This document shows, piece after piece, positions 1-64,000 of a stretch of DNA of 64,000 nucleotides. This DNA is from Candidatus Omnitrophota bacterium. Its GTDB lineage: Bacteria > Omnitrophota > Gorgyraeia > Zapsychrales > JANLHA01. How positions within the stretch are numbered: position 1 is the stretch's first letter; each line of letters opens with the position of its first letter. The position numbers and the translations under genes were made by a program. The notes under the pieces were generated by a model, which was given only the letters and a program-made list of their open reading frames with translations, was not told the DNA's origin and made no database searches. The stretch spans positions 3,044,982 through 3,108,981 of the forward strand of contig OY759724.1 of the NCBI GenBank assembly GCA_963662715.1, given 5' to 3'.

Positions 1-1
1 T

Positions 2-163
2 ATAGAACTTAATGTTGAGAAGACAAAAAAGTTTATGGATCTTTGTGCCAAACATTTAGGTTCGGAAGATGAGGGGAAAAAATGTTTGGAAAGGATGAAA
101 AAAATTTTTAACAAAGAAAAGCTTATTATAGAAAAAACATTAGAAGAGCTTGATAAATTATAG
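2..163 (+). CDS. 3' end of a gene that begins upstream of the window (C-terminal fragment, no recognisable domain)
   Basis: Open frame with no stop from position 2 to TAG at 161-163 (..FMDLCAKHLGSEDEGKKCLERMKKIFNKEKLIIEKTLEELDKL*); not in the ORF track because it is under 60 aa within the window. Confidence 0.3.
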   Translation: MELNVEKTKKFMDLCAKHLGSEDEGKKCLERMKKIFNKEKLIIEKTLEELDKL

Positions 164-213
164 TATCGGGCATCAAATGAAAAAGGCGTTTAACATAAGG
201 CAGGAAAAGGAAA

Positions 214-927
214 ATGAGAGAAGCGGGAAAAATTGCATCTAAAATTTTATCTGAACTGAGTGGCGTAATAAAGGAAGGAATTACGGGTATCTACCTTAAT
301 AATTTTGCTGAAAATTTTATTAAGCAGTATTATCCGGATTTTAATCTATCATCAAAAGGGTACCAAGGATTCCCTGCATCTTTATGTGTTTCTGTCAATG
401 AAGAAATAATTCATGGTATTCCTTCAAAAAGGATTATTAAAAACGGAGATTTGGTAAAGGTGGATATTGTGGTAGATCATCAAGGCTGGTTTGCAGACAC
501 AGCTATGACATATATGGTGGGAAATGTAAGCCCGCAATCGAAAAAGCTGGTAAAGACCACCCAAAACGCTTTATTTGAAGCCGTAAATGCGGCAAAGGTC
601 GGCAATACTATAGGAGATTTAGGATATCTTATTCATGACTGTGCTGCAAGGGAAGGTTTTTCGATCATAAAAGAGTTTGGAGGGCATGGTATAGGCAGAG
701 AAATGCATATGGAGCCGTCTATTCCAAATTTTGGGAGAAGGGGAGAAGGTTTAAAATTAGAAGAAGGAATGACTCTTGCGATAGAGGCCATGGTTTTTGC
801 GGGAAAATCAGATATTAAAATTGCTGATGACGGCTGGACTGTTAAGTCAAAAGATAATTCTATGACAGCGCATTTTGAGCATACTGTTTTAATTACAAAA
901 AATAATCCGGTGATTATTACAAAGTGA
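214..927 (+). CDS. map: Methionine aminopeptidase, type I
   Basis: 237 aa; metal-ligand/pita-bread fold stretches (..DIVVDHQGWFADTAMTY.., ..FGGHGIGREMHMEP.., ..EEGMTLAIEAM..) typical of Map. ATG at 214 follows an in-frame stop. Confidence 0.9.
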   Translation: MREAGKIASKILSELSGVIKEGITGIYLNNFAENFIKQYYPDFNLSSKGYQGFPASLCVSVNEEIIHGIPSKRIIKNGDLVKVDIVVDHQGWFADTAMTYMVGNVSPQSKKLVKTTQNALFEAVNAAKVGNTIGDLGYLIHDCAAREGFSIIKEFGGHGIGREMHMEPSIPNFGRRGEGLKLEEGMTLAIEAMVFAGKSDIKIADDGWTVKSKDNSMTAHFEHTVLITKNNPVIITK

Positions 928-966
928 TGAATTTGGCAGAAATATTAAAAAAGATGGATTTCAAAT

Positions 967-1512
967 ATGAATAGAGATGAAGGCCTAAATTTAATTAAAT
1001 CAAAATTAAAAAATAAAAATCTTATAAAACATAGTTTGGCCGTTGAAGCCTGCATGATGAGATTGGCTAAAAAATTCGGGCAAAATGAAGAAATGTGGGG
1101 GATAGCTGGGTTGCTTCATGATTTAGATTATGAAGAAACTAAGGACGATTTTGCAAAGCATGGGTACGTTACCGCTGAGATTTTAGAAAAGGAAGGGATG
1201 GATAATCGAATAATAGAGGCCATTAAAGCTCATCCGGGTCACATTGAAAGAAATACTTTAATAGCAAAAGCCTTGTATAGTGTTGATCCTTTAACTGGGT
1301 TGATTGTTGCTGCCGGGTTAATGCATCCGGATAAAAAATTGGAATCTTTAAACACTGAATTTATTTTTAACAGGTTTAAAGAAAAAAGTTTTTCGCGGGG
1401 AGCAAATCGGGAGCAAATAAAATCCTGTCAGGAATTTGGACTGTCGATTGAAGATTTTGTCGGGATATGTTTAAAAGCAATGCAAGAAATTAGCAGTGTT
1501 TTAGGCCTGTAG
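967..1512 (+). CDS. HD-domain phosphohydrolase
   Basis: 181 aa with H..HSL..../LLHDLD metal-binding motif of the HD superfamily. Confidence 0.7.
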   Translation: MNRDEGLNLIKSKLKNKNLIKHSLAVEACMMRLAKKFGQNEEMWGIAGLLHDLDYEETKDDFAKHGYVTAEILEKEGMDNRIIEAIKAHPGHIERNTLIAKALYSVDPLTGLIVAAGLMHPDKKLESLNTEFIFNRFKEKSFSRGANREQIKSCQEFGLSIEDFVGICLKAMQEISSVLGL

Positions 1513-1532
1513 CATAAGGAAGATTAAAAAAA

Positions 1533-2072
1533 ATGAGACACGTATTTAAATTCTGTCCTTTATGTAAATGTAAGTTATATCAAAAGACCGTTGAAGACAG
1601 GATAAGATTAGTCTGTCAAAAATGCGGGTGGATAGACTACCAAAATCCTCTGCCAGTGGCTGTTTGTGCGGCAATAAACTCTGAAAGGAAAATACTTATT
1701 GTCAGGAGAAATCAGCAGCCAGGGAAAAATAAATGGGCTTTACCCGGAGGCTTTATTGAAGCGAACGAAAAACCGGAAAAAGCTTGCTTAAGGGAGTTAA
1801 AGGAAGAAACAGGTCTGGAAGGAACATTATTGGGATTAGCCGGCGTTTATTTACGCAGAACCAAAATTTATGGATCGTTAATTGTTGTTGGTTATGCTGT
1901 CAAAGTTTTAAAAGAAAATATTTTTCTAAACCATGAGCTGAGGGACGCAAGATTTTTTAGCCGAAAGGATTTGCCGCAGATTCCATTTTCAGCTCATAGG
2001 AGGATAATAAAAAAGGTTTATGAAGAGGGATTTAGAAATGGAAAAATTCAGTCAAATCTCAAAAGAACTTAA
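1533..2072 (+). CDS. NUDIX hydrolase with N-terminal zinc ribbon
   Basis: CPLCKC..CQKCG zinc ribbon, then Nudix box GGFIEANEKPEKACLRELKEETGL. Confidence 0.8.
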   Translation: MRHVFKFCPLCKCKLYQKTVEDRIRLVCQKCGWIDYQNPLPVAVCAAINSERKILIVRRNQQPGKNKWALPGGFIEANEKPEKACLRELKEETGLEGTLLGLAGVYLRRTKIYGSLIVVGYAVKVLKENIFLNHELRDARFFSRKDLPQIPFSAHRRIIKKVYEEGFRNGKIQSNLKRT

Positions 2073-2664
2073 AACACATGCTCCTTTTACGATTTTTGGA
2101 GCAATTACTGGTATTATTCTTATAGCGTTTTTTCAAAATCTTCCGGAACATATTTCATTTAATATTTTTTATGTGCTCCATCCTTTACATGTCGTTTTAA
2201 GTGCTCTTGTAACAGCTTCAATGTATGAATTCCATAAATGCGGCGGGCATAGTAAAAAATGTAATATTTGGACTCTCCTTGTTATTGGTTATATCGGCTC
2301 TGTAGGGATCGCGACGATAAGTGATTCTATTATTCCTTACATCGGAGAAATTATCCTCGGCATGCCAAACAGAGGTATTCATTTGGGTTTCATTGAAAAA
2401 TGGTGGTTAGTAAACCCTTTGGCCATAGCCGGAATAGCCATTGCTTATTTTAGACCTTCAACAAAGTTTCCGCATGCGGGGCATGTTTTATTAAGTACCT
2501 GGGCATCATTGTTTCATATGATTATGGCCATAGGACAGCCTTTAAATTGGGTAATGTATGTCGGTATTCTATTTTTTCTTTTTTTGGCTGTTTGGATTCC
2601 TTGTTGTGTGAGTGATATTGTATTTCCTCTTCTATTTATAAAAGAAAAACCAAAGGGGAGATAA
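2038..2664 (+). CDS. Polytopic integral membrane protein, function unknown
   Basis: Track ORF 2020..2664. The start is more likely the ATG at 2038, which has GAGGGA 7 nt upstream; about 6 predicted hydrophobic helices. Overlaps the end of the NUDIX gene. Confidence 0.5.
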   Translation: MEKFSQISKELKTHAPFTIFGAITGIILIAFFQNLPEHISFNIFYVLHPLHVVLSALVTASMYEFHKCGGHSKKCNIWTLLVIGYIGSVGIATISDSIIPYIGEIILGMPNRGIHLGFIEKWWLVNPLAIAGIAIAYFRPSTKFPHAGHVLLSTWASLFHMIMAIGQPLNWVMYVGILFFLFLAVWIPCCVSDIVFPLLFIKEKPKGR

Positions 2665-2666
2665 AA

Positions 2667-2975
2667 ATGCCAATTATGGAGATTAGCATTGTTCCAGTGG
2701 GAACTTCGACAGCTTCTGTTAGCCAATATGTGGCAAATACAGTAAAAGTATTAAAGAAACAAAAAGGCATCCGATATGAGTTGACATCGATGGGGACGAT
2801 AGTTGAATCAGATTCATTAGAGGTATTGTTGAATATCGCGAAAAAAATGCATGATAGCATTTTTAAGTCGAATATTAAAAGAGTGGTAACGACTATTAAG
2901 ATTGATGATAGAAAAGATAAAAAATTAACAATGAGCGGCAAAATAAATTCTGTGCAGAAAAAGGTTAAAGAATAA
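2667..2975 (+). CDS. MTH1187/YkoF-family small ligand (thiamine/HMP)-binding protein
   Basis: 102 aa; N-terminal EISIVPVGTSTASVSQYVA typical of the MTH1187/YkoF (DUF77) fold. Confidence 0.65.
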   Translation: MPIMEISIVPVGTSTASVSQYVANTVKVLKKQKGIRYELTSMGTIVESDSLEVLLNIAKKMHDSIFKSNIKRVVTTIKIDDRKDKKLTMSGKINSVQKKVKE

Positions 2976-2981
2976 AAATTC

Positions 2982-4556
2982 ATGGTCAATTTTACTGGAA
3001 AAAGATGCCGATTAAGAATTGTTGTTCCTGCATACCCTTCTTTGAATATCTATTCTCATATAGCGGATAAGACTACAGCTTTAGGCCCGGTATGTGTTGC
3101 CACTATGGTAAATAAATTGCCCCAATGGGATGTTGAAGTTATTGATGAAAATAATTTCCGCGGATACGGCCCCCGAAATCAACTCGGAGAAGTCGATCAC
3201 GAATCTTTACAAAAGACCAGGCCGGCGGACATTGTTGGTCTGTATGGCGGCTTGACCAGCACGATTCCCCGTCTGTATAACATAGCCCGCTTTTATAAAG
3301 ACAAGGGAGTTGTGACGATTGCAGGCGGGCAGCATTTTGTCGATGAGAATATTTTTGAAGCACTGTCAAACGGCATTGACTTTGTGGTTATCGGGGAGGG
3401 GGAAGAAACAATAAAAGAGCTTTTAATCGCTATACAAAATAAGAATGAAATTAATAACATTAAAGGCATCGCTTATCGGAACGGTAAAGATATTGTCAAA
3501 ACGACTCAGCGAAAACCATTGACTGATTTTGATAAATTACCTTTTCCGGATTTTTCTTTAGTGCGATATGCCAAAATCAAAATTTATCCTGTTGAACGGA
3601 TTCGCGGTTGCGGTATGAATTGCGAATTTTGCACTGTAAAAGGAAAACCTCGCTTTGCTTCTCCTGAACGGCTACTCGAACATATTAGTCATCTTGTTGA
3701 AACAAGTGATGCAAGGCATTTTTTTATCGTTGATGATCTTTTTGGCCAGCAAAGAAATGAAACAATAAGGTTTTGCAATATATTAAAGGATTATCAGGAA
3801 AAGATACATCGAAGGCTGGATATAAATGTTCAAATAAGATTAGATAAAGCCAAAGACCATGAATTGCTTTCGGCCATGCGCCAGGCAGGTATTAATATGG
3901 TGTCCATTGGGTTTGAATCGCCCATTAAAGAAGAATTAGAAGCAATGAATAAACATGTGACGCCGGAAGATATGATTCAATTTTCAAAGACATTTCATAA
4001 GTTTGGATTTTTAGTCCACGGCATGTTTATTTTTGGTTATCCATCGCGGGAAGGCGGAAACATTAATATATCGGCTGATGAAAGGGTGAAAATTTTTCGA
4101 AGGTTTATCAAAGAGGCAAAGATTGACACGATACAAATTTTACTTCCGGTACCTTTACCGGGGACGCAATTAAGAGAAAGGCTTAAAAAACAAGAAAGGA
4201 TTTATCCCCTTCAGGATGTCGGATGGGAATATTATGATGGTAATTTTCCATTATTTGAACCTGATAATCCAATGAGCGCTGAACAGATGCAGTCTTGTGT
4301 CAGAAAGATTATGGGAAAATTCTATCAATTTAAATATTTTTTTAAAATAGGTTTAAATATTTTTTCCTTCCCCGGCTTGATTTTCTTTCTGCACAATATT
4401 AAGAAGGGCTGGAGGAAATGGTATCGTCCTTGGCGTAACGACCTAATACGTTTTGGCGGGTGGATCATTGTGAAAGGATGGAATGCAAAATTTAAAAAAG
4501 ATCCTTTTTTAAGAAAATTACACAGCGCCAAATTGCATTTATTAAAAAGGCCTTAA
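2982..4556 (+). CDS. B12-binding-domain radical SAM enzyme (class B rSAM) with DUF4070-like C-terminal extension
   Basis: 524 aa; CxxxCxxC cluster motif GCGMNCEFC; N-terminal Rossmann-like region; long basic/aromatic C-terminal tail. Confidence 0.75.
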   Translation: MVNFTGKRCRLRIVVPAYPSLNIYSHIADKTTALGPVCVATMVNKLPQWDVEVIDENNFRGYGPRNQLGEVDHESLQKTRPADIVGLYGGLTSTIPRLYNIARFYKDKGVVTIAGGQHFVDENIFEALSNGIDFVVIGEGEETIKELLIAIQNKNEINNIKGIAYRNGKDIVKTTQRKPLTDFDKLPFPDFSLVRYAKIKIYPVERIRGCGMNCEFCTVKGKPRFASPERLLEHISHLVETSDARHFFIVDDLFGQQRNETIRFCNILKDYQEKIHRRLDINVQIRLDKAKDHELLSAMRQAGINMVSIGFESPIKEELEAMNKHVTPEDMIQFSKTFHKFGFLVHGMFIFGYPSREGGNINISADERVKIFRRFIKEAKIDTIQILLPVPLPGTQLRERLKKQERIYPLQDVGWEYYDGNFPLFEPDNPMSAEQMQSCVRKIMGKFYQFKYFFKIGLNIFSFPGLIFFLHNIKKGWRKWYRPWRNDLIRFGGWIIVKGWNAKFKKDPFLRKLHSAKLHLLKRP

Positions 4557-4604
4557 AAAGTAAACAAATGAATATTTTTCGAACAATCGAAAGGGGGCAT
4601 TTGA

Positions 4605-4922
4605 ATGGAAGTTATTTTGACTGATGAAAACTTCGAACAAGAAATAATTAAATCGGATTTGCCATGTTTGGTTGATTTTGGCGCCGATTGGTGTGCGCCT
4701 TGCCGCATGGTCGCACCAATAATGAAATCAATTGCAAAAGAGTATCAAGGAAAACTGAAGGTTGGCACAGTCAATGTGGATCAAGCACCTAAGACTGCTT
4801 CTAAATACGGTATTACAAGTATTCCCGCATTGTTTCTTTTTAAGAATGGCAAAATAGTCAACAAGGCCGTTGGTGCGGCTCCAAAAGAACAGGTGGTTTC
4901 TATGTTTAAAGAATACATATAA
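4605..4922 (+). CDS. trxA: Thioredoxin
   Basis: 105 aa, canonical WCAPC active site; GGAGG-like SD (aaggggg) upstream. Confidence 0.85.
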   Translation: MEVILTDENFEQEIIKSDLPCLVDFGADWCAPCRMVAPIMKSIAKEYQGKLKVGTVNVDQAPKTASKYGITSIPALFLFKNGKIVNKAVGAAPKEQVVSMFKEYI

Positions 4923-4950
4923 ATCAGGATTTAAAGAGGAGGTGTAATTT

Positions 4951-5154
4951 ATGCTTTTTTCATATGAATGCCAAAAGTGCGGACATACATTCGACCTTTT
5001 AATCGGTATGACCATGGAAAAACCGAAGATGGAATGTCCCAAGTGTCAGAGCAAAAATATCGTCAAGCTCATTTCGAAACCCAGCATAAAGATAAATAAA
5101 TCCGATTCGGGAGGCAGTTGTTCGACAGGGACTTGTCCGACCTGTATCCCTTAG
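4951..5154 (+). CDS. FmdB-family zinc-ribbon protein with extra Cys-rich tail
   Basis: 67 aa; CQKCG..x..CPKCQ paired CxxC typical of the FmdB family; C-terminal CSTGTCPTC. Confidence 0.6.
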   Translation: MLFSYECQKCGHTFDLLIGMTMEKPKMECPKCQSKNIVKLISKPSIKINKSDSGGSCSTGTCPTCIP

Positions 5155-5177
5155 TTTTATGAAGTGAGGAATATCTA

Positions 5178-5720
5178 GTGATTAACAGTATTGAATTATG
5201 CCTGAAACATAACGGAAGGGTGGACGGAAAAAAGAAGCTTTTATTTAAGCCGGGGCTTAATATTGTTATTGGCCCTAATGGCTCCGGGAAAAGTTCATTG
5301 TTAGAAGCTATCTATAACTGTCCGGATTGTATAAAACATAATAACGATAAAATGAGATATCATTATTTTAATAGTGAAACGATGAATCCGCATAGATCTG
5401 AAAAGCATTTTAAAGGAATCAGCGGATCGATTATTCGTGTGCGTGCCATGTTTTCATCTCACGGAGAAACAATGAGGGATGTTTTAAGATATATTAATTT
5501 TCACCCCGGCGATTGCCTGCTTCTTGATGAACCCGAATCAGGGCATGATTTAAAATGGATTTTAAAAATTCGCAAAGGGTTGGATGCAATTTGCAAGAAG
5601 GGAACACAGGTTATTATTGCAACACATCACCCGGTGTTTTGGAATGCGGACAATATTATTGAATTAAAAAAAAATTATCTTAAGAAAACATTAAACACAT
5701 TAAAGAAGAATCTTCCTTGA
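5178..5720 (+). CDS. Minimal ABC-type (AAA_21-like) ATPase
   Basis: 180 aa; Walker A GPNGSGKSS, Walker B LLLDEPESG, H-loop IIATHH; no transmembrane or substrate-binding partner domain. Confidence 0.6.
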   Translation: MINSIELCLKHNGRVDGKKKLLFKPGLNIVIGPNGSGKSSLLEAIYNCPDCIKHNNDKMRYHYFNSETMNPHRSEKHFKGISGSIIRVRAMFSSHGETMRDVLRYINFHPGDCLLLDEPESGHDLKWILKIRKGLDAICKKGTQVIIATHHPVFWNADNIIELKKNYLKKTLNTLKKNLP

Positions 5721-5738
5721 TTAAAAGAGTCAAATTTT

Positions 5739-6119
5739 ATGAAAAATAATGGGAACATAAATATTTCTCAAAATAAGGAAAAACAGAAGCATAATCATCG
5801 GCATTCAATAAAGGAAAGGCTTTTTTTGTTTTTTAAATGGTGGCTTGTTTTTACCGGCATTTATTCCGTCTCTTCTGTATGCCCTTTTTGCGGGAAGGTA
5901 GGCTGCCCCGTTGGTCTCGGAAGCGCTGGGGCCCTTGGAGCCTTTTTTGCTTTATTTATGCAAAATTGGAAACACCTGTTGCAAAAAATTCATTTTTTAA
6001 AAAAGGAAAAAACAGAGGTAACGAAAAAATTCGAAAAAGAAAAATTTTTCGCTAAGGGAGGAGGGGGATATGGAAAAGAAGGATTTGATAATAATCGGCG
6101 CGGGTCCGGCAGGTCTTAG
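5739..6119 (+). CDS. Hypothetical small membrane protein with CPxCG..GCP motif and Gly-zipper; Gly-rich tail
   Basis: 126-aa ORF; one hydrophobic helix, CPFCGKVGCPVGLGSAGALGAFFALF. The 3' 50 nt overlap the next gene in another frame, so the true end is uncertain. Confidence 0.35.
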   Translation: MKNNGNINISQNKEKQKHNHRHSIKERLFLFFKWWLVFTGIYSVSSVCPFCGKVGCPVGLGSAGALGAFFALFMQNWKHLLQKIHFLKKEKTEVTKKFEKEKFFAKGGGGYGKEGFDNNRRGSGRS

Positions 6120-6996
6120 TGCGGCAATTTGTGCGACGGATTTGGGCATTAAACCGCTAGTATTAGAAGAAAATATGCCCGGTGGTTTAGCCTCTGAGAT
6201 TCCTGTGTTGGAAAACTATCCGGGTTTTAGTGAAGGAATCAGCGGTAAAGATTTAATAGATAAATTGATTGAACAATGCAACAAAGCCTCGATAGAAATA
6301 CATCAATTTGAAAAAGTTTTTAATCTGAAATTTGAAGCAGACGTAAAAATTATTGAAACAGATAAAGCTCAATATAGAACCAATATTGTACTTATTGCTT
6401 CCGGAAGGCATCTCAGCATGCTTGGTGTTCCCGGTGAAAAAGAATTCAAGGGGAGAGGAGTAAGTTATTGCGCAGTATGCGACCGTGCTTTTTTTAAGGA
6501 TAGGAAAGTGTCCGTTATCGGAAAAGATGTTCATGCTGTTGAAGTTGCTTTATATTTAGCTGAATTGGCATCATTAGTGAATTTTATAAATTTAGGTAAT
6601 TGGCATAAGCCAAATGATATTTTCCTGAAAAAATTAGAAGGCCGAAATATAAATGTTCTTTCCGGGGTTGAAGTGAAGGAAATCAATGGAGACATTAAAG
6701 TAAAAACTGTGGTTTTATCGGATAAGGAAACAGGAGATATTCGCGAGATAGAAACAGACGGAGTGTTTTTACAGTTAGAAGAGGAGCCTAATAGTCAATT
6801 AGCAAAAAATGCCGGTATAAAGGTAAACGAAAAAGGGTATATCCTTGTTGATGAGAAAGGAAAAACTAATTTGGATGGTGTTTATGCCGCTGGTGACGTG
6901 ACGGATGGTTCGGTAAAAAAAGTAATAACATCTGCGGCCCAGGCATTTGTAGCTGTCAATGATATATTCGAGAAAAATCAAGGAAGGTTTCATTAA
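6070..6996 (+). CDS. Thioredoxin-reductase-like FAD/NAD(P)-dependent disulfide oxidoreductase
   Basis: 308 aa; GAGPAGLSAA FAD motif, redox CxxC (SYCAVCD), second Rossmann (VIGKDVHAVE), C-terminal GDV motif. Confidence 0.8.
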   Translation: MEKKDLIIIGAGPAGLSAAICATDLGIKPLVLEENMPGGLASEIPVLENYPGFSEGISGKDLIDKLIEQCNKASIEIHQFEKVFNLKFEADVKIIETDKAQYRTNIVLIASGRHLSMLGVPGEKEFKGRGVSYCAVCDRAFFKDRKVSVIGKDVHAVEVALYLAELASLVNFINLGNWHKPNDIFLKKLEGRNINVLSGVEVKEINGDIKVKTVVLSDKETGDIREIETDGVFLQLEEEPNSQLAKNAGIKVNEKGYILVDEKGKTNLDGVYAAGDVTDGSVKKVITSAAQAFVAVNDIFEKNQGRFH

Positions 6997-6998
6997 AT

Positions 6999-8771
6999 AT
7001 GCAGGAAAAGCGCATAGGTGTTTTTATTTGTCATTGCGGTAAGAATATTGCCGGAGGTGTGGATATAAAGGCTCTTGTCGAAAGCTCAAGAAGTCTTAAG
7101 GGAGTCGTCTTTGTTACAGAAAATAAATTTTCCTGTTCTGAAGAAGGTCAGGTTGCTGTTCAGGGTGCCATAAAGCACGAGCGTTTAGACAGAATTATTG
7201 TTGCTGCTTGTGATCCTGGGTTGCATCTACTGACTTTTCAAAGGTGCGGGCAGAAAGCGGGAATAGATTCTGCCTTCGTAGATTTAATTGATATTAGAAA
7301 ATGGACAATGCACAGTAGCCCTCATAAGGTTGATCCTCATCAAGCCTTAGAGAATTGCAAAAGACATATCGAACAAGCTGTAAAAAGGATGCGGTTAAAA
7401 CGCAAAATCCCCAGGGTTACTGTAAAAGTAAACTCTTCGGTTTTAGTTATCGGAGGAGGTGTCGCAGGATTAGAGGCCTCTTTAGATTTGGCGGATAAAG
7501 GATACAAAGTACATCTTGTTGAAAGGCTTGCGACCATCGGAGGCAAAATGGCCCTCCTTTATAAGGTCTTTCCTACAAATGATTGTGCGCCTTGTATATT
7601 AGCTCCCAAAACGGCGTACGCGAATGTGCATCCGAATATAAATTTGTTGACAAATGCGGAAGTTCAAAGCGTGGAAGGGTATATAGGAAATTACACCGTT
7701 ATCGTTAATCAAAAACCGCGTTACATTGACGAAAATAAATGTACTGGCTGTGGGTTATGTATAGAGAAGTGTCCCACAAAAATGGTTGATAACGAATTTT
7801 CCGCCGGAATTGGGGAACGCAAAGCCATCTATATTCCTTATGATCAGGCAATACCCAAAAAGGCAGTTATTGACAGTGCAAGTTGTCTGTATTTTAAAAA
7901 AGGGGCTTGCCGGTTATGCGAAAAAACCTGTCCGGCTCAGGCCGTAGATTTTGAACAACAGCCTAAGTCAATCAAGTTAAAAGTAGGCGCGATAATTGTT
8001 GCTACGGGTTTTGATGAATATAATCCTGTGTCGAAAACGGAGTATGGTTATGGACGTTACAAAAATGTTATCACCCAGTTTCAGCTAGCAAGATTTTTAG
8101 ATATAGACGGCCCTACGAAAGGAAAACTTTTAAGACCTTCAGACGGCAAAGAACCTAAAAATATTGTTATGATTCAATGTGTGGGCTCAAGGGATGAAAA
8201 TGCGAATAAATATTGTTCTGCTGTTTGTTGCATGTATGCCTTAAAGCACGCCCAGATAATAAAAGAGATGGTTTTGCCCAATACCGAAATTTATATTTGT
8301 TATATTGACATACGCACCGCAGGAAAAGATTTTGAGGAATATTATAAATATACAAGGGGATTGGGAATTAATTTTATTCGCGGAAGACCGGCTGAGATAG
8401 CAGAAAATGCCAAGACACGAAATCTTATTTTAAAAGTTGAAGATCCTGATATCAATGCCTTGATTAAAGTCGAAGCGGATTTAGTTGTGTTGTCCTGCGC
8501 GACTGTGCCTTCCAAAGGGACACAAAATCTTGCCGGGATACTAGGGATACATTTGGATGAAAATGGATTTTTTAAAGAAGTCCATCCTAAACTGCGTCCG
8601 GTAGAAACGAATGTCCGCGGCATTTATATTTGCGGTTCTGCACAGGGCCCCAAAGATATTCCGAATTCAATTGTCCAGGCAAAAGCGGTGGCTTCCTGCG
8701 CGGATGGCGAACTAAGAAAAGGAGAATTAGAACTTCCCGAAGCTATTGTAAAAGCAAATAAAGTCCCTTAA
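6999..8771 (+). CDS. HdrA-like flavin/FeS protein (heterodisulfide reductase subunit A family)
   Basis: 590 aa; MvhD-like Cys domain (GVFICHCGKNIAGG), FAD motif VIGGGVAGLEAS, two ferredoxin motifs (CTGCGLCIEKCP, CRLCEKTCP), and the HdrA-signature CxGxRDx6CSx2CC (CVGSRDENANKYCSAVCC). Confidence 0.85.
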   Translation: MQEKRIGVFICHCGKNIAGGVDIKALVESSRSLKGVVFVTENKFSCSEEGQVAVQGAIKHERLDRIIVAACDPGLHLLTFQRCGQKAGIDSAFVDLIDIRKWTMHSSPHKVDPHQALENCKRHIEQAVKRMRLKRKIPRVTVKVNSSVLVIGGGVAGLEASLDLADKGYKVHLVERLATIGGKMALLYKVFPTNDCAPCILAPKTAYANVHPNINLLTNAEVQSVEGYIGNYTVIVNQKPRYIDENKCTGCGLCIEKCPTKMVDNEFSAGIGERKAIYIPYDQAIPKKAVIDSASCLYFKKGACRLCEKTCPAQAVDFEQQPKSIKLKVGAIIVATGFDEYNPVSKTEYGYGRYKNVITQFQLARFLDIDGPTKGKLLRPSDGKEPKNIVMIQCVGSRDENANKYCSAVCCMYALKHAQIIKEMVLPNTEIYICYIDIRTAGKDFEEYYKYTRGLGINFIRGRPAEIAENAKTRNLILKVEDPDINALIKVEADLVVLSCATVPSKGTQNLAGILGIHLDENGFFKEVHPKLRPVETNVRGIYICGSAQGPKDIPNSIVQAKAVASCADGELRKGELELPEAIVKANKVP

Positions 8772-8805
8772 CTTTAATTATCGGTGATTTGAGAGGAGAT
8801 CCGAC

Positions 8806-9060
8806 ATGTTAAAACAAGAACAAGAAAAAATGGAAACAAAATGCAAGAAAATTATTGCGGAGCAGTTAGGAGTAAAATTCGAAGAATTAAAGCCAGATGC
8901 TTCTTTTGCTGATGATCTTGGTGCTGATTCTTTGGATTTGGTAGAACTTATTATGGCGTTAGAAGAAGAATTTAGTATTGAAATTCCTGATGAAGAAGCT
9001 GAAAAAATCAAAACAGTTGGCCAGGCAATAGAATATGTAAATAAAAGAATAGAGAAATAA
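8806..9060 (+). CDS. Acyl carrier protein (canonical AcpP-type, second copy in the window)
   Basis: 84 aa; DSLD phosphopantetheine-attachment motif ([18 protein letters not shown]); about 75% identical over the core to the fab-cluster AcpP at 40072; strong SD (GAGAGGAG) 7 nt upstream of the ATG at 8806. Confidence 0.85.
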
Positions 9061-9086
9061 ATATTTTAAAATCAGGAGGGACTGCC

Positions 9087-9356
9087 ATGGCAGAGGTTTA
9101 TGTGGAAGAATTTATGTCACCCGGATGTGTCGGTTGTCCGGTGGTAAAGGAAATGCTTAAAGTTTTATCAGAAGAAGTAACGGGCGAGGTAACGATAGAA
9201 GAAGTCGACATCACAGTTGATACGGCACGGGCATCTCAATACGGCGTCATGTCTGTTCCGGCTATAGCTATTAACGGTGAGCTTAAATTTATGGGCGTGC
9301 CTAAAAAAGAAGAATTAAAGCAGGCGCTCGTTGAAGGGCTTAAGGCAGATGAATAG
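9087..9356 (+). CDS. Small thioredoxin-fold (glutaredoxin-like) protein
   Basis: 89 aa; CVGCP active-site-like motif, thioredoxin-fold length; SD AGGAGG upstream. Confidence 0.7.
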   Translation: MAEVYVEEFMSPGCVGCPVVKEMLKVLSEEVTGEVTIEEVDITVDTARASQYGVMSVPAIAINGELKFMGVPKKEELKQALVEGLKADE

Positions 9357-9891
9357 TGAAGAAAAAAATAGTGATTTGGGAATAACGGTTTCCATATCGG
9401 AATGTGAGCCAAATTTTAAATTTGAGGTTTTATCTCATCCTGATGCCAGCGGATTAAATGCCTGCTTCAATTGCGGGACATGTACGGCAGGATGTCCTAT
9501 TCATGAAGTTTTTCCTGAATATAACCCCAGGAAACTGGCAAAGATGGTAAAGCTTGGTATGAAAAAACAGGTTTTAAGCAGCCCCTATATTTGGTATTGC
9601 GCTACCTGTCATAATTGCGAACAACGCTGCCCCCAAAATGTTAAATTTTTCAATATTTTGAATGTCTTGAAAAATTTGGCAGCCAGACAAGGTTATGCGC
9701 CGTCCTGCTGGATTCAACAGACCGAACAAATAGCAAAAACAGGCATAGTCTTTCCGACAGAAGATAGTTGGATCAAAAGAAGACAGGAAATGTCTCTCCC
9801 TTTTTTAAATCTAGATGGGGAAAAGGCAAAGAGAATAATTGAATCAAGCGGGATGAATGAAATTAAATCGAAGGTTAATTTGAATGAGTAA
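9349..9891 (+). CDS. HdrC-like 2x[4Fe-4S] ferredoxin subunit
   Basis: Track ORF starts at TTG 9331; ATG at 9349 overlaps the preceding stop (ATGAATAG). Motifs CFNCGTCTAGCP and CATCHNCEQRCP. Confidence 0.8.
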   Translation: MNSEEKNSDLGITVSISECEPNFKFEVLSHPDASGLNACFNCGTCTAGCPIHEVFPEYNPRKLAKMVKLGMKKQVLSSPYIWYCATCHNCEQRCPQNVKFFNILNVLKNLAARQGYAPSCWIQQTEQIAKTGIVFPTEDSWIKRRQEMSLPFLNLDGEKAKRIIESSGMNEIKSKVNLNE

Positions 9892-10759
9892 ATATGCTTT
9901 ATTTTTAGGTTGCACGACCCCAACTCAGGTACCGCAGTATGAGTTGTCCGCAAGATGGGTTTGTAAATATTTTGGCATTGAATTAATCGATATTAAAGAT
10001 TTTGTTTGCTGTGGTATTAATCAGGTTAATCTGGATATTGAGACAGGTTTTTCCTTGGCAGCTATGAATTTGGCTTTAGCGGAATCCGAAAAATTAGATG
10101 TTTTAACGCTTTGCGCCGCCTGCACCGGCGCCCTGGCTGAAACAATCGAAAAACTGAAGGACGAAGCAAGCAGAGATAAAGTAAACAAAAAATTAAAGAC
10201 GGTCGGATTAAAATATACAGGCCAATCTAAAGTAAAACATATATCGAGAGTTCTTTACGAAGATATCGGGTTAGAAACAATAAAAAAGGGAATAAAGAAA
10301 GATTTATCCGCACTGCATGTGGCACCTCATTACGGCTGCCATTATTTAAAACCAAAATCTGCTTTTGGTGATTTTGAAAAACCCGATAATCCCAAAAGGC
10401 TTCACCATCTCATTTCGGCTGCCGGGGCCCATCCTATTGAATATGAGACGCTTGGTTTATGCTGCGGGGGCAAAACTTTTCCTGTTACTAAAAATCTGGC
10501 TCATTCATTGGTACAAAAAAAGTTTGATAATTTGATGGATAAAGAAGCGGATGCGATGGTTCTTCAATGTCAGACTTGTTATCTTATGTATAGCGGCCAA
10601 CAAAAAGAGATAAATGAAAATTATGGCAAACGATATGATTTTCCGGTAATTCTGTATCCCCAGCTTCTCGGATTGGCTCTGGGCGCGGAGCCCAAGAAAG
10701 ATTTAGGCCTTGATTTAAACGAAATTTCAGTAAATCGAATTTTGGATAAGATATTATAA
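9884..10759 (+). CDS. HdrB-like protein with two CCG domains
   Basis: 291 aa; two cysteine-rich CCG signatures (FVCCGINQ and GLCCGGKTF .. QCQTCY); start overlaps the HdrC-like stop. Confidence 0.85.
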   Translation: MSKYALFLGCTTPTQVPQYELSARWVCKYFGIELIDIKDFVCCGINQVNLDIETGFSLAAMNLALAESEKLDVLTLCAACTGALAETIEKLKDEASRDKVNKKLKTVGLKYTGQSKVKHISRVLYEDIGLETIKKGIKKDLSALHVAPHYGCHYLKPKSAFGDFEKPDNPKRLHHLISAAGAHPIEYETLGLCCGGKTFPVTKNLAHSLVQKKFDNLMDKEADAMVLQCQTCYLMYSGQQKEINENYGKRYDFPVILYPQLLGLALGAEPKKDLGLDLNEISVNRILDKIL

Positions 10760-10788
10760 ATAAGCGGTAATTGTGACGGAGATAGTGC

Positions 10789-11475
10789 ATGAGCATAAAA
10801 GAAAATTATTTGAAAATTAGAAAAAAAATTCCGGATTATGTCCAGATAGTTTTAGCTGCCAAGATGAAGACTTCTGAAGAAATCAAAGAGGCTATTGATG
10901 CCGAAGCAACAATAATAGGTGAAAATTACGTACAGGAAGCTGAAAAAATATATGAGGCGTTAGGAGAAAAGGCTAAAAAAATTAAATGGCATATGATCGG
11001 TCCTTTGCAGAAAAATAAGATTAACAAGGCAGTAAAAATTTTTGATTGTATTCAGACGGTTGATTCTATTGAACTCGCTGATGCTATACATAAAAGAGCT
11101 GAGGTAATAAAAAAAGAAATGTCTGTTTTTATAGAGGTAAATATCGGCAACGAAATGACAAAGGCAGGCGTTAAACCGGAATACGGAGTGGTTGAAAAAT
11201 TAGCGCTACATATCGCAGGATTATTTTATTTAAAATTGGAAGGACTTATGACAATCGGCCCTAGAGTCGGCAACCCGGAAGACATCCGTCCATATTTCAA
11301 AGCAGTAAAAGAAATTTTTGATAAATTGCAGAGCGCGGGTATACCCAATACAGATTTAAAATATTTGTCCATGGGGATGTCCAATTCATACAAAATAGCC
11401 ATTGAGGAGGGAGCGAATATTATAAGGTTAGGAACTATTATTTTCGGAGCGCGCAAATGTGATTTAAGAAACTAA
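10789..11475 (+). CDS. yggS: YggS-family PLP homeostasis protein
   Basis: 228 aa; single alanine-racemase-N-like TIM barrel, typical YggS length and conserved K region (VQIVLAAK); C-terminal IIRLGTIIFGAR. Confidence 0.85.
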   Translation: MSIKENYLKIRKKIPDYVQIVLAAKMKTSEEIKEAIDAEATIIGENYVQEAEKIYEALGEKAKKIKWHMIGPLQKNKINKAVKIFDCIQTVDSIELADAIHKRAEVIKKEMSVFIEVNIGNEMTKAGVKPEYGVVEKLALHIAGLFYLKLEGLMTIGPRVGNPEDIRPYFKAVKEIFDKLQSAGIPNTDLKYLSMGMSNSYKIAIEEGANIIRLGTIIFGARKCDLRN

Positions 11476-11513
11476 GGGCATGAGATAAACACGGGTAGTG
11501 ATGGGGCAAAATT

Positions 11514-12143
11514 ATGAAAATAAAACCATTTGAAGAACATGTGGATCAATATGAAGATTGGTTTGAGAAAAATTATTGGGTCTATCAGTCAGAACTTCAG
11601 GCAGTAAAAGAATTGTTGCCTAAGCAAGGAAACGGCATTGAAATTGGTGTAGGAAGCGGTCGTTTTGCAGATCCCTTGGGAATACGTTTAGGTGTTGAGC
11701 CTTCGCCTAAAATGAGAGCACTGGCAAAAGCTCGAGGGATAGAAGTTATTGATGGAGTAGCCGAAGATATCCTTTTTAAAAATCCTCGATTTGATTTCGT
11801 GCTGATGGTCACAACGATCTGTTTTCTGGATGATATAGAAAAAGCATTTAAAAAAATCCATAGGATTCTAAACCCAAGCGGGCATTTGGTCATAGGATTT
11901 ATCGATAAAAACAGCCCTGTTGGAAAGATTTACCAGAAACACAAAAACGAAAGCGAGTTCTATAAAGTTGCAACTTTCTATTCTGTAGATAAAGTTGTGT
12001 CTTATTTAAAAAATGCCGGATTTAGCAACTTTGTATTTAAGCAGACTATTTTCAAAAATTTAAAAGAAATTAAAGACATTGAACCTATTCAGGATGGTTT
12101 TGGTGCGGGTTCTTTTGTCGTCATTAGAGCTTTAAAGGAATGA
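11514..12143 (+). CDS. Class I SAM-dependent methyltransferase
   Basis: 209 aa; motif I GIEIGVGSGRFA and post-I acidic residue. Confidence 0.75.
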   Translation: MKIKPFEEHVDQYEDWFEKNYWVYQSELQAVKELLPKQGNGIEIGVGSGRFADPLGIRLGVEPSPKMRALAKARGIEVIDGVAEDILFKNPRFDFVLMVTTICFLDDIEKAFKKIHRILNPSGHLVIGFIDKNSPVGKIYQKHKNESEFYKVATFYSVDKVVSYLKNAGFSNFVFKQTIFKNLKEIKDIEPIQDGFGAGSFVVIRALKE

Positions 12144-12147
12144 AGGT

Positions 12148-12507
12148 ATGAAAGTCGCAGTCATTGGAGCATCAAATAAACCGCATCGGTATTCTTATCA
12201 GGCTGTGGTTCTTTTAAAAGAAACAGGACACAAAGTTTATCCCATTCATCGAAAAATAAAAGAGATTGACGGGATTCCAGTTGTTCCAACCATTGAAGAG
12301 GTTAATGACTTAATTGATACGGTTACATTGTATATAAATGCTGTTTTTTCTAATGCTATCGGCAAAGATATTATTGCTAAAAAGCCCAAAAGAATAATTT
12401 TTAATCCCGGAGCTGAGAATCTGGAATTAGCAAATGAGGCGAGAGAGCAGGGTATAGATACAATTAATGCCTGCACATTAGTTATGCTAAAAACAGGTCA
12501 GTTTTAA
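12148..12507 (+). CDS. CoA-binding domain protein
   Basis: 119 aa; KVAVIGASNKPHRYSY N-terminus typical of the CoA_binding_2 family. Confidence 0.75.
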   Translation: MKVAVIGASNKPHRYSYQAVVLLKETGHKVYPIHRKIKEIDGIPVVPTIEEVNDLIDTVTLYINAVFSNAIGKDIIAKKPKRIIFNPGAENLELANEAREQGIDTINACTLVMLKTGQF

Positions 12508-12519
12508 GGAGGGAGTAAA

Positions 12520-12684
12520 ATGTCCATAATGAAAATTATTATAGGAATTTTAATCGGAGCATTGCTGGGGAGTGTGATGGGATATTTCGGTAAATGCTCA
12601 AGCGGTGTTTGCCCTTTGACAAGTACACCGCTAAGAGGGGCTCTTTGGGGAGCTTTCTTGGGATTAATGTTTGGATTAACTTAA
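12520..12684 (+). CDS. Small (54 aa) membrane protein with CxxxxC motif and glycine zipper
   Basis: Not in the ORF track (under 60 aa). ATG at 12520 preceded by AGGAGGGAG; MSIMKIIIGILIGALLGSVMGYFGKCSSGVCPL..GALWGAFLGLMFGLT*. Resembles the Cys/Gly segment of the 5739 ORF. Confidence 0.45.
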   Translation: MSIMKIIIGILIGALLGSVMGYFGKCSSGVCPLTSTPLRGALWGAFLGLMFGLT

Positions 12685-12704
12685 TGTAAAACGAGGAGGA
12701 GAGG

Positions 12705-13043
12705 ATGCTGGAAACAAATTTGAAACATTTAGAAACAAAAGATGAGGTAGAAGAATTATTAAAAAATAATGAAAAAGTCATGATTTGCTGTGGCCGAATG
12801 GGGCCGATGTGTATTCCTGTTTATGGGATTATGGAAAAATTAGAATCGCAATATTCACAGATTCAGTTCAGGGATATGGATTTTGATATCCCTGTTGCCT
12901 CTTTTATTAAAGATTTGCCCGAATGTGCTTCGTTTACGGGATTGCCTTTTACGGTCTATTTTAAGAACGGATCGATCGTTAAGGCGACAACCAGCATTCA
13001 GAATGAAAAGCAAATAGTTGATATTTTAGAAAAAATTTTTTAG
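12705..13043 (+). CDS. Thioredoxin-like protein with atypical active site
   Basis: 112 aa; thioredoxin-fold length, Cys pair in CCGRMGPMC at the usual CxxC position; SD GAGGAGGAGAGG upstream. Confidence 0.6.
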   Translation: MLETNLKHLETKDEVEELLKNNEKVMICCGRMGPMCIPVYGIMEKLESQYSQIQFRDMDFDIPVASFIKDLPECASFTGLPFTVYFKNGSIVKATTSIQNEKQIVDILEKIF

Positions 13044-13045
13044 AA

Positions 13046-13543
13046 ATGAGCATGAATGAATCCTTTCATAAATGTTCAAAGTGTGGGAATAATTTGCCGG
13101 AAATAAATATTTTCGTTATTGACGACGAATATATTTGTATTCATTGTTTATATGGTAAGGCCGAACCTTTCCCGATTTATCCTATAGGTATCGTGCAAAA
13201 TGATCTAAGGCGTAACAGAAAAAATTTTGGTACGGTTGGCAAAGGCGGCCTATCATGTATTAAGCTGTTCCCATCACAAAAGCCATTTCTGTATAAAATT
13301 GAAGAAGAAAGGTTTTTGACGATTGTTTATTATCTTCATCAAGCAAAGCAGATTAAATCAGTCTTTAAAAGAGGATTGGACGGGAAGGAAGTCGGTGTTT
13401 TCTCTTCCCGTACGCCGGATAGGCTTTCACGCATTGCTATTCAAAATGTTAATCTGGTGAAAGTTGAAGGGACTAATCTTTACGTTGAGGGATTAGATGC
13501 TATCAATGGCAGTCCGGTTTTAGACATAAAACTTAAAATATAG
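13046..13543 (+). CDS. TsaA/YaeB-like (UPF0066) domain protein with N-terminal zinc ribbon
   Basis: 165 aa; CSKCG..CIHC ribbon, then GVFSSRTPDR..GLDAINGSPVLDIKLKI matching the TsaA-like beta-barrel signature. Confidence 0.7.
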   Translation: MSMNESFHKCSKCGNNLPEINIFVIDDEYICIHCLYGKAEPFPIYPIGIVQNDLRRNRKNFGTVGKGGLSCIKLFPSQKPFLYKIEEERFLTIVYYLHQAKQIKSVFKRGLDGKEVGVFSSRTPDRLSRIAIQNVNLVKVEGTNLYVEGLDAINGSPVLDIKLKI

Positions 13544-13562
13544 TGATCAAAAAGGGTGAATT

Positions 13563-14135
13563 ATGAAAATATCTATAATTTTTCACAGTGTATGCGCAAA
13601 TAATTATTTGATGGCTAAGGCTTTTTATGAAAATTTAAAAATCAAAAAACAAGATGTTTCATTGTTTAGAGTTGCTGATCCCGATTGGGCAGAACAAGAA
13701 AGTGTTCCTCTCGTGGCAAAAAAAAATTTGAGAAATATGATGGCTCTTCCCATGGCTACTCCAGAAGCCATGTTTGAAAGCGATCTTATTATAATGGGTT
13801 CGCCGACGTATTTTGGAAATGTATCGGCCGAAATGAAAATTTACATGGACTCCATTGCTAAATATTGGATAAAAGCAGAATTAGCAGGGAAAAGGCTTGC
13901 TGCTTTTACCTCAACAGGCAATCCCCAAGGCGGCGGAGACTTGTGTCTTCAGGTTATTCACACATTTGGAATGTATATGGGAATGCTTTGCGTACCTGTT
14001 CCAACGACTTTAATTTCAGGTGCAGATATCCATCCCTTTGGCATCATGCATTATTCCTATTCGAAGTACGGCGAAAAATTAGATAAAAAAACACAAACAG
14101 TAATAGAAAATTTTTCTGAGTATTTAATACAATAA
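13563..14135 (+). CDS. Flavodoxin-like fold NAD(P)H-dependent FMN reductase family protein
   Basis: 190 aa; MKISIIFHS.. N-terminus, MGSPTYFGNVSAEMK flavin-binding loop. Confidence 0.75.
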   Translation: MKISIIFHSVCANNYLMAKAFYENLKIKKQDVSLFRVADPDWAEQESVPLVAKKNLRNMMALPMATPEAMFESDLIIMGSPTYFGNVSAEMKIYMDSIAKYWIKAELAGKRLAAFTSTGNPQGGGDLCLQVIHTFGMYMGMLCVPVPTTLISGADIHPFGIMHYSYSKYGEKLDKKTQTVIENFSEYLIQ

Positions 14136-14270
14136 ATCAAAGGTTGATGATATTATTATTTTAAAATTTTTTGATTATAAAAAATGGGGGGTTGAGGGTA
14201 ATCTCACCATTTCGCTTAAGAAAAATAATAAATAAAAAAATTAGCCTGCGGCGCTTATAGCAAGATAAAA

Positions 14271-14355
14271 GGTGTTTAACATGGCGCCGTTTTATGTGTG
14301 ATTTTGGGGTGATTTGTTAAACATCTAGGAGGTGGTGTTTAACACGTGTTAAACA
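14271..14355. repeat. Iteron-like set of four TGTTTAACA / TGTTAAACA 9-mers, including a perfect 20-bp palindrome TGTTTAACACGTGTTAAACA
   Basis: 9-mers at 14273-14281, 14315-14323, 14336-14344 and 14347-14355; the last two form a perfect palindrome around a central CG (14336-14355). The first copy is bracketed by the inverted GC hexamers CGGCGC (14249-14254) and GCGCCG (14284-14289). Confidence 0.6.
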
Positions 14356-14544
14356 TTAAGAGAAGCAAGAAATTTTAAAAAACTCGTCGTTGTGCTCTTG
14401 ACATCTGATGGGCTATATGGCACACTTGCACTCTATCCGCATTAATAATTACTCTTCGTTGAATCTCAATCCAAAGATGTGGTTTTACTAGAAAATAATC
14501 AAGCATCTAGGTTGTAACATATATAAAATTTAAAGGATTTAAAA

Positions 14545-14586
14545 GGCCATCCCAGATATCTGGCTTATAGGGGTGGTCTTTTTTCT
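14545..14586 (+). terminator. Bidirectional terminator-like hairpin containing a perfect 12-bp palindrome CCAGATATCTGG
   Basis: GGCCATCCC..GGGGTGGTC outer stem (two G-U pairs) around the inner palindrome 14552-14563, followed by CTTTTTTCTT; the opposite strand also has a T-rich tail. Confidence 0.4.
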
Positions 14587-14728
14587 TGGCCACTTGCTTT
14601 AAATTACGCAAAATGCCAGCCAAGAAAAATTTTTTTAAAAAAGTATGGCATATTTTTGCAAACAAATGACATATATATGTAGGAGCAAGTTGTACGATAG
14701 ATCTTTATTTACTTGAAAAGAGGTTGTT

Positions 14729-14926
14729 ATGCATAGCAACGAAATGAACGCATTATTTGAAATATACAATGAAGCAAAGAACCGGATTTTGTTATATGTT
14801 GAAGCTTCTGTGCATCCCGAGCAATTTAAAGCGCTACGCAAGCTTATTCTTGATGAACTTGGCAGAAGCGGGGCTGAAGGTAAGGTGCGGAATTTATTGA
14901 GTGAAAAGGACAGGGCAGGCAAGTAA
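14729..14926 (+). CDS. Hypothetical protein (65 aa), first gene of the recombinase module
   Basis: AAGAGG SD 8 nt upstream of the ATG; no recognisable domain. Confidence 0.4.
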   Translation: MHSNEMNALFEIYNEAKNRILLYVEASVHPEQFKALRKLILDELGRSGAEGKVRNLLSEKDRAGK

Positions 14927-14957
14927 TGAATAAAGCGAAGGGGGTGGTGTAAAATGA

Positions 14958-15335
14958 ATGAAAAAGAATGAATTTTATAAAATTCAGGCGGAAGCGTTCT
15001 GGGATTATGAAAAGAGGTTTTCGTATAGGAATTTCAATAAACATAACATCAAAGACCCGGTGAAATTCCTACACGGTAACAAGTCCGAGCTAGAGCGAGG
15101 TAACTTTAAAGATTACGACAGAATAAAACTGTTCAATCAATGGGCAACATCAAAAGACATTACAGGCGCAGACCGTCAGGAAATATGGAAAATAGTGAGA
15201 ACTACAAAAAAGCAGGATTATGTTATCACGGAAGGAAGTGAAGAGTTTATCAGGCTTTCAGAAGTTATCAGCATTTTGCATAATGAGAACATGAAGCAGT
15301 TAGGTGATATGCTATCCAAGAAAAAATGTGGTTGA
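14958..15335 (+). CDS. Hypothetical protein (125 aa)
   Basis: ORF with AGGGGGTGGTG SD-like sequence upstream; no recognisable domain. Confidence 0.45.
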   Translation: MKKNEFYKIQAEAFWDYEKRFSYRNFNKHNIKDPVKFLHGNKSELERGNFKDYDRIKLFNQWATSKDITGADRQEIWKIVRTTKKQDYVITEGSEEFIRLSEVISILHNENMKQLGDMLSKKKCG

Positions 15336-15367
15336 CAATAACTGTAAAGCAACGTAAAGTATTTCTT

Positions 15368-15553
15368 ATGAAAATATACACGGTTACAAAAACTGCGGAA
15401 AAACTAGGAATATCACGCCAGTCGCTCCATCAATGGATTAAAAAAGGATGGGTAAAACCTAAATACGATTACAGGAATTATCCTGTATTTACTGCTGACG
15501 ATATTAAAAAAATTCAGCAATGGATGGGAACACTAAAAGAATCATGCGAGTAG
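15368..15553 (+). CDS. Small helix-turn-helix DNA-binding protein (excisionase/MerR-like; candidate recombination directionality factor)
   Basis: Track ORF 15326..15553; likely start ATG 15368 (MKIYTVTKTAEKLGISRQSLHQWIKKGWVKP..). HTH_17-like; sits immediately 5' of the recombinase, which overlaps its end. Confidence 0.6.
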   Translation: MKIYTVTKTAEKLGISRQSLHQWIKKGWVKPKYDYRNYPVFTADDIKKIQQWMGTLKESCE

Positions 15554-17193
15554 CCATTTACACAAGAGTATCAACAGAAGACCAAGCCCGTGAGGGGACT
15601 TCTTTGGAGGTTCAGCGGGAGTTTCTTGAGAATTACGCAAAGCATCAGGGGTGGTCTATATATTATCCGGAAAAAGGTCGGATTTACGAAGATGACGGTT
15701 ATTCTGGAAATCTAAGCAGACGACCTGCTTTGAATAAACTTCTTAGCCACGCAAACCAGAAAAAATTTGATATTGTACTTGTCTATAAAATCGACCGTTT
15801 CGCAAGAAACAACAGGCTTCTGCTTAATCTTGTCGAAGACCTCGACCAAAGGGGAATAGGTTTTAAATCAGCTACGGAGTCATTTGATACCGTTACTGCC
15901 GCCGGCAAAATGGCGCTGTCAATGCTTGGAACGGTAGCGCAGTTTGAGCGGGACAGGATTATTGAACGGGTATTTCCGGGGATGATAAAAGGCGTGGAGC
16001 GAGGGAACTGGCAGGGTGCAAGATATTCGCCCTATGGATATTTTTATAATAAACAAAAGAAGCTTCTTGAAGTGGTGCCGGAGGAAGCAAATGTTGTAAA
16101 AATGATTTATACAATGTATCTGTCAGGGCAAAGCACGCCGCAAATAGCAGGGTATCTTTACGATAAAAAATATAAAACCAGAAGCGGCGGGAAATTTCAT
16201 ACAAAACTGGTCGCAGATATTTTAAAAAATCAGTTATATATCGGCAATCTTGTATGGAACAAGCATCATTACGATAAGACGAAAAAGACCCTCAAAGGCA
16301 ATCGCTATGTTAAAAACGATCCGGAAAAAGTTGTAATCTCTAAAGGAAAACATATACCGATAATTGACCGGGAAGATTTTGAAGCCGTACAGCAAAAGCT
16401 TGAAAAAAGCAGAAAAGGCATGGGAAACAGAAAGGGATGTAAAGAATATCCTTTGACAGGTATCATCAAATGCGCTAAATGCGGGCATAATTTCCATGGC
16501 TCACTTCTGACAGCATCAAGGGAAAATAAAAAAACGAAACTGAAAAGAAGATATTACAGATGTTCCGGCAGAGCAACGCACAATGTTAGATGTGATAATG
16601 TTTTTGTGAAAGCAGTTGAGGTAGAGAAAGAAGTTTACAGAATCTTGGAAACAATACGGCTGGAAGATATAAATGAGGCGTTACGGACTTCAGCATCATC
16701 AAATAATATAACGGAAGCAAACGAAGAAGTGATCGACAAGATCCATGAATTGAAGATGGATTTAGCGAAGAATTTAAAAAAGCAAGAAAGGCTCGGGAAA
16801 ATCTTTACTGAAGGGCTGATTGCAATGGAAGCCTACAAGCCCCAGGTCATTCCCCTCAGAGATGAAGAGAAGGAAATAAAAGGTAAAATCAAAAAGCTTG
16901 AGCTGAACTTAATTGAAAGAGAACGTTCAGAAGAATACAAAAAATTAGTAACAGCCGTTATTGAACACATTGACGCAGTCAGGAATATGGACATCGCAGG
17001 CAAGAAAGGACTGCTGAAAATAGTGTTTAAAAACATAATAATTGAAAATGGAAAGATAACAGATTTCGAGCTGTATCAACCGTTTAAAAAGCTATACGAA
17101 GGAGCAGCGATAAAGTGCCAAATGCAGGAAATAAAAGAACTTATGACAATTCCGGAGTGCGTGTGTACATGCGTACTTACGGATGCCAGATGA
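15544..17193 (+). CDS. Large serine recombinase (resolvase/invertase catalytic domain + recombinase domain + zinc ribbon + coiled coil)
   Basis: N-terminus MRVAIYTRVSTEDQ with catalytic Ser, ..VYKIDRFARN.. motif, and a zinc ribbon CAKCGH..CSGRATHNVRC. About 550 aa; the track ORF begins 24 nt earlier at 15520. The last 79 nt overlap miaB. Confidence 0.9.
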   Translation: MRVAIYTRVSTEDQAREGTSLEVQREFLENYAKHQGWSIYYPEKGRIYEDDGYSGNLSRRPALNKLLSHANQKKFDIVLVYKIDRFARNNRLLLNLVEDLDQRGIGFKSATESFDTVTAAGKMALSMLGTVAQFERDRIIERVFPGMIKGVERGNWQGARYSPYGYFYNKQKKLLEVVPEEANVVKMIYTMYLSGQSTPQIAGYLYDKKYKTRSGGKFHTKLVADILKNQLYIGNLVWNKHHYDKTKKTLKGNRYVKNDPEKVVISKGKHIPIIDREDFEAVQQKLEKSRKGMGNRKGCKEYPLTGIIKCAKCGHNFHGSLLTASRENKKTKLKRRYYRCSGRATHNVRCDNVFVKAVEVEKEVYRILETIRLEDINEALRTSASSNNITEANEEVIDKIHELKMDLAKNLKKQERLGKIFTEGLIAMEAYKPQVIPLRDEEKEIKGKIKKLELNLIERERSEEYKKLVTAVIEHIDAVRNMDIAGKKGLLKIVFKNIIIENGKITDFELYQPFKKLYEGAAIKCQMQEIKELMTIPECVCTCVLTDAR

Positions 17194-18470
17194 ATGAATA
17201 TGACTCGGAACTGATCCGTTCTATTCTGATTCAGGAAGGCTATTCCTTTGTCGAATCCGCGGAAGACGCGGAGATCATTCTCTTAAATACCTGTTCTGTC
17301 CGGGAAAACGCCCACCGCAAAGTCATCGGGCACATCCACGCCCTGCAGCATTCTTTAAAAGAACGCCCTTTCTTGTTGGGCATATTGGGCTGCATGGCCG
17401 TTAACCTGAAGGACGATTTGCTGAACGACCCTTCATTAAACATCAACTTCGTTATCGGGCCGGACGGGTACCGCCGCCTGCCGGATATCATTTCCCGGAC
17501 ATCTTCCCGGCATAATAAAGCGGAAGACACATGCCTCTCGGGACTGGAAACCTATACGGGCATTTCTCCCAGCAGAATCAGCCAGGTGAATGCCTGGGTG
17601 GCTGTCATGCGCGGATGCAACAATTTCTGCACATTCTGCATTGTTCCTTACACCAGAGGGAGGGAAAGAAGCCGGCCCAAACAGGACATCCTCCAAGAAA
17701 TCCAGAATCTCGTTGCCCGGGGCTATAAACAGGTGACTTTGCTGGGACAGAATGTCAACTCGTATCAAGACTCCCGGACAGACTTTGCCGACCTGTTGGA
17801 AGCTGTCAGCGAAGTGCCGGGGCTTGAACGGATCCGGTTTATGTCGCCCCATCCCAAAGACTTTCTGGACCGGGTCATAGATGTTGTCGCACACAACCCA
17901 AAAGTATGTGAACATCTCCACTTGCCGCTTCAGGCAGGGAACTCCCGGGTGCTTCAGCTCATGAACCGGACATACGACCAGGAACAATTCTTGAAGTTAG
18001 TGGATAAGATCCGCAACGCCTGCCCTGATGTGGCTTTAACCACAGATGTTATCGTTGGATTTCCAACGGAAACCGCAGAAGAATTCGAAGATACGGTAAA
18101 AGTGATGCGGCAGGTGGAATTTGATGCGGCTTTCATTTTCAAATACTCTCCCCGCAAGGGGACCATAGCTCAAAAAAAGTATCCGGACGATGTGCCGGAG
18201 GAAGAAAAAACCCGGAGGATTGTTCATCTGAACGAACTGCAAAAAGACATATCATTACGCAAAAATCAACAGTTGGTCGGTACGGTACAGGATGTCCTTA
18301 TTGAAGATCTTCATTCCCAGCGTTCGCAAAACGATATCCAGGGCCGGACCCGGGGAAACAAACTGGTGATTGTTTCTGATTCCCGGTCGCTGATGGGAGA
18401 GACTTTGCGGGTAAAGATATCTGATGCCAGCCCGCATGTTTTGAAAGGTCAGCTTGAGGCCAGCCAATAA
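17115..18470 (+). CDS. miaB: tRNA-i6A37 methylthiotransferase MiaB
   Basis: 451 aa; N-terminal MTTase motif ..TYGCQMNEYDSE.., radical SAM CxxxCxxC (CNNFCTFC), C-terminal TRAM domain. Start uncertain: GTG 17115 (has GGAG SD), GTG 17157 or ATG 17169. Confidence 0.9.
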   Translation: MPNAGNKRTYDNSGVRVYMRTYGCQMNEYDSELIRSILIQEGYSFVESAEDAEIILLNTCSVRENAHRKVIGHIHALQHSLKERPFLLGILGCMAVNLKDDLLNDPSLNINFVIGPDGYRRLPDIISRTSSRHNKAEDTCLSGLETYTGISPSRISQVNAWVAVMRGCNNFCTFCIVPYTRGRERSRPKQDILQEIQNLVARGYKQVTLLGQNVNSYQDSRTDFADLLEAVSEVPGLERIRFMSPHPKDFLDRVIDVVAHNPKVCEHLHLPLQAGNSRVLQLMNRTYDQEQFLKLVDKIRNACPDVALTTDVIVGFPTETAEEFEDTVKVMRQVEFDAAFIFKYSPRKGTIAQKKYPDDVPEEEKTRRIVHLNELQKDISLRKNQQLVGTVQDVLIEDLHSQRSQNDIQGRTRGNKLVIVSDSRSLMGETLRVKISDASPHVLKGQLEASQ

Positions 18471-18517
18471 CCTGATATTTAGCACAGGATGTATTATTGC
18501 AGAAGGGGAAAAGGGAC

Positions 18518-19219
18518 CTACGTGTTTTGTCTTCTGAAGATCGTTCCAATAAGGCCAAAGCCAAATAATAATATGCTTGCTGGCTCAGGGACAACCGGAG
18601 ACTCGTATTCTAATTGCAAATACGGACTATAACCTTCGAGTCCGTCTTTTGTAATACCTCCTATTGTTGCGTTTGCGGTCATAGATTCTGCGATCGCTAA
18701 CATTAAACTTAATTGATCGTCTGAATCCAGAAGTTGGTCATTCGCTTCAGCAGGAATTCCGCCGGCAAATAAATCCCAATGCAGCCAGGAAGCCGTGCGG
18801 GGATACGTTTGGGTATCTAAAACTCCTGAATCCGGGCCGGGGGCATTCTGCCATGTTATGGTTGATTCCTGCCACGAGTCATCTGACACAAAAAAAACTG
18901 AAGATTGTATGTCTTGACCACCGCCGGCAGAATAGGTTTGTATGTATGCGTAAAAATCCGCGCCTATTAAATTAGCTCCATTGGGAATACTGCTTAAATC
19001 AAATTTAAAATACGCATACTCCAAAATGTGTGTCGTTGTCGTCGATTGATCCATAATTTCAAACCCGCCTGTACCTCCATGATTATCAGTCGGAAAAAAA
19101 CTGCTTGTGTACGAATCTTCTACAGCAACTAAATTGACAATCGTTGAAGCTGACACTGTAGAAGCCGGCACGCCCCAAAAGCTTAGAAAGAACAAAAATC
19201 CAGTAATTAATTTTTTCAT
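18518..19219 (-). CDS. Secreted PEP-CTERM-anchored protein
   Basis: Signal peptide MKKLITGFLFFLSFWGVPASTVSA; C-terminal VPEPAS + hydrophobic helix + RRQ (PEP-CTERM sorting signal). Confidence 0.75.
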   Translation of the reverse strand: MKKLITGFLFFLSFWGVPASTVSASTIVNLVAVEDSYTSSFFPTDNHGGTGGFEIMDQSTTTTHILEYAYFKFDLSSIPNGANLIGADFYAYIQTYSAGGGQDIQSSVFFVSDDSWQESTITWQNAPGPDSGVLDTQTYPRTASWLHWDLFAGGIPAEANDQLLDSDDQLSLMLAIAESMTANATIGGITKDGLEGYSPYLQLEYESPVVPEPASILLFGFGLIGTIFRRQNT

Positions 19220-19628
19220 GTCTTTTCCTTAAATGTTGAATATTGATTTCATTATTTAATTTAGTTCGAGTTTAATAATTATATATATTAATTTTTAAAG
19301 CGTCAACGTGACAGTACTGGTCAAACATGGACAACCCAAACAAATCAGAAAATGAATAACTTAAACACAAATATATGATTTCAGTAATTGAAAACGTCCT
19401 TTACTCCTTAAATACGAGAATATTTCGAAGTAACAGGGGCAGACATCTTGAATCAGGACTCAAACCAGATTTAAAAATAATAAAAAAATTAACTGACATC
19501 ATTGGCTAAATAAGAATTTGCTGTGCACTTCATATCCGGGCTTGATTTTCAACTCATTTTGAGCTATATTGCTCATTTAAACAGGACGTTGATATTTAAA
19601 AATCAGCCTTTGATACAAAAAGTTTTTT

Positions 19629-20660
19629 ATGACAGTCCCCAAACAATTAACTCCGGAAGAGCTTTATCATATTCTTAAAAATGTGAAGCTGGGCGCTTTT
19701 GTCTGCCAATACTCCCTCAAAAAATGCGAAGAGCTTACGCCTTTGATCAATGAAATCAACGCATTAAAAGTGCAGATGGACGCCGTCATTCTTGCGCACA
19801 CCTACGTTGTTCCCGAAATACTCTACGGGGTGGCCGACTTTGTGGGGGATTCCTATGCTTTGAGTAAAGATGCCATGCAGACGAAAGCTAAAAGAATCAT
19901 CTTTGCCGCTGTGAAATTCATGGGAGAAACAGCCCAAATTCTTAATCCCGACAAAGAGGTCCTTCTTCCTGCGAAGGACGGAGGGTGCACCCTGGCCGAC
20001 GCGATCAATGCCGAGCAGGTCCGTCAACTGCGCAAGGAGTTTCCCGGATACACTTTTGTCTGCTATATCAATACGACCGCGGATGTCAAAGCTGAATGCG
20101 ATGTCTGTGTGACCTCGGCCAATGTCTGTGATATTGTCCAAAGGATTCCCCAGGAGAAAATTTATTTTCTGCCAGATAAATATATGGGGCAGAATCTTAT
20201 CTATGAAATGGAACGAAGAGGGGTTAAGAAAGATATCCGTTTTTTTACCGGGACGTGCGATGTCCATAAAGAATATTCCTTAGAGCAGGTCGACAAAGTC
20301 CGCCTTGAGTATCCGGAGGCAAAAATTGTCAGCCACCCGGAATGCAAACCCGAAGTCTGCGAGGCCTCTGATTATGTCGGCAGCACATCCCAGATGCTGC
20401 AGTATATGCGTAAAACCGAATCAACGCAATTCTTAATGCTCACCGAATGCGGTTTATCCTCCAGGCTGGAAGTCGAATTTCCGCAGAAACAGTTTGTGGG
20501 ATCCTGCACCTTGTGCGATTTCATGAAATCCAATGATTTACACGATATCAAACGTGTCCTTACTGCGCCAACAGATAAGGACCGTATCTTTGTCCCTCCC
20601 GACATCCGGGAAAAAGCGAAAAGATGCATAGAAGCGATGTTTCTCTACGCGCAAAAATAA
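19629..20660 (+). CDS. nadA: Quinolinate synthase NadA
   Basis: 343 aa; conserved Cys ligands and NadA-like blocks (ILAHTY.., ..FMGET.., ..HPEC..). Confidence 0.9.
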   Translation: MTVPKQLTPEELYHILKNVKLGAFVCQYSLKKCEELTPLINEINALKVQMDAVILAHTYVVPEILYGVADFVGDSYALSKDAMQTKAKRIIFAAVKFMGETAQILNPDKEVLLPAKDGGCTLADAINAEQVRQLRKEFPGYTFVCYINTTADVKAECDVCVTSANVCDIVQRIPQEKIYFLPDKYMGQNLIYEMERRGVKKDIRFFTGTCDVHKEYSLEQVDKVRLEYPEAKIVSHPECKPEVCEASDYVGSTSQMLQYMRKTESTQFLMLTECGLSSRLEVEFPQKQFVGSCTLCDFMKSNDLHDIKRVLTAPTDKDRIFVPPDIREKAKRCIEAMFLYAQK

Positions 20661-20774
20661 TTCTTCCTTCCGCGTCTGATCACTGTCCCAGCCTGAAAAC
20701 CATTGAATAAATTGACATCAGTTCCCGCCTATGTTAAGATTTTCGATACTTGATAATATTAAAAAAATAAAGTC

Positions 20775-21914
20775 ATGAAAACAAACCAGTTAGGAATCGT
20801 CGAGACAAAATTCTATAAGCTCGGGGCCTGTCCGCATGAGTTGCAACTGAAAAGCGGGGCAACGCTGGGCCCGGTCACCTTGGCCTATGAAACATACGGG
20901 ACATTGAACGAAGAGAAAACAAACGCGATCCTCATCTGCCACGCGCTCACCGGGGATGCTCATGCCGCGGGTTTTCACGCAGATGATAAGAAACCCGGGT
21001 GGTGGGACAAGATGATCGGTCCGGGGAAATCCTTTGATACGAATAAATACTTCGTGGTGTGCTCCAACGTTATCGGCTCTTGCAAGGGCAGTACCGGCCC
21101 CAGTTCTATCAACCCGCAAACCGGCAACCCCTACGGGCTGAGCTTTCCGGTCATCACCATCGAAGATATGGTGCACGCCCAGAAATACCTTGTAGAAAAT
21201 CTGGGGATAAAGAAACTATTAGCCGTCGCCGGCGGTTCGATGGGGGGGATGCAATGTTTGACCTGGGCGGTCCTTTACCCGGAGATGGTTCATTCCGTTA
21301 TTCCCATTGCGACAAACTACCGGCATTCAGCCCAGCAGATTGCTTTTCACGAGGTAGGGCGGCAGGCGATCATGTCTGACCCGGACTGGCAGGACGGGGA
21401 TTATTACGGAAAGACGATTCCCTCCCGAGGACTGGCCCTTTCGCGTATGGTCGGGCATATCACGTATATGAGCGAAAAGTCCATGGAGGAAAAGTTCGGG
21501 CGTAAATTATTCAGCAGGGAACGCGTCGGTTATGATTTCTCGGTCGATTTCGAGGTCGGCAACTATTTGAGGTACCGGGGAGACAGTTTTGTCCAGCGGT
21601 TTGACGCGAATTCCTACCTGTATATCACCAAAGCCCTGGATTATTTTGACTTGACCGAGGAAAAAAGTCTTGTTGAGATATTTAAAGATATTCAATCGAA
21701 ATTCCTGGTGATCTCTTTCACGTCTGACTGGCTTTACCCTCCGCACCAGTCGGAAGAAATTGTACGGGCCCTAAAGATCAACGACGTCGACGTGTCCTAT
21801 ATCGCCATCAATTCCTCTTACGGACACGACGCTTTTCTGGTGGAGAATACCGGACAGGCCCATATGATCGTGCATTTTCTGGCCCGGATGCTTAACGAAG
21901 TGAGTAACCCTTAA
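20775..21914 (+). CDS. metX: Homoserine O-acetyltransferase MetX
   Basis: 379 aa alpha/beta hydrolase with nucleophile elbow GGSMGGMQ, followed by metW. Confidence 0.9.
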
Positions 21915-21929
21915 AAAAAGAGCGCTCCT

Positions 21930-22529
21930 ATGACACCACCGCAATCTGAAATAAGACTGGATTACAAAGTCATCCTGCAGCTCGTTGAACCGCAGGCCCG
22001 CGTCCTCGACCTGGGATGCGGGGACGGGGAACTGCTTTACCATCTGATTCACCAGAAACAATGCTCCGGAACAGGCATTGAGATAGATGAAAAAGCCATT
22101 TATCAATGTATTGAAAAAGGCCTTACGGTTTCTCACAGCGATATCAAGACAGGGCTGAAGGATTTTTCGGACAAACGCTTCGATTATGTTATCCTGAACG
22201 AAAGTCTACAGCAGGTGCTGGACCTGCAGACCACGATTCTCGCGGCCTTGCGTGTGGGGAAAAACGTTATTGTGGGTATCCCTAATTTCTGTCATATTTC
22301 TGCCAGGATACAGATCTTTTTCCGGGGGAAAGTGCCGGTCACGCCCGAACTTCCGTATGAATGGTATAATACGCCTAACCTGCGTTTTTTCAGTTTAAAG
22401 GACTTCCGGATTTTCTGTAAGAAGAATAATATCCAAATTGTGAAAGAACGGGGGATAGGACGGGAAAAAGAAGTCAATTTTCTGCCCAACCTGTTCGCCC
22501 ATATCGGAATTTTTCTGCTAAAACAATAA
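21930..22529 (+). CDS. metW: Methionine biosynthesis protein MetW
   Basis: 199 aa; methyltransferase-like LDLGCGDGELL; immediately downstream of metX, as in metXW operons. Confidence 0.85.
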   Translation: MTPPQSEIRLDYKVILQLVEPQARVLDLGCGDGELLYHLIHQKQCSGTGIEIDEKAIYQCIEKGLTVSHSDIKTGLKDFSDKRFDYVILNESLQQVLDLQTTILAALRVGKNVIVGIPNFCHISARIQIFFRGKVPVTPELPYEWYNTPNLRFFSLKDFRIFCKKNNIQIVKERGIGREKEVNFLPNLFAHIGIFLLKQ

Positions 22530-22552
22530 CATCGCCCCAAGAGAGGAATATC

Positions 22553-22732
22553 ATGCCCTACATCAATCTAAAACTCGTCGGGACTTTAACAAAAGAGCAA
22601 AAGGAAAAAATCGCCAAAGAGTTTTCCGAAACCCTCGAGAAAGTCGCGAACAAACCCAAAGAGCACACCTATCTTGTTATTGATGAAGTCCCCGGGCAGA
22701 ATTGGGCCAAAGGAGACAAATTTTTCGTCTGA
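22553..22732 (+). CDS. 4-oxalocrotonate tautomerase family protein (59 aa)
   Basis: Not in the track; MPYINLKLVG.. N-terminal Pro1 signature; AGAGAGG SD upstream. Confidence 0.6.
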   Translation: MPYINLKLVGTLTKEQKEKIAKEFSETLEKVANKPKEHTYLVIDEVPGQNWAKGDKFFV

Positions 22733-22744
22733 GGGAGAACGAGC

Positions 22745-23941
22745 ATGGACAAAGATTATGACTATATCATCATCGGGGCGGGTATCATGGGCCTGGCCAT
22801 GGCGTATGCTTTAAAAAAGGCGCAGCCCGGCTGCCGTATTCTGGTGATAGAAAAAGATCATGACGTTGCCGCTCACGCCTCCGGCCGCAACAGCGGGGTG
22901 CTGCATGCCGGATTTTATTATTCGGCGGACAGCTTTAAAGCCCGCTTTACCGTTGAAGGCAACCTGGCGATGAAGGAATTTTGCCGTATCCATAACGTCC
23001 CGGTGAATGCCTGCGGAAAACTTGTTGTCGCGCAGAACGAGACTGAGCTGGCGGCCCTTGCGGAACTGTTGAAAAGGGGACAAAAAAACGGGTCCAATGT
23101 TTCCCTGATCGATGCCAAAGAGGCGGAGGAGATCGAACCAAACGTCTCGACATATCAGCGGGCCCTGTTTTCGCCGGACACGGCCAGCATAGACCCGGCG
23201 GAAGTCTGCCGCAAACTCAAAGACGTGCTGCTCTCCCAGGATGTGGAATTTTCGTTTGAGACGCGTTATTTAAAACATGCCGGATCCGTCATTGAAACCA
23301 CCCGGGGGCATTTTTCCGCCGGAAAAATCATCAATGCCGCCGGACTCTATGCCGACAAAATCGCTCAGGACTTCGGATTTGGCTTCCGCTACACCATGAT
23401 TCCGTTTAAAGGGTTATACCTGAAATACACGAAAAACAAAACAGACGTGAAAATTAATATTTATCCTGTTCCTAATCTAAAAAATCCTTTTTTAGGCGTC
23501 CATTATACAAAAGCCGTTGACGAGACGATCAAAATCGGGCCGACAGCCATTCCGGCGTTCTGGAGAGAAAATTACAGTCTTAAAGAAAACTTCCGGGCAG
23601 CAGAATTCCTGGAAATTCTTAAATATGAAACTTTGCTGTTTTTATCGAACAGCTTTAATTTCCGCGACCTGGCCTTCGAAGAGATGAAAAAATATTACCG
23701 GAAATACTTCATCAGCCTGGCCACGCGGATGGTTAAAAGCATTGACCCGGATGGATTCACCCAATATACCGCCCCCGGCATCCGGGCCCAGCTGCTTGAT
23801 AAAAAGACCTTGACCCTTGTCCAGGATTTTGTCGTTGAAGCGGACAAATCAACGGTTCATATCCTGAATGCCGTTTCTCCGGCCTTCACCTGTGCTTTTC
23901 CCTTTGCCGATTATATCGTCCGGCAATATATCCGGAAATAA
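22745..23941 (+). CDS. FAD-dependent oxidoreductase, L-2-hydroxyglutarate oxidase (LhgO)-like
   Basis: 398 aa; DYIIIGAGIMGLA dinucleotide-binding motif; LhgO/DAO family length. Confidence 0.7.
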   Translation: MDKDYDYIIIGAGIMGLAMAYALKKAQPGCRILVIEKDHDVAAHASGRNSGVLHAGFYYSADSFKARFTVEGNLAMKEFCRIHNVPVNACGKLVVAQNETELAALAELLKRGQKNGSNVSLIDAKEAEEIEPNVSTYQRALFSPDTASIDPAEVCRKLKDVLLSQDVEFSFETRYLKHAGSVIETTRGHFSAGKIINAAGLYADKIAQDFGFGFRYTMIPFKGLYLKYTKNKTDVKINIYPVPNLKNPFLGVHYTKAVDETIKIGPTAIPAFWRENYSLKENFRAAEFLEILKYETLLFLSNSFNFRDLAFEEMKKYYRKYFISLATRMVKSIDPDGFTQYTAPGIRAQLLDKKTLTLVQDFVVEADKSTVHILNAVSPAFTCAFPFADYIVRQYIRK

Positions 23942-23973
23942 TTCTTTAAATAAGTCATTTAATGAAGTATTTC

Positions 23974-24001
23974 TTGACAATTTATGATGAATGCTTATGA
24001 T
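23974..24001 (+). promoter_or_regulatory. Sigma70-like promoter upstream of nfu (TTGACA-16-TATGAT)
   Basis: TTGACA 23974-23979, 16-nt spacer, TATGAT 23996-24001. Confidence 0.35.
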
Positions 24002-24127
24002 ATTATAAGCAGTTAGGGGATTCGTTTATAAGGAGCTGGTGTTTTTCTTGAAAATTGCGTCTTTGAGAAATAGGTATAATTTAAACCCAATTTTATGGAT
24101 TATCCAGCAGAACAGAAAGGAGAATAC

Positions 24128-24682
24128 ATGTCTTATACCATCCATATTCAGCCGACACCCAACCCCAATGCCCTGAAATTTATTCTTAACGAACCGGTGA
24201 TTAACCAGGGGAATATAACATTCAAAAATTCCGAAGAAGCCAAAAATACGCCTTTAGCGGAAAGGCTTTTTGCCCTGCCCAACGTGGCCGAAGTCTTTTT
24301 CAATGAAAACTACATTACCGTCACCCAAAACGGCCAGGCCGACTGGGATGAACTGGAAAAGAATATTCAGACGGTCATTCTCGAAAATATGCCGGCACAT
24401 AATCCGGATATTCAAATTTCCTCATCCGGGACGGCATCCGCGGACACATCCGCCGATCCCCAACGCCAGAAAATTGAAGAGCTGTTAAACCAGAACATCC
24501 GGCCTTATCTGCAAATGGACGGCGGGGATGTTCAGGTCGTGGACTTCAAAGACAATGTCCTGAGCATTGCCTATCAAGGGGCCTGCGGGGGCTGCCCGGG
24601 GGCAACGATGGGGACATTACGGGCCATCGAAAATGTTCTGAAAGATAAGTATGATCCGGATATTGTCGTTCAAATGGCTTAA
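24128..24682 (+). CDS. Nfu-type Fe-S cluster carrier (Nfu_N + NifU C-terminal domain)
   Basis: MSYTIHIQPTPNPNALKF (Nfu_N) and C-terminal ..GACGGCPGATMGTL.. CxxC motif; AAGGAG SD. Confidence 0.8.
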   Translation: MSYTIHIQPTPNPNALKFILNEPVINQGNITFKNSEEAKNTPLAERLFALPNVAEVFFNENYITVTQNGQADWDELEKNIQTVILENMPAHNPDIQISSSGTASADTSADPQRQKIEELLNQNIRPYLQMDGGDVQVVDFKDNVLSIAYQGACGGCPGATMGTLRAIENVLKDKYDPDIVVQMA

Positions 24683-24716
24683 TATGACAACCGCATAGAG
24701 GATGGGCTGATTTTTC

Positions 24717-25154
24717 ATGTTTAAAATGAATAAAAAAATGGAGTACGCTCTTATTTCCCTGAAATATATGAGCCAAAAATCGCCGGGACAGCTGACTTCG
24801 GCCAAAGAAATCAGCTCCAGTTTTAATATCCCGTTTGATCCGACCGCAAGAGTGCTGCAGATCATGACCCAGCATGAATTACTGAGGGCCGTGCAAGGAG
24901 TACACGGAGGATACCAGATCCTCAAAGACCTTTCAAAAATTTCTCTGGGGGACCTGAATAATATCATCATAGGGCCGATCAGGATCACGACCTGCTCCTG
25001 CGGGGAAAACAAATGCAAAATAAACGGACACTGCGACATGGTTAAGTCGATGAATAAACTGAACCTGCGGCTGCAGGAACTCTTTGACACCATAAAATTG
25101 CAGGATTTCTTTGAACTCGAAAAACCGAAAAAGCATCAGCTGGCGAAAAAATAA
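24717..25154 (+). CDS. Rrf2-family transcriptional regulator (IscR/SufR-like) preceding the suf operon
   Basis: ..MEYALISLKYM.. wHTH N-terminus and C-terminal 3-Cys cluster (CSCGENKCKINGHC); start may be the internal ATG 24726/24738. Confidence 0.8.
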   Translation: MFKMNKKMEYALISLKYMSQKSPGQLTSAKEISSSFNIPFDPTARVLQIMTQHELLRAVQGVHGGYQILKDLSKISLGDLNNIIIGPIRITTCSCGENKCKINGHCDMVKSMNKLNLRLQELFDTIKLQDFFELEKPKKHQLAKK

Positions 25155-25175
25155 TCTTTTAAAGGCGGCCAAGAG

Positions 25176-26657
25176 ATGTGCAAAGATCCGCAGCCCAAGG
25201 ATAAAAATTTGAACGAAAAAACACTGGGAGAGAATGCTCTGTCCGGCCGTGAATATAAATACGGATTCTACACAGACGTTGATGCGGACACGGCCCCAAA
25301 AGGTTTAAATGAGGATATTATCCGTCTCATATCGGAAAAGAAGGCAGAGCCGGCATGGATGCTGCAGTGGCGGTTAAAGGCTTTTGCCCATTGGAAAACC
25401 ATGACCGAACCCCATTGGGCGAATTTCGAATACGCGCCTATTGATTATCAGGAAAGCCATTACTACAGCGCACCGAAAAAAAAGCCGCGGGGGCCGGGGA
25501 CTCTGGAAGAAGTGGATCCGGAGGTCATTCAGACATTCGACCGCCTGGGGATCCCTGTTTCGGAACAGAAACGCCTGACGGGAGTTGCGGTCGACGCTGT
25601 TTTTGACAGTATTTCCGTGGGGACCACCCATCAGAATGATTTAAGTCAGCTAGGCATCATTTTCTGTCCGATCAGCGAGGCGATAAAAACATATCCCGAT
25701 CTGGTGCGGAAATATCTTGGATCGGTCGTCCCGTATACCGACAATTTTTTCGCGGCCTTGAATTCCGCGGTTTTCACGGACGGATCATTCTGTTTTATCC
25801 CCAAGGGCGTGCGCTGCCCGATCGAACTGTCGACATATTTCCGCATCAACGCCGCGCAAACAGGACAATTTGAACGCACGTTAATTGTGGCCGAAGATGA
25901 CGCTTACGTGAGTTACCTGGAAGGCTGTACCGCTCCCATGAGGGACGAAAATCAGCTGCACGCCGCTGTCGTGGAATTAGTGGCTATGAACCGTTCTGAA
26001 ATCAAATATTCTACGGTGCAGAACTGGTATGCCGGAGACGGGGAAGGGAAGGGCGGGATATACAACTTTGTGACCAAAAGAGGAAAATGCCTGGGAAGAA
26101 ATTCCAAGATTTCCTGGACTCAGGTCGAAGCCGGATCGGCGATTACCTGGAAGTATCCCAGTGTTATTCTGCAGGGAGACCATTCTGCCGGAGAATTTTA
26201 TTCTGTGGCCCTGACCAATCACCGTATGCAGGCTGATACAGGGACGAAGATGATCCATATCGGGAAAAACACAAAAAGCACGATCGTTTCCAAAGGCATT
26301 TCCACCGATGAATCGAACAATAGTTACCGGGGGCTTGTTAAAATCATGCCTTCTGCCGACCATGCCCGAAATTTCTCGCAATGTGATTCCATGCTGGTCG
26401 GTAACAGATGCAGCGCTAATACATTTCCCTACATTGAAGTTCATAATCCTTCGGCCACCATGGAACATGAAGCGTCAACCTCTAAAATCAATGCCGAACA
26501 AATTTTTTACCTGCAGTCACGGGGACTGGATACGGAAGGCGCCATCTCTCTGATCATAAACGGATTCTGCAAGGACGTTTTCCAGGAACTGCCCCTGGAA
26601 TTCGCGGTAGAGGCCGTAAAACTGCTGGAAATGAAACTCGAAGGCAGCGTGGGTTAA
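25176..26657 (+). CDS. sufB: Fe-S cluster assembly protein SufB
   Basis: 493 aa, SufB/SufD beta-helix family with SufB N-terminal extension; operon context with sufC and sufD. Confidence 0.95.
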
Positions 26658-26683
26658 AAATATCAACATTGAGGGAAACCATT

Positions 26684-27433
26684 ATGCTGGAAATAAAAAA
26701 TCTTACCATTGAAGTCGAAGGGACGGAGATATTAAAAGGCATCAACTTAACCATGCAGGAAGGGAAAGTGCATGCGATCATGGGGCCGAACGGATCGGGG
26801 AAAAGCACTCTGGCCAAAATCATTGCCGGGCATCCCGACTATTCAGCCACCAAAGGGGAGATCCTTTTTAAGATTAATAACAAAATGGTGAACCTTCTCG
26901 AGTTGGCGCCTGAAGAACGTGCCAAAGAAGGCGTGTTTTTGGCTTTCCAGTACCCGGTTGAAATCCCCGGCGTATCGAATACGGTTTTTCTGCGGGCGGC
27001 GTTTAACGAGATATGCAAACACCAGGGTGTTGAAGAAATGGACCCCATGGACTTTGACGCGTATTTACGGGAAAAAATGCAACGGCTTCACATGGATGAA
27101 AAGTATATCCACCGGCCCGTTAATGTGGACTTTTCCGGAGGAGAGAAAAAACGGAATGAAATCCTACAAATGGCGATCCTGAATCCCCGTCTGGCCATTC
27201 TGGACGAAACAGACTCCGGGCTGGATGTTGATTCGATGCGTATCGTGGCTGATGGGGTGAACCGGTTAAAATCGTCACACAACGCTTTTCTTGTGATCAC
27301 TCATTATCAAAGATTATTAAATTATATTGTCCCGGATGTGGTGCATATCCTGCAGAACGGGCAAATCGTACGAACAGCCGGGAAGGAGCTGGCGCTGGAA
27401 GTCGAAGACAAAGGCTACGACTGGCTGACATAA
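26684..27433 (+). CDS. sufC: Fe-S cluster assembly ATPase SufC
   Basis: Walker A GPNGSGKST, signature FSGGEKKR, Walker B ILDETDSGLD. The track start 26669 is a TTG; the ATG at 26684 has a GAGGGA SD. Confidence 0.95.
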   Translation: MLEIKNLTIEVEGTEILKGINLTMQEGKVHAIMGPNGSGKSTLAKIIAGHPDYSATKGEILFKINNKMVNLLELAPEERAKEGVFLAFQYPVEIPGVSNTVFLRAAFNEICKHQGVEEMDPMDFDAYLREKMQRLHMDEKYIHRPVNVDFSGGEKKRNEILQMAILNPRLAILDETDSGLDVDSMRIVADGVNRLKSSHNAFLVITHYQRLLNYIVPDVVHILQNGQIVRTAGKELALEVEDKGYDWLT

Positions 27434-27440
27434 TAAAAAA

Positions 27441-28775
27441 ATGATGACGACACAGGATCAAAAACAAAAAAATACATGGCAGGGCCTTATAGCGGCCTGC
27501 GAGTCCATTTATCAGTATCACCGGGATCAGGGACCGGACTGGTACGCCCAGGACCGGCAACGGGCCTGGAACGATGTTCTATCAACAGAGGCGCCGTCTC
27601 CCAAAAACGAACGCTGGAAATACACGAACATTTCCCCGCTCTTTGAACTGCCCTTTGTCCGGGCTGAAAAAACCGGTCTTCCGGCCGGCCATGACTTACG
27701 AACCGGTGGCACGGACGGGACGGATATTTCTGTTTTTCTCGTAAACGGCGTCATTGTCAATATCCCCCCGGCGACAAACGGACTGTCTATCAGACGCTTT
27801 TCGGAACTCTCTGAAGAAGATTATACCCGGAATATAGCTCCTGTTTTGCGTCCGTCAACGGCTTTTTTTGAAAATCTAAACACGGCTTTGTCCGCAGACG
27901 GGCTGTGGATTCATATCCCGCAAAAAACTCAAATCAAACCCTGCATCCATATTTGCCACATAGCCCTGCCGGAAGAACACCCGGTCATCGTGTCTCCCCG
28001 TATCCTGCTAACCGCCGGGCCTTTTGCCGAAGCGGATATTCTCATGTCTTTTTTGTCTTGGGAGATCACAACAGCTTCTTTTACAAATGCCTTAACCGAA
28101 GTCGTTCTGGACCGGAATGCCCGTATTTCGCTGACGGTAAATCAAAATGAAGATCAGAACCGCTACCATGTCAATTCCCTGAATGTCCTGCAGAACCGGG
28201 ACTCTTCATTCCGTCATTTCTCTTCCGTAACCGGCGCACGCTTAACGAGAAACGAATTGACCACCACATTAAAGGAACCCGGCGCTTCTGCCGATCTCAA
28301 AGGCATTTACCTTGTACAGGGAGAGCAGCATGTCGATAATCATACAGAAATCCGGCATATCGCTTGCCGCGGCACCAGCAATCAATTATATAAAGGGATT
28401 TTAAACGACAGAGGAAGGGCGGTCTTTAACGGGCGGGTGTATGTCCATCCGGAGGCCCAGCAGACAAACTCTTACCAGCTGAACAAAAATTTACTGATGG
28501 GCGAACAATGCCGGGTCGACACCAAACCGCAACTCGAGATTTTTGCAGATGACGTGAAATGCAGCCACGGCGCCACAATCGGACAGCTGAATCAGGAAGA
28601 AATATTTTATCTGCAGGCCCGGGCGATCCCCAAAAAACAAGCCGTCCGCATGCTGGCCAGAGGGTTTGTCGAGGATATTGTCAACCAGATTCCTTGTCTT
28701 TCCTCCGGGAGAAAAATTTCGGAAACGATAGGACCCGTTCTGTCGTCCATGACTTACGAAAAGACGCCATCATGA
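27441..28775 (+). CDS. sufD: Fe-S cluster assembly protein SufD
   Basis: 444 aa SufB/D-family paralog lacking the SufB N-terminal extension; its stop overlaps the sufS start (ATGA). Confidence 0.9.
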   Translation: MMTTQDQKQKNTWQGLIAACESIYQYHRDQGPDWYAQDRQRAWNDVLSTEAPSPKNERWKYTNISPLFELPFVRAEKTGLPAGHDLRTGGTDGTDISVFLVNGVIVNIPPATNGLSIRRFSELSEEDYTRNIAPVLRPSTAFFENLNTALSADGLWIHIPQKTQIKPCIHICHIALPEEHPVIVSPRILLTAGPFAEADILMSFLSWEITTASFTNALTEVVLDRNARISLTVNQNEDQNRYHVNSLNVLQNRDSSFRHFSSVTGARLTRNELTTTLKEPGASADLKGIYLVQGEQHVDNHTEIRHIACRGTSNQLYKGILNDRGRAVFNGRVYVHPEAQQTNSYQLNKNLLMGEQCRVDTKPQLEIFADDVKCSHGATIGQLNQEEIFYLQARAIPKKQAVRMLARGFVEDIVNQIPCLSSGRKISETIGPVLSSMTYEKTPS

Positions 28776-29997
28776 CAACCTTCGATATTCAGAAAATCCG
28801 TTCCTGTTTCCCGAACCTTAATATAAGCGTTCACGGGCAGCCTCTCGTCTACCTGGATAATGCTGCGACAACACTCAAACCGCAAAGCGTCATAGATCAG
28901 GTCGCGAAATATTACACCACCGGGACCTCCAATGTCCACCGGGGCGTTCATTATCTCAGCGAACAGGCCACGGCCGAATATGAACGGACCAGGGAGAAAA
29001 TCAAAAAATTTATCAATGCGGGAAAAACATCCGAGATCATCTTTACCAGCGGGACAACGGAAGCGATCAATTTAGTTGTTCAGAGTTACGGGCAGTCCTT
29101 CCTGCAGGAGGGGGACGAAATTATTATTTCGGAAATGGAACATCATTCCAACATCGTGCCCTGGCAGCTTTTCTGCCAGAATAAAGGTTGCATCCTAAAA
29201 GTCGTCCCGATCGACGATCACGGGCAGTTATGTCTTGACGAATACAGAAAAATGATAACCCCCCGGACAAAGTTTGTTTCCATGGTCTACATTTCCAATT
29301 CTCTGGGCACGGTCAATCCCATCCGGGAGATTATTGGAGAAGCCCATAACCAGGGGATTCCCGTTCTCGTGGATGCCGCCCAGGCTGTCGGGCACAAAGC
29401 CATTGACGTCCGGGAACTTGACTGTGATTTCCTGGCCTTTTCCGGCCATAAACTTTTCGGCCCGACCGGGACAGGCGTTCTATACGGGAAAGCCTCTCTG
29501 CTCAACCAAATGCAGCCGTATCAATCCGGCGGGGACATGATCTCGTCAGTCACTTTTGAAAAAACGACCTTTAATGTTCTTCCCTATAAATTTGAAGCCG
29601 GAACACCTCATATCGCGGGGTCATCGGATTAGGAGCGGCGGTTGATTTTGTTCAGGAAATCGGGCTTCAAAACGTTGCGGAATACGAACAAGACCTGTTA
29701 AGATACGGGACCCGGCAGTTGCAGACTGTTCCCAATCTGCGTATTATCGGAACGGCTCAACACAAAACAGCGATCATTTCATTCGTGCTGCCCAATATCC
29801 ACGCGCATGACCTGGGAACTTTGGTGGATGAAGAAGGGGTGGCTTTACGGACAGGACACCACTGCACACAGCCTGTCATGAAACATTTCGGGGTGCCGGC
29901 AACCTCCCGGGCCTCAATGAGCTTTTATAATACCCGGGAAGATATCGACCGTTTAGTCAAGGCGATTCTGCAGGCGCAGACACTGTTCCCCGACTAA
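28772..29997 (+). pseudogene. sufS: Cysteine desulfurase SufS, interrupted by a single-nucleotide frameshift (possible sequencing error)
   Basis: N-terminal part is in the 28559..29632 frame from ATG 28772 (MTTFDIQKIRS..HIAG), and the C-terminal part in the 29719..29997 frame (..GHHCTQPVM..). Inserting one G into the GGGG run at 29617-29620 restores ..GTPHIAGVIGLGAAVDFVQEIGL.. and a 408-aa protein. Confidence 0.6.
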
Positions 29998-30006
29998 GGA
30001 GATTTT

Positions 30007-30465
30007 ATGACCCTGAACCATCAAAAAGAACTTTATCAGCAAGTTATTCTTGAGCACAACAAAAAACCGCGTAATTTCGGAAAATTATCTCCCAGCACTC
30101 ATTTTGCGGAAGGATACAATCCGCTTTGCGGAGACCATTTGATGATCTATCTCGATATTAACAAAGATAATGTTGTGGAAAGGATATCGTTTGAGGGGGA
30201 CGGATGTGCGATTTCCCGGGCATCCGCCTCCATGATGACTTCTGCGGTTAAAGGGAAATCTGTCCCTGAGGTTCTGTCCCTCTTCCAGGAATTTCACGAT
30301 CTCGTGACAGGCACCCTCAACCCGGAAGAACAGGCCCATCATTTGGGCAAGTTAACGATTTTCTCCGGTATTTGGCAGTATCCTTCCCGAGTTAAATGCG
30401 CGATTCTGGCCTGGCATACTTTGAAAGGGGCTCTTGAACAGAAAAACTCGGTCAGCACCGAATAG
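30007..30465 (+). CDS. sufU: SufU/IscU-like Fe-S scaffold / sulfur-transfer protein
   Basis: 152 aa; NifU-N-like fold with conserved Cys (NPLCGD, GCAIS, ..C..). Confidence 0.8.
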   Translation: MTLNHQKELYQQVILEHNKKPRNFGKLSPSTHFAEGYNPLCGDHLMIYLDINKDNVVERISFEGDGCAISRASASMMTSAVKGKSVPEVLSLFQEFHDLVTGTLNPEEQAHHLGKLTIFSGIWQYPSRVKCAILAWHTLKGALEQKNSVSTE

Positions 30466-30479
30466 CAAGCACGACCTGC

Positions 30480-31436
30480 CTACCAGAAATACTTGTTCCC
30501 GGACTTCTCCCCAATGCCCCCCAGGAACCGGACTTCACGCTGCAGCTGAATATCAAACCGATCTTTGACCGCTCGCGCCATTCTTTCTGCCAATTCAAAG
30601 ACGTCCTGCGCCGTGCACCGGGAACCGATCTTTATAATGATATTCGCATGCTTTTCAAAGACACCCGCCCCTCCGACATGCAAAGTCTTGGCTCCGGCTT
30701 GCTCCAAAAACCATCCCGCAGCGGTACGTTTTTCTCCAGGGACACCTGATTCCAGGTTCTTAAAGAAACTCCCGGCACAAGGGACTTGTTTATAGTCGGG
30801 ATGTTTGGAGCGGCGGAGGGCAAGGATCTCGTCCCGTTCTGTCAGCAAGACCTTTTGATCGTCCGGAATTAACCGGAATGTCACCGAGGTTAAAACATGA
30901 GAGGAAGTCTTGAAATTTGAATGCCGGTAGCCGAACCCGCATTCCTCTTTTGTGGCGATCATTTCAGTACCATTCTCATTCAGGTAAAAAACATTTAAAA
31001 CGGCATCCCCGATCTGTTGTCCGAAAGCGCCGGCATTCCCGATCACCGCACCGCCAACGGTGCCGGGGATACCTCCGGCAAAATTGATCCCGGCCAGACC
31101 TTCCCGGGCCGCGTACGCCGCCAGATCATCCAGAAGCGTGCTGGCACTGACTTGCAGGTCATGCCCATTCCGTTCGATAATAGGGGAAGGGGAGACATAA
31201 CGAATGACGGAGCAATCCACACCCTGATCAGAGACAACGACATTAGACCCGCCTCCCAGCAGGACAAACTCCTGCTGCATTTCCTGACAAAGGGAAACAG
31301 CCTGTCGGAGCTGCTGCGGAGTCCGGCATTCAATAAAAAAAGGACATGCCCCGCCTAACTGAAAGGTCGTAAAACGCGCAAGCGGGATGTGGCGGGAACA
31401 CGGGATATTGAGAAACTTCAATTTTTCTTCGATCAT
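30480..31436 (-). CDS. murB: UDP-N-acetylenolpyruvoylglucosamine reductase MurB
   Basis: 318 aa; FAD-binding LLGGGSNVV and MurB C-terminal domain. Confidence 0.9.
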   Translation of the reverse strand: MIEEKLKFLNIPCSRHIPLARFTTFQLGGACPFFIECRTPQQLRQAVSLCQEMQQEFVLLGGGSNVVVSDQGVDCSVIRYVSPSPIIERNGHDLQVSASTLLDDLAAYAAREGLAGINFAGGIPGTVGGAVIGNAGAFGQQIGDAVLNVFYLNENGTEMIATKEECGFGYRHSNFKTSSHVLTSVTFRLIPDDQKVLLTERDEILALRRSKHPDYKQVPCAGSFFKNLESGVPGEKRTAAGWFLEQAGAKTLHVGGAGVFEKHANIIIKIGSRCTAQDVFELAERMARAVKDRFDIQLQREVRFLGGIGEKSGNKYFW

Positions 31437-31483
31437 TTTTCAGGGATCCTCTGAATATCGGTATTCAGGATAAAAAGAAGCCT

Positions 31484-31738
31484 CTAAAACTCTATCTTCA
31501 CTTCTCCTGCCCGGATATAACACTGGCATGCCAGACGCCTGTGCGGATCAAGTCCGAGTTCAATTTCCTCGTCCGTAAGATCATTCAAATTCTCCTGTCC
31601 CGCAACAATCCGGACAATACATGACCCGCAGACTCCGGTGTTGCAGTTAAACGGGACCCCCTGCGATTGACATAAAGAGCCGATTGGAGAGCCGTCCGGA
31701 AGATCAAAACTTTTTTGATTGATTGTCAGTTGCGCCAT
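31484..31738 (-). CDS. 2Fe-2S ferredoxin
   Basis: 84 aa; plant-type ferredoxin Cys pattern (CNTGVCGSC ... ACQC). Confidence 0.75.
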   Translation of the reverse strand: MAQLTINQKSFDLPDGSPIGSLCQSQGVPFNCNTGVCGSCIVRIVAGQENLNDLTDEEIELGLDPHRRLACQCYIRAGEVKIEF

Positions 31739-31752
31739 AATATTCTCCGAAA

Positions 31753-32673
31753 CTAAAATGCGGGCAAAGGAAAGACAATGTGTCTTTCCGGATTATCAAA
31801 ATGATGGACCTTTGAGCCGGGGAAAAGCGCCTGTATCCGATAGACCAGGTCACGGACGATAAACTTCGGGACAGAAGCCCCGGAACTGATTCCCACTTTA
31901 CTTTTATTATCAAACCATGACATATCAAGATCATCAGCGCTGTCAATAATATGGCTTTCCACCCCTGCCATTTCACCGGTTTCCCTCAGCCTGTTACTGT
32001 TCGAACTGTTGGTTGAGCCGCAAATAATAATCAAATCACATATCCGGGCCAGTTCTTTCACAGCATCCTGCCGGTGCTGGGTGGCATAACAAATATCGTC
32101 CCTGGCCGGCTCAATCAGGTTTGGAAAACGGCGGTGCAGATCATCAATCATCTCTTTTGACTCATCAACGGAAAGTGTCGTTTGAGTCACATAAGCGACA
32201 GGCTCTTGGGGATCAATGGTTAAATTTTTTATCTCTTCTTTTGATTCTATAATATACAGATTATCCGGATTAACGTATCCTGCGGTCCCGACCATTTCCT
32301 GATGGCCCTTATGACCGATCAAGATGATCTTATGACCTTTTTCCGAAAATCTTGTCGCCTGGCGGTGGACTTTCTTCACCAGGGGGCAGGTGGCATCAAT
32401 GACCTGTAACCGCCGGTCTTTGGCTTCCTGAACGATAGACGGAGGGACGCCGTGGGCGCTGAAGATAATACGCGCGCCTGCCGGAACCTCCTTTAATGTT
32501 TCTACAAACACAACGCCTCGTTTCTTAAAATCGTCCACGACGAAAGTGTTGTGAACGATTTCATGATAAACATAGATCGGCAGACCGTATTTTTCTATGG
32601 CTTTTTCCACAATATCTATGGCAAAAGAAACACCGGCACAAAAGCCTTGCGTTCTCGCTAAATAAATATCCAT
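31753..32673 (-). CDS. ispH: 4-hydroxy-3-methylbut-2-enyl diphosphate reductase IspH
   Basis: 306 aa; conserved IspH blocks (..GFCAGV.., ..HNxxV.., ..SSNSNRL..). Confidence 0.9.
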   Translation of the reverse strand: MDIYLARTQGFCAGVSFAIDIVEKAIEKYGLPIYVYHEIVHNTFVVDDFKKRGVVFVETLKEVPAGARIIFSAHGVPPSIVQEAKDRRLQVIDATCPLVKKVHRQATRFSEKGHKIILIGHKGHQEMVGTAGYVNPDNLYIIESKEEIKNLTIDPQEPVAYVTQTTLSVDESKEMIDDLHRRFPNLIEPARDDICYATQHRQDAVKELARICDLIIICGSTNSSNSNRLRETGEMAGVESHIIDSADDLDMSWFDNKSKVGISSGASVPKFIVRDLVYRIQALFPGSKVHHFDNPERHIVFPLPAF

Positions 32674-32895
32674 AAATTCCCTTTCGAAAGGCGGTCTTCA
32701 AATTCGTTTGCATTGATAAAAAATATTCCGTATAATTAAAGCTTAAAGTCACCGACAATACTTTCAAAATTATATCATTATCCACTAAGAAGTAAACCCT
32801 ATTAGCAACAATGTTCCTCTTAAAACGCAACTGATCGTTATGACTTAAAAGGATACGGGGGCAGGGCGGTCATTAACAAAAACCGCAAGCACGCC

Positions 32896-34134
32896 ATGAT
32901 GCCAAAAATTAAAAGACGAAAAAGTTGTTCAGTCGCCGTTGGGCCCGTGACCATGGGCGGGGGGAATCCGGTTGTAATCCAGTCCATGACAGACACTCCC
33001 ACGGCCAACATCCCGGCGACATTGCGGCAGACAAAATCTCTTATAACGGCAGGGGCCGAGATCGTCCGCTGGACCATAAACGACGAAGCAGCGGCCGAAG
33101 CCGCTCCGGCGATCATTCAAAAACTGAGGGAGACCGGATACCACACCCCGATTATCGGGGATTTTCACTTCAACGGACACATTCTGTTATCCCGATACCC
33201 CGGACTTGCAAAATCCCTAGACAAATACCGCATCAACCCCGGCAATATCGGGACGGGCCGAAGACACGATGAAAATTTCAGGACGTGTATCAAGATCGCC
33301 GCGGATCATAATAAACCGGTTCGTATCGGTGTTAACAGCGGCTCCCTGGATAAAGAACTCTTCACGGCCTTGATGGCCCGGAATGCCAAAAGAAAAAAAA
33401 CCAAAAATTCCAGGGATATCACAGGGCAGGCCATGATCGACAGCGCTCTTAAGAGTGCGTCTTTGGCGGAAAAATTCGGCCTGAGTAAAAATAAGATCGT
33501 CTTAAGCGTCAAGATGTCGGAACTCCAAGACATGGTCAAGGTATACCAGGATATCGCCCGGCAAAGTTCCTATGCCTTGCATCTGGGCCTGACAGAGGCC
33601 GGCTCTGATTTGGAGGGCATCATTGCAAGCACCGCCAGTCTGGCCATTCTTCTCCAGCAGGGCATCGGGGACACAATCCGGGTTTCACTCACCCCGCAGA
33701 ACAACAGACCCAGGACAGAAGAGGTCCGCGTTTGCCGATTGATTCTGCAGGCGCTGGGGCTGCGCTATTTCGTTCCCAAAGTCGTTTCCTGCCCCGGATG
33801 CGGCCGGACCAACAGTACAGACTACCAAACCCTAGCCGGAGAGGTAAAAACATACGTCAACAAACAGATGCCGCTGTGGAAAAATTCTTTTCCCGGGGTT
33901 GAGAAGCTGACGATAGCTGTCATGGGATGCATCGTCAACGGACCGGGGGAAAGCCGGCATGCCGATATAGGGATAAGCCTTCCGGGGATAACAGAGAAAC
34001 GCGTGGCGCCGGTTTATCTCAACGGACAGCAATACAAAATTTTAAAAGGGCCCCACATTGCAAAACAGTTTTTAGAGCTTTTATCAGATTATATTGCCGA
34101 CACGTATACTCCCAAACCAGCGCGGCAAAGGTAA
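32896..34134 (+). CDS. ispG: 4-hydroxy-3-methylbut-2-enyl diphosphate synthase IspG
   Basis: 412 aa; ..QSMTDT.. TIM-barrel domain and C-terminal Cys-ligand block (SCPGCGR .. MGCIVNGPGE); divergent to ispH. Confidence 0.9.
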   Translation: MMPKIKRRKSCSVAVGPVTMGGGNPVVIQSMTDTPTANIPATLRQTKSLITAGAEIVRWTINDEAAAEAAPAIIQKLRETGYHTPIIGDFHFNGHILLSRYPGLAKSLDKYRINPGNIGTGRRHDENFRTCIKIAADHNKPVRIGVNSGSLDKELFTALMARNAKRKKTKNSRDITGQAMIDSALKSASLAEKFGLSKNKIVLSVKMSELQDMVKVYQDIARQSSYALHLGLTEAGSDLEGIIASTASLAILLQQGIGDTIRVSLTPQNNRPRTEEVRVCRLILQALGLRYFVPKVVSCPGCGRTNSTDYQTLAGEVKTYVNKQMPLWKNSFPGVEKLTIAVMGCIVNGPGESRHADIGISLPGITEKRVAPVYLNGQQYKILKGPHIAKQFLELLSDYIADTYTPKPARQR

Positions 34135-34180
34135 AGCCCCTCAGGGCAAAGACTGTACGCCGGCCCGATGGATTCCAGAA

Positions 34181-34603
34181 ATGAAAAAATTAACCCCGCA
34201 ACTTATTGTCGATGACGTTTTGAAATCCGTTGCTTTTTACAGTGATGTCTTCGGTTTTAAATTCATTATGGGGGTTGAGACCGGTTCACGGGAAGTCGTT
34301 GTCTCCTGGATGGACGAACAGCCTTTGGACTGGGCGGTCATGAACTGCGGGGAGGTGGAACTGATCTTTGAATCCCGAAACTACGCGAAGGAACATTTCC
34401 CGCAAAGGGTTCTGGCCCCGCACTCGGATGTTATATCATTATATATCGAGATGGAGGATATTCAGGAATTTTATGCCATTCTGAAAGGGAAAGTCTCTGT
34501 GCTTAAAAAACTCTCAACGACTTTCTACGGCATGCAGGAATTTTATGTGCGGGATTGCAACGGTTATGTCATAGGGTTTGCGGAGAAAGCCGGGGCCGCT
34601 TAA
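34181..34603 (+). CDS. VOC/glyoxalase-family protein
   Basis: Track ORF 34094 uses a non-ATG start; ATG 34181 (MKKLTPQLIVDDV..) gives a 140-aa glyoxalase-fold protein. Confidence 0.65.
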   Translation: MKKLTPQLIVDDVLKSVAFYSDVFGFKFIMGVETGSREVVVSWMDEQPLDWAVMNCGEVELIFESRNYAKEHFPQRVLAPHSDVISLYIEMEDIQEFYAILKGKVSVLKKLSTTFYGMQEFYVRDCNGYVIGFAEKAGAA

Positions 34604-34609
34604 TGCCCA

Positions 34610-35092
34610 TTATCTGCCGTTTTTCAGCATTTGTTTCAAAAAGGCCTCAACGTCCTGCTCATGTCCCTGCGGTTTGACTTTCTCAAATATATGCTCAATC
34701 CGTCCATCCCGGCCGATGATAAATGTTGTCCGCGCGACTCCCATATATGAACGGCCGTACATACTCTTCCTGACCCATACCCCGTAGGCCCGGCAGACAT
34801 CTTTGTTTTCATCACTTAATAATATAAAGGGGAGCTGATATTTTCCGGCAAATTTTTCATGTTTTTCCACAGTGTCAGGGCTGACACCCAGAACAACAGC
34901 TTTCCTTTTTTTAAACGTGTCAAAGGCATCCCGAAAACCGCAGGCTTCTTTCGTGCAGCCCGGAGTATCGTCCTTAGGATAAAAATACAGAACAATAATT
35001 TTGTCTCTGAAATCCGTAATGGAAACCAAGCCCCTGTGATGGCCGGGCAGGGAAAAGTCCGGCGCCGGATCCCCGGGTTTAAGTTTATTCAT
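34610..35092 (-). CDS. bcp: Thiol peroxidase Bcp (peroxiredoxin)
   Basis: 160 aa; peroxidatic Cys motif FTPGCTKE. Confidence 0.85.
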   Translation of the reverse strand: MNKLKPGDPAPDFSLPGHHRGLVSITDFRDKIIVLYFYPKDDTPGCTKEACGFRDAFDTFKKRKAVVLGVSPDTVEKHEKFAGKYQLPFILLSDENKDVCRAYGVWVRKSMYGRSYMGVARTTFIIGRDGRIEHIFEKVKPQGHEQDVEAFLKQMLKNGR

Positions 35093-35915
35093 GATCGCCG
35101 TCCTTTCTTAACGGGACAAGCTTTTCAATCCGTCTTTGTCTGAAAACGACATATTCCGAATACCCGGCTTCCCGAGCCCAGGCAGCGGCCTGCAGAAAAT
35201 CCATGCCGACCTCGGAAGGCTGGTGGGCGTCTGACCCGAACGTGATCGGGACCCCGGCCTGAGAGTAAATTTTAAGGGCAGGGAGAGACGGATAGATTTC
35301 CTTAACGGGTTTCCGCAAGCCCGCGGTGTTGATTTCAATGACCACGCCGCTCTCTTTAAAGACCCGGGCTGTCTCAACAATTTCATCCTGGATATCGGCA
35401 GAGGGAAGATGCCCAAATTTTTTTACGAGGTCAACGTGTCCCATAATATCAAAAAGGCCGGATGACGCTGATTGGCGTAAAAGCGCATAGTAAGCTTTAT
35501 AGACTTCCGTCACATCAGCGTGATACCATCCCTGAATTTCGTCCGGATTGTCAAATCCCCACTGGTCAATAAAATGGACCGAACCGATCACATAATCATA
35601 AGGAAAAGCCGCCAGCATTTCACGGGTCTGGTCTTCAAATCCAGGGTCAAAATCAGCCTCAATCCCTAATTTGACATCCATCCGGCCTTTGAATCTTTCC
35701 TGAACGGAACGTATCATATCATGATAAAGAGGAAGTTCCTCTTTTGTCATGCTGATATTGTCCCGCTGGTGGGCGATCAGCGGAGCATGATCGGAGAACC
35801 CCATCTCTGGAAGTCCGAGAGCAATGGCCTGACGGACATATTCCTCCGGCTGTCCCGCGGCATGACCGCATAAGGGGGTGTGCATATGATAATCGACAAG
35901 ATTTGTTTTTTTCAT
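35085..35915 (-). CDS. PHP-family histidinol-phosphatase-like hydrolase
   Basis: Likely start is the Met of MKKTNLVDYHMHTPLCGHA (ATG at 35915-35913 on the - strand); PHP metal ligands HMH .. H .. DHA. The track ORF extends to a TTG at 35972. Confidence 0.8.
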   Translation of the reverse strand: MKKTNLVDYHMHTPLCGHAAGQPEEYVRQAIALGLPEMGFSDHAPLIAHQRDNISMTKEELPLYHDMIRSVQERFKGRMDVKLGIEADFDPGFEDQTREMLAAFPYDYVIGSVHFIDQWGFDNPDEIQGWYHADVTEVYKAYYALLRQSASSGLFDIMGHVDLVKKFGHLPSADIQDEIVETARVFKESGVVIEINTAGLRKPVKEIYPSLPALKIYSQAGVPITFGSDAHQPSEVGMDFLQAAAWAREAGYSEYVVFRQRRIEKLVPLRKDGDHE

Positions 35916-36003
35916 GAGCGACAAGTGTTTCAGGTTAATGGGCCCATTATAACATATCATAATGTTTGTCAAAACTTTTACTAAAACCTTACAGGAAGCC
36001 GGT

Positions 36004-36032
36004 TTGACATTATTTTAGGCATATGTTATTAT
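36004..36032 (+). promoter_or_regulatory. Sigma70-like promoter of the pterin cluster (TTGACA-17-TATTAT)
   Basis: TTGACA 36004-36009, 17-nt spacer, TATTAT 36027-36032; GAGGA SD at 36051-36055 and ATG at 36063. Confidence 0.5.
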
Positions 36033-36062
36033 CCCTTGTCAAACGTATCCGAGGAAATACTC

Positions 36063-36602
36063 ATGGACCAGTTTTTTAAAGAATTCTTACTTAAAATAGG
36101 CGAAGATATTGACCGGGAAGGATTACGCGCCACGCCGGCGCGGGCGGCAAAAGCTTTTCAATACCTGACGAAAGGCTACCAGCAGAATGTCTCTGACATA
36201 TTAAACGGGGCCCTATTCGAGACCGATAACGATGAAATGATTATTGTCAAGGATATTGAATTGTACTCCTTATGTGAACACCATCTTTTGCCCTTTTTCG
36301 GGAAATGCCATGTCGGTTATCTGCCTAACGGAAAAATCATCGGCCTTTCCAAGGTCGCCCGAATCGTTGATGTCTTTGCCCGGAGGCTGCAGATCCAGGA
36401 AAACCTAACAAAACAGATAGCGGAAGCCATACTGGAAACCACAAACGCCAAAGGAGTGGGGGTCGTCATTGAAGCCAAACATCTCTGCATGATGATGAGA
36501 GGCGTCGAGAAACAGAATTCCAGCATGAACACGTCCTGCATGTTAGGGCTGTTCCGGTCAAGCAGTTCTACCCGTTTTGAATTCCTGAGCCTTATCAAGT
36601 GA
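36063..36602 (+). CDS. folE: GTP cyclohydrolase I FolE
   Basis: 179 aa from ATG 36063 (the track start 36036 is a TTG inside the promoter); conserved CEHH and zinc-ligand block. Confidence 0.9.
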
Positions 36603-36611
36603 GATCTTTTC

Positions 36612-37340
36612 ATGCCACAGGACAAAAAACGCAAAGCGGCCCTCATCACAGGCGCGGCCAAGAGAATCGGCGCAGCCATAGCTCTGGACCTGGCCCGGCA
36701 GGGTTATGACATCGCCTTGCACTATCACACATCCGTACAAGCGGCGCAGCGGACACAAAAAAAGATTCAAAGAGAGGGAGGAACGTGCCGGGTCTTTACC
36801 GCGGACCTTTCCGATAACAGGCAGATGACACAATTAATCCCTCAAGTTAAAAAATATTTCCCCCGGTTATGTCTGCTTGTCAATAATGCGTCTATTTATA
36901 AATCCAACCGGATATCGGATATTGACACAGATCTGTATGATCTTGTCATGGATACGAATCTTAAAGCCCCCTGTATCCTGACAAGCCTATTTGGCCGCCA
37001 TTGCCGAAAAGGCCAGGTGATCAACATGCTGGACACCCATATCACAAGGAACAAAACAGGATATTTTTATTATCTGCTTTCCAAAAAAGCGCTGAAAGAA
37101 TTCACGCAAATGGCCGCTCTGGCGCTGGCGCCGGGAATATGCGTCAATGCCGTCGCTCCGGGCGCGATCATTCCTCCGGCATCCAAGAACCAGAATGACC
37201 TTAAAAAGTTAGTGCCGTCAATCCCGCTTAAAAAGACCGGAAAAACAGATGACATTTTAAAAGCTGTCCGTTACCTGACGAAAAACACGTTTTATAGCGG
37301 GCAAATTCTTTATATCGATGGGGGCGTGCACCTGACCTGA
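36612..37340 (+). CDS. Short-chain dehydrogenase/reductase, pteridine-reductase (FolM/PTR1)-like
   Basis: 242 aa; AALITGAAKRIG cofactor motif, YxxxK catalytic pair; sits between folE and folB. Confidence 0.75.
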   Translation: MPQDKKRKAALITGAAKRIGAAIALDLARQGYDIALHYHTSVQAAQRTQKKIQREGGTCRVFTADLSDNRQMTQLIPQVKKYFPRLCLLVNNASIYKSNRISDIDTDLYDLVMDTNLKAPCILTSLFGRHCRKGQVINMLDTHITRNKTGYFYYLLSKKALKEFTQMAALALAPGICVNAVAPGAIIPPASKNQNDLKKLVPSIPLKKTGKTDDILKAVRYLTKNTFYSGQILYIDGGVHLT

Positions 37341-37357
37341 ATATAAAAAAAGGACGT

Positions 37358-37714
37358 ATGACAGAAGCGACCGTATATATCGAAAATTTGCAGTTACGTG
37401 CGATAATCGGCACTAATGATTGGGAAAGGGAAACAGCGCAGGATATTATTTTAAATATTCAGTTCCGCTACGATGCCGAACGGGCCGCGCAGACAGATTC
37501 TATTGAGGAAGCTGTTGATTATAAAGCCCTCAAACAGGAGATCATCTCCTTTGTCGAAAGCTCTAAATTCTTTCTGCTTGAGAAATTGTGCCGCGATGTT
37601 TTGAACCTGATTATGCGAAAAGAAAAAGTTCTCTCGGCTAAAGTGAGAATAGATAAACCCAATGCTCTGCGTTACGCCAAATCGGTCGCGATTGAAATGC
37701 AGGCAGTCCAATAA
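37358..37714 (+). CDS. folB: Dihydroneopterin aldolase family (FolB/FolX)
   Basis: 118 aa; ..IENLQLRAIIGTNDWER.. FolB N-terminal signature. Confidence 0.85.
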   Translation: MTEATVYIENLQLRAIIGTNDWERETAQDIILNIQFRYDAERAAQTDSIEEAVDYKALKQEIISFVESSKFFLLEKLCRDVLNLIMRKEKVLSAKVRIDKPNALRYAKSVAIEMQAVQ

Positions 37715-37728
37715 ACAGGGATGGCTTT

Positions 37729-38118
37729 ATGTCCATGAACGTGGCCATAATCGGGGTCGGATCAAACATCCAGCCGGAAAAGAATATTGCCCAAGCCATC
37801 AACTTATTAGAGGAACGGGTTCATATATTAAAAAAAAGCCGTTTCGTGCAAACCCAGCCTATCGGCTGCAGGCAGCAGGACGATTTCATGAATGGATGCC
37901 TTCTTGTTGAAACGGACAAAGAAAGAGAGCTTTTCACGGCTGAGTTGAAACTTATCGAAAAGACGCTCGGACGGGTTAAACAGACGGACAGATACGGCCC
38001 CCGGACCATTGATTTGGACCTGCTTACCTGGAACGGGCAAATAAAAGACACGGATGTCTATCATAGAGACTTTATTCAAAAAGGGATTTTAGAACTTGTT
38101 CCCGACTTCCGTTTTTAA
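37729..38118 (+). CDS. HPPK-like pterin pyrophosphokinase (divergent folK paralog)
   Basis: 129 aa; IGVGSNI and GPRTIDLDLL blocks of HPPK, but lacks the PHPR block present in the second copy at 58741. Confidence 0.7.
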   Translation: MSMNVAIIGVGSNIQPEKNIAQAINLLEERVHILKKSRFVQTQPIGCRQQDDFMNGCLLVETDKERELFTAELKLIEKTLGRVKQTDRYGPRTIDLDLLTWNGQIKDTDVYHRDFIQKGILELVPDFRF

Positions 38119-38130
38119 CCTGGAGAAATT

Positions 38131-38571
38131 ATGTTTTTTTACCTTATATTATTGTTTACCATCGTCCCGGCCCTTGAACTTATGGTTTTAATTGAAGTCG
38201 GCAGTGTGATCGGGTCATTTAACACGATCTTGATCATCATTCTGACCGGGGGCCTGGGGGCGGCTTTAGCGCGCCTGCAAGGTTTTGCGGTTTTACGCAA
38301 CATCCAAAAAAACCTCAACGAAGGACGTATGCCCACAGACGATATGGTTAACGGGGTCATGATCTTTGCCGGGGGGCTTCTGCTGCTGACTCCGGGTTTT
38401 TTAACGGACACCTTAGGCTTTCTGTTGTTGATTCCCTGGACGCGAGAGATTATTAAAATTATCGTCAAACAAAACATGGGGAAGATAATCGTCCAGCACA
38501 ATTATCCGGAGGAGACCCCTCGCACCGGCCGTCCCCGGACGGATTTTGAAGACGCGGAGTTCCATGATTAA
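38131..38571 (+). CDS. fxsA: FxsA-family inner-membrane protein
   Basis: 146 aa; ..PALELMVLIEVGSVIG.. and GFLTDTLGFLLLIP motifs of FxsA. Confidence 0.8.
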   Translation: MFFYLILLFTIVPALELMVLIEVGSVIGSFNTILIIILTGGLGAALARLQGFAVLRNIQKNLNEGRMPTDDMVNGVMIFAGGLLLLTPGFLTDTLGFLLLIPWTREIIKIIVKQNMGKIIVQHNYPEETPRTGRPRTDFEDAEFHD

Positions 38572-38752
38572 CCGCCCCTGTCAAGGCTCCATCCTGTATT
38601 TTCCTGCTGTATTTTTCTAAAAAAAGCAAATATTTTTTTACCCATTTTATAAACACATTATTTTCAACCTATTAGATTTTTCCCTGTCATAGGTTGTCCT
38701 ATTGCCATTTTCCTGATGCATGTGTTATCTTTATTGGAATTTGGTGATTCCC

Positions 38753-39163
38753 ATGAAACAAATCATTCGAACAATATCTATCATTTTCATGATGGTCATG
38801 ACTGTCACGTTGGCTGATGCGAAGGTTGACGAGGCTTTTCATACGCCGCCGAAAAGAAAATATGTGATTGGTCAGGCATCCTGGTATTCCAAAAAATCTC
38901 CCGGGATAAACAAGCACACGGCCAATAACGAAATTTTTGATGACCGACAATATACCTGCGCAATATGGGGTGTCCCTTTCAATCAGAGAATTAAGGTGAC
39001 CAATTTGGCTAACGGGAAATCCATTATTGTACGCGTTAATGACCGCGGGCCGCACAAACGATTTGTCCGCAACGGCCGGGTCATAGATCTCACTCAAGCC
39101 GCCTTTGCTCAACTAGACGACCTGAAGCTTGGGTTGATCGAAGTGGCTTTAGAATTCATTTAA
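38753..39163 (+). CDS. rlpA: RlpA-like septal ring lytic transglycosylase (double-psi beta-barrel)
   Basis: Signal peptide, then GQASWYS ... VRVNDRGP DPBB signature. Confidence 0.8.
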   Translation: MKQIIRTISIIFMMVMTVTLADAKVDEAFHTPPKRKYVIGQASWYSKKSPGINKHTANNEIFDDRQYTCAIWGVPFNQRIKVTNLANGKSIIVRVNDRGPHKRFVRNGRVIDLTQAAFAQLDDLKLGLIEVALEFI

Positions 39164-39230
39164 ATCTCCTTCCCTTAACCTTTATTCCTCAATCTACGAG
39201 CACAAAACAGAAATATTTTTATTTTTTTAC

Positions 39231-39258
39231 TTGCATTCATGATGAATATTGATATGAT
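39231..39258 (+). promoter_or_regulatory. Sigma70-like promoter upstream of fabG-acpP-fabF (TTGCAT-16-TATGAT)
   Basis: TTGCAT 39231-39236, 16-nt spacer, TATGAT 39253-39258. Confidence 0.4.
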
Positions 39259-39300
39259 GAAGTCGATTATTTCAAATTCATACGTGAGATATTTTTTATT

Positions 39301-40041
39301 ATGAAATTAAAAGATCAAGTAGCCTTAATTACAGGGTCGGCCCGGGGCATCGGGAAAGAGATCGCCAAGTCCTTTGCCCAGGAAGGGGCCCGGGTCATCA
39401 TCTCCGATATCAATAAAGCCGCCGCCGATGAAACCGCATCGGAATTCCGTTCTTCAGGGTTTGAGTCTCTGAGTGTGGCCTGTGACGTCACAAATTCCCA
39501 AAATGTTGAAGAGATGGTCAACAAAATTCTTGACAAATATAGTCGCATTGATATATTAATTAACAATGCCGGCATCACAAAAGATAATCTGCTTCTTCGT
39601 ATGAGCGACGCAGACTGGGATGCCGTGATCAACACCAACCTTAAAGGGGCTTTCATCTGCACAAAGGTTGTCAGCAAGTTTATGCTGAAAGCCAAAAAAG
39701 GGAAAATCATCAGTATATCTTCGATCATTGGCATTATGGGAAATGCTGGTCAAGCCAATTATGCCGCGAGCAAAGCCGGCGTGATCGGCCTTACCAAATC
39801 TGTTGCAAGGGAACTGGCGTCCCGTGGCATAACAGCCAATGCTGTCGCTCCCGGGTATATTCAGACTGAAATGACCGAAAAGTTAAACGAAAAAGCCCGC
39901 GAAGCTATCTACAAACAAATTCCCGTAGGAAAATTAGGAACACCTAAAGATGTAGCAAATGTCTGTTTATTTTTGGCATCCAGTGATGCAGACTACATTA
40001 CTGGACAAACCATCGTGGTCGATGGGGGGATGGCCATATAG
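39301..40041 (+). CDS. fabG: 3-oxoacyl-ACP reductase FabG
   Basis: 246 aa; TGSARGIG, NNAG, YxxxK; upstream of acpP and fabF. Confidence 0.9.
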   Translation: MKLKDQVALITGSARGIGKEIAKSFAQEGARVIISDINKAAADETASEFRSSGFESLSVACDVTNSQNVEEMVNKILDKYSRIDILINNAGITKDNLLLRMSDADWDAVINTNLKGAFICTKVVSKFMLKAKKGKIISISSIIGIMGNAGQANYAASKAGVIGLTKSVARELASRGITANAVAPGYIQTEMTEKLNEKAREAIYKQIPVGKLGTPKDVANVCLFLASSDADYITGQTIVVDGGMAI

Positions 40042-40071
40042 CTTTAAGTCAGGATAAAAAGGAGGTTATAC

Positions 40072-40311
40072 ATGGCTGTTGAAGAGAAAATAAAGTCGAT
40101 TATTGCGGAACAGTTAGGCGTTAAGGTTGACGAAGTCACTCCACAAGCTTCATTTATTGACGATTTAGGGGCTGATTCTCTAGACACGGTTGAATTGATT
40201 ATGGCGCTGGAAGAAGAGTTTAGCGTCGAAATCCCGGATGAAGACGCAGAAAAGATGACAACTGTGGGAGATGCTGTTAAATATATAGAGGAAAAAGCCG
40301 CCAAGAAGTAG
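40072..40311 (+). CDS. acpP: Acyl carrier protein
   Basis: 79 aa; [28 protein letters not shown]; fab operon context. Confidence 0.95.
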
Positions 40312-40342
40312 CTTCTTTCATTTCAAGAATTCCATATTGAAC

Positions 40343-40364
40343 TGCCCCGGTGCCTATCGGGGCA
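40343..40364 (+). terminator. GC-rich hairpin between acpP and fabF (partial terminator/attenuator)
   Basis: TGCCCCG(40343-49)-GTGCCTAT-CGGGGCA(40358-64), followed by a U-rich stretch. Confidence 0.35.
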
Positions 40365-40412
40365 ATTCAGTATATTGTCTATTTTAATCCATTTAATATC
40401 TCGGGTAATGCT

Positions 40413-41657
40413 ATGAACAAACATAGAGTCGTCATAACAGGGTTAGGTGTTGTTTCTCCTGTCGGCACAGGGGTTGAAAAATTCTGGAAAGCGCTTCTCG
40501 CGGGGCAAAGCGGGATATCCCCCATAACACAATTTGATGCCAGTGAATTTGACTGCAAAATATCCGGCAATGTCACAGACTATGATCCGCTGGATTATTT
40601 TTCTTCAAAACAGTCCCGTCATTTAGCCAGTTTTACGCAATACGCTGTTGTGAGTTCCCGCGAGGCCGTAAAAAATGCCCAACTGGATCTAAGCAAAGTG
40701 GATCTGGAGCGCATGGGCATCCTCATCGGATCGGGTATCGGAAGCATGCGGACCATGGAAGTCGAATACCAGAAACTTATCGACCGGGGACCGGGGAAAA
40801 TATCTCCTTTTTTCATTCCGCGCATCATCATTAATGAAGCTGCCGGGCAGGTTGCGATCGACACCGGGGCCAAAGGCCTGGCGACATGCGTGGTCACGGC
40901 ATGCGCCACGGGCACCAATGCCATCGGAGACGCTTTTCGCATGATGCAGTACGGAGAGGCCGATCTGGTCATTGCCGGGGGGACGGAAAGCGCTACAACC
41001 CTCTTGGGGGTGGGAGGCTTCTGCGCCCTGAAAGCCCTGTCGAAAAACAACGAAAACCCGGCGGAAGCCAGCCGTCCGTTTGATCTGAACCGGGACGGGT
41101 TCATTATGGCCGAGGGGGCCGGGGTTGCCGTTCTGGAAACATTAGAGCACGCCAAGGCCAGAGGCGCCCGGATTCTGGCCGAACTCGTGGGTTACGGACG
41201 CACCTCTGATGCTTATCACGTTACAGCGCCTGAGCCGACAGGACACGGAGCCGCCAAGGCCATGTCCCTGGCCATGCAAGACGGAGGACTAAAACCTCGG
41301 GATATTTCTTATATCAACGCTCACGGCACGTCGACAAAGTTAAATGACAAAGTGGAAACACTAGCGATTAAGACAGCGATGGGTGAAACGGCATACAAAA
41401 TTCCGGTTTCTTCAACAAAATCCATGACCGGACATTTACTGGGCGCGGCCGGTGGCATAGAATTCGCCGCCTCGGTCCTGGCCATACGAGACAATATGAT
41501 CCCGCCAACGATCAACTATAAAACTCCGGATCCTGATTGCGACCTTGATTATGTTCCTAATGAAGCCCGCAGCATCCCGGTCGACGTGGTGATGTCAAAC
41601 TCTTTGGGGTTCGGGGGGCATAATGCTTCGCTGATCATCAGAAGATATCAGGAATAA
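40413..41657 (+). CDS. fabF: 3-oxoacyl-ACP synthase II FabF
   Basis: ATG 40413 (MNKHRVVITGLG); the active-site Cys region and His-His pair of KAS II are conserved; 414 aa. Confidence 0.95.
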   Translation: MNKHRVVITGLGVVSPVGTGVEKFWKALLAGQSGISPITQFDASEFDCKISGNVTDYDPLDYFSSKQSRHLASFTQYAVVSSREAVKNAQLDLSKVDLERMGILIGSGIGSMRTMEVEYQKLIDRGPGKISPFFIPRIIINEAAGQVAIDTGAKGLATCVVTACATGTNAIGDAFRMMQYGEADLVIAGGTESATTLLGVGGFCALKALSKNNENPAEASRPFDLNRDGFIMAEGAGVAVLETLEHAKARGARILAELVGYGRTSDAYHVTAPEPTGHGAAKAMSLAMQDGGLKPRDISYINAHGTSTKLNDKVETLAIKTAMGETAYKIPVSSTKSMTGHLLGAAGGIEFAASVLAIRDNMIPPTINYKTPDPDCDLDYVPNEARSIPVDVVMSNSLGFGGHNASLIIRRYQE

Positions 41658-41747
41658 TCCACACAAGATTTCTATAGTAGAATACGGAATATATGATATA
41701 ATGTCACTTCGTTTAATTTCGATATCGATAAAAGGAAGGATGAGGAG

Positions 41748-42803
41748 ATGAAGAGTTATAAGATTGCTGTGATACCGGGAGACGGAACAGGACCGGAAGT
41801 GGTCAATGAAGGATTAAAAGTCCTGGAAGCGGTTTCTCAAACATGCCAATTCAAATACGAAACGACCCATTATGATTTTGGAGGGGAAAGATATCTGCGG
41901 ACGAATGAAGTGCTCCCTGATTCCGCGGTTGACGAGCTGCAATCATTCGACGCCATTTATCTCGGGGCCATAGGACATCCTGACGTCAAACCGGGGATAC
42001 TGGAAAAAGGGATATTATTGCGCTTGCGCTTTGATTTGGACCAGTACATCAATCTTCGTCCTGTGCAGCTGTACGATGAACGTTTCTGCCCGGTGAAGGA
42101 CAAAAAACCGGAAGATGTGGATTTCGTTGTTGTTCGGGAGAATTCCGAAGGCCTCTATAAAGGTCTGGGATCCTTCGAGAACAAAAACACCCCGGAAGAA
42201 GTCGCCATTCAAACATCATATAACACCCGCAAAGGGGTGGAACGGTGCATCCGTTATGCTTTTGAATATGCCCGTCAATACGGGAAGAAGAAACAGCTGA
42301 CTCTCTGCGGGAAGACCAATGTTTTAACCTATGCCTTTGATCTCTGGGAAAGAACGTTTAACGAAGTCGCGAAAGAATACCCGGACATTAAAACAGATTA
42401 TGCCCATGTGGATGCTACGACCATGTGGTTTGTTAAAAATCCCGAATGGTTCGATGTTATTGTCACAGACAACATGTTCGGGGACATCATTACAGACCTG
42501 GGGGCCATGATTCAGGGAGGTATGGGCATCGCTGCCGGCGGGAACATCAATCCGGAAGGCGTTTCCATGTTTGAACCGATCGGGGGTTCCGCCCCCAAAT
42601 ATACCGGTAAAAATGTTATCAATCCTCTGGCGGCGATCTGCGCTCTGTCCATGCTGTTGCGGCAGATCAAAGAAGAAGAAGCCGCAAAAATGATTGAAAC
42701 ATCGGTGATTACAGTCGTAAAAACGAAATTGAAAGATTTAGCTGCGGGAAAAATGGGGTATTCGACATCAGAAGTCGGGGACCTTGTCGTTAAGCATCTT
42801 TAA
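41748..42803 (+). CDS. leuB: 3-isopropylmalate dehydrogenase family (LeuB / tartrate DH-like)
   Basis: 351 aa; [14 protein letters not shown]-terminus, [13 protein letters not shown] and GGSAP blocks; followed by asd as in leuB-asd arrangements. Confidence 0.7.
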
Positions 42804-42829
42804 TAAGGTATGATTAAAGAGGATTTGAG

Positions 42830-43822
42830 ATGAGAAAATATCGTGTGGCCATCGTGGGAATAAGGGGAGCTGTCGGGCAGGAAATGCTGAAAATTCTGGA
42901 AGAACGCCGGTTTCCGGCTGAGGAGTTGCGTGTCATGTCATTCCACCCGGAAGACTGCCCGGTCTACCGTTTTCACGACCGGGACATTCGAGCAACGAAA
43001 TTGACGCACGATGCTTTTAAAGGGATTGAAATCGGGCTGTTTTCCCCCGGGGCGGCTGTCAGCAAGGAATATGCGCCTTCTGCCGTTAAAGCCGGCGCCG
43101 TCGTTATCGACAATACGAGTCAATTCCGCATGGATCCTGAGGTTCCCCTGGTCGTTCCGGAAGTGAACCCGCAGGATATTTTCCGCCACAAAGGTATTAT
43201 CGCCAACCCGAATTGTTCGACGATTCAGATGGTCGTGGCCTTGAAACCGCTGCATGATTATGCCCGCATTAAACGGATCGTTGTTTCAACTTATCAATCG
43301 GTTTCCGGAGCGGGATCAGAAGCCATCTCAGAACTGGCAAAACAGGAGGACGGGGACCTGTCTGTGAAAAAATTCCCTTACCAGATTTTTCATAACCTTA
43401 TTCCGCATATTGATATCCCTCAGCCGGATCTCTATACCAAGGAAGAAGTCAAGATGCTCAATGAAACCCAAAAAATTATGGGGGATGATACGATAAAGGT
43501 CACCGCAACCTGCGTGCGGGTTCCCGTGGTCCGGGCTCATTCGGAGGCTGTGAATATCGAGACAGAGAAGAAAATCACCCGGGAGAAGGCCATAGAACTT
43601 CTGAGCAAGGCCCCCGGCGTATGCGTTTTAGATGATATTGAAAATAATGTTTATCCCGTACCTTTGGAGGCGGAAGGAAAAGACGAGACATTTGTCGGAC
43701 GGATCAGGGAAGATGACACAGTTGATTTTGGCCTGAATATGTGGATTGTTTCCGACAATTTAAGAAAAGGTGCGGCTCTCAACGCCATTCAAATTGCCGA
43801 AGAATTGATCAAAGCCCAGTAA
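42830..43822 (+). CDS. asd: Aspartate-semialdehyde dehydrogenase
   Basis: 330 aa; VAIVGIRGAVGQE NAD motif, NPNCSTIQ active-site Cys. Confidence 0.9.
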   Translation: MRKYRVAIVGIRGAVGQEMLKILEERRFPAEELRVMSFHPEDCPVYRFHDRDIRATKLTHDAFKGIEIGLFSPGAAVSKEYAPSAVKAGAVVIDNTSQFRMDPEVPLVVPEVNPQDIFRHKGIIANPNCSTIQMVVALKPLHDYARIKRIVVSTYQSVSGAGSEAISELAKQEDGDLSVKKFPYQIFHNLIPHIDIPQPDLYTKEEVKMLNETQKIMGDDTIKVTATCVRVPVVRAHSEAVNIETEKKITREKAIELLSKAPGVCVLDDIENNVYPVPLEAEGKDETFVGRIREDDTVDFGLNMWIVSDNLRKGAALNAIQIAEELIKAQ

Positions 43823-43887
43823 GTTTCATCAATAACCTCACGTCAAAAAACGGGCGTCATATTTCTCCTTCTTAAAATCATAAAATT

Positions 43888-44646
43888 ATGCGGACGGTTA
43901 AACTGACTATTGAATATGACGGGACAGATTTTAACGGCTGGCAGATCCAGAAAGGGAAAAACTGCCGGACCGTACAGGGAGAGATAGAGGCAGCTTTAAA
44001 AACAATATTCAAAAAGCCAACACCTATCCGGGGCTCCGGCCGCACGGATGCCGGCGTTCATGCCCTGGGACAGGTGGCCCATTTTAAAACAACACGGTCC
44101 ATGGACTGTGAAGAAATCGTAAGGGCCCTGAACGGCAATCTCCCCAAAGATATCGCGGTCTTAACGGCCGCAGAGGCGCCGGCCGATTTTCATGCTCAAT
44201 ACAGCGCCAAAAGCAAAACTTACCGTTACAGCATCTATAACAGCCCGGTCCGCAGCGCTGTGTGCCGGAGAGATGTCTGGCATTATCCTCATAAATTGAA
44301 TTTGAGCGCCATGAAAAGGGAGGCCAAGGCTTTCATCGGTACGCATGATTTCAGATCTTTCATGGCGGCAGACAGTTCGGGAACAAGCCAAAAGGGCGGC
44401 AAAAACACAAAAAGAAAAATTTTTCACTTACATATTAAAAAATACGGGAAAATCATCACGTTTGAGATTACCGCCAACGGCTTTTTATATAAAATGGTGC
44501 GGAATATTGTCGGTACGCTGGTGGCGGTCGGGACAGGCCAGTTCCCTCCAGGAAGCGTCGGGCCCATTCTTAAAGAAAAAAACCGGGATTGTGCCGGGCA
44601 GACAGCGCCCCCCCAGGGATTGTGCCTTGTTGAAGTAAAATATTAA
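43888..44646 (+). CDS. truA: tRNA pseudouridine38-40 synthase TruA
   Basis: 252 aa; ..IEYDGTDFNGWQ.. and catalytic RTDAGVHA. Confidence 0.9.
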   Translation: MRTVKLTIEYDGTDFNGWQIQKGKNCRTVQGEIEAALKTIFKKPTPIRGSGRTDAGVHALGQVAHFKTTRSMDCEEIVRALNGNLPKDIAVLTAAEAPADFHAQYSAKSKTYRYSIYNSPVRSAVCRRDVWHYPHKLNLSAMKREAKAFIGTHDFRSFMAADSSGTSQKGGKNTKRKIFHLHIKKYGKIITFEITANGFLYKMVRNIVGTLVAVGTGQFPPGSVGPILKEKNRDCAGQTAPPQGLCLVEVKY

Positions 44647-44660
44647 TTATTAACAAATTG

Positions 44661-44688
44661 TTGACAATATAATAGAAAGTGATATACT
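44661..44688 (+). promoter_or_regulatory. Sigma70-like promoter of rplM-rpsI (TTGACA-16-TATACT)
   Basis: TTGACA 44661-44666, 16-nt spacer, TATACT 44683-44688; rplM ATG at 44728. Confidence 0.5.
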
Positions 44689-44727
44689 TAAGTTTCTAAA
44701 ATATCAATTGCATTAAAGGACAGGATT

Positions 44728-45159
44728 ATGAGTAAGACGTTTATTCCGAAAAAAGAGCAGATAGAAAAGAAATGTTATCTTATTGATGCCAAGGATAAGG
44801 TTTTAGGGCGGGTCGCGACCAAAGCCGCTGTCCTGCTTAGGGGCAAGCACAAGCCGATATTTACCCCGCATCTCGATACGGGAGACACTGTCGTCATTAT
44901 TAATGCAGACAAGATCAAGGTAACAGGCAAGAAACTGACTCAAAAAGAATATCAGCGGTACTCAGGCTACCCTTCGGGCCAAAAATCGGTTTCCCTGGAA
45001 GACATGCTCAAGAAGAAACCGACTCAGGTCCTAAGGCTGGCTATCAACCGGATGATTCCTTCCGGGAAGTTAGGCAATAAAGTCCGCACACATTTGCGCA
45101 TTTATGCTGGAGATAAACATAATCATCAGGCACAAAAACCGATTCCAATTGAGATATAA
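44728..45159 (+). CDS. rplM: 50S ribosomal protein L13
   Basis: 143 aa; ..KCYLIDAKDKVLGRVATK.. uL13 N-terminus. Confidence 0.95.
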   Translation: MSKTFIPKKEQIEKKCYLIDAKDKVLGRVATKAAVLLRGKHKPIFTPHLDTGDTVVIINADKIKVTGKKLTQKEYQRYSGYPSGQKSVSLEDMLKKKPTQVLRLAINRMIPSGKLGNKVRTHLRIYAGDKHNHQAQKPIPIEI

Positions 45160-45177
45160 TAAGCGGAGGTAATTTCG

Positions 45178-45573
45178 ATGGTCGAACTAGTGAAATACGG
45201 AGCAACCGGCAGACGAAAAAGTTCTGTTGCCCGTGTTGAACTTATTCCCGGACAAGGGAAAATTCAGGTTAATAAAAAGGATTTTGTTGAATATTTTCAA
45301 CGGGAAACAGACCGTTTGACAATTATCGAACCCCTGAAACTTACGAATACCTTGAAAAAATTCGACGTATTGGCAAAGATTGTCGGTGGGGGGACAACAG
45401 GACAGGCTGGAGCCTTCCGTTTAGGGCTGTCCCGGGCCTTGGTGAAATTTGATCAGGAAAATAAAGGTGTATTAAAAAAAGCGGACTGCTTGAGACGCGA
45501 CCCCAGGATGAAAGAAAGGAAGAAACCCGGACAAAAGGGAGCGAGGAAAAAATTCCAATGGGTTAAGCGTTAA
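45178..45573 (+). CDS. rpsI: 30S ribosomal protein S9
   Basis: 131 aa; C-terminal ..PRMKERKKPGQKGARKKFQWVKR uS9 signature. Confidence 0.95.
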   Translation: MVELVKYGATGRRKSSVARVELIPGQGKIQVNKKDFVEYFQRETDRLTIIEPLKLTNTLKKFDVLAKIVGGGTTGQAGAFRLGLSRALVKFDQENKGVLKKADCLRRDPRMKERKKPGQKGARKKFQWVKR

Positions 45574-45595
45574 TATTTTAAAGAATTTGTTAATA

Positions 45596-45646
45596 AAAAA
45601 CCTATCTCCCTCGAGAAAAGAGTTGACGAGATAGGTTTTTTATTTT
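45596..45646 (+). terminator. Rho-independent terminator after rpsI
   Basis: AAAAACCTATCTC ... GAGATAGGTTTTTT; 8-bp core stem CCTATCTC (45601-45608) / GAGATAGG (45628-45635) followed by TTTTTTATTTT. Confidence 0.7.
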
Positions 45647-45699
45647 AATATAAACCATTATTCTTCAACAAATTAACATTTTTTTGGAGGTCTCGAACC

Positions 45700-46731
45700 G
45701 TGGAACCTCATATTATACGGGTCGGAATTATCGGTGTCAGCGGGTACTCCGGCGGAACGGTTTTAGAATATTTACTTCATCATCCTTATGTCCGCGTCAC
45801 ATATGTTTCTGCCAATAACACGGAAGGGCGCATCACGGATATATGGCCCAGGCTGCAGGGACAGACAAAACTTGTCTGCCGCCCATATTGTTATGAAGAA
45901 GCTGTCGAAAAATGCGACGTGGTTTTTCTCGCGGTTCCGCACACCGTTGCCTTTACCGTTGCCCCCCCATTACTCAGAGCCGGCATTAAAGTCATTGATT
46001 TGAGCGGTGATTACCGGCTGAATTCTCCGCTAACTTATAAAAAATGGTACGGGAAAGCCCATAAAGATAAAAATAACCTTAAAAAAGCGATTTACGGATT
46101 GCCGGAACTATTCCGGGTCGCCATCCGGGATGCGGATCTGATTTCTAACCCGGGGTGTTATCCCACAGCCGCTCTGCTCGCCTTAGCTCCTATGGCTGCC
46201 ATCTATTCTGACAATATTGCCGGCATCATTATTGATGCGAAATCAGGAGTCAGCGGAGCCGGGAAAAAAGTGCATTCCGCTTTCATGTTCGGTCATGTTC
46301 ATGAAAACTTTAAAGCTTATAAAGTATTGAATCATCAGCATGCTCCGGAAATAGAACAATTTTTGAACAGGATCGCGCGCCATACGCTCCCCATGACCTT
46401 TGTCCCGCATCTCTTGCCTGTTTTTCGCGGTATTTTAGAGACGATTTATATTCAACTGGACGGCACAATATCCCTATCCGATATTTACACACTATATAGC
46501 CGCTTCTATAAAACAGAATCTTTTGTCCGGGTTCTCCCTTTAGGCTCACAGGTGGAAACACGGCATGTCTGGGGAACCAATTATTGCGATCTGAGTCTGG
46601 CCCTGAATGAATCAAAAGATATGCTTGTTATCACGAGTGTCATTGATAACCTTGTGAAAGGGGCTGCCGGACAGGCGATTCAGAATATGAACATTATGTG
46701 TAACTTTGCTGAAGAAACATCTTTATTGTAG
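45700..46731 (+). CDS. argC: N-acetyl-gamma-glutamyl-phosphate reductase ArgC
   Basis: 343 aa; GVSGYSGG NAD motif and active-site NPGCYPTA. Confidence 0.9.
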   Translation: MEPHIIRVGIIGVSGYSGGTVLEYLLHHPYVRVTYVSANNTEGRITDIWPRLQGQTKLVCRPYCYEEAVEKCDVVFLAVPHTVAFTVAPPLLRAGIKVIDLSGDYRLNSPLTYKKWYGKAHKDKNNLKKAIYGLPELFRVAIRDADLISNPGCYPTAALLALAPMAAIYSDNIAGIIIDAKSGVSGAGKKVHSAFMFGHVHENFKAYKVLNHQHAPEIEQFLNRIARHTLPMTFVPHLLPVFRGILETIYIQLDGTISLSDIYTLYSRFYKTESFVRVLPLGSQVETRHVWGTNYCDLSLALNESKDMLVITSVIDNLVKGAAGQAIQNMNIMCNFAEETSLL

Positions 46732-46748
46732 ATGCATGGTGTAATGTT

Positions 46749-47891
46749 ATGAAAAAAATTTCCAAAGGTGGAGTGACATCAGCCCGGGGCTTCAAGGCCA
46801 ACGGCTTAAACTGCGGTATCAAGCGTTCGGGCAAACCGGACCTGGCCCTGATCGCGAGCGAAGTCCCCTGCAGCGCTGCCGGGATATACACAAAGAATTC
46901 CATTATCGCAGCGCCATTGCTTGTGACGAAAAAACATCTGAAAAATTCCAAAGCGCAGGCCATTATCATAAACAGCGGAAATGCGAATTGTTTTACCGGC
47001 CACTTCGGACATGTTTATGCCCAAAAGATGGCGGAGCACACGGCCAAAGGTCTGGATATTCCGACATCCGATGTCCTTGTGGCTTCAACCGGCATTATCG
47101 GCAAACCTTTACCGGTCAAAAAAATAACAACGGCTGTCCCCCAATTGATTAAGGGATTAAGCCGCCGCAAAGCCACTTTAGCGGCCAGGGGGATACTGAC
47201 AACAGATACCTTTGTCAAGGAGATCGCCGTCACAGTTCCGATTGCCGGGAAACCGGTGACTTTAGGCGCCTGCGCCAAAGGTTCCGGGATGATCGAGCCA
47301 CATATGGCGACGATGCTCGCCTTCATTACCTCTGACATCGCAATTCAGCCTTCCTGTCTGAGACACGCATTAAAGGAAGCAGCTCATTCGACTTTTAACA
47401 GCATTACGGTCGACGGCTGTATGAGCACAAATGATATGGTCGTGATCATGGCCAATGGATTGGCCGGGAACCGGCCTTTGACACGCGGCAGCAGGGACTT
47501 TAAGATATTTTTCAATGCCCTGCGGCATGTCTGCCTTGGACTTGCCAAAATGATCGTCCGGGACGGGGAAGGGGCGACAAAATTCATCGAAGTCACTGTT
47601 AACGGGGGCAAGGATGAACGCACGGCTAAAATCATAGCGAAGAAAATCGCGAATTCAAACCTGGTTAAAACAGCGGCTTTCGGCAGTAATCCGAACTGGG
47701 GGCGGGTAGCGGCGGCGGTGGGATCTTTGAGTCTCCCTGTCCGGGAACAGGATTTGAAAATCAAATTCAGCTCATTTAAAAAGAAAGATATCCGAATAAC
47801 CGTTGACTGCCATTTGGGACAGGCGGCCGCAACTGTTTACACATCGGATTTATCTTATGAATATGTCCGCATAAACGGAGAATACAATTAA
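46749..47891 (+). CDS. argJ: Bifunctional ornithine acetyltransferase / N-acetylglutamate synthase ArgJ
   Basis: 380 aa; autoprocessing site region ..EPHMATMLAFITSD.. (ATML). Confidence 0.9.
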   Translation: MKKISKGGVTSARGFKANGLNCGIKRSGKPDLALIASEVPCSAAGIYTKNSIIAAPLLVTKKHLKNSKAQAIIINSGNANCFTGHFGHVYAQKMAEHTAKGLDIPTSDVLVASTGIIGKPLPVKKITTAVPQLIKGLSRRKATLAARGILTTDTFVKEIAVTVPIAGKPVTLGACAKGSGMIEPHMATMLAFITSDIAIQPSCLRHALKEAAHSTFNSITVDGCMSTNDMVVIMANGLAGNRPLTRGSRDFKIFFNALRHVCLGLAKMIVRDGEGATKFIEVTVNGGKDERTAKIIAKKIANSNLVKTAAFGSNPNWGRVAAAVGSLSLPVREQDLKIKFSSFKKKDIRITVDCHLGQAAATVYTSDLSYEYVRINGEYN

Positions 47892-47909
47892 ATTCATTGG
47901 AACTTAAAT

Positions 47910-48764
47910 ATGGAATCCATTATCCGAAAAGCAGGTGTTTTAGTTGAAGCTATCCCGTATATTCACGCGTTCAGGAAAAAAATTTTTGTCATCAAATACG
48001 GGGGAAGCATTCTCGAGAACAAGGCCATTCGCAAATATGTCCTGGAAGATATCGTCTTTCTAAGTTATGTCGGAATACGCATTATCCTGGTCCATGGCGG
48101 AGGCCCTTTCATCAGCTCCCGCCTGAAAGAGAAAGGCATTAAACCCGTCTTTCATGACGGAATCCGGGTAACGGACAAGCATACCCTGCAAATCGTTTCG
48201 GAAGAGCTTGATAAATTAAATAAAAATATCGTGACGGAAATACAGGAGCTCAAAGGCGATGTGACAGGATTGAAGGGAGAAGAGAATATCATCCACGTTG
48301 AAAAGAAGAAAGCGCGCGAGGAACTCGGATTTGTGGGAACCATCAAAAATATCGAACGAAAGGCCATTCGGGAACACTTAAGACGCGGACACATCACCGT
48401 TATTTCCCCTATGGGCATCAGCGGTGAGCAACAGCCGCATAATGTCAATGCTGACGAGGTTGCCAGCGCCATTGCATCATCGATGAAAGCGGAAAAACTT
48501 GTGCTTTTAACAAACGTCACCGGGGTTATGCGAAAGGCGGCTGATCCGGACTCCCTGATCTCCACATTACATGCCAAGAAGATCGAAACCCTTATTAAAG
48601 AAAAAATTATCCAAGGCGGCATGATTCCCAAAGTCGATGCTTGCATCAAAGCGCTTTACGGAGGCGTTAATAAAACTCATATCATTGACGCCCGTCTGCG
48701 CCATGCCTTATTGCTTGAAATCTTTACCGACCGAGGTATCGGGACACAAATCATAAAAAAATAG
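47910..48764 (+). CDS. argB: Acetylglutamate kinase ArgB
   Basis: 284 aa; amino-acid kinase fold with VIKYGGS and ..VHGGGP.. blocks. Confidence 0.9.
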   Translation: MESIIRKAGVLVEAIPYIHAFRKKIFVIKYGGSILENKAIRKYVLEDIVFLSYVGIRIILVHGGGPFISSRLKEKGIKPVFHDGIRVTDKHTLQIVSEELDKLNKNIVTEIQELKGDVTGLKGEENIIHVEKKKAREELGFVGTIKNIERKAIREHLRRGHITVISPMGISGEQQPHNVNADEVASAIASSMKAEKLVLLTNVTGVMRKAADPDSLISTLHAKKIETLIKEKIIQGGMIPKVDACIKALYGGVNKTHIIDARLRHALLLEIFTDRGIGTQIIKK

Positions 48765-48774
48765 GATCATTCCA

Positions 48775-49962
48775 ATGAAAAAACAGGATATTTATAAGGC
48801 CTATGATGAATATATTCTGAATACATATACACGTGTGCCTGCGATTTTTGTCAAAGGCAAAGGGATGACTTTAATTGACATTTCCGGGAAAAAATATCTG
48901 GATTTCTTTCCGGGCTGGGGCGTCAACAGCGTAGGACACTGTCACCCCAAGGTCCTGTCGGCTGTCCGGGACCAAATCGGCCGACTTATCCACGTCCCTA
49001 ATAATCTGTATCATCCGGGTCAGGCAAAACTGGCAAAGGAAATCATCCGGACATCCTTCCCGGGAAAAGTTTTTTTCTGCAATTCGGGCGCCGAAGCCTG
49101 TGAAGCCGCGATCAAATTTGCCCGGGCTTACGGGCAGAAGAAGCGTTATGAGATTATTACGATGCAGAATTCTTTTCACGGGAGAACGCTCGGCGCCTTA
49201 TCGGCCACCGGACAGCCCAAATATCAAAACGGCTTTGCCCCCTTGCCGGACGGTTTCACGGCCGTGCCTTTCAATGATTTTAAGGCTGTAGAAGCAGCCC
49301 TTACGGATAAAACTGTCGCCATTATTCTGGAATTAGTGCAGGGCGAGGGCGGCATTCATATCGCTGACCAGCAATATATTAAAGCGTTAAGAGAACTTTG
49401 CGACAAGAGGGATATCCTGCTGTTCTTTGATGAAGTTCAGACGGGGCTGGGACGTACCGGTGAAATGTACGCGTTCAAGCATTACAACGTCCAGCCTGAC
49501 GGATTTATGCTTGCGAAAGCTTTGGGAGGCGGGTTGCCTATCGGAGCTTTTGTTGCCGGGAAGGCTGTGGCAGAAACCTTCAAACCGGGAATGCATGCTT
49601 CCACTTTTGGCGGAAGCCCATTGGTCTGCCGGGCTTCTTTAGGGGTTTTTAAGGCCATCCATTCACAAAAAATGCTGCAGAACACCAAGAAAATGGGACG
49701 GCTTATCATGCAGGAACTTCAGGCACTCAAACGGAAACATCCCTGTATAACAGATATCCGGGGCCTGGGGCTGATGATCGGCATCGAGTTATCCATGCCC
49801 GGGGACGCCATTGTTAAATATTGCTTTGAAAAGGGGCTCCTGATCAACTGCACCCAGCAGAAGATACTGCGGCTCATGCCCGCCTTAAACGTCACCCAGC
49901 GGCAGATAAAAAAGGCCCTGGGGATCCTTGAACAGGCCATTTCCGAAGCCGGACAAAATTGA
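48775..49962 (+). CDS. argD: Acetylornithine aminotransferase ArgD
   Basis: 395 aa class-III aminotransferase; ..DEVQTGLGRTG.. and PLP-Lys region (..AKALGGGLP..). Confidence 0.85.
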   Translation: MKKQDIYKAYDEYILNTYTRVPAIFVKGKGMTLIDISGKKYLDFFPGWGVNSVGHCHPKVLSAVRDQIGRLIHVPNNLYHPGQAKLAKEIIRTSFPGKVFFCNSGAEACEAAIKFARAYGQKKRYEIITMQNSFHGRTLGALSATGQPKYQNGFAPLPDGFTAVPFNDFKAVEAALTDKTVAIILELVQGEGGIHIADQQYIKALRELCDKRDILLFFDEVQTGLGRTGEMYAFKHYNVQPDGFMLAKALGGGLPIGAFVAGKAVAETFKPGMHASTFGGSPLVCRASLGVFKAIHSQKMLQNTKKMGRLIMQELQALKRKHPCITDIRGLGLMIGIELSMPGDAIVKYCFEKGLLINCTQQKILRLMPALNVTQRQIKKALGILEQAISEAGQN

Positions 49963-49971
49963 GGACGACCT

Positions 49972-50886
49972 ATGAAGAAAAATCTTACAAGTTTGGAAAA
50001 TTTAAACACACAGGATCTTTTATATATCATTAATGAGGGGTTGCGTCTAAAAGCGGACCGTTACAGCGAATCTTTTATTCTGAAAAACAAAACATTAGCT
50101 TTGATTTTTCAAAAGCCTTCCAACCGCACCCGGGTCTCTTTTGAAGTGGGCATCCATCAACTGGGCGGGAAGTGCCTTTACCTCGGTCCGGATGAGATCA
50201 ATTTGGGCAAAAGGGAATCAGCCTCTGATGTGGCGGCGACATTGTCCCGTTATTTAGACGGGATTATCGCCCGGACTTTTAAACATGAAGATATCGTGAA
50301 ATTAAGCCAGACGGCAACAATTCCGATCATTAACGGGCTGTCAGACCGGTTTCACCCCTGTCAAGCCCTGGCAGATCTTATGTCCATTAAAGAAAAATTC
50401 TCGCAATTTAAAGGGTTGAAGTTAGCTTATGTCGGGGACGGGAACAACGTTTGTCATTCGCTGCTCCTGGGTTGCGCAAAAGTCGGAGTACAAATGACTG
50501 TCGCCACTCCGGAAGGATATGAGCCTGATGAGGACATCCTGCAGCAGGCGGTCCATACCGCCAAAGAGCAGGGGACAACGGTTTCATGTACGCACGCCCC
50601 CCGGGAGGCCGTACAGGGCGCCCATGTTATTTATACGGATGTCTGGACCAGTATGGGACAGGAAGATGAGCACGATGCCCGGCTCAAACGTTTTCAGGAC
50701 TTCCAGATTAACGCTGAACTTGTATCGCAAGCGGATAAAAAGTTTATTTTCATGCACTGTCTTCCGGCTCACCGCGGAGAGGAAGTGACGTCAGAGGTCA
50801 TTGACGGACCACATTCCATTGTCTTCGATCAGGCCGAAAACAGGCTGCATATTCAAAAAGCTGTTTTACTCTTTTTATTTTCTTGA
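49972..50886 (+). CDS. argF: Ornithine carbamoyltransferase ArgF
   Basis: 304 aa; carbamoyl-phosphate motif SNRTR (..KPSNRTRVSFE..) and ornithine-binding HCLPA. Confidence 0.9.
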   Translation: MKKNLTSLENLNTQDLLYIINEGLRLKADRYSESFILKNKTLALIFQKPSNRTRVSFEVGIHQLGGKCLYLGPDEINLGKRESASDVAATLSRYLDGIIARTFKHEDIVKLSQTATIPIINGLSDRFHPCQALADLMSIKEKFSQFKGLKLAYVGDGNNVCHSLLLGCAKVGVQMTVATPEGYEPDEDILQQAVHTAKEQGTTVSCTHAPREAVQGAHVIYTDVWTSMGQEDEHDARLKRFQDFQINAELVSQADKKFIFMHCLPAHRGEEVTSEVIDGPHSIVFDQAENRLHIQKAVLLFLFS

Positions 50887-51005
50887 ATATATTGAGAGGA
50901 GCCCTTTCAATAAAGCCAGAACAGTCCTGACGGGACAAAAAGGGTTCCGAAGAAAATCCTGAAATTTTATCGATATCAATTTTTATCTTTTGGGAGAACA
51001 GAATT

Positions 51006-52184
51006 ATGAAAAAAAAAGTGGTGCTGGCTTACTCCGGGGGACTAGACACGTCCTGCGCGATAAAATGGCTTAATGACCGGGACTATCAGGTCATCGCTTT
51101 TATCGCCGATGTCGGACAAAATGAAAACTTTCAGCTCATAAAAAAACGCGCGGAAAAGACGGGGGCGGGTAAAGTCTATGTGCTGAATCTGCAAAAAGAA
51201 TTCGTGCAGGATTATGTGTTCCCGGCACTCAAGGCCGGGGCCGTTTATGAAAACAAGTATCTCTTGGCTACGGCCCTGTCACGCCCGCTGATTGCCAAAC
51301 ACCTTGTCCACATTGCACAAAAAGAAAAAGCTTCCGCAGTGGCGCACGGCTGCACCGGGAAAGGGAATGACCAGGTGCGTTTTGAAACGACCGTCTCTAT
51401 CCTCAATCCCAAACTCGAACAGATCGCTCCGCTGCGTATCTGGGAATTCAAAACCCGGGAAGAAGAAATTGAATACGCCCAACGGCATAAAATCCCCGTG
51501 GATGTCACCAAGAAGAGTCCCTATAGTATCGATAAAAATCTTTACGGGCGCAGTATTGAATGCGGGGTTCTGGAAGATCCCTGGACCGAGCCTCCGGAAG
51601 AAATCTACCAGATGACACAAAGTCCGCAATCGGCCCCGCAGAAACCGCTGAATATCGAAATCGCTTTTCAGAAAGGCCTGCCGGTCAAAATTGACGGAAA
51701 AAAGTATCCGCCTGTCCAGCTTATCCATCATCTTAACCTCTTGGGAGGCCGGCACGGGGTGGGGAGAGTGGACTCGGTTGAAAACCGCCTGGTGGGGATC
51801 AAATCCCGGGAAATATACGAAAACCCTGCCGGGACAATACTGCATTGCGCACACCAGGAACTCGAATATCTGAATCTTGACCGGGAAACTTTACACTTCA
51901 AACATATATTAGCCTACAAATATGCGGAGCTGATCTATTACGGCCTTTGGGAAACCCCGCTCAAGAAACAGCTGGATGCTTTCATGGACAAGACACAGGA
52001 AGAGATGACCGGAAGCGTGCGGGTAAAATTATATAAAGGGACCTGTACGGTCACAGGCCGCAAATCACCATTTTCCCGTTATCAGGAGGAATTGGCCACT
52101 TACGGCGATAAGGACGTATTCGACCAAAAGTTAGCCGAGGGCTTCAACCGGCTCTGGAGCTTGCCCTACAGGAGATCATTCTGA
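51006..52184 (+). CDS. argG: Argininosuccinate synthase ArgG
   Basis: 392 aa; PP-loop AYSGGLDTS. Confidence 0.95.
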   Translation: MKKKVVLAYSGGLDTSCAIKWLNDRDYQVIAFIADVGQNENFQLIKKRAEKTGAGKVYVLNLQKEFVQDYVFPALKAGAVYENKYLLATALSRPLIAKHLVHIAQKEKASAVAHGCTGKGNDQVRFETTVSILNPKLEQIAPLRIWEFKTREEEIEYAQRHKIPVDVTKKSPYSIDKNLYGRSIECGVLEDPWTEPPEEIYQMTQSPQSAPQKPLNIEIAFQKGLPVKIDGKKYPPVQLIHHLNLLGGRHGVGRVDSVENRLVGIKSREIYENPAGTILHCAHQELEYLNLDRETLHFKHILAYKYAELIYYGLWETPLKKQLDAFMDKTQEEMTGSVRVKLYKGTCTVTGRKSPFSRYQEELATYGDKDVFDQKLAEGFNRLWSLPYRRSF

Positions 52185-52228
52185 AAAAAAGACTCTAACC
52201 ATTCAATTCGTTCAAGTGAGAGGGTAAC

Positions 52229-53572
52229 ATGAATAAATTATGGGGTGGACGTTTCAGCCAATCAACGGATAAACAAGTGGAAAATTTCACGAGGTCCATT
52301 CACTATGACCAGCAGCTCGCGAAATTTGACTGCTGGGGGTCTCTGGCCCATATTAACGTGCTCAAGAAAGCGAACCTTCTGACCCCGCAGGAGTATAAAA
52401 AACTGAAGTCCGGGCTGAATAAAATTCTGACGTCTATCGCAAAGGGGACCTTTAAGCCTCATCCGTCTTTCGAAGATATTCATTCCTACATTCAGCATTT
52501 ACTGGAGAAGGATAATTATGCGGGGAAAGCCGCGCTCAAGCTGCATACCTGCCGGTCGCGGAATGACCAGGTTGTGCTCGACACCAAGCTTTTCTGTCTC
52601 GGGGAACTCTTAAAAACCGAAAAGGCTCTGCTGGGTTATATCCAAAGTCTGCAGGATTTGGCGCAACGGTACAAACATGTGGTCATGCCGGGATACACCC
52701 ATTTACAGCATGCGATCCCGGTGGCCTTTTTTCAATACTGCGAAGCCTACATTCATATGGCTCACCGGGATGAAGAACGTTTGCTGCGCATATACAACAG
52801 CATTGAACTGACCATGGGGTCCGGGGCTTTGGCCGGCACCTTTTTGCCGGCATCCTTTTATCAACAAAAACTTCATCCCGACCTTAACAAAGACATTTCG
52901 CCGGCAACGAATTCCCTGGATACCGTCAGTGACCGGGACTTTATTCTTGATATTTTGTCCTCTTTGTCCATCCTGGGAATGCATTTATCCCGTTTAGCTG
53001 AAGACCTGATTTTATGGGCGACAACGGAATTCAACTTCATTCATTTAGCTGATGCCTTCTGCACCGGCAGTTCGCTTATGCCCCAGAAAAAGAACCCGGA
53101 TGTCCTGGAGTTGGTCCGCGGATATACCGGCCGCCTTTACGGTCATCAGATGAGCGTGCTCGTTGTCATGAAAGGACTGCCGCTCACGTACAACCGGGAT
53201 ATGCAGCTTGATAAAGAACCGCTTTTCGATTCTTTCCGGATCGCCCAGGACAGTCTGCAGGTTCTGACAGAATTGTTGACCCATATGCAGCTGAATGAAG
53301 AAAGCATTAAAAAACAACTGGATGACGAATCACTTTACGCAACGGACTTGGCGGATTTTCTGGTACAGAAAAAGGTGCCGTTCAAAGAGGCCCACCATAT
53401 CATAGGGCAGCTTGTTCAGAACAAGATAAAAACCGGCATCCCTATCCTTGAGATGGATGATAAAACACTGCAAAGAATTCACCCCCTGTTAAGTCATAAA
53501 GTTGTCAGCCGTATCATGAAACCGGAAGAATCCGTTAAAAGCAAGAAATCCACAGCCAAGAAAAGGGTTTAA
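52229..53572 (+). CDS. argH: Argininosuccinate lyase ArgH
   Basis: 447 aa; fumarate-lyase signature region GSSLMPQKKNPD. Confidence 0.95.
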   Translation: MNKLWGGRFSQSTDKQVENFTRSIHYDQQLAKFDCWGSLAHINVLKKANLLTPQEYKKLKSGLNKILTSIAKGTFKPHPSFEDIHSYIQHLLEKDNYAGKAALKLHTCRSRNDQVVLDTKLFCLGELLKTEKALLGYIQSLQDLAQRYKHVVMPGYTHLQHAIPVAFFQYCEAYIHMAHRDEERLLRIYNSIELTMGSGALAGTFLPASFYQQKLHPDLNKDISPATNSLDTVSDRDFILDILSSLSILGMHLSRLAEDLILWATTEFNFIHLADAFCTGSSLMPQKKNPDVLELVRGYTGRLYGHQMSVLVVMKGLPLTYNRDMQLDKEPLFDSFRIAQDSLQVLTELLTHMQLNEESIKKQLDDESLYATDLADFLVQKKVPFKEAHHIIGQLVQNKIKTGIPILEMDDKTLQRIHPLLSHKVVSRIMKPEESVKSKKSTAKKRV

Positions 53573-53576
53573 AAAT

Positions 53577-54833
53577 ATGCACGACTTTCACTTTAAAGAC
53601 GGGGAACTTTTTTGCGAGGAGGTCCGCGTGAGCGATATCGCAAAAAAGGAAGGGACCCCTTTTTATCTTTACAGTTACAAAACATTAACAGAGCATTATC
53701 AGAAAATCCAAGAGGCCTTTGCCTCGCTCAACCCCTTGATCTGTTTCGCCATGAAAGCGAACGGCAATCTGGCCGTTATCAAAGCCCTGATCGGGCAAGG
53801 GGCAGGCTTAGACATTGTTTCCGGAGGAGAACTAAAGAAAGCTCTAAAGGCGGAGGCTGATCCGAAAAAAATCGTTTTTGCTTCTGTCGGAAAAACGGAC
53901 GAGGAGATCCGGCTTGCCTTGCAAACGGACATTTTATTTTTCAATGTGGAATCTATTGCGGAACTGGAACGGATCAACTCGATCGCCCGGGAACTCAATA
54001 AAAAAGCGCCCATCGCCATCCGTATCAACCCCGATGTTGAGGCGGCAACGCATGAGTTCATTACGACCGGGACATTAAAAAACAAATTCGGGATCGATCT
54101 GTCTTCCGCCCGGGAACTGCTGAAAAAATCCCATGAATTGCAGCATATCGACATCATCGGTCTGCACATTCACATCGGCTCTCAGATCATTTCCAGTGAA
54201 CCTTTTATTAAAGCCATTAAAAGAGTCAAAGAATTTATTGATGAACTGAAAGCGGACAACATTCAAATAAGTTATCTGGATATCGGCGGGGGGCTGGGGA
54301 TCATTTATAAAGATGAGAAACCGCAAACAGCCCAGCAGTTCGCGGAAGCCGTGATTCCCTGCCTGGAGAAGACCGGGCTTAAAATCGTCATGGAACCGGG
54401 ACGCTTCATTGCCGGTAATGCCGGCATTTTCGTGACAAAGGTTCTGTATTTTAAAGACAACGGCTTCAAGAAATTTCTCATCGTTGACGGGGGGATGAAT
54501 GATCTGATCCGGCCGTCTTTTTACGGGGCTTATCATGAAATTGTTCCGGTTAAGCCAACAGACGAGGAATGCGTCCAGGTTGATGTTGTCGGGCCGATCT
54601 GCGAAAGCGGCGATTATCTGGGAAAAGCCCGGCAGCTCCCCTTGCTGCCTTCCGGGGAATTATTGGCCGTGATGAGCACCGGGGCCTATGGATTTGTCAT
54701 GGCGAGCAACTACAATATGCGCTGCCGGGTTCCGGAAATCATGGTGAAAGGCCGTGACTTTGCTGTTATTCGTCAACGGGAAACATTCGAAGATCTGATC
54801 AGGCCGGAACGTATCCCGGATTTCCTTTCCTGA
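53577..54833 (+). CDS. lysA: Diaminopimelate decarboxylase LysA
   Basis: 418 aa fold-III PLP decarboxylase; ..CFAMKAN.. PLP-Lys and ..CESGD.. blocks. Confidence 0.9.
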   Translation: MHDFHFKDGELFCEEVRVSDIAKKEGTPFYLYSYKTLTEHYQKIQEAFASLNPLICFAMKANGNLAVIKALIGQGAGLDIVSGGELKKALKAEADPKKIVFASVGKTDEEIRLALQTDILFFNVESIAELERINSIARELNKKAPIAIRINPDVEAATHEFITTGTLKNKFGIDLSSARELLKKSHELQHIDIIGLHIHIGSQIISSEPFIKAIKRVKEFIDELKADNIQISYLDIGGGLGIIYKDEKPQTAQQFAEAVIPCLEKTGLKIVMEPGRFIAGNAGIFVTKVLYFKDNGFKKFLIVDGGMNDLIRPSFYGAYHEIVPVKPTDEECVQVDVVGPICESGDYLGKARQLPLLPSGELLAVMSTGAYGFVMASNYNMRCRVPEIMVKGRDFAVIRQRETFEDLIRPERIPDFLS

Positions 54834-54864
54834 GACGGCATTTTTCATTAAGGGAGCATATTTC

Positions 54865-55692
54865 ATGTCAAAGAAGAAAATTCATTTCGTCAAAATGGCC
54901 GGGGCCGGCAATGACTTTCTGGTCCTTGAAGATGCCGCTGGTCTACAGTTTAAGAAACTGGCGCGAATTATGTGCCACCGCACCAATGGCGTGGGCGCGG
55001 ACGGGTTGTTAATCTTAGCCAAATCCAAAAAAGCCGATTACCGCATGAGAATCATTAATGCCGACGGGTCCGAAGCAGAGATGTGCGGGAACGGAGCGCG
55101 TTGTTTGGCGGCTTATATTGCCCGGAATAAGAAGGGGACGGCGAAAAATTTTTCTGTCGAAACAAAAGCCGGAAACATTATCGCCCAGGCACGAGGAGAG
55201 GTGGCCGAAATCCGACTCAGCGATCCCCGGGGCTACCGGCCGGATATTCCTTTAAAAATACTCAGGAAACCTCTCTCGGTTCATTATATTGACACAGGAG
55301 TTCCTCATACTATCATATATGTTGACAATCTGAAAAATATTAACGTCAGGGAGATCGCTCCTTATGTGCGTTATCATAAAAAATTTTTCCCCCGCGGCAC
55401 CAATGTCAATTTCGTTGAGCAGATCAACACCAGGCTCATTGACGCCAGGACATACGAACGGGGCGTGGAAGCGGAAACCAAAGCGTGCGGGACAGGCAGC
55501 GTCGCGGCAGCCCTGGTGACGTTCCTGAAATCTCACCCGGAGAAAACAGAATATCCCGGGGCCCGCATGAATGTCAGGACTCAAAGCGGAGAAGTGCTTC
55601 ATATCACATTCGATATAATAAAAGGGAAGCCCCAAAACGTCCGGCTGAAAGGCAGCGCCTGTTTTATTGCGGAAGGGTATTTCTTCCTTTAA
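54865..55692 (+). CDS. dapF: Diaminopimelate epimerase DapF
   Basis: 275 aa; two catalytic Cys regions (..MCGNGARC.. and ..ACGTGS..), GNDF motif. Confidence 0.9.
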   Translation: MSKKKIHFVKMAGAGNDFLVLEDAAGLQFKKLARIMCHRTNGVGADGLLILAKSKKADYRMRIINADGSEAEMCGNGARCLAAYIARNKKGTAKNFSVETKAGNIIAQARGEVAEIRLSDPRGYRPDIPLKILRKPLSVHYIDTGVPHTIIYVDNLKNINVREIAPYVRYHKKFFPRGTNVNFVEQINTRLIDARTYERGVEAETKACGTGSVAAALVTFLKSHPEKTEYPGARMNVRTQSGEVLHITFDIIKGKPQNVRLKGSACFIAEGYFFL

Positions 55693-55745
55693 GTCAACAG
55701 GAAATCAACAAGCCTTAATCAATTATTTAAGAGGAGAAAATCAAA

Positions 55746-56624
55746 ATGTTGAGTGGTTCCATAGTGGCTATTGTAACTCCGTTTAAAAACGGGAACGTGG
55801 ATGAACAAAAACTGGCAGACCTGGTCAATTTCCAGATAGATAATGGGACAAACGGAATCCTCCCGTGCGGGACAACCGGCGAATCCCCGACATTATCTCA
55901 TCAAGAACATAACCGTGTTATCGAAATCTGCATTGAAGCAGCCAAGGGACGGGTTCCGGTTATGGCCGGGACAGGTTCAAATTCAACAGCCGAAGCTGTG
56001 GCGTTGACCAAACATGCGGCCGAAGCAGGGGCAAACGCAGCCTTGGTTGTGAGTCCCTATTACAATAAACCGACCCAAAAGGGTCTCTACTCTCATTTTA
56101 AGGCTATTGCTGATGCTGTGGATATCCCGATTATCCTTTATAACATCCCGGGAAGAACAGCCTGCAATATTGAGCCTGGCACAATGGCAGAATTAGCGAA
56201 GGATTGCAGAAATATTGTCGGGGTCAAGGAAGCTTCCGGCTCTCTGGCTCAAATGCAGAATATCAAAAGACTATGTCCCAAGGATTTTATTCTGCTTTCC
56301 GGGGACGATGCCTTATTATTGCCCATACTCAGTATCGGAGGGCAAGGCGTTATTTCCGTGGCCGCGAATATCGTTCCCGAGGACGTCACCCGCATTATAA
56401 CAGCTTATGCACAGGGGCAGACAAGCAAAGCTCAGGAATATCATTATCATTTACTGCCGTTGGTACAGTCTTTATTTTTAGAAACAAACCCTATTCCGAT
56501 CAAAACGGCCATGGGATTGATGGGATTATGCTCTGAAGAAGTCCGATTGCCGCTCTGTCCGATGTCTGACGCCAATCAGGAAAAACTGAAGAAAGCGCTC
56601 AGAGATTACAAATTAATCAAATAA
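55746..56624 (+). CDS. dapA: 4-hydroxy-tetrahydrodipicolinate synthase DapA
   Basis: 292 aa; ..CGTTGES.. and Schiff-base Lys region typical of DapA. Confidence 0.9.
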   Translation: MLSGSIVAIVTPFKNGNVDEQKLADLVNFQIDNGTNGILPCGTTGESPTLSHQEHNRVIEICIEAAKGRVPVMAGTGSNSTAEAVALTKHAAEAGANAALVVSPYYNKPTQKGLYSHFKAIADAVDIPIILYNIPGRTACNIEPGTMAELAKDCRNIVGVKEASGSLAQMQNIKRLCPKDFILLSGDDALLLPILSIGGQGVISVAANIVPEDVTRIITAYAQGQTSKAQEYHYHLLPLVQSLFLETNPIPIKTAMGLMGLCSEEVRLPLCPMSDANQEKLKKALRDYKLIK

Positions 56625-56642
56625 TCATTAAAATATAAAGGA

Positions 56643-57368
56643 ATGATTATGATACCTATATCTATCAACGGATGTCAGGGACGCATGGGACAACGCATCA
56701 CGCAACTGGCCTTGAAAGATAAGGAATTCCAAATTACCGCCCTTTTAGAGCATCCTGACCACCCTCTTATCAACAAACTTCACGAAGGCATCCTGATTTC
56801 AGCCGATCCGGAAGCGATCAAGGGAAGCAGAGTTTTTATTGATTTTACTTCTCCCGATTCAACGATAGGACATCTACAGTATTGCCGGGATTTCGGAATC
56901 CACTGCGTTATTGGGACAACAGGGCTCACCGAACGACATTTTCAATCCATTCAAAAAGCCGCTGATGATATTGCTATCGTCTTTTCTTCAAATATGTCGA
57001 TCGGGGTGAATATCCTTTTTAAACTGGCGCAAATTCTTTCGCAAGCGGCTCCCGATGATTATACCGTGAGAATAGAAGAGGCACATCATGTCCATAAAAA
57101 AGATGCCCCCTCCGGAACCGCCAAAACACTGGCCAGCATTATCGAAAGTGCTTCCGAGCATAAGGTTCAAAATACGGATTCTGTCCGTGAAGGCGAGATC
57201 ATCGGGGACCACAGCGTTATTTTTGAATCCCATGAGGACCGGATCGTGATTCAACATCATGCAAAGACCCGGGACATTTTTGCGAAAGGCGCCTTAGTCG
57301 CGGCAAAATTCCTGGCAACGAAAACTAAGGGATTATTCGATATGCAGGATGTCTTAAATATCCGGTAA
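56643..57368 (+). CDS. dapB: 4-hydroxy-tetrahydrodipicolinate reductase DapB
   Basis: 241 aa; ..INGCQGRMGQ.. NAD(P) motif and ..EAHHxxKxDAPSGTA.. active-site block. Confidence 0.85.
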   Translation: MIMIPISINGCQGRMGQRITQLALKDKEFQITALLEHPDHPLINKLHEGILISADPEAIKGSRVFIDFTSPDSTIGHLQYCRDFGIHCVIGTTGLTERHFQSIQKAADDIAIVFSSNMSIGVNILFKLAQILSQAAPDDYTVRIEEAHHVHKKDAPSGTAKTLASIIESASEHKVQNTDSVREGEIIGDHSVIFESHEDRIVIQHHAKTRDIFAKGALVAAKFLATKTKGLFDMQDVLNIR

Positions 57369-57443
57369 TCCCCGGAACTCCGGGACAGAATCTTCTCTGA
57401 AGATATTCAAATCATAAAAATTCATTTTTGTAAAGGAGCCGTA

Positions 57444-58610
57444 ATGACAAACACCATCGAATGGGCAGACCGCCTCAGAGAACTGCCGCCCTATCTTTTC
57501 GTTGACATTGATAAGGCCAAAAGACAGGCCGTGGCCGAAGGACGGGATGTCATCAATCTCGGCATCGGAGATCCTGACTTACCGACATTCCCGCATATTA
57601 TTGAAAGCATGAAGAAGGCCCTGGACAATCCTGCCAACCACCATTATGCCCTGGATGCCGGGTTACCGGAATTAAGGCAGGCTATCGCTAAGTGGTTTAA
57701 AAACCGTTTCCTGGTGTCTTTAGATGCCGATACGGAAATTTATCCGTTGATAGGTTCCAAGGAAGGGCTCGCCCATTTTCCCCTGGGCCTGATCAATCCC
57801 AATGACAAAGTCTTGCTGACCGATCCGGCTTATCCGGCTTATCAGGCAGCTATCCAGTTTGCCGGGGGAAGAATCTCCCGCGTCCCGCTCAAAGAAAGCC
57901 ATAACTTTCTGCCGGATTTAAACAAGCTTCCTTCTCTGAAAGGCGTCAAAGCCATGTTCATCAATTATCCGAACAACCCTACGGCCGCGACCGCCAGCAA
58001 GGATTTTTACCAAAAACTCGTCGAATTTGCTCAGGAAAACAATATCATTCTGATCTCAGACATGGCTTATTCGGAAATATATTATGAAGATATTCAACCG
58101 CCGAGCATTTTGGAGATTGAGGGAGCCAAGGATGTGGCTATTGAGTTTCATTCCCTTTCTAAAACTTATAATATGACGGGCTGGCGAATCGGATGGGCCT
58201 GTGGGAACCCGAAACTTGTCGCCGCTTTAGGCAAGGTCAAATCAAACTTTGATTCGGGAATCTTCCAGGCGATTCAAATAGCGGCCATAACAGCGCTTGA
58301 AACACCTCCGGAGGAATTAGGGGATTTGCGCCGGGTCTATGAAGAGCGCCGGGCCTGCCTGATTAACGGACTCCGGAGTATCGGGTGGAAAATCCCCGCC
58401 CCGTCCGCGGCTTTTTATATTTGGGCCAAAATTCCCAAAGGATTTTCAGATTCTATGGAGACAGCCAAAGCTTTTCTCGATAGAGCAGATATCGTGATCA
58501 CCCCCGGAGTCGGCTTCGGGCAGGCCGGGGAGGGATATGTCCGCCTGGCCTTGACTGTCCCCAAAGATCGCTTATCCATTGCCGTGCAAAGAATCGGCAA
58601 GATACTATAA
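57444..58610 (+). CDS. dapL: LL-diaminopimelate aminotransferase (DapL-type, class I/II aminotransferase)
   Basis: 388 aa; fold-type I aminotransferase with ..SLSKTYNMTGWRIGW.. PLP-Lys block; sits directly after dapF-dapA-dapB with no dapD/C/E present. Confidence 0.75.
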   Translation: MTNTIEWADRLRELPPYLFVDIDKAKRQAVAEGRDVINLGIGDPDLPTFPHIIESMKKALDNPANHHYALDAGLPELRQAIAKWFKNRFLVSLDADTEIYPLIGSKEGLAHFPLGLINPNDKVLLTDPAYPAYQAAIQFAGGRISRVPLKESHNFLPDLNKLPSLKGVKAMFINYPNNPTAATASKDFYQKLVEFAQENNIILISDMAYSEIYYEDIQPPSILEIEGAKDVAIEFHSLSKTYNMTGWRIGWACGNPKLVAALGKVKSNFDSGIFQAIQIAAITALETPPEELGDLRRVYEERRACLINGLRSIGWKIPAPSAAFYIWAKIPKGFSDSMETAKAFLDRADIVITPGVGFGQAGEGYVRLALTVPKDRLSIAVQRIGKIL

Positions 58611-58740
58611 ATGCGCCGTTCTTATAAAATCGCCTGGCTAATCAAAAAAGGATATTTGAAACTCAAGGGGAAAAACGGGTTATGGGACTGATATACATGG
58701 GTTTGGCCGTACCGATATCAAAAATCAACCTATTTTAAAG

Positions 58741-59145
58741 ATGTCTGATGTTTTTCTAGGATTAGGCTCCAATTTAGGAGACCGGCGCGGCAACATTGTT
58801 CAGGCTCTGAACAGGCTGAAACAATGCGGGATTTCTGTCGAACGCGTTTCGACGATTATTGAGACAGCGCCCCAGGGAGGCCCTCCTCAAAGCCCGTATC
58901 TTAATGCCGTTATAAAAGGGCAAACCGACCTCAGGCCGGAACTGCTTTTAAAAACGGTTAAAGATATCGAAAGGGAATTAGGACGAACGCCCTCGGTCCG
59001 CAACGGTCCGCGGATCATTGATATAGATATTTTATTGTATGACGACATCAAAATAAACACAGATGATCTGACGATCCCTCATCCTCGCATGAAAGAGCGT
59101 TCCTTTGTTATGATCCCCCTCAGTGAAATCATGGATACAACATAA
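58741..59145 (+). CDS. folK: 2-amino-4-hydroxy-6-hydroxymethyldihydropteridine pyrophosphokinase (HPPK)
   Basis: 134 aa; all HPPK blocks present (LGLGSNLGD, GPRIIDIDILL, TIPHPRM, FVMIPL). Confidence 0.9.
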   Translation: MSDVFLGLGSNLGDRRGNIVQALNRLKQCGISVERVSTIIETAPQGGPPQSPYLNAVIKGQTDLRPELLLKTVKDIERELGRTPSVRNGPRIIDIDILLYDDIKINTDDLTIPHPRMKERSFVMIPLSEIMDTT

Positions 59146-59339
59146 TGCAGAAAACCATGATTCCTTGGCACAGACAGATTTGTCAGTGACAAGCAATTTT
59201 AACGACCTCTAAATCCATCGAGGAAAGTTAAAATCCTTTTTATTAAATTCAGAAAAGCCAAGATTTCCTGGCAGAGACATGTCTGATATACTATGATAAT
59301 GTAAAGTTATCGTTCAAAATCGTCCGGAAAAATTCCGAC

Positions 59340-60191
59340 ATGAAAATCATATCGCACCCCAAAACACTTCAAAAAATCATCTCCCAATCCCGCAGGAGGG
59401 GCAAGTCGGTTGGGTTTGTGCCGACCATGGGATATCTTCACGAAGGGCATATATCCCTCATTAAAAAATGCCGTCGAGAAAATGACATTGCTGTCCTGAG
59501 TATTTTTATTAATCCCGCACAGTTCGGCCCGGGGGAAGATTTTCAGATTTATCCTCGAGACAAAAAAAACGATGTTTTATTGGCAAAAAAAGAAAATATT
59601 GATATAATATTTTATCCGTCGGTGGAAATGATGTATGCGGGTCGCTATTTGACATATATCGAGGTGGAAGACATCACAAAGATTCTTTGCGGCGCCTCCC
59701 GTCCAGGCCATTTCCGGGGAGTGACAACAATCGTCGGGAAATTATTAAATATCGTGCAGCCCCAACGCATGTATTTGGGCCAAAAGGACGCACAACAATG
59801 CGTTGTCATAAAACAAATGGTTAAAGACCTGCATTTTCCTGTTCAGGTGAAAGTCCTCCCGACAGTACGGGAAAGAGACGGCCTGGCCTTGAGTTCACGG
59901 AACTGTTATTTAAGTGCAACCGAAAGGGAAGAAGCGGCTGTTTTATACAAAACCTTAAAAAGTGCGAGACAAAAAATTCTGGACGGGGAGAAGGATGCCA
60001 AAAAGATATGTCGATATATGAGAGTAAAAATAGGACGCGAATGTCATGCCAACATCGACTATATTGCCTGTGTCGACGCTGAGACCTTGCAATCCGTATC
60101 TTCTATTGAAAAGACTGTTGTTTTAGCCTTGGCCGTAAAATTCCGGCATGCACGGCTTATTGATAACGTGACGGTTCATTTAAAGCATTAA
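59340..60191 (+). CDS. panC: Pantoate-beta-alanine ligase PanC
   Basis: 283 aa; ..VPTMGYLHEGH.. HIGH-class motif and downstream blocks. Confidence 0.9.
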   Translation: MKIISHPKTLQKIISQSRRRGKSVGFVPTMGYLHEGHISLIKKCRRENDIAVLSIFINPAQFGPGEDFQIYPRDKKNDVLLAKKENIDIIFYPSVEMMYAGRYLTYIEVEDITKILCGASRPGHFRGVTTIVGKLLNIVQPQRMYLGQKDAQQCVVIKQMVKDLHFPVQVKVLPTVRERDGLALSSRNCYLSATEREEAAVLYKTLKSARQKILDGEKDAKKICRYMRVKIGRECHANIDYIACVDAETLQSVSSIEKTVVLALAVKFRHARLIDNVTVHLKH

Positions 60192-60207
60192 TTCTTTCTG
60201 AAATTAT

Positions 60208-61056
60208 ATGAGAATGACTGTTGTGGAAGAAGAAACAACCACGCAACTAAAGAAAATAAGCATTCTGGGATGCGGGGCCATTGGCTCAGGAATAGCCAAA
60301 GCCGTTGAACAAGATTTAAAACACCTTTGTTGCCTGACAGGACTTTACGATATCAACAAGGAAAAAATAACAAGACTGGAAAAATCCTTAAACAGGGATA
60401 ATCTGGTCCGGGAATCTTTAGAAGAACTGCTTTTGGACTGCGACATCCTCGTTGAAGCCGTAAACTCATCAGATACTCATTCCCTGATTCGAAGATCCTT
60501 AGAAGCAAAAAAAGATGTATTAACTATGAGCGTCGGGAAACTTCTCAACGCTAAAGATTTATTTCATTTAGCCCGGGAAAATCGCTGTTCCCTGATTATC
60601 CCCTCGGGAGCCATCGCCGGAATTGATGCGATAAAGTCAGCTTGTCTCGTCCCTGTTGAAAAAATCACCCTCACGACTCGGAAACCCATATCAGGATTCT
60701 CAAACAATTCTTATATTAAAGACAAAGGAATCGATCTCGACGCCATTGAAGGAGAAAGACTTATTTTTGAAGGAAGCGTGGATGATGCCGTTCGATATTT
60801 CCCCCGGAACATCAATGTAGCAGCTACTTTGGCTTTAGCCTCTGAGGCAAAGAACAAAATTACGATTCGGATTATTACATCCCCGGAATACACCATCAAT
60901 TCCCATGAAATTGATATTAAGGGTGACTTTGGACATATGATCAGCCGCACGGAAAATGTCATCTCCCCTGATAATCCTAAAACAAGTTATTTAGCCGTTC
61001 TCTCAGCCATTCAGACCCTTAAGGAATTCTGCAGCGGGGTTCGTATTGGAACTTGA
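60208..61056 (+). CDS. nadX: L-aspartate dehydrogenase-like (NadX/DUF108 family)
   Basis: 282 aa; ILGCGAIGSGIA Rossmann motif and C-terminal Asp-DH domain blocks. Confidence 0.7.
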   Translation: MRMTVVEEETTTQLKKISILGCGAIGSGIAKAVEQDLKHLCCLTGLYDINKEKITRLEKSLNRDNLVRESLEELLLDCDILVEAVNSSDTHSLIRRSLEAKKDVLTMSVGKLLNAKDLFHLARENRCSLIIPSGAIAGIDAIKSACLVPVEKITLTTRKPISGFSNNSYIKDKGIDLDAIEGERLIFEGSVDDAVRYFPRNINVAATLALASEAKNKITIRIITSPEYTINSHEIDIKGDFGHMISRTENVISPDNPKTSYLAVLSAIQTLKEFCSGVRIGT

Positions 61057-61087
61057 TTTAAATATTTTTTAGAAAGGAGGTGAAAAC

Positions 61088-61471
61088 ATGGCCAAGAAGG
61101 TAGCTAAAGTTGGAGTCAAAAAAGAAAAGGGATACCTTTACTTTGTAGACAAAGACGGTGATGTTTCTTGCGCGATTATGGCTCGAGGCAATAAAAAAGG
61201 AGGCAAGCCGAAAAAAGTCGCTAAGGTCGGCATCAAGAAAGAAGTAGGTTACCTGTATTTTATTGATAAGAATGGTGATATCGCATGTGCAAAGATGGTC
61301 CGCGGTGGATCAAAGAAGAAAAAGACGACTAAAAAGGCTTCTGCCAAGAAAGCAGCCAAGAAGAAAGTAGCCAAGAAGAAAGTAGCTAAGAAGAAAGTGG
61401 CTAAAAAGAAGAAAAAAGTGGCATCCTCCAAGAAAAAGAAACCAGCCAAGAAAACCGCGAAAAGGAAATAA
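61088..61471 (+). CDS. Lysine-rich histone-H1/AlgP-like nucleoid-associated protein with duplicated N-terminal domain
   Basis: 127 aa; two about 35-aa repeats KKVAKVG(V/I)KKE(K/V)GYLYF(V/I)DK(D/N)GD(V/I)(S/A)CA(I/K)M(A/V)RG, then a KK(K)VA-repeat basic tail; AGGAGG SD upstream. Confidence 0.7.
   Translation: MAKKVAKVGVKKEKGYLYFVDKDGDVSCAIMARGNKKGGKPKKVAKVGIKKEVGYLYFIDKNGDIACAKMVRGGSKKKKTTKKASAKKAAKKKVAKKKVAKKKVAKKKKKVASSKKKKPAKKTAKRK
61355..61414 (+). repeat. Four tandem 15-bp repeats GCCAAGAAGAAAGTA (coding KKVAK units)
   Basis: Units at 61355-69, 61370-84, 61385-99 (1-2 mismatches) and a degenerate fourth at 61400-14. Confidence 0.7.
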
Positions 61472-61484
61472 GTCGTTGAAGCCC

Positions 61485-61520
61485 GAATAGCCCCTGTTAC
61501 TCATATAACAGGGGCTATTC
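61485..61520 (+). terminator. Perfect 15-bp inverted repeat hairpin downstream of the histone-like gene / upstream of uvrA
   Basis: GAATAGCCCCTGTTA-CTCATA-TAACAGGGGCTATTC; weak T tract after it. Could be a terminator or a protein-binding palindrome (contains CTGT-N10-ACAG). An extended -10 TGTATAAT follows at 61553-61560. Confidence 0.5.
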
Positions 61521-61602
61521 TTAGATTGTTCTTCCCCTTATTTCTAGTCGATTGTATAATAATTCCAATTATTAATATTAATTCAGGGTCAGATGATTAT
61601 CG

Positions 61603-64000
61603 ATGCTGCATGATTCAATCATAATAACAAATGCCAAAGAGCATAATCTCAAGAACCTTTCCCTTACGCTACCGCGCAATAAATTCATCGTTGTGACAGG
61701 CCTCAGCGGTTCGGGGAAATCGTCTCTGGCCTTTGATACGATTTATGCCGAAGGGCAAAGGCGATACGTTGAAAGTCTTTCGGCCTATGCCCGGCAATTC
61801 CTTGAACAGCTGCGAAAGCCGGATGTGGAATCCATTACAGGGTTGTCCCCGACCATTTCCATCGAACAGAAAACGATAAGCCACAACCCCCGGTCCACCG
61901 TAGCGACCCAGACGGAAATTTATGATTATTTGAGAGTCCTCTTCGCGAGGGTCGGAGTCCCATACTGCCATCAATGCGGCCGGCAAATTCAACAGCAATC
62001 GGTTGAAGAAATCGTTCAGCAGCTCATGAAACTGGAAGAAGGGACCCCCCTGATAATCCTGGCCCCGCTTATCCGCGGAAGAAAAGGAGAATACCGCGAC
62101 ATTCAAAAACAGGTCAGCAAAGCCGGTTTTGTCAGAATGCGTATTGACGGCCAGATGACCGATGTCCAGGATAAAATCAAGTTAGATAAATATAAAATTC
62201 ATCATATCGAAATCGTTGTCGACCGGTTAACCGTCAAATCCTCCGTAAAAAAGCGCTTAACTGATTCTTTGGAAACGGCGCTGAAAGTCGGCAAAGGCAT
62301 CGTCATGGCCGACTTCAATCAGAAATACCCTGAAAAAATTTTTAGCGAAAATTATTCCTGTGTTCACTGCGGGATTAATTTGACAGAAATTGAACCGCGG
62401 ATTTTTTCTTTCAACTCACCTTACGGAGCCTGTCCCGATTGCAACGGCCTGGGGATCAAAATGGAAATTGATCCGGAATTTCTTATTGATGACCCCGCAA
62501 AACCATGGATTAATGCCATCGCGCCATGGAGAAAAGGCCGGCGGAATTACCTCATGTACTACAGGGCCGTCATGAGGGAGATCGCCGCGATCTATGATGT
62601 CGATCCGGCGCTTCCTTATAAAAACACCACCAAAGCCTTCAAAAAAGTTATTCTTTGGGGGTCTGGCGATGAGGTGTGGGGAAAGCCTTTTGAAGGGATA
62701 TTAAAGTATATGAAAAGGCTTTTTGAAGAGACGGACAGCGACTGGCTCAAGGACGAGATATCCAGATACATGTCCGCATCCCCTTGTCCCACCTGCAAGG
62801 GAGACCGCTTGAGAAAAGAGTCCCTGGCTATTAAAATTCACGGGATAAACATCGCCCAGGTTTGTGCCATGTCCATAAAGGAGGCCCGGAACTATTTTCA
62901 CGATCTCAAATTAAACAAAACACAACAACACATCAGTGAACCGGTGGTCAAGGAAATCATCCGGCGTATCGATTTTTGCATGAACGTCGGGCTGGAATAC
63001 CTGACGCTGAACAGGAAAAGTTCGACCCTCTCGGGAGGAGAAGCGGAACGCATCCGCTTAGCCACTCAAGTGGGTTCCGGGCTCGTGGGGGTTGTTTATA
63101 TTTTAGATGAACCCAGCATCGGACTCCATCAAAAAGACAATGAACGCCTGCTGTCCACGCTGCAGTCCCTGAGGGATTTAGGAAACACTCTTATTGTTGT
63201 GGAACATGATGAAGCCACCATACGGGCCGCTGATTACATTGTAGACCTGGGGCCGGGAGCCGGGGAATTCGGAGGAGAGCTGACATATGCCGGTGATATA
63301 AAAGGCTTACTGACCTCGAAACGCTCCCTTACCGGAAAATATCTCCGCGGAGAATACCAGATCCCGATACCGATCAAGAGGCAAGTGACCAAAGAAACCC
63401 CGTATCTGGCCATCACCGGAGCCAGAGAGAACAATTTAAAAAATATCACGGTAAAATTTCCTCTGGGCAAGTTTGTGTGTATTACAGGCGTTTCCGGATC
63501 CGGGAAGTCCACACTCGTCGATGAAATCCTTTACAAAGCCCTGGCACAAAAATTATACAAATCACGCGATAAGCCGGGACGTTTCCGGCAAATCAAAGGG
63601 ATCGAACACATTGACAAAGTTATTGAGGTGGATCAGACACCTATCGGGCGCACGCCCCGGTCTAATCCCGCGACATACACCGGAGTCTTCAGCCATATCC
63701 GTGATCTGTTCAGCCGCCTTCCGGCATCCAAAATGAGAGGCTTCAAACCCGGACGTTTCAGCTTCAACGTTAAGGGGGGGCGCTGTGAGGCGTGCCGGGG
63801 AGACGGGATCAAGAAAATCGAAATGCATTTTTTGCCGGATGTTTATGTGGAATGTGAAGTCTGCCACGGGCAACGCTTTAACACCCAGACTCTTGACATC
63901 TTTTATCGTGATAAAAATATCTCCGATATCCTTAATATTTCCGTCGATGAAGCCCTCGACTTTTTTAATAATGTCCCGCGGATCAAGAATATTCTGCAGA
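61603..64000 (+). CDS. uvrA: Excinuclease ABC subunit UvrA (5' portion; continues beyond the window)
   Basis: [53 protein letters not shown]; zinc-finger Cys pairs; second ABC module begins near the window end. Confidence 0.95.

Follow-up and report, generated by a model that had tools for sequence, protein, structure and literature searches.

The closest described relatives of the locus analysed here are the methanogen HdrABC-MvhAGD complex (PDB 5ODC, 9SFI, 8RVU), HdrA2B2C2 of Methanosarcina, which is F420H2-dependent and needs no separate donor module, and the sHdr-LbpA system of sulfur oxidisers, with its duplicated B and C subunits and obligatory lipoate-binding protein. NADPH-independent TrxR-like flavoproteins are known as well, namely the ferredoxin-dependent FFTR (PDB 6GNA) and DDOR (PDB 5J60), and mitochondrial ACP has an accessory role in complex I and in LYR-protein complexes.

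The window (the whole stretch of 64,000 nucleotides that was analysed, from an Omnitrophota bacterium) contains an Hdr-like gene cluster at 4605-14135. Gene calls based on the ORF listing and on Pfam and NCBIfam profiles recovered all genes listed in the original prediction, in the order claimed and on the + strand. Its observation was therefore confirmed, while its interpretation is supported in part only. The features are:

4605-4922, +, canonical thioredoxin trxA with WCAPC (TIGR01068 114.7, above the cutoff of 96.8)
4951-5154, +, FmdB-type Zn ribbon (Pfam), lineage-level neighbour
5178-5720, +, P-loop/ABC-like ATPase of 180 aa (Pfam), lineage-level neighbour
5739-6119, +, Cys/Gly-rich putative ORF of 126 aa, lineage-level neighbour
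6070-6996, +, TrxR-like flavoprotein, core (Pfam Pyr_redox_2 5.6e-44)
6999-8771, +, HdrA of methanogen type, core (NCBIfam HdrA2, NF040770, 696.5 bits)
8806-9060, +, AcpP-type acyl carrier protein of 84 aa, clade-specific insert (TIGR00517 112.9)
9087-9356, +, small thioredoxin of MJ0307/MTH807 type, 89 aa, core (TIGR00411 4.3e-21)
9349-9891, +, HdrC, core (TIGR03290 106.2; two 4Cys [4Fe-4S] motifs)
9884-10759, +, HdrB, core (Pfam CCG, two stretches, 2.3e-20)
10789-11475, +, YggS-like protein (Pfam), lineage-level neighbour
11514-12143, +, SAM methyltransferase (Pfam), lineage-level neighbour
12148-12507, +, CoA_binding_2 protein (Pfam), lineage-level neighbour
12520-12684, +, DUF6132 protein (Pfam), lineage-level neighbour
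12705-13043, +, atypical thioredoxin-like protein (weak PDB thioredoxin matches, E = 0.003)
13046-13543, +, TrmO/TsaA-like protein with an N-terminal Cys4 ribbon (Pfam), lineage-level neighbour
13563-14135, +, FMN_red (FMN reductase) protein (Pfam), lineage-level neighbour
40078-40305, +, housekeeping AcpP, for comparison (tblastn), between FabG (39301-40041) and FabF (40350-41657; both Pfam)

Instead of the many overlaps of 4-8 nt that had been described, we found just two, trx/hdrC and hdrC/hdrB, of 8 nt each, and the remaining junctions are gaps of 2-48 nt. The HdrC ORF opens at TTG 9331, and its start is likely ATG 9349, 8 nt inside the thioredoxin gene; the HdrC gene call of the closest related locus, L080, is 180 aa long. 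Three of the four proposed thioredoxin-fold proteins could be verified, the third weakly, by its PDB thioredoxin match (E = 0.003). This third, atypical protein has GPMC instead of CxxC and matched neither Pfam nor NCBIfam. A copy 69-74% identical lies downstream of hdrB in at least 14 loci, and the gene is a frequent neighbour in the Omnitrophota-like group.

The Hdr proteins form a complete catalytic set outside methanogens, as had been predicted, with cofactor-competent, methanogen-type HdrA, HdrC and HdrB in a bacterium, an Omnitrophota as judged by its FabF neighbours, and no mvh or flx genes within the window. HdrA consists of an N-terminal FeS domain, an FAD domain with the motif CxGxRDx6CSx2CC, which reads CVGSRDENANKYCSAVCC here, and an inserted ferredoxin domain. 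Its PDB matches, 9sfi_A (1e-176) and 5odc_A (4.9e-173), aligned to query residues 1-583 only, and alignment to methanogen HdrA indicated that the C-terminal ferredoxin domain is missing from the window protein; in methanogen HdrA this domain is the path of electron input from MvhD (PMC9012536). HdrB has the two CCG domains claimed, with all ten cluster Cys (PDB matches 9sfi_C, 1.5e-57, and 5odc_B, 1.8e-56). The small thioredoxin, with the active site SPGCVGCP, matched 1nho (8e-18) and 1fo5 (7e-16), and it and HdrB are nearest to MJ0307/MTH807 thioredoxins and methanogen HdrB, respectively. HdrA and HdrC, too, are nearest to methanogen enzymes, as would be expected had a genuine CoM-S-S-CoB heterodisulfide reductase been gained from methanogens. 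However, all three proteins score under the NCBIfam equivalog cutoffs (696.5 against 1100 for HdrA, 106.2 against 160 for HdrC, and 240.6 against 345 for HdrB with TIGR03288), the host is an Omnitrophota, no methanogenesis, CoM or CoB genes were found in the window, and both the Mvh genes and HdrA's C-terminal ferredoxin domain are missing, which makes such an origin extremely improbable.

We compared the cluster with 93 distinct loci encoding an HdrA at least 65% identical to that of the window. The conserved core comprises five genes, encoding the TrxR-like flavoprotein, HdrA, the small MJ0307-type thioredoxin, HdrC and HdrB, and its recurrence in these loci is far beyond chance. This unit is spread over about 90 uncultured anaerobes of bacterial candidate phyla and Bathyarchaeia. 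The small thioredoxin gene directly follows hdrA in 74/75 loci, 43/43 have the TrxR-like gene upstream, and the full set was found in 27 of the 30 loci having both flanks. In contigs labelled Bathyarchaeia all five genes are there in permuted order, trxB-hdrC-hdrB-hdrA-trx. The FeS, CCG, FAD and CxxC ligands of the core proteins are all invariant across relatives, including the cluster Cys of HdrA (81 relatives), the eight Cys of HdrC (61/61), the ten Cys of HdrB (66/66), the CAVC of the TrxR-like protein (67/67) and the CxxC of the small thioredoxin (79/79). The truly invariant partners of HdrABC, the TrxR-like flavoprotein and the small thioredoxin, had been overlooked in the original prediction. 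We found no description of this five-gene module in the open-access literature, though an earlier account may exist elsewhere. The genes flanking the core are unrelated from group to group: relatives of the FmdB, P-loop ATPase and Cys/Gly-rich genes, the last without a Pfam or NCBIfam match, are limited to the closest loci (L080, L085 and L150), and colinearity with L080 stops at 14136 (blastn). In the bacterial group with 68-75% identity, 12 of the 14 loci have a trxA homologue no more than 9 kb from hdrA.

The TrxR-like flavoprotein scored 278.6 with TIGR01292, under the cutoff of 343.45. It retains the FAD motif GAGPAG and the redox CAVC, and both NADPH motifs are lost, as in the alignment to the TrxR 5uth GGGDSA is replaced by GKDVHA and HRRDxxR by NLGNWHK. 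Both motifs are degenerate throughout the bacterial gene order, while proteins of the archaeal gene order retain GGGNSA and HRRxxLR. Lacking NADPH binding, the bacterial proteins would need another electron source. Under another reading, the TrxR-like gene and the thioredoxins are simply an ordinary thioredoxin system beside an unrelated HdrABC, functionally uncoupled from it. Genes of thioredoxin systems are common and frequently clustered, and the archaeal-order proteins, with their NADPH motifs, could act alone. Yet the linkage (43/43 and 74/75) holds in bacteria and archaea and persists despite rearranged gene order, the bacterial proteins could not draw on NADPH, and HdrA is without its usual input domain and has no other conserved donor module in its vicinity, so that we regard uncoupled systems as improbable.

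The protein encoded between hdrA and the thioredoxin gene is a genuine AcpP, as predicted, with DSLD present and NCBIfam AcpP cutoffs passed (112.9 against 70.45). Its start, ATG 8806, is preceded by the RBS GAGAGGAGA, its neighbours are co-directional at gaps of 26-34 nt, and it has a conserved N-terminal extension of eight residues (MLxQEEKVxME) absent from fab ACPs. It is a second copy, sharing one 3.36-Mb contig with the fab-linked ACP, to which it is 68% identical as protein (tblastn); the identity of about 75% given before applies at the DNA level only (74.7% over 170 nt). The hdr-embedded ACPs form a small clade of their own, 83-100% identical, and the nearest non-hdr ACPs reach at most 77%. 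All loci (6/6) whose HdrA is at least 86% identical to that of the window have the ACP gene at the hdrA/thioredoxin junction, against 0/69 loci below 86%. In the latter no ACP-like sequence was seen anywhere in the locus, and hdrA and the thioredoxin gene lie merely 20-110 nt apart. The HdrA tree groups the six ACP-bearing loci into one clade, which indicates a single gain, and dN/dS values of 0.08-0.22 show purifying selection on the intact copies. In L150 the ACP is a pseudogene with an in-frame stop and DSLD changed to DFLD (phosphopantetheine Ser to Phe). The remnant is 82% identical over 189 nt while the flanking hdrA and trx are 93-95% identical, and the hdr and trx genes beside it are still intact.

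In the original prediction, the Hdr-like complex was proposed to act on a carrier-bound thiol/disulfide substrate, comparable to the lipoate of LbpA and provided by the 4'-phosphopantetheine thiol of this ACP together with the CoA-binding protein and the thioredoxins. An intact DSLD site and RBS in a co-directional, closely spaced gene, its retention by five lineages, under purifying selection and at an unchanged junction, and the dedication of a second copy next to the fab ACP are in line with this. However, 69/69 related clusters, with Hdr, Trx and TrxR-like proteins 50-85% identical and all catalytic residues kept, do without an ACP, L150 lost the phosphopantetheine Ser while keeping its hdr genes, among the compared loci the CoA_binding_2 gene is confined to the window and L080, and by profile score the ACP is a canonical AcpP with no redox-specific feature. 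Given its absence from the remoter clusters and its decay in L150, the ACP is not a general Hdr-like substrate, and the proposal as a whole is very improbable; the ACP is conserved within the immediate clade and not across the family, so that the proposal falls family-wide and not for that clade. The dedicated small thioredoxin is a better substrate candidate. An intact, conserved and predicted co-transcribed ACP persists in four of the five ACP lineages, which argues against mere baggage in the ACP clade. A clade-specific accessory role is possible, and the ACP could be a structural subunit or regulator of the complex rather than its substrate. Its insertion within the operon between two core subunits, the N-terminal extension and the purifying selection would fit such a role, but we found neither a partner bearing an LYR-like, ACP-binding motif nor an obvious compensating change in the ACP clade's core proteins, and the decay in L150 argues against it as well, making it unlikely. 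Most likely the ACP is an acyl carrier captured by a well-expressed operon.

We therefore favour, with a probability of roughly 60%, the reading that the core of the cluster is a self-contained five-gene cytoplasmic redox module and that the ACP lies outside its conserved mechanism. The module would be a soluble HdrABC variant in which hydrogenase (Mvh) input is swapped for thiol/disulfide partners. The two non-cubane clusters of HdrB would act on the disulfide of the small thioredoxin, replacing CoM-S-S-CoB, and HdrA's flavin would couple this reaction to ferredoxin via the inserted ferredoxin domain, with the TrxR-like flavoprotein as a third, mid-potential arm. This flavoprotein would be fed by NADPH in the archaeal version; its only exchange partners for electrons in the bacterial version would be HdrA and a thioredoxin, TrxA being a frequent neighbour. 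Since the TrxR-like protein lacks an FeS cluster, electron transfer from its flavin to a cluster of HdrA is assumed here by analogy with ferredoxin-dependent TrxR-like enzymes, and it is from synteny alone that we infer a physical association of this protein and the thioredoxin with HdrABC. As a whole, the module may serve strict anaerobes as a ferredoxin-linked, possibly electron-bifurcating, thioredoxin/protein-disulfide reductase. The ACP would have entered the hdrA/thioredoxin junction once, before a narrow clade of Omnitrophota diversified, and would be made from its own RBS as a predicted functional AcpP paralogue alongside the normal fab ACP; it seems dispensable, since one lineage let it decay.

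The window proteins resemble the methanogen system in the N-terminal FeS, FAD and inserted ferredoxin domains of HdrA, with CxGxRDx6CSx2CC and a CxxC equivalent to Cys197, in the two [4Fe-4S] motifs of HdrC, and in the two CCG domains and ten invariant Cys of HdrB. They differ in that MvhAGD genes and HdrA's C-terminal ferredoxin domain are missing, the hosts are bacterial or Bathyarchaeial with no methanogenesis context, and the constant partners are the TrxR-like flavoprotein and the small thioredoxin. Methanosarcina HdrA2 is the best NCBIfam match of the window HdrA, and both belong to HdrABC without Mvh, but HdrA2 has a fused C-terminal MvhD/polyferredoxin part, the window protein matches model positions 1-568 of 777, and no F420 context was seen at the cluster. 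The analogy drawn in the original prediction is with sHdr-LbpA, an Hdr-like complex of non-methanogens that works with a thiol cofactor bound to a carrier protein; sHdrA, however, is a minimal flavoprotein whose structure (PDB 6tjr) matches window HdrA at residues 330-568 only, scoring 140 bits where methanogen HdrA scores about 590, and no lipoyl-domain protein is encoded among the cluster ORFs. The embedded ACP is like the AcpP of fatty-acid synthesis in its DSLD and in passing the AcpP equivalog models, and unlike it in lying outside fab/lipid clusters, between hdrA and a thioredoxin gene. Finally, FFTR and DDOR have the low-molecular-weight TrxR fold in common with the TrxR-like protein, as well as FAD, CxxC and the lack of NADPH-binding motifs, so that a different electron donor would be required. 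In bits, the window protein is nearer to the NADPH-TrxR 5uth (183) than to FFTR (122) or DDOR (121), and as archaeal-order relatives retain the NADPH motifs, their loss looks independent; unlike FFTR and DDOR, the TrxR-like gene of the window is genetically tied to HdrABC.

Between positions 4605 and 14135 the window carries unbroken plus-strand ORFs, with no competing minus-strand ORFs in the ORF listing. The listing, together with Pfam and NCBIfam, bore out the identities and the order of the genes that the original prediction had read there. They are given below in order; families are from Pfam/NCBIfam unless stated otherwise.

Genes of the redox cluster
Gene 1, +, TrxA
Gene 2, +, FmdB-type zinc ribbon protein
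Gene 3, +, P-loop ATPase, 180 aa
Gene 4, 5739-6119, +, Cys/Gly-rich ORF, 126 aa, no family
Gene 5, +, TrxR-like flavoprotein
Gene 6, +, HdrA
Gene 7, 8806-9060, +, AcpP-type ACP (hdr-embedded ACP)
Gene 8, +, small thioredoxin of the MJ0307 family
Gene 9, +, HdrC
Gene 10, +, HdrB, two CCG stretches
Gene 11, +, YggS-like protein
Gene 12, +, SAM methyltransferase
Gene 13, +, CoA_binding_2 protein
Gene 14, +, DUF6132 protein
Gene 15, 12705-13043, +, 112-aa protein, without Pfam or NCBIfam family
Gene 16, +, TrmO/TsaA-like protein
Gene 17, +, FMN reductase

Some details were revised. Many overlaps of 4-8 nt had been claimed, but only two junctions overlap, by 8 nt each, and the remaining ones are gaps of 2-48 nt. 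Only three of the four claimed thioredoxin-fold proteins could be verified; the third, the 112-aa protein, is weakly similar, with GPMC replacing CxxC, and also has an upstream CC pair. The Cys/Gly-rich ORF has a predicted hydrophobic segment and overlaps the start of the TrxR-like gene by 50 nt. It is not called as a gene in L080, the locus most closely related to the window, yet its sequence is conserved there (82%) and partly in the related locus L150 (61%), and its coding status is uncertain. A promoter and terminator scan of 2500-15600 was uninformative, with counts below the shuffled expectation, and Rfam and tRNA scans of the entire window gave no matches.

We searched with HdrA against one genome per species and the JGI metagenomes, added exact-protein look-ups, and obtained 93 distinct loci, their HdrA sharing 65-95% identity with that of the window; all the loci were probed with the 18 window proteins. 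The small thioredoxin is encoded directly after hdrA in 74 of the 75 loci with enough downstream DNA, all 43 loci with sufficient DNA on the other side have an upstream TrxR-like gene, and the complete set of TrxR-like flavoprotein, HdrA, thioredoxin, HdrC and HdrB is present in 27 of the 30 loci with both flanks. The genes flanking these five vary from group to group. The conserved entity is a five-gene module, not the 17-gene cluster. TrxA often adjoins the module in bacteria, and the 112-aa GPMC protein is a sixth frequently linked gene in the Omnitrophota-like group, where copies 69-74% identical lie 1-1.5 kb downstream of hdrB in at least 14 loci (among them 6818-7153 in L005 and 9533-9868 in L094). 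Two Aminicenantes-like loci (L009, 13519-14568; L124, 9519-10568) encode a 349-aa thioredoxin-domain protein directly after hdrB, so that some loci of this type have a further thiol-redox protein linked to the module.

On Bathyarchaeia-labelled and similar metagenome contigs (L017, L019, L130 and L135-L146) the five genes are permuted, from the bacterial TrxR-like, hdrA, trx, hdrC, hdrB to trxB, hdrC, hdrB, hdrA, trx. HdrA of this archaeal order is 68-72% identical to bacterial HdrA, and identity this high across domains points to a transfer of the complete module between bacteria and archaea.

The Hdr-like set itself is real, as had been proposed. HdrA (590 aa) aligns over residues 1-583 to the methanogen HdrA structures 9sfi and 5odc (E = 1e-176) and contains the N-terminal FeS domain and the inserted ferredoxin domain. 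The expected cluster motif CxGxRDx6-8CSx2CC was found and reads CVGSRDENANKYCSAVCC. None of the cluster cysteines of HdrA varies in 81 relatives, and this includes those of the N-terminal cluster and the CxxC with the Cys197 equivalent. HdrB and HdrC are closest to methanogen HdrB and HdrC; C10, C42, C43, C77, C80, C152, C193, C194, C229 and C232 of HdrB, with its two stretches of Pfam CCG, are invariant in 66 of 66 proteins, and the eight cluster cysteines of HdrC are kept in every relative. All three subunits nevertheless score below the NCBIfam equivalog cutoffs (HdrA 696.5 and 595.6 against cutoffs of 1100 and 1400, HdrB 240.6 against 345.15, HdrC 106.2 against 160). HdrA ends where the C-terminal ferredoxin domain begins, at the equivalent of residue 583 of the 654-659-aa methanogen proteins. 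In methanogen HdrA this domain is the route by which electrons from MvhD reach the flavin, and ferredoxin receives its electrons from the inserted ferredoxin domain (PMC9012536). Hence the usual electron-input route is missing. In agreement with this, there are no mvh genes in the window or next to the module in eight inspected relatives.

The two thiol-redox partners are likewise conserved. MTH807 and MJ0307, both methanogen thioredoxins, are the closest matches of the small thioredoxin, whose SPGCxxCP site is invariant. The TrxR-like flavoprotein keeps the FAD motif (GAGPAG in the window) and CAVC in 67 of 67 proteins, whereas at the sites of GGGDSA and HRRDxxR of NADPH-dependent enzymes the window protein has GKDVHA and NLGNWHK. 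These NADPH motifs are lost in all bacterial-order proteins, while the archaeal-order proteins all retain GGGNSA and HRRxxLR. Its TIGR01292 score, 278.6, is below the cutoff of 343.45, and it matches the FFTR structure 6gna (121.8 bits) more weakly than it does NADPH-TrxRs (183 bits). By sequence the protein is nearer to ordinary TrxRs, and its archaeal-order cousins retain the NADPH site, which suggests that the loss was independent.

With a probability of about 0.6, the best overall explanation is a thioredoxin-linked five-gene HdrABC module with an ACP insertion. The linkage, the conserved cluster ligands, the missing input domain and the dichotomy in the NADPH site are observed; the specific mechanism is tentative, at somewhat less than even odds. 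HdrB would act on the disulfide of the dedicated thioredoxin, the HdrA flavin would tie this reaction to ferredoxin, and the TrxR-like flavoprotein would form a third arm. In the archaeal version this arm would use NADPH, and in the bacterial version it would be confined to thiol/disulfide exchange and electron exchange with HdrA. A broader reading, which we put at about one chance in three, is that the module as a whole is a hitherto undescribed thioredoxin-coupled, ferredoxin-linked and possibly bifurcating HdrABC in which a protein disulfide replaces CoM-S-S-CoB.

An ACP between hdr genes had been singled out as an oddity, and it is a genuine one. It is found between hdrA and the thioredoxin gene in six of six loci whose HdrA is at least 86% identical to that of the window and in none of the 69 below this value, in which hdrA and the thioredoxin gene are 20-110 nt apart; no ACP-like sequence was found elsewhere in these 69 loci. 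In a neighbour-joining tree of HdrA the ACP loci form one clade nested among ACP-less Omnitrophota-like loci, which makes a single gain the simplest history. The hdr-embedded ACPs, 83-84 aa long, are closely related to one another (83-100% identity) and share a conserved N-terminal extension; the next-best ACPs in a collection of 5.8 billion proteins are at most 77% identical. The window ACP passes the AcpP profiles NF002149 (120.8, cutoff 106) and TIGR00517 (112.9, cutoff 70.45) and has a good RBS before its first ATG; the cluster contains no PPTase gene. The phosphopantetheine serine of DSLD, as expected from the first reading, is kept in all four intact orthologues, and dN/dS of the intact ACPs (0.08-0.22, versus 0.04-0.13 for the neighbouring thioredoxin) indicates purifying selection. 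Judged by its sequence, the ACP is a real and apparently functional, clade-specific addition.

The genome has a second AcpP-type ACP between FabG and FabF at 40078-40305, on the same contig, which rules out that the hdr-embedded copy is the sole ACP. A recent duplication of this resident fab ACP is unlikely: the two are 68% identical, not about 75% as had been estimated, and the hdr-embedded ACP is closer (74-77%) to fab ACPs of foreign Omnitrophota.

Within the ACP clade, L150 carries a decayed copy at 7770-8050, without a start codon, with an in-frame stop and with DFLD for DSLD. The remnant is only 82% identical over 189 nt, and the DNA of hdrA and trx in this locus matches that of L081, a locus with an intact ACP, at 94.6% and 93.3% identity. 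This decay and the absence of the ACP below 86% HdrA identity show that the module in general does not need it; the ACP is dispensable and has been given up by at least one lineage inside its clade. Very probably the five-gene set is the core, with the ACP a late, non-core insertion.

It had been proposed that the ACP, together with the CoA-binding protein, supplies a carrier-bound thiol to the Hdr-like complex. A holo-ACP serving as working redox partner in the Omnitrophota clade would make this a carrier-protein-dependent Hdr, with a role analogous to that of LbpA in sHdr systems. A mixed disulfide would arise between the phosphopantetheine thiol and either the small thioredoxin or a low-molecular-weight thiol, and HdrB or the TrxR-like protein would make or break it. 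The distribution leaves the proposed carrier role unsupported: the ACP is missing from all 69 more distant loci and decayed in L150, and the CoA-binding gene is present only in the window and L080. We consider the ACP reading improbable, and a thioredoxin-coupled HdrABC more probable.

The cluster lies in the first 17 kb of the window, where GC content is 35-39%, versus 42-50% across 17-64 kb, a region filled with housekeeping genes (MiaB, NadA, SufBDS, IspG, FabG-ACP-FabF, Asd, ArgD, ArgH, LysA and PanC). Every named neighbour of FabF belongs to Omnitrophota, which places the host in this group. The step, from 37% to 47% near 17 kb, could reflect a chimeric assembly of two genomes, but this was ruled out: a single contig of 3,360,633 bp carries the window's HdrA, ACP, SufB and FabF, and L080 has the identical jump directly after its FMN reductase gene (1-17000 versus 17000-21773). 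L080, on a 592-kb contig and with 95% identical HdrA, is colinear with window 967-14136 at 86-92% DNA identity. The contigs of more distant relatives of the cluster are uniformly 33-40% GC, which, with the step common to the window and L080, suggests that the low-GC block holding the redox cluster was acquired or is otherwise distinct in composition. Between the FMN reductase gene and the MiaB-like gene the window has a specific insert (14136-17193), where L080 has a gene for a PASTA-domain protein. It probably represents a small integrative element or what is left of one, and consists of:

Within 14136-17193, non-coding stretch, 822 nt
14958-15335, ORF, 125 aa, no family
15326-15553, MerR/excisionase-like HTH protein, 75 aa
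15520-17193, large serine recombinase, 557 aa

Further on, the sole minus-strand gene in that part of the window (18518-19219, -) encodes a PEP-CTERM protein with a CBM96 carbohydrate-binding module, so this Omnitrophota genome should have an exosortase system.

HdrABC homologues are annotated in very many anaerobe genomes and routinely invoked as "electron bifurcation" in metabolic reconstructions. What HdrABC acts on in organisms without CoM and CoB is a long-standing question, and we know of no substrate. The module described here shows strong conservation between phyla and also between bacteria and archaea, and its partners are fixed: a TrxR-like flavoprotein blind to NADPH and a small thioredoxin of the methanogen type, with no other conserved donor. 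It thus offers a concrete and cheaply testable hypothesis, namely that the Hdr substrate is a protein disulfide and that a thioredoxin system is tied to ferredoxin, and the NADPH site, kept in archaeal and lost in bacterial versions, provides a natural experiment. While the ACP angle is weakened, the conserved thioredoxin-linked module opens a direct test of what Hdr acts on outside methanogens. Of lesser interest is the ACP insertion: a second AcpP entered a redox operon once, was maintained there and was lost once, a clean case that also cautions against inferring function from a single neighbourhood.

Searches of open-access full text turned up no account of the TrxR-like/HdrABC/Trx module or of an Hdr-ACP association. 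AcpP is typically encoded in a fabD/G-acpP-fabF cluster; the hdr-embedded ACP sits outside the fab cluster, between hdrA and the thioredoxin gene. In sHdr systems the lipoate-binding protein LbpA is encoded with the hdr genes, HdrB and HdrC are duplicated, and the minimal sHdrA of about 350 aa has FAD and one cluster. The window, in contrast, has one hdrC and one hdrB and a 590-aa HdrA with extra FeS domains, of which the sHdrA structure 6tjr matches residues 330-568 only (140 bits), and Pfam found no lipoyl or GcvH-type domain among the 18 ORFs; an sHdr system was ruled out by the lack of a lipoate-binding protein and by an HdrA beyond the minimal type. In the clostridial FFTR enzymes the flavin is reduced directly by ferredoxin. 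In what it has lost, the TrxR-like flavoprotein is like ferredoxin-dependent TrxR-like flavoproteins and others that do without NADPH. The closest system is methanogenic HdrABC-Mvh, whose HdrABC substrate is CoM-S-S-CoB: the parts for the core chemistry are shared, but the two systems differ in input module, substrate context and partners.

What the first reader, a model, noticed from the sequence alone, without database searches (positions are those of the whole stretch)
14136..17200. Base-composition switch coincides exactly with a serine-recombinase module fused onto the 5' end of miaB
Everything left of about 17.15 kb is AT-rich (spot counts 28-45% GC). Everything to the right is 48-55% GC. 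The switch falls within the 79 nt where the 3' end of a 550-aa large serine recombinase ORF overlaps the start region of miaB; the miaB N-terminus ..VRVYMRTYGCQMNEYDS is read in another frame of the same DNA. The recombinase is preceded by an HTH excisionase-like gene, two small unknown ORFs and a 590-bp non-coding region with iteron-like palindromes, which is the classic integrase end of an integrative element. Two explanations are possible. (i) The whole AT-rich segment is a horizontally acquired island of 17 kb or more, inserted at the 5' end of miaB, whose other end lies left of the window. (ii) The contig is a chimeric assembly joined at or near a shared mobile element. Both halves carry single-copy-type core genes (map on the left; rplM, rpsI and arg/dap genes on the right) and each has its own canonical acpP. 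This slightly favours a join of two genomes, or a very large island carrying housekeeping paralogs.
Basis: partly seen in the sequence, partly recalled or inferred. Interest (0 to 1): 0.75.

Follow-up and report, generated by a model that had tools for sequence, protein, structure and literature searches.

The report
Serine-recombinase insertion hot spot at miaB start
The sharp base-composition switch marks a real recombination junction: a large serine recombinase of a family common in Omnitrophota bacteria has inserted foreign AT-rich DNA into the first codons of the tRNA-modification gene miaB, and related genomes hold rows of small gene cassettes stacked at the same spot.

Summary
GC rises from about 37% to about 47-50% within 17100-17200, inside the 79 nt where a 549-aa large serine recombinase (LSR) ORF overlaps the miaB start.

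The LSR/miaB junction is biological, not an assembly artefact. Seven other independent contigs carry LSRs 45-68% identical to this one. Each overlaps miaB in the same register and stops at the TGA inside the Gln-Met-Asn codons. Of the 120 best family proteins, 93 end with that tail.

The miaB ribosome-binding site, start codon and leader lie inside the LSR 3' end and travel with the LSR, so the inserted DNA rebuilds the miaB 5' end.

The two closest relatives of the right half (67-68% MiaB identity) show the same GC switch at miaB. They have no intact LSR there. Instead they have arrays of one- to three-gene cassettes separated by repeats that imitate the miaB start. One array begins with a dead LSR 3' end.

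The AT-rich left block (1-14136) is 86-92% identical to a contig where it abuts different GC-rich DNA.

An insertion hot spot holding accessory DNA is favoured; a chimera is unlikely. The element's left end is not found. The closest analogues are SCCmec and the Dehalococcoides ssrA islands.

The parts
1..14136 (+). AT-rich left block (36-38% GC, GC3 0.32, strong + GC skew). It carries Map, HD, NUDIX, a B12-radical SAM protein, thioredoxins, a TrxB-like protein, HdrA, ACP, HdrC/B, YggS, a methyltransferase, TrmO-like and FMN reductase genes. Its left end lies outside the window.
   Evidence: Collinear with L027 (ERZ21869602 ctg94587l) and 86-92% nt identical over 967-14136. Similarity ends just after the FMN-reductase stop codon, and in L027 DNA of 47-50% GC follows.
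14137..14728 (+). Non-coding leader of the LSR module. It has operator-like TGTTTAACA boxes at 14272-14356 and a weak candidate relic of an older miaB-start mimic at 14606-14648 (ATGCCAGCCAAGAAAAATTTTTTTAAAAAAGTATGG).
   Evidence: for the boxes. for the candidate relic, which a position-weight scan does not support. No Rfam match.
14729..14926 (+). Small ORF (65 aa), no homologues found.
14958..15335 (+). 125-aa ORF conserved next to related LSRs.
   Evidence: 38-40% identity to ORFs in the same position in L010, L028 and L029. No Pfam or PHROG match.
15368..15553 (+). MerR/excisionase-like HTH protein; candidate directionality factor or regulator.
   Evidence: Pfam MerR_1 at 2.2e-6. PHROG excisionase families at about 4e-5. 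Present upstream of the LSR in L010, L018, L028, L029, L030 and L104.
15544..17193 (+). Large serine recombinase (549 aa; identical to database protein P0241).
   Evidence: Pfam Resolvase/Recombinase/Zn_ribbon_recom. TP901-1 integrase catalytic domain at E 3.5e-25, with VAIYTRVSTEDQ aligned to the catalytic-serine motif, and SPbeta SprA over residues 51-501. PHROG 95 integrase.
17099..17182 (+). miaB ribosome-binding site (GAAGGAG at 17099-17105), GTG start at 17115 and leader, all supplied by the insert. This is the P arm of the junction, read in the +2 frame of the LSR 3' end.
   Evidence: The leader is conserved with L029 and with L028. In L028 it is followed by non-miaB DNA, so it belongs to the LSR module. 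Native MiaB in L025/L026 starts MNVYLRTYGCQMN / MKKVYIRTFGCQMN, without a leader.
17181..17183 (+). Inferred crossover point (…TACTTACGG|ATGCCAGATGAA…).
   Evidence: Identity between the window and L028 P arms, between the two inverted copies in L012/L016, and between the shared RibD_C cassettes of L026/L028, ends at this GG in each case. The GC switch falls here.
17115..18470 (+). miaB (UPF0004 + Radical_SAM + TRAM). From about 17183 onward it is host DNA.
   Evidence: 67-68% identical to MiaB of L025/L026, with conserved downstream synteny (nadA, metW, the suf operon) at 53-87% aa.

Best explanation
The switch is the right-hand junction of a site-specific insertion. The module 14137-17193 carries operator-like boxes, two small ORFs, a MerR/excisionase-like HTH and a large serine recombinase. 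It belongs to an Omnitrophota-wide LSR family whose fixed target is the first codons of miaB (…T(A/T)(C/T)GG | (A/C)TG(C/T)CA(G/A)ATGAA…).

Shown. The recombinase gene runs across the junction and stops at the TGA inside the miaB Gln-Met-Asn codons. In another frame, its last ~80 nt encode a ribosome-binding site, a start codon and an N-terminal leader that rebuild the miaB 5' end.

Inferred. Insertion therefore does not inactivate miaB. The rebuilt junction still looks like the target, so further units can insert there. This would explain why the closest relatives have arrays of cassettes, each ending in a miaB-start mimic, stacked between an LSR (or its relic) and miaB. In the window no cassettes lie between the LSR and miaB.

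The AT-rich DNA to the left (1-14136) is most likely older accessory or island DNA lying at this hot spot, not part of the 3-kb module and not another organism's genome. My estimates: 0.85-0.9 that the junction is a real LSR site; about 0.6 that the left block was acquired horizontally; about 0.5 that it is a unit separate from the LSR module. The confidence value given for this explanation (0.75) refers to its core: a real LSR insertion junction at a shared hot spot rather than a chimera.
For: (1) The same junction occurs in seven other independent loci, with LSRs 45-68% identical and hosts whose MiaB is only 35-42% identical: L001/L015, L012, L013, L016, L029 (Ca. Kaelpia imicola), L102 and L103/L104. 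In every case the LSR stop is the TGA in CA(G/A)-ATG-AA and the miaB RBS/start lies inside the LSR 3' end.

(2) 93 of the 120 best family proteins end …[A/V/D][A/V][R/K]*, which is the translation of that site. About 20 full-length ones have tails 15-25 aa longer that read into the cassette-side sequence GGCTGACCGATGGATGCACTGGG.

(3) LSR (P0241) and MiaB (P0001) are each recorded, at 100% identity, on a contig of 3,360,633 bp.

(4) L025 and L026 are collinear with the right half. They have the same GC step at the miaB start (31-45% rising to 50-56%) without an intact LSR.

(5) Their upstream regions hold 5-6 co-oriented junction repeats each. Each repeat is a miaB-like start (M-K-K-V/F-Y-L-K-x-F-G) followed by GGCTGACCGATGG. 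There are 4 and 3 matches against 0.22 expected, and 0 of 100 shuffles reach that number. The repeats bound units of 1-3 genes.

(6) A RibD_C cassette is shared at 72% aa between L026 and L028, and the homology ends at the GG.

(7) In L028 an LSR 71% identical to this one is followed by such a junction and then cassettes. In L026 the array starts with a relic of an LSR 3' end (E 4e-5) cut by an IS.

(8) The left block is 86-92% nt identical to L027, where it adjoins different GC-rich DNA.
Against: No left junction of the module, and no repeat of the right junction, was found within 1-17 kb. The only candidate (14606-14648) is weak.

The left block has no junction repeats. Its genes look metabolic or housekeeping rather than mobile, and it is tightly collinear with L027, so it could be ordinary chromosome of odd composition.

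The source contig could not be fetched. Read support and the far end are therefore untested.

No recombination was observed. Cassette mobility is inferred from comparative structure only.

One relative (Ca. Velamenicoccus archaeovorus, L030) has the LSR next to a Na/H exchanger gene rather than miaB, although with a cassette-type junction.
Confidence: 0.75

Rival explanations
1. One single large island of at least 17 kb, with the left block as cargo and the LSR module as its integration end, inserted into miaB as a unit. Its other end lies left of the window. This shares the core of the best explanation (a real LSR junction) and differs only in how the inserted DNA is divided into units.
For: The left block and the LSR module have similar GC (0.365-0.38 and 0.376) and the same positive GC skew. 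Related LSR elements can be 8-10 kb or more, with the LSR at the extreme right (L028, L029, L103). No internal junction was found between the block and the module.
Against: In L027 the same block ends at the same point without any LSR module and abuts other DNA. The module's conserved core (125-aa ORF, HTH, LSR) is shared with L010/L028/L029, but nothing in the left block is. The block's cargo is unlike that of the related elements (Replic_Relax, ThiF/E2, MT-A70).
Confidence: 0.25
2. Only the ~3-kb LSR module is foreign. The left block is native chromosome of the same organism that happens to be AT-rich, and it was already upstream of miaB or was brought there by a rearrangement.
For: The gene content is metabolic or housekeeping. 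Normalised tetranucleotide correlation with the right half is moderate (0.77-0.85), higher than for the L028/L029 elements (0.40-0.49). Identity to L027 (about 90% nt) is what a congeneric genome would show.
Against: A GC3 gap of 0.32 against 0.55 and a GC-skew step are large for one genome. The best non-self MiaB in the database is 68% identical, whereas HdrA of the block has a 95% match from the same sample, so the two halves have discordant distances. In L027 the block is again flanked by DNA of 47-50% GC. L025/L026 have unrelated AT-rich DNA at the same place.
Confidence: 0.15
3. Chimeric assembly: DNA of an AT-rich organism was joined to a GC-richer one at or near the shared mobile element.
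For: Composition, GC3 and skew differ sharply. The closest relatives of the two halves lie on different contigs of one sample, ERZ21869602. Each half has an ACP gene. Read evidence is unavailable.
Against: The 17.18-kb junction is a conserved, frame-exact LSR/miaB junction seen in seven other contigs, including NCBI MAGs. A join at 14.14 kb would need a shared repeat, and none exists there in L027. The contig is 3.36 Mb. L025, L026 and L027 all independently show the same kind of AT-rich to GC-rich juxtaposition.
Confidence: 0.07

Closest known systems
Dehalococcoides ssrA-specific genomic islands (DsiB serine integrase; McMurdie et al. 2011, PMC3146451)
   Same: A ~540-aa serine recombinase. 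Insertion at the end of a single-copy conserved gene. Low-GC islands that break synteny. Tandem islands bounded by repeats of the target end. Units lacking an integration module, interpreted as cis-mobilizable.
   Different: The target there is the 3' end of an RNA gene; here it is the 5' coding end of miaB, so each unit must supply an RBS, a start codon and N-terminal codons. No small second serine recombinase (DsiA/CcrA type) is present here. The LSR gene itself spans the junction. The units in relatives are much smaller (0.5-3 kb).
SCCmec / SCC composite islands at rlmH (orfX), CcrA/B (own knowledge, and as cited in PMC3146451)
   Same: A large serine recombinase, a conserved RNA-modification gene as target, the target ORF kept intact, and tandem accretion including recombinase-less pseudo-SCC units.
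   Different: SCC uses the 3' end of the target and a two-recombinase pair, in staphylococci. Sequence identity of this LSR to any phage or plasmid LSR searched is at most 33%.
dusA-specific integrase islands (Farrugia et al. 2015, PMC4482086)
   Same: Islands inserted in the 5' end of a tRNA-modification gene, with the island restoring the 5' end. That paper notes only a few tRNA-modification genes are known as targets, among them the MiaB-like rimO.
   Different: Those use tyrosine integrases. They show no overlap of the integrase ORF with the target and no cassette arrays.
Integrons (IntI/attI/attC)
   Same: In the relatives L026/L028: a recombinase gene at one end, then a co-oriented array of mostly single-gene, accessory-type cassettes (acetyltransferases, methyltransferases, RibD_C, DUFs) separated by a repeated recombination-type site.
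   Different: The recombinase here is a serine one, not tyrosine. The repeats imitate the start of a host gene rather than forming attC hairpins. The array is anchored to miaB. The window itself has no cassettes.
Phage/ICE large serine integrases that interrupt genes (TP901-1, A118/comK, SPbeta SprA/spsM)
   Same: The domain architecture, and the integrase gene lying at the very edge of the element next to the att site.
   Different: Those typically split the target gene rather than rebuild it. No phage structural or conjugation genes occur in the window module.

Membership tests
Large serine recombinase (integrase type) | N-terminal resolvase catalytic domain with the nucleophilic serine motif | tested here: met
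   PF00239 at 2.4e-36 over residues 11-164. VAIYTRVSTEDQ aligns to VAIYTRVSTTNQ of the TP901-1 integrase catalytic domain, E 3.5e-25.
Large serine recombinase (integrase type) | Recombinase domain plus zinc-ribbon domain C-terminal to the catalytic domain | tested here: met
   PF07508 at 4.4e-25 and PF13408 at 2.9e-12. Alignment to SPbeta SprA over residues 51-501.
Large serine recombinase (integrase type) | Short crossover core flanked by non-identical arms (attP/attB giving attL/attR) | tested here: inconclusive
   Comparative breakpoints converge on the GG of …TACGG|ATGCC…. The exact dinucleotide is not mapped and the window's left junction was not found.
Large serine recombinase (integrase type) | Recombination directionality factor controlling excision | not testable with these tools
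   A MerR/excisionase-like HTH lies directly upstream, but its function is untested.
SCC / ssrA-GI type accretion islands | Insertion at the end of a single-copy conserved gene that stays intact | tested here: met
   The miaB ORF is intact, with an RBS and start supplied by the insert. The same holds in seven other loci.
SCC / ssrA-GI type accretion islands | Units bounded by repeats of the target end; tandem arrays including units without a recombinase | tested here: inconclusive
   Met in the relatives L025, L026 and L028. Not met in the window, which has no second copy.
SCC / ssrA-GI type accretion islands | A second, small serine recombinase partner (CcrA/DsiA) | tested here: not met
   No other resolvase-like ORF in the window (tblastn of the LSR against the rest of the window: nothing significant). 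None appears in the gene lists of L028, L029, L102 or L103.
Integron | IntI-type tyrosine recombinase | tested here: not met
   The recombinase is a serine recombinase.
Integron | attC hairpin sites bounding the cassettes | not tested
   The junction repeats imitate the miaB start. Their folding was not examined.
Prophage | Structural, packaging or lysis genes | tested here: not met
   Only integrase and excisionase-type PHROG matches in the module. The left block is metabolic. No relatives of the 125-aa ORF or HdrA in IMG/VR, and the closest viral-contig LSRs are 27-30% identical.

The most novel reading that the evidence does not exclude
Omnitrophota carry an integron-like gene-capture platform built on a large serine recombinase instead of a tyrosine recombinase. 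The LSR gene ends in a site that imitates the start of miaB. Circular cassettes carry a matching P-P' site and insert between the LSR and miaB. Each cassette brings a fresh ribosome-binding site, start codon and leader for miaB, and leaves a short decoy ORF behind. The window would be an 'empty' platform with no cassettes between the LSR and miaB. L028 and L026 would be loaded platforms.
Probability: 0.4. Interest if true: 0.8.

Novelty: new variant of a known kind. Interest (0 to 1): 0.58.

Why it matters
It settles a question about assembly quality: the sharp GC step in a 3.36-Mb Omnitrophota contig is most likely biology, not a chimera.

It defines a large, uncharacterised LSR family (at least 655 database hits) with a predictable, highly conserved target, the UPF0004 start of miaB. 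Such a family is useful for finding islands in Omnitrophota MAGs and as a source of new integrases with known att sites.

The comparative data also point to serine-recombinase-driven stacking of small cassettes at the start of a protein-coding gene, with each insert rebuilding the gene's translation start. I found no description of this in the searchable literature. If confirmed, it would be a mechanistic parallel to integrons and to SCC/ssrA islands in a poorly known phylum.

Tried and rejected
- Exact-sequence look-ups of window proteins (LSR with two starts, NadA, and the 100% MiaB hit) found no retrievable contig, so the source contig and its left continuation could not be read.
- The genome-contig scan did not contain the source.
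- Direct and inverted repeat searches in 13.5-17.4 kb, and a self-BLAST of the junction against the whole window, found no second att copy.
- tRNA scans of the window and six loci found none, so a tRNA-type att site is excluded.
- Rfam found nothing at gathering score in the window, nothing in 14-15 kb, and only one sub-threshold sRNA match in L012.
- The junction 16-mer in IMG/VR gave 71 single matches, which is noise.
- HdrA and the 125-aa ORF have no relatives in viral contigs.
- A position-weight matrix of P arms did not recover the candidate relic at 14606-14648; its best non-self hit lies inside hdrA on the opposite strand and is a chance match.
- A tRNA-like remnant at the end of the block in L027 was suspected by eye but not confirmed.
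- The promoter/terminator scan of 14.0-15.6 kb was at background level.

Full report
**1. Observation**

The composition step is real and sharp.
- One-kb windows give 34-42% GC for 1-17 kb and 41-53% thereafter, with one dip to 37.5% at 19-20 kb. GC skew falls from +0.11..+0.33 to about 0.
- In 200-nt windows GC goes from 0.37 (17000-17199) to 0.51 (17150-17349).
- GC3 is 0.32 for left genes, 0.38 for the recombinase module and 0.55 for right genes.
- Composition-normalised tetranucleotide profiles correlate at 0.77-0.85 between the halves, against 0.94-0.97 within the right half.

- The ORF 15520/15544-17193 is a large serine recombinase (LSR) with Resolvase, Recombinase and Zn_ribbon_recom domains. 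It aligns to the TP901-1 catalytic domain and to SPbeta SprA.
- It overlaps by 79 nt the miaB ORF that starts at GTG 17115 (UPF0004 + Radical_SAM + TRAM).
- Upstream are a MerR/excisionase-like HTH, two small ORFs, and 593 nt of non-coding DNA.
- That non-coding stretch holds four TGTTTAACA/TGTTAAACA boxes, including a perfect 20-nt palindrome.
- Map, two ACP genes, rplM and rpsI are present as stated.

**2. The LSR/miaB junction is a conserved site-specific junction**

Scans of genome and metagenome collections, and a protein search, found a large family: 655 hits at E ≤ 1e-40, with nearly all named ones from Omnitrophota.

Most related loci that include DNA downstream of the LSR show miaB directly after it, overlapping in the same register. 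These are L001/L015, L012, L013, L016, L029 (Ca. Kaelpia imicola), L102 and L103/L104, seven independent loci besides the window. The two exceptions, L028 and L030, are described in section 4. The LSRs of the seven loci are 45-68% identical to the window's, and the MiaB proteins only 35-42%.

In all of them the LSR stops at the TGA inside the CA(G/A)-ATG-AA codons of the invariant G-C-Q-M-N motif. An RBS, a start codon and a 14-20-aa leader for MiaB are encoded in the +2 frame of the LSR's last ~80 nt.

Of the 120 best family proteins, 93 end …[A/V/D][A/V][R/K]*, the translation of exactly that site.

The leader belongs to the recombinase module, not to miaB. It is conserved between the window, L029 and L028, and in L028 it is followed by non-miaB DNA. 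MiaB in the closest LSR-free relatives starts simply MNVYLRTYGCQMN or MKKVYIRTFGCQMN.

So the insert rebuilds the 5' end of miaB. The composition step at about 17181 coincides with the point where module sequence ends and host miaB begins.

**3. Both halves have independent relatives**

MiaB and the LSR each have a 100% match recorded on a contig of 3,360,633 bp, from NCBI and ENA. That contig could not be retrieved.

The right half is collinear at 53-87% aa with L025 and L026, which have 67-68% MiaB identity. The shared order is miaB, nadA, a hydrolase, metW, DAO, nfu, rrf2 and sufBCDS. Named MiaB relatives are Omnitrophota.

Both relatives show the same GC step exactly at the miaB start: 31-45% upstream for at least 10 kb and 50-56% downstream. 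Neither has an intact LSR there.

The left block (967-14136) is collinear with L027 and 86-92% nt identical to it. L027 is part of a 592-kb contig from the same sample as L025. Similarity ends just after the FMN-reductase stop codon. In L027 the block is followed by DNA of 47-50% GC encoding a PASTA-domain protein, not by LSR/miaB.

The same AT-rich block therefore lies next to GC-richer DNA in two assemblies, with two different neighbours.

**4. What the relatives reveal about the site**

Upstream of miaB, L025 and L026 each carry five or six co-oriented repeats.
- Each repeat is a miaB-like start (ATG, Lys-rich, V/F-Y-L-K-x-F-G) followed by GGCTGACCGATGG(A/T)TGCA.
- There are 4 and 3 matches against 0.22 expected, with 0 of 100 shuffles reaching that number. 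The window has none.
- They separate units of one to three genes: acetyltransferases, methyltransferases, RibD_C, DUF924, DeoC and others.

A RibD_C unit is shared at 72% aa between L026 and L028. Both copies end in the same start-mimic (ATGCATAAAAAA…GG), which overlaps the gene's stop codon. The homology ends at the GG.

In L028 an LSR 71% identical to the window's is followed by such a junction and then by cassettes.

In L026 the array begins with a relic of an LSR 3' end (E 4e-5) truncated by an IS3-like pseudogene.

About 20 family proteins have 15-25-aa longer tails that are the translation of the cassette-side sequence (…DRWMHWG…).

The closed genome of Ca. Velamenicoccus archaeovorus carries a family member at such a junction.

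Taken together, the rebuilt junction still resembles the target, and further units have repeatedly been inserted there. This is tandem accretion, as described for SCC elements and for the Dehalococcoides ssrA islands. Here it occurs at the 5' end of a protein-coding gene and with very small units. That part is inference from comparative structure; no recombination was observed.

**5. Reading of the window**

The LSR lies directly against miaB with no cassettes between them, so this is the simplest state of the system. The conserved core of the module (125-aa ORF, HTH, LSR) is shared with L010, L028 and L029. Nothing in the left block is shared with them.

The module's left end is not resolved.
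- No repeat of the right junction exists in 1-17 kb.
- A possible relic of an older start-mimic lies at 14606-14648. It is low-complexity, and a weight-matrix scan does not support it.

I therefore give these estimates:
- about 0.5 that the 3-kb module and the left block are separate units;
- 0.25 that they form one large island;
- 0.15 that the block is native chromosome of odd composition;
- 0.07 that the contig is chimeric.

Against a chimera:
- the frame-exact conserved junction;
- the absence of any shared repeat at 14.14 kb in L027;
- the size of the contig;
- three independent assemblies showing the same kind of AT-rich to GC-rich juxtaposition.

For horizontal origin of the block: its best database relative is 95% identical (HdrA), whereas the best non-self MiaB is 68%, and both relatives come from one sample.

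**6. Comparison with known systems**

The protein is a bona fide large serine recombinase. It is at most 33% identical to any phage or plasmid LSR in the collections searched.

The system works like the SCCmec/rlmH and Dehalococcoides ssrA-GI systems. It shares an LSR, the end of a conserved single-copy gene as target, low-GC tandem islands and recombinase-less units. It differs in several ways:
- it lacks the small partner recombinase;
- it targets a 5' coding end;
- the recombinase ORF spans the junction.

It shares the principle of rebuilding a 5' end with the tyrosine-integrase dusA islands. It resembles integrons only in array architecture.

Literature searches for a serine recombinase at miaB, for integron-like serine-recombinase cassettes, and for Omnitrophota serine recombinases returned nothing relevant.

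**7. Verdict**

The island-type reading is supported in modified form, and the chimera reading is not supported. The window feature itself is a new member of a known kind, an LSR integrative module with a new target. The family-level picture, start-codon-rebuilding insertions and cassette arrays at miaB, is a new variant worth following up.

**8. Unexplained**

In L012 and L016 the last 158 or 222 nt of the LSR gene, including the miaB leader, are repeated in inverted orientation at the other end of the 3.0-3.8-kb module. Each inverted copy is followed by cassette-side-like sequence. This suggests an invertible configuration that I could not explain.

Noticed in passing
L012:2372-2529 and 5975-6132; L016:122-343 and about 2906-3127: The last 158/222 nt of the LSR gene, including the miaB leader, are repeated in inverted orientation (97% and 92%) at the far side of the 3.0-3.8-kb module. 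The inverted copy ends at the same GG and is followed by GGATGACC…. It encodes a truncated 'MPEK…VYIRTFG*' peptide and, in the LSR frame, the tail '…LSDDLMFRLYNVLFSFFRIQ', which also occurs as the real C-terminus of family proteins P0345/P0354. This may be an invertible module; it is unexplained.
   Followed up: partly
L025:3664-10025 and L026:3315-10028: Arrays of 5-6 co-oriented junction repeats (a miaB-start mimic followed by GGCTGACCGATGG…) bound units of 1-3 genes directly upstream of miaB. L026 3220-3342 is a relic of an LSR 3' end, preceded by an IS3-like pseudogene.
   Followed up: yes
window 18471-19628: A 1.16-kb AT-rich insert (37.5% GC at 19-20 kb) lies between miaB and nadA. It carries a PEP-CTERM-anchored protein gene on the minus strand (18518-19219). 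In L025/L026 miaB and nadA are about 100 nt apart.
   Followed up: no
window 8806-9060 and 40048-40311: There are two acyl-carrier-protein genes, 68% identical to each other. The left one sits between hdrA and a glutaredoxin-like gene and is 100% aa identical to the L027 copy. The right one sits between fabG and fabF.
   Followed up: partly
window 14272-14356: A cluster of four TGTTTAACA/TGTTAAACA boxes, including the perfect palindrome TGTTTAACACGTGTTAAACA. It is probably an operator for an HTH protein and is absent from all related loci fetched.
   Followed up: partly
L027:17140-21773: The counterpart of the window's AT-rich block ends just after the FMN-reductase stop codon. A terminator-like hairpin follows, then DNA of 47-50% GC (a PASTA-domain protein, a cupin, an Fe-dependent repressor). 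The same block thus has a different GC-rich neighbour.
   Followed up: partly
L030 (Ca. Velamenicoccus archaeovorus CP019384, 658764-680464): This closed genome carries a family LSR (48% identical) whose 3' end reads VYIRTIG|WPL…, a cassette-type junction, next to a Na/H exchanger gene. GC falls from 55-61% (a giant Big_1 gene) to 36-45% about 3.5 kb upstream of the LSR.
   Followed up: no
L012:304-4488: A SIR2_2-domain protein and a UvrD-like helicase lie beside or inside the LSR module. This looks like defence-type cargo.
   Followed up: no
L025:9557-10025: A 470-nt ORF-less unit lies between the last junction repeat (decoy ORF MKSIFLKTYGWQMDALGYDNN…) and the real miaB start.
   Followed up: no

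What the first reader, a model, noticed from the sequence alone, without database searches (positions are those of the whole stretch)
14249..14356. Iteron-like TGTTTAACA repeats with a perfect 20-bp palindrome in the non-coding region upstream of the recombinase module
Four copies of a 9-mer in alternating orientation occur within 85 bp (14273-14281, 14315-14323, 14336-14344 and 14347-14355). The last two form the perfect palindrome TGTTTAACA-CG-TGTTAAACA. The first copy is bracketed by the inverted GC hexamers CGGCGC/GCGCCG. No gene lies within about 370 bp downstream. Such arrays are typical of recombinase or repressor operators, the attP-derived core of a serine-integrase element (central dinucleotide flanked by inverted half-sites), or replication-origin iterons. 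Their position next to the integration module makes an element-end or regulatory role plausible.
Basis: seen in the sequence. Interest (0 to 1): 0.55.

Follow-up and report, generated by a model that had tools for sequence, protein, structure and literature searches.

The report
Conserved phased 9-mer DNA-binding array
Four copies of a short palindromic DNA word, spaced in whole helical turns, are real and are conserved in a second Omnitrophota genome, but they lie outside the neighbouring integrase element, so they are most likely a docking platform for an unidentified DNA-binding protein and not a recombination site.

Summary
TGTTWAACA occurs four times, at 14273, 14315, 14336 and 14347, and nowhere else in the 64 kb. 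The last two copies form a perfect 20-bp palindrome. Start-to-start spacings are 42, 21 and 11 bp, which are whole helical turns.

The serine-recombinase module is a compact 2.5-kb integrative element spanning about 14665-17177, inserted at about codon 10 of miaB. Joining its two flanks rebuilds a canonical MiaB N-terminus. A 94%-identical copy of the element's left end (L047) sits in a different flank. The array lies about 310 bp outside the element. Seven loci with homologous recombinases carry no such array.

A homologous array does exist in another Omnitrophota MAG (L025), beside a restriction-modification/defence cluster with no recombinase. Between the two genomes the 9-mers are 96% identical, the spacers about 41%, and the site 1 to site 3 distance is 63 bp in both. 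That is the pattern expected of selected protein-binding sites.

The best reading is a cooperative operator- or iteron-type binding array for a protein encoded elsewhere. The same word forms true iterons next to Rep_3 and RepA_N genes in unrelated plasmid contigs. The binder and the function remain unknown. Interest is modest.

The parts
14260..14272 (.). Conserved 13-mer GCAAGATAAAAGG, immediately 5' of site 1
   Evidence: 12 of 13 positions are identical, at the same offset, in L025.
14273..14281 (.). Site 1, TGTTTAACA
   Evidence: It is conserved in L025 at position 508 with the central base flipped (TGTTAAACA).
14315..14323 (.). Site 2, TGTTAAACA, 42 bp after site 1
   Evidence: The L025 counterpart is at 549 (TGTTAAACG), 41 bp after its site 1.
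14336..14355 (.). Sites 3 and 4, which abut (centre-to-centre 11 bp) and form the 20-bp perfect palindrome TGTTTAACA-CG-TGTTAAACA. This is the likely nucleation site for two adjacent dimers.
   Evidence: The L025 counterpart at 571-590 has an AA centre. Site 1 to site 3 is 63 bp in both genomes.
14136..14248 (.). AT-rich stretch (25% GC) between the FMN-reductase stop codon and the array. Homology to the syntenic relative L046 ends at 14136.
14542..14636 (+). Two tandem terminator-like hairpins with T-runs, lying between the array and the old miaB 5' end. These are context and are not shown to be part of the array's function.
   Evidence: fold z = -2.83.
14638..14664 (+). Displaced original 5' fragment of miaB, encoding ..KKYGIFLQT. 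It is the left flank (attL side) of the integrase element and marks the array as lying outside that element.
14665..17177 (+). Compact serine-integrase element: 65-aa, 125-aa and 75-aa excisionase-like HTH genes plus a large serine recombinase gene at 15520/15544-17193. It is a neighbour of the array and not part of it.

Best explanation
The region is a cis-acting cluster of binding sites for a sequence-specific DNA-binding protein that is encoded elsewhere and is not part of the adjacent recombinase element.

Each site is the 9-bp palindromic box TGTT-W-AACA, and all four lie on one face of the helix. Inferred mechanism: a dimeric protein recognises each box. Two dimers bind side by side and cooperatively on the abutting pair, sites 3 and 4, whose centres are 11 bp apart. 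That is the geometry of an Arc or ParR-type dimer of dimers, or of a Rep operator. The outlying boxes two and six turns upstream (sites 2 and 1, the latter with its conserved 13-mer) extend or loop the complex into a higher-order nucleoprotein structure.

The array sits in low-GC, probably horizontally acquired DNA at a synteny breakpoint. It acts either as a multi-site operator or insulator for this intergenic region upstream of the old miaB start (my estimate about 0.35), or as orphan iterons or a centromere of a plasmid-like integrated element served in trans (about 0.25).

What is shown: the repeats are non-random, they are in helical phase, they are conserved between genomes at the sites but not in the spacers, and they are independent of the recombinase element. 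What is inferred: that a protein binds, its oligomeric state, and the biological output.
For: The motif is non-random and unique to this region.

A homologous array exists in Omnitrophota MAG L025. It has the same order of elements: the 13-mer, site 1, about 41 bp, site 2, about 22 bp, site 3, then site 4 eleven bp on. Site positions are 26/27 identical and the 13-mer 12/13, against 41% in the spacers (27% in shuffles). Site 1 to site 3 is exactly 63 bp in both genomes.

The central base of site 1 flips from T to A with no compensating change in site 2. This argues for each box being recognised on its own, and against selection for pairing between sites.

The same word, at 11- and 21-22-bp spacing, lies beside Rep3_N/Rep3_C genes (L059, L064) and a RepA_N gene (L078). 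Arrays of this word in that phasing are therefore plausibly used as protein-binding iterons elsewhere.

The array lies outside the integrase element and is absent from loci with homologous recombinases.
Against: No candidate binder is encoded next to the array in either genome.

No sigma-70-like promoter overlaps the array in the window. L025 has one at 594-621, but it is not conserved.

There is no rep or par gene and no DnaA box nearby.

Only two homologous examples are known, and their gene contexts are unrelated. The regulated target cannot be inferred, and a small mobile or relic DNA module remains possible.

The arrays collected from public data were selected for the motif itself, so their contexts are analogies and not homology.
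Confidence: 0.55

Rival explanations
1. The array belongs to the serine-recombinase module. It would be an att core derived from attP, an accessory site, or the operator of the element's 75-aa HTH/excisionase-like protein.
For: It is physically close, 310-370 bp upstream of the element and its first gene. It is a palindrome with a central dinucleotide. An HTH protein is encoded in the element.
Against: The element's ends are at about 14665 and 17177, where the flanks rejoin into an intact MiaB N-terminus. L047 carries the element's left end at 94% identity with an unrelated left flank and no motif. Relatives L086-L088 and L043-L045 lack the array. The L025 array has no recombinase beside it. 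The central CG is self-complementary, so it gives no polarity, and it is not conserved.
Confidence: 0.04
2. The array is a set of relic or orphan replication-origin iterons, or a ParR-type centromere, left by a plasmid-like integrative element that once occupied this site. It would be either no longer functional or served in trans.
For: Arrays of the same word lie next to Rep_3 and RepA_N initiator genes. A 25%-GC stretch lies immediately upstream. The surrounding DNA is low-GC at a synteny break. Larger relatives of the neighbouring integrase element carry Replic_Relax genes. The 5' end of miaB is a recurrent insertion site, as shown by the L050 scar.
Against: There is no rep or par gene and no DnaA box in either genome's neighbourhood. 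All four boxes are perfect while the spacers have diverged almost to random, which indicates ongoing selection and not decay. No annotated plasmid or phage matches the region.
Confidence: 0.22
3. The array is an RNA-level element. Two stem-loops (site 1 with site 2, site 3 with site 4) in the 3' UTR of the FMN-reductase operon would act as a terminator, stabiliser or small RNA.
For: The array folds better than shuffles (z = -2.45). The palindrome alone gives z = -3.66. It lies downstream of an operon and upstream of tandem terminators.
Against: Any set of near-palindromes folds well. No U-tract follows the palindrome hairpin. There are no Rfam hits. In L025 the site 1 central base changes without compensation in site 2, which breaks that pair. 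In L025 the array is not downstream of a same-strand operon. The 190-nt stretch up to the terminators is not structured (z = -0.63).
Confidence: 0.08
4. The array is the end of a transposon, or a MITE-like dispersed repeat, made of multiple transposase-binding sites as in Tn7, Mu or IS21 ends.
For: The uneven multi-site layout spans about 85-140 bp. Both copies sit in acquired-looking DNA next to mobile elements: an IS-type transposase fragment in L025 and the integrase element in the window. A Patescibacteria MAG carries at least 10 dispersed arrays of the same word.
Against: There is no second, inverted array, no target-site duplication and no transposition genes in the 64-kb window or the 8-kb L025 locus. 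Homology between the two copies is confined to about 100 bp.
Confidence: 0.08
5. The 20-mer is a variant parS centromere for a ParB-like protein.
For: TGTTT[AA]CACGTG[TT]AAACA equals the canonical parS TGTTTCACGTGAAACA with 2 bp inserted in each half. This is read directly from the sequence.
Against: The CACGTG core is not conserved (it is CAAATG in L025). The insertion changes the half-site spacing from 8 to 10 bp. Isolated single boxes are equally conserved. The window holds no canonical parS within 2 mismatches.
Confidence: 0.03

Closest known systems
Iterons and operator inverted repeats of Rep_3 / RepA_N theta-replicating plasmids
   Same: A short word is repeated in helical phase (11 and 21-22 bp), mixing single boxes with an inverted pair. 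The identical word TGTTTAACA forms such arrays directly beside Rep3_N/Rep3_C and RepA_N genes in L059, L064 and L078. An AT-rich stretch is adjacent.
   Different: There is no initiator gene, DnaA box or other replication gene near the window array or the L025 array. There is no sequence homology to those plasmid loci beyond the word itself. The window locus is chromosomal.
Multi-dimer operators and centromeres of ribbon-helix-helix proteins (Arc operator, MetJ met-boxes, ParR parC)
   Same: Short palindromic boxes of 8-9 bp are each suited to one dimer. Neighbouring boxes lie one helical turn apart so that dimers can bind cooperatively. Additional in-phase boxes are present.
   Different: No RHH gene or any candidate binder is adjacent. 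The comparison rests on geometry only and no binding was tested.
Serine-integrase att sites (attP/attB with inverted half-sites around a central dinucleotide)
   Same: It is an inverted repeat around a 2-bp centre and lies near a large serine recombinase gene.
   Different: It lies 310 bp outside the mapped element junctions. The central dinucleotide CG is self-complementary and is not conserved. The array is absent next to homologous recombinases.
Chromosomal parS (TGTTNCACGTGAAACA)
   Same: The outer TGTTT/AAACA and the central CACGTG of the window 20-mer match parS.
   Different: Each half carries 2 extra bp. The core is not conserved in the homologous array. Single boxes are conserved on their own.

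Membership tests
Serine-integrase attachment site / element end | Lies at the junction between element DNA and target DNA | tested here: not met
   The junctions map to about 14664/14665 and 17177/17178, from the reconstructed MiaB N-terminus and the L047 homology edge at 14660. The array is at 14273-14355.
Serine-integrase attachment site / element end | Non-palindromic central dinucleotide that gives polarity | tested here: not met
   The centre is CG, which is self-complementary, and it is AA in the L025 homologue. The requirement itself is established knowledge for phiC31 and Bxb1-type integrases.
Serine-integrase attachment site / element end | Co-occurs with homologous recombinases | tested here: not met
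   L047, L086, L087, L088, L043, L044 and L045 have no cluster of the motif. The L025 array has no recombinase in its 8 kb.
Plasmid/phage origin iterons (Rep_3, RepA_N type) | Three or more copies of one word in helical phase | tested here: met
   There are four copies at spacings of 42, 21 and 11 bp, and seven copies in L025.
Plasmid/phage origin iterons (Rep_3, RepA_N type) | Cognate initiator gene adjacent | tested here: not met
   Pfam scans of all neighbouring ORFs in the window and in L025 found no Rep family. Genes beyond about 20.7 kb in the window were not individually scanned.
Plasmid/phage origin iterons (Rep_3, RepA_N type) | AT-rich unwinding region and DnaA box nearby | tested here: inconclusive
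   A 25%-GC stretch is present at 14136-14248. No DnaA box (TTATCCACA, up to 1 mismatch) occurs in 14000-14800 or in L025 1-900.
Transcription-factor operator | Dyad-symmetric sites that are conserved while the spacers drift | tested here: met
   Sites are 26/27 identical against 41% in the spacers.
Transcription-factor operator | Overlaps a promoter, or has its cognate regulator adjacent | tested here: not met
   No sigma-70-like site overlaps the array in the window. The L025 site at 594-621 is not conserved. No regulator gene is adjacent. Omnitrophota promoter types are not covered by the scan.
parS / ParB centromere | 16-bp palindrome TGTTNCACGTGAAACA with a conserved core | tested here: not met
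   The window palindrome is 20 bp, with 2 extra bp per half. The core is CAAATG in L025. The window holds no parS within 2 mismatches.
Intrinsic terminator / structured RNA | Stable stem followed by a U-tract, or a covarying structure, or an Rfam match | tested here: not met
   No U-tract follows the palindrome. There are no Rfam matches. Site 1 changes without compensation in site 2. The GC-bracket hairpin gives z of about 0.
Transposon end / MITE | Paired inverted ends, a target-site duplication, or multiple genomic copies | tested here: inconclusive
   There is no partner array in the 64-kb window or in the 8-kb L025 locus. The rest of the 3.36-Mb source genome could not be searched.

The most novel reading that the evidence does not exclude
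The array is a previously undescribed, Omnitrophota-specific cis element: a phased platform of TGTT-W-AACA boxes bound by a dedicated, still unknown protein. It would mark or organise the boundaries of horizontally acquired islands, for example as an insulator or silencing nucleation site, an orphan centromere, or a landmark that attracts insertions. Both known copies sit at junctions between low-GC acquired DNA and mobile elements.
Probability: 0.12. Interest if true: 0.55.

Novelty: new member of a known kind. Interest (0 to 1): 0.3.

Why it matters
Almost nothing is known about cis-regulatory or architectural DNA elements in Candidatus Omnitrophota, which is a largely uncultured phylum. A short, perfectly conserved and helically phased box array gives a concrete bait for identifying its binding protein, for example by DNA-affinity capture or by heterologous one-hybrid screens. 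The side result is practically useful for annotation. The adjacent 2.5-kb serine-integrase element has base-resolved ends and a recurrent target, the 5' end of miaB-type methylthiotransferase genes, which it repairs with its own coding end. That corrects the natural but wrong assumption that nearby repeats are its att sites.

Tried and rejected
1. Rex (TTGTTAA-N4-TTAACAA), CcpA/LacI-type, TnrA/GlnR, LexA (GAAC-N4-GTTC; Verrucomicrobia TGTTC-N4-GAACA) and sigma-54 consensus sequences were compared by eye from memory. None fits the 9-mer or its spacing. These were leads only and are not counted as tests.

2. Integron attC/attI: GTTTAAC and GTTAAAC do match RYYYAAC and GTTRRRY. However, the spans (18-81 bp) and the absence of cassettes or of a tyrosine integrase among the ORFs scanned near the array argue against it. 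I did not pursue it further.

3. dif/Xer: there is partial similarity to the XerD arm (ATGTTAAA) but no 11-6-11 architecture.

4. Small ORFs or a shared peptide between the window and L025 around the array: none.

5. Rfam on both loci: nothing above noise.

6. A conserved GC-bracket hairpin around site 1: not supported.

7. A literature search for the motif returned only primers and incidental strings.

8. blastn of the array against annotated plasmids and phages, and of the Rep3-linked loci against plasmids: no matches. The viral-contig pattern scan gave 0 hits.

9. The genome-wide (42 loci) and metagenome (35 loci) motif scans: apart from L025, no locus is homologous beyond the word itself. 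Their contexts are used only as analogy.

10. A possible second, older miaB 5' fragment at 14416-14445 (TATGGCACACTT, similar to TATGGCATATTT): too weak to claim.

11. An inverted similarity between a promoter-like stretch in the window (14172-14192) and one on the minus strand of L025: not significant by BLAST, so it was dropped.

Full report
**1. The observation**

- TGTTTAACA and its complement occur four times in the 64-kb window, all within 14273-14355. Shuffles give a mean of 0.58 and never reach 4.
- The 20-mer has no other match even when 3 mismatches are allowed.
- One-mismatch variants elsewhere occur at background frequency (22 found against 15.4 expected), and none lies in this intergenic region.
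- With the local low-GC composition, the chance of three further copies within 83 bp of a first is about 7e-10.

Two refinements follow from reading the sequence. First, TGTT-W-AACA is itself a 4-1-4 palindrome, so the "orientation" of a copy is only its central base. Second, the start-to-start spacings of 42, 21 and 11 bp are 4, 2 and 1 helical turns, so all four boxes lie on one face of the helix.

The CGGCGC/GCGCCG bracket around site 1 is present. It does not produce a fold better than shuffled sequence in the window (z = -0.3) or at the equivalent place in L025 (z = 0.06).

**2. What surrounds the array**

- *Upstream block.* Bases 1-14135 form a low-GC block (36-40%) with strongly positive GC skew. 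All its genes are on the + strand and are housekeeping or redox types, ending with an FMN reductase at 13563-14135.
- *GC jump.* From about 17,150 the GC content rises to 45-55%. The genes there are miaB, a PEP-CTERM protein and nadA. MiaB and recombinase relatives with names come from Candidatus Omnitrophota.
- *Syntenic relative.* A contig from another assembly, L046, matches window 3899-14136 at 92-93% identity. The match stops exactly at the FMN-reductase stop codon and L046 continues into unrelated genes (PASTA, cupin, FeoAB). Its GC content makes the same jump there. Two shorter contigs, L048 and L049, also diverge right after that stop codon.
- *Conclusion.* Everything from 14136 rightwards, including the array, is not part of the conserved block.

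**3. The recombinase module is a small integrative element with mappable ends, and the array is outside it**

The module has four genes:

- a 65-aa gene at 14729-14926;
- a 125-aa orphan gene at 14958-15335, whose only database match is itself;
- a 75-aa MerR/excisionase-like HTH gene at 15326-15553;
- a large serine recombinase gene at 15520-17193, with Resolvase, Recombinase and Zn_ribbon_recom domains and a phrog_95 integrase match at E = 5e-124.

Three lines of evidence fix its ends.

- *(a) A second copy of the left end.* A 560-bp metagenome contig, L047, is 94% identical to window 14660-15097, but its first ~120 bases are unrelated.
- *(b) Rejoining the flanks.* Bases 14638-14664 encode ..KKYGIFLQT. 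The sequence from 17178 encodes YGCQMNEYDSELIRSIL... Joined, they give ..KKYGIFLQTYGCQMNEYDSE.., which is the canonical N-terminus seen in some twenty MiaB homologues (MKKVYIxTYGCQMNEYDSE). The element therefore spans about 14665-17177 and sits at about codon 10 of miaB.
  - It supplies a substitute start: the public annotation begins miaB at ATG 17169 (P0008).
  - The integrase ORF reads across the right junction and stops at 17193.
- *(c) The same habit in relatives.* In L087 (Ca. Kaelpia imicola, 68% aa identity) and L088 (72%), the recombinase is directly followed by, and overlaps, a UPF0004/radical-SAM methylthiotransferase gene.
  - In L086 and L087 it ends a larger element that carries a Replic_Relax gene.
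  - A related genome, L050, shows a decayed miaB 5' fragment (MKSIFLKTYGWQMD) and a 370-bp remnant in front of an intact miaB. That is a scar of an earlier insertion at the same site.

The array therefore lies about 310 bp to the left of the element's left end. It sits in a 500-bp AT-rich stretch between the end of the conserved block and the displaced miaB 5' fragment. Two tandem terminator-like hairpins at 14542-14636 separate the array from that fragment (z = -2.8).

**4. Does the motif travel with the recombinase?**

It does not. None of the seven loci carrying homologous recombinases (L047, L086-L088, and the viral contigs L043-L045) has a cluster of the 9-mer. They hold only scattered single near-matches.

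A perfect palindrome with a self-complementary CG centre is also unsuitable as a serine-integrase crossover site. Those sites rely on an asymmetric central dinucleotide for polarity. This point rests on established knowledge and was not tested here.

**5. The array is conserved elsewhere, in a different context**

A scan of 185,579 species-representative genomes for TGTTTAACANNTGTTAAACA gave 42 loci. Most are isolated hairpin-like palindromes consistent with chance.

One locus, L025, from an Omnitrophota MAG (JAHFFY010000030.1), is homologous beyond the word: window 14260-14356 aligns with L025 495-591 at 71% over 99 nt. The order of elements is the same in both:

- GCAAGATAAA(A/G)GG followed by box 1;
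- about 41-42 bp to box 2;
- about 21-22 bp to box 3;
- 11 bp to box 4.

L025 also has three extra boxes, and four of its boxes form a 38-40-bp near-perfect palindrome.

Conservation is concentrated in the boxes. The three in-register boxes are 26/27 identical and the 13-mer is 12/13 identical. The spacers are 41% identical, against 27% for shuffles. Box 1 to box 3 is exactly 63 bp, or six helical turns, in both genomes.

Two details speak against alternative readings. The central CG of the window palindrome is AA in L025. The central base of box 1 flips without a compensating change in box 2. Both argue against a parS-like core and against selection for RNA or cruciform pairing. Both fit independent recognition of each box.

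L025's array lies between an IS-type transposase fragment and the 3' end of a type I R-M / Fic / DUF4917 cluster. That locus has no recombinase, rep, par or transposition genes and no second array within its 8 kb.

**6. What such arrays do elsewhere (analogy only)**

A metagenome scan for three boxes in the observed layout returned 35 loci. None is homologous to the window beyond the word itself.

- In L059 and L064 the arrays lie beside Rep3_N/Rep3_C initiator genes, and in L078 beside a RepA_N gene. There they are ordinary plasmid iterons at 11- and 21-22-bp spacing.
- In one Patescibacteria MAG, at least ten dispersed copies lie in ordinary intergenic regions next to uvrB, recF, secA and ftsK-like genes.

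These results show that this word in this phasing is plausibly used as a protein-binding array. They do not identify the binder in this case.

**7. Mechanism**

The best-supported reading is a cis-acting binding platform for a protein encoded in trans.

- A dimer binds each palindromic box.
- Two dimers bind cooperatively on the abutting pair, whose centres are 11 bp apart. This is the geometry of Arc and ParR-type operators or of Rep operators.
- The in-phase boxes two and six turns away extend or loop the complex.

I put about 0.55 on this general class. Within it I split roughly 0.35 for a regulatory operator or insulator and 0.25 for orphan iterons or a centromere of an integrated plasmid-like element. 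The second of these overlaps the rival I score separately at 0.22.

The evidence against both sub-readings is the following:

- no promoter-like site overlaps the array in the window;
- no cognate gene is adjacent;
- there are no DnaA boxes nearby;
- only two homologous copies are known.

The other rivals I rate as follows: RNA element 0.08, transposon end or MITE 0.08, recombinase-linked 0.04, parS variant 0.03.

**8. Novelty and verdict**

The repeats are real, non-random and under selection. They are an operator- or iteron-type array, which is a known kind, with an undescribed box in a poorly studied phylum. The proposed tie to the integration module is not supported.

Interest is modest at 0.3. 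The most novel reading my evidence does not exclude is an Omnitrophota-specific architectural element that marks island boundaries. I give that about 0.12.

Noticed in passing
window 14665-17177 (genes 14729-14926, 14958-15335, 15326-15553, 15520-17193); miaB 17169-18470; displaced miaB 5' fragment 14638-14664: This is a compact 2.5-kb serine-integrase element inserted at about codon 10 of miaB. The integrase ORF reads across the right junction and ends inside miaB, and the element supplies a replacement miaB start. The same recombinase lineage sits directly before methylthiotransferase genes in L087 and L088. In L086 and L087 it ends larger elements that carry Replic_Relax genes.
   Followed up: yes
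window 1-14135; L046 1-10574; L048; L049: This low-GC block (36-40% GC) has strong GC skew and housekeeping or redox genes all on one strand. It is 92-93% identical to L046 and 88% identical to L048 and L049. In every case homology stops at the FMN-reductase stop codon and continues into different DNA. The closest MiaB found, from the same metagenome assembly as L046 (L050), is only 68% identical. The block may be a horizontally transferred island, but this is not resolved.
   Followed up: partly
L050 5530-6000: A decayed miaB 5' fragment (MKSIFLKTYGWQMD...) and a 370-bp AT-rich remnant lie immediately upstream of an intact miaB. This looks like a scar of an earlier insertion at the same target site.
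   Followed up: partly
window 14542-14636: Two tandem terminator-like hairpins, each followed by a T-run (fold z = -2.8), lie directly before the old miaB start. What they terminate is unknown.
   Followed up: partly
L002, L005, L018, L019, L023, L030, L034, L035, L042 (MAG JAZQJV01); L003, L024, L039; L028: A dispersed intergenic repeat family has the form TGTTCAC..CCAGATG.. followed by TGTTWAACA boxes at an 11-bp period. One Patescibacteria-labelled MAG carries at least 10 copies, next to uvrB, recF, secA and ftsK-like genes. Its function is unknown.
   Followed up: partly
L025 571-610: A 38-40-bp near-perfect palindrome is built from four of the 9-mer boxes. A promoter-like site (TTGATT-16-TATAAT, minus strand, 408-381) lies nearby, with what looks by eye like a hairpin plus T-run about 125 nt downstream. 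Together they resemble an sRNA-like unit.
   Followed up: no
window 18518-19219 (-): A CBM96/PEP-CTERM protein gene lies between miaB and nadA. These two genes are adjacent in the relative L050.
   Followed up: no
window 14958-15335: The 125-aa protein of the integrase element is an orphan. Its only match among 5.8 billion clustered proteins is itself, although L047 encodes the start of a close homologue.
   Followed up: partly
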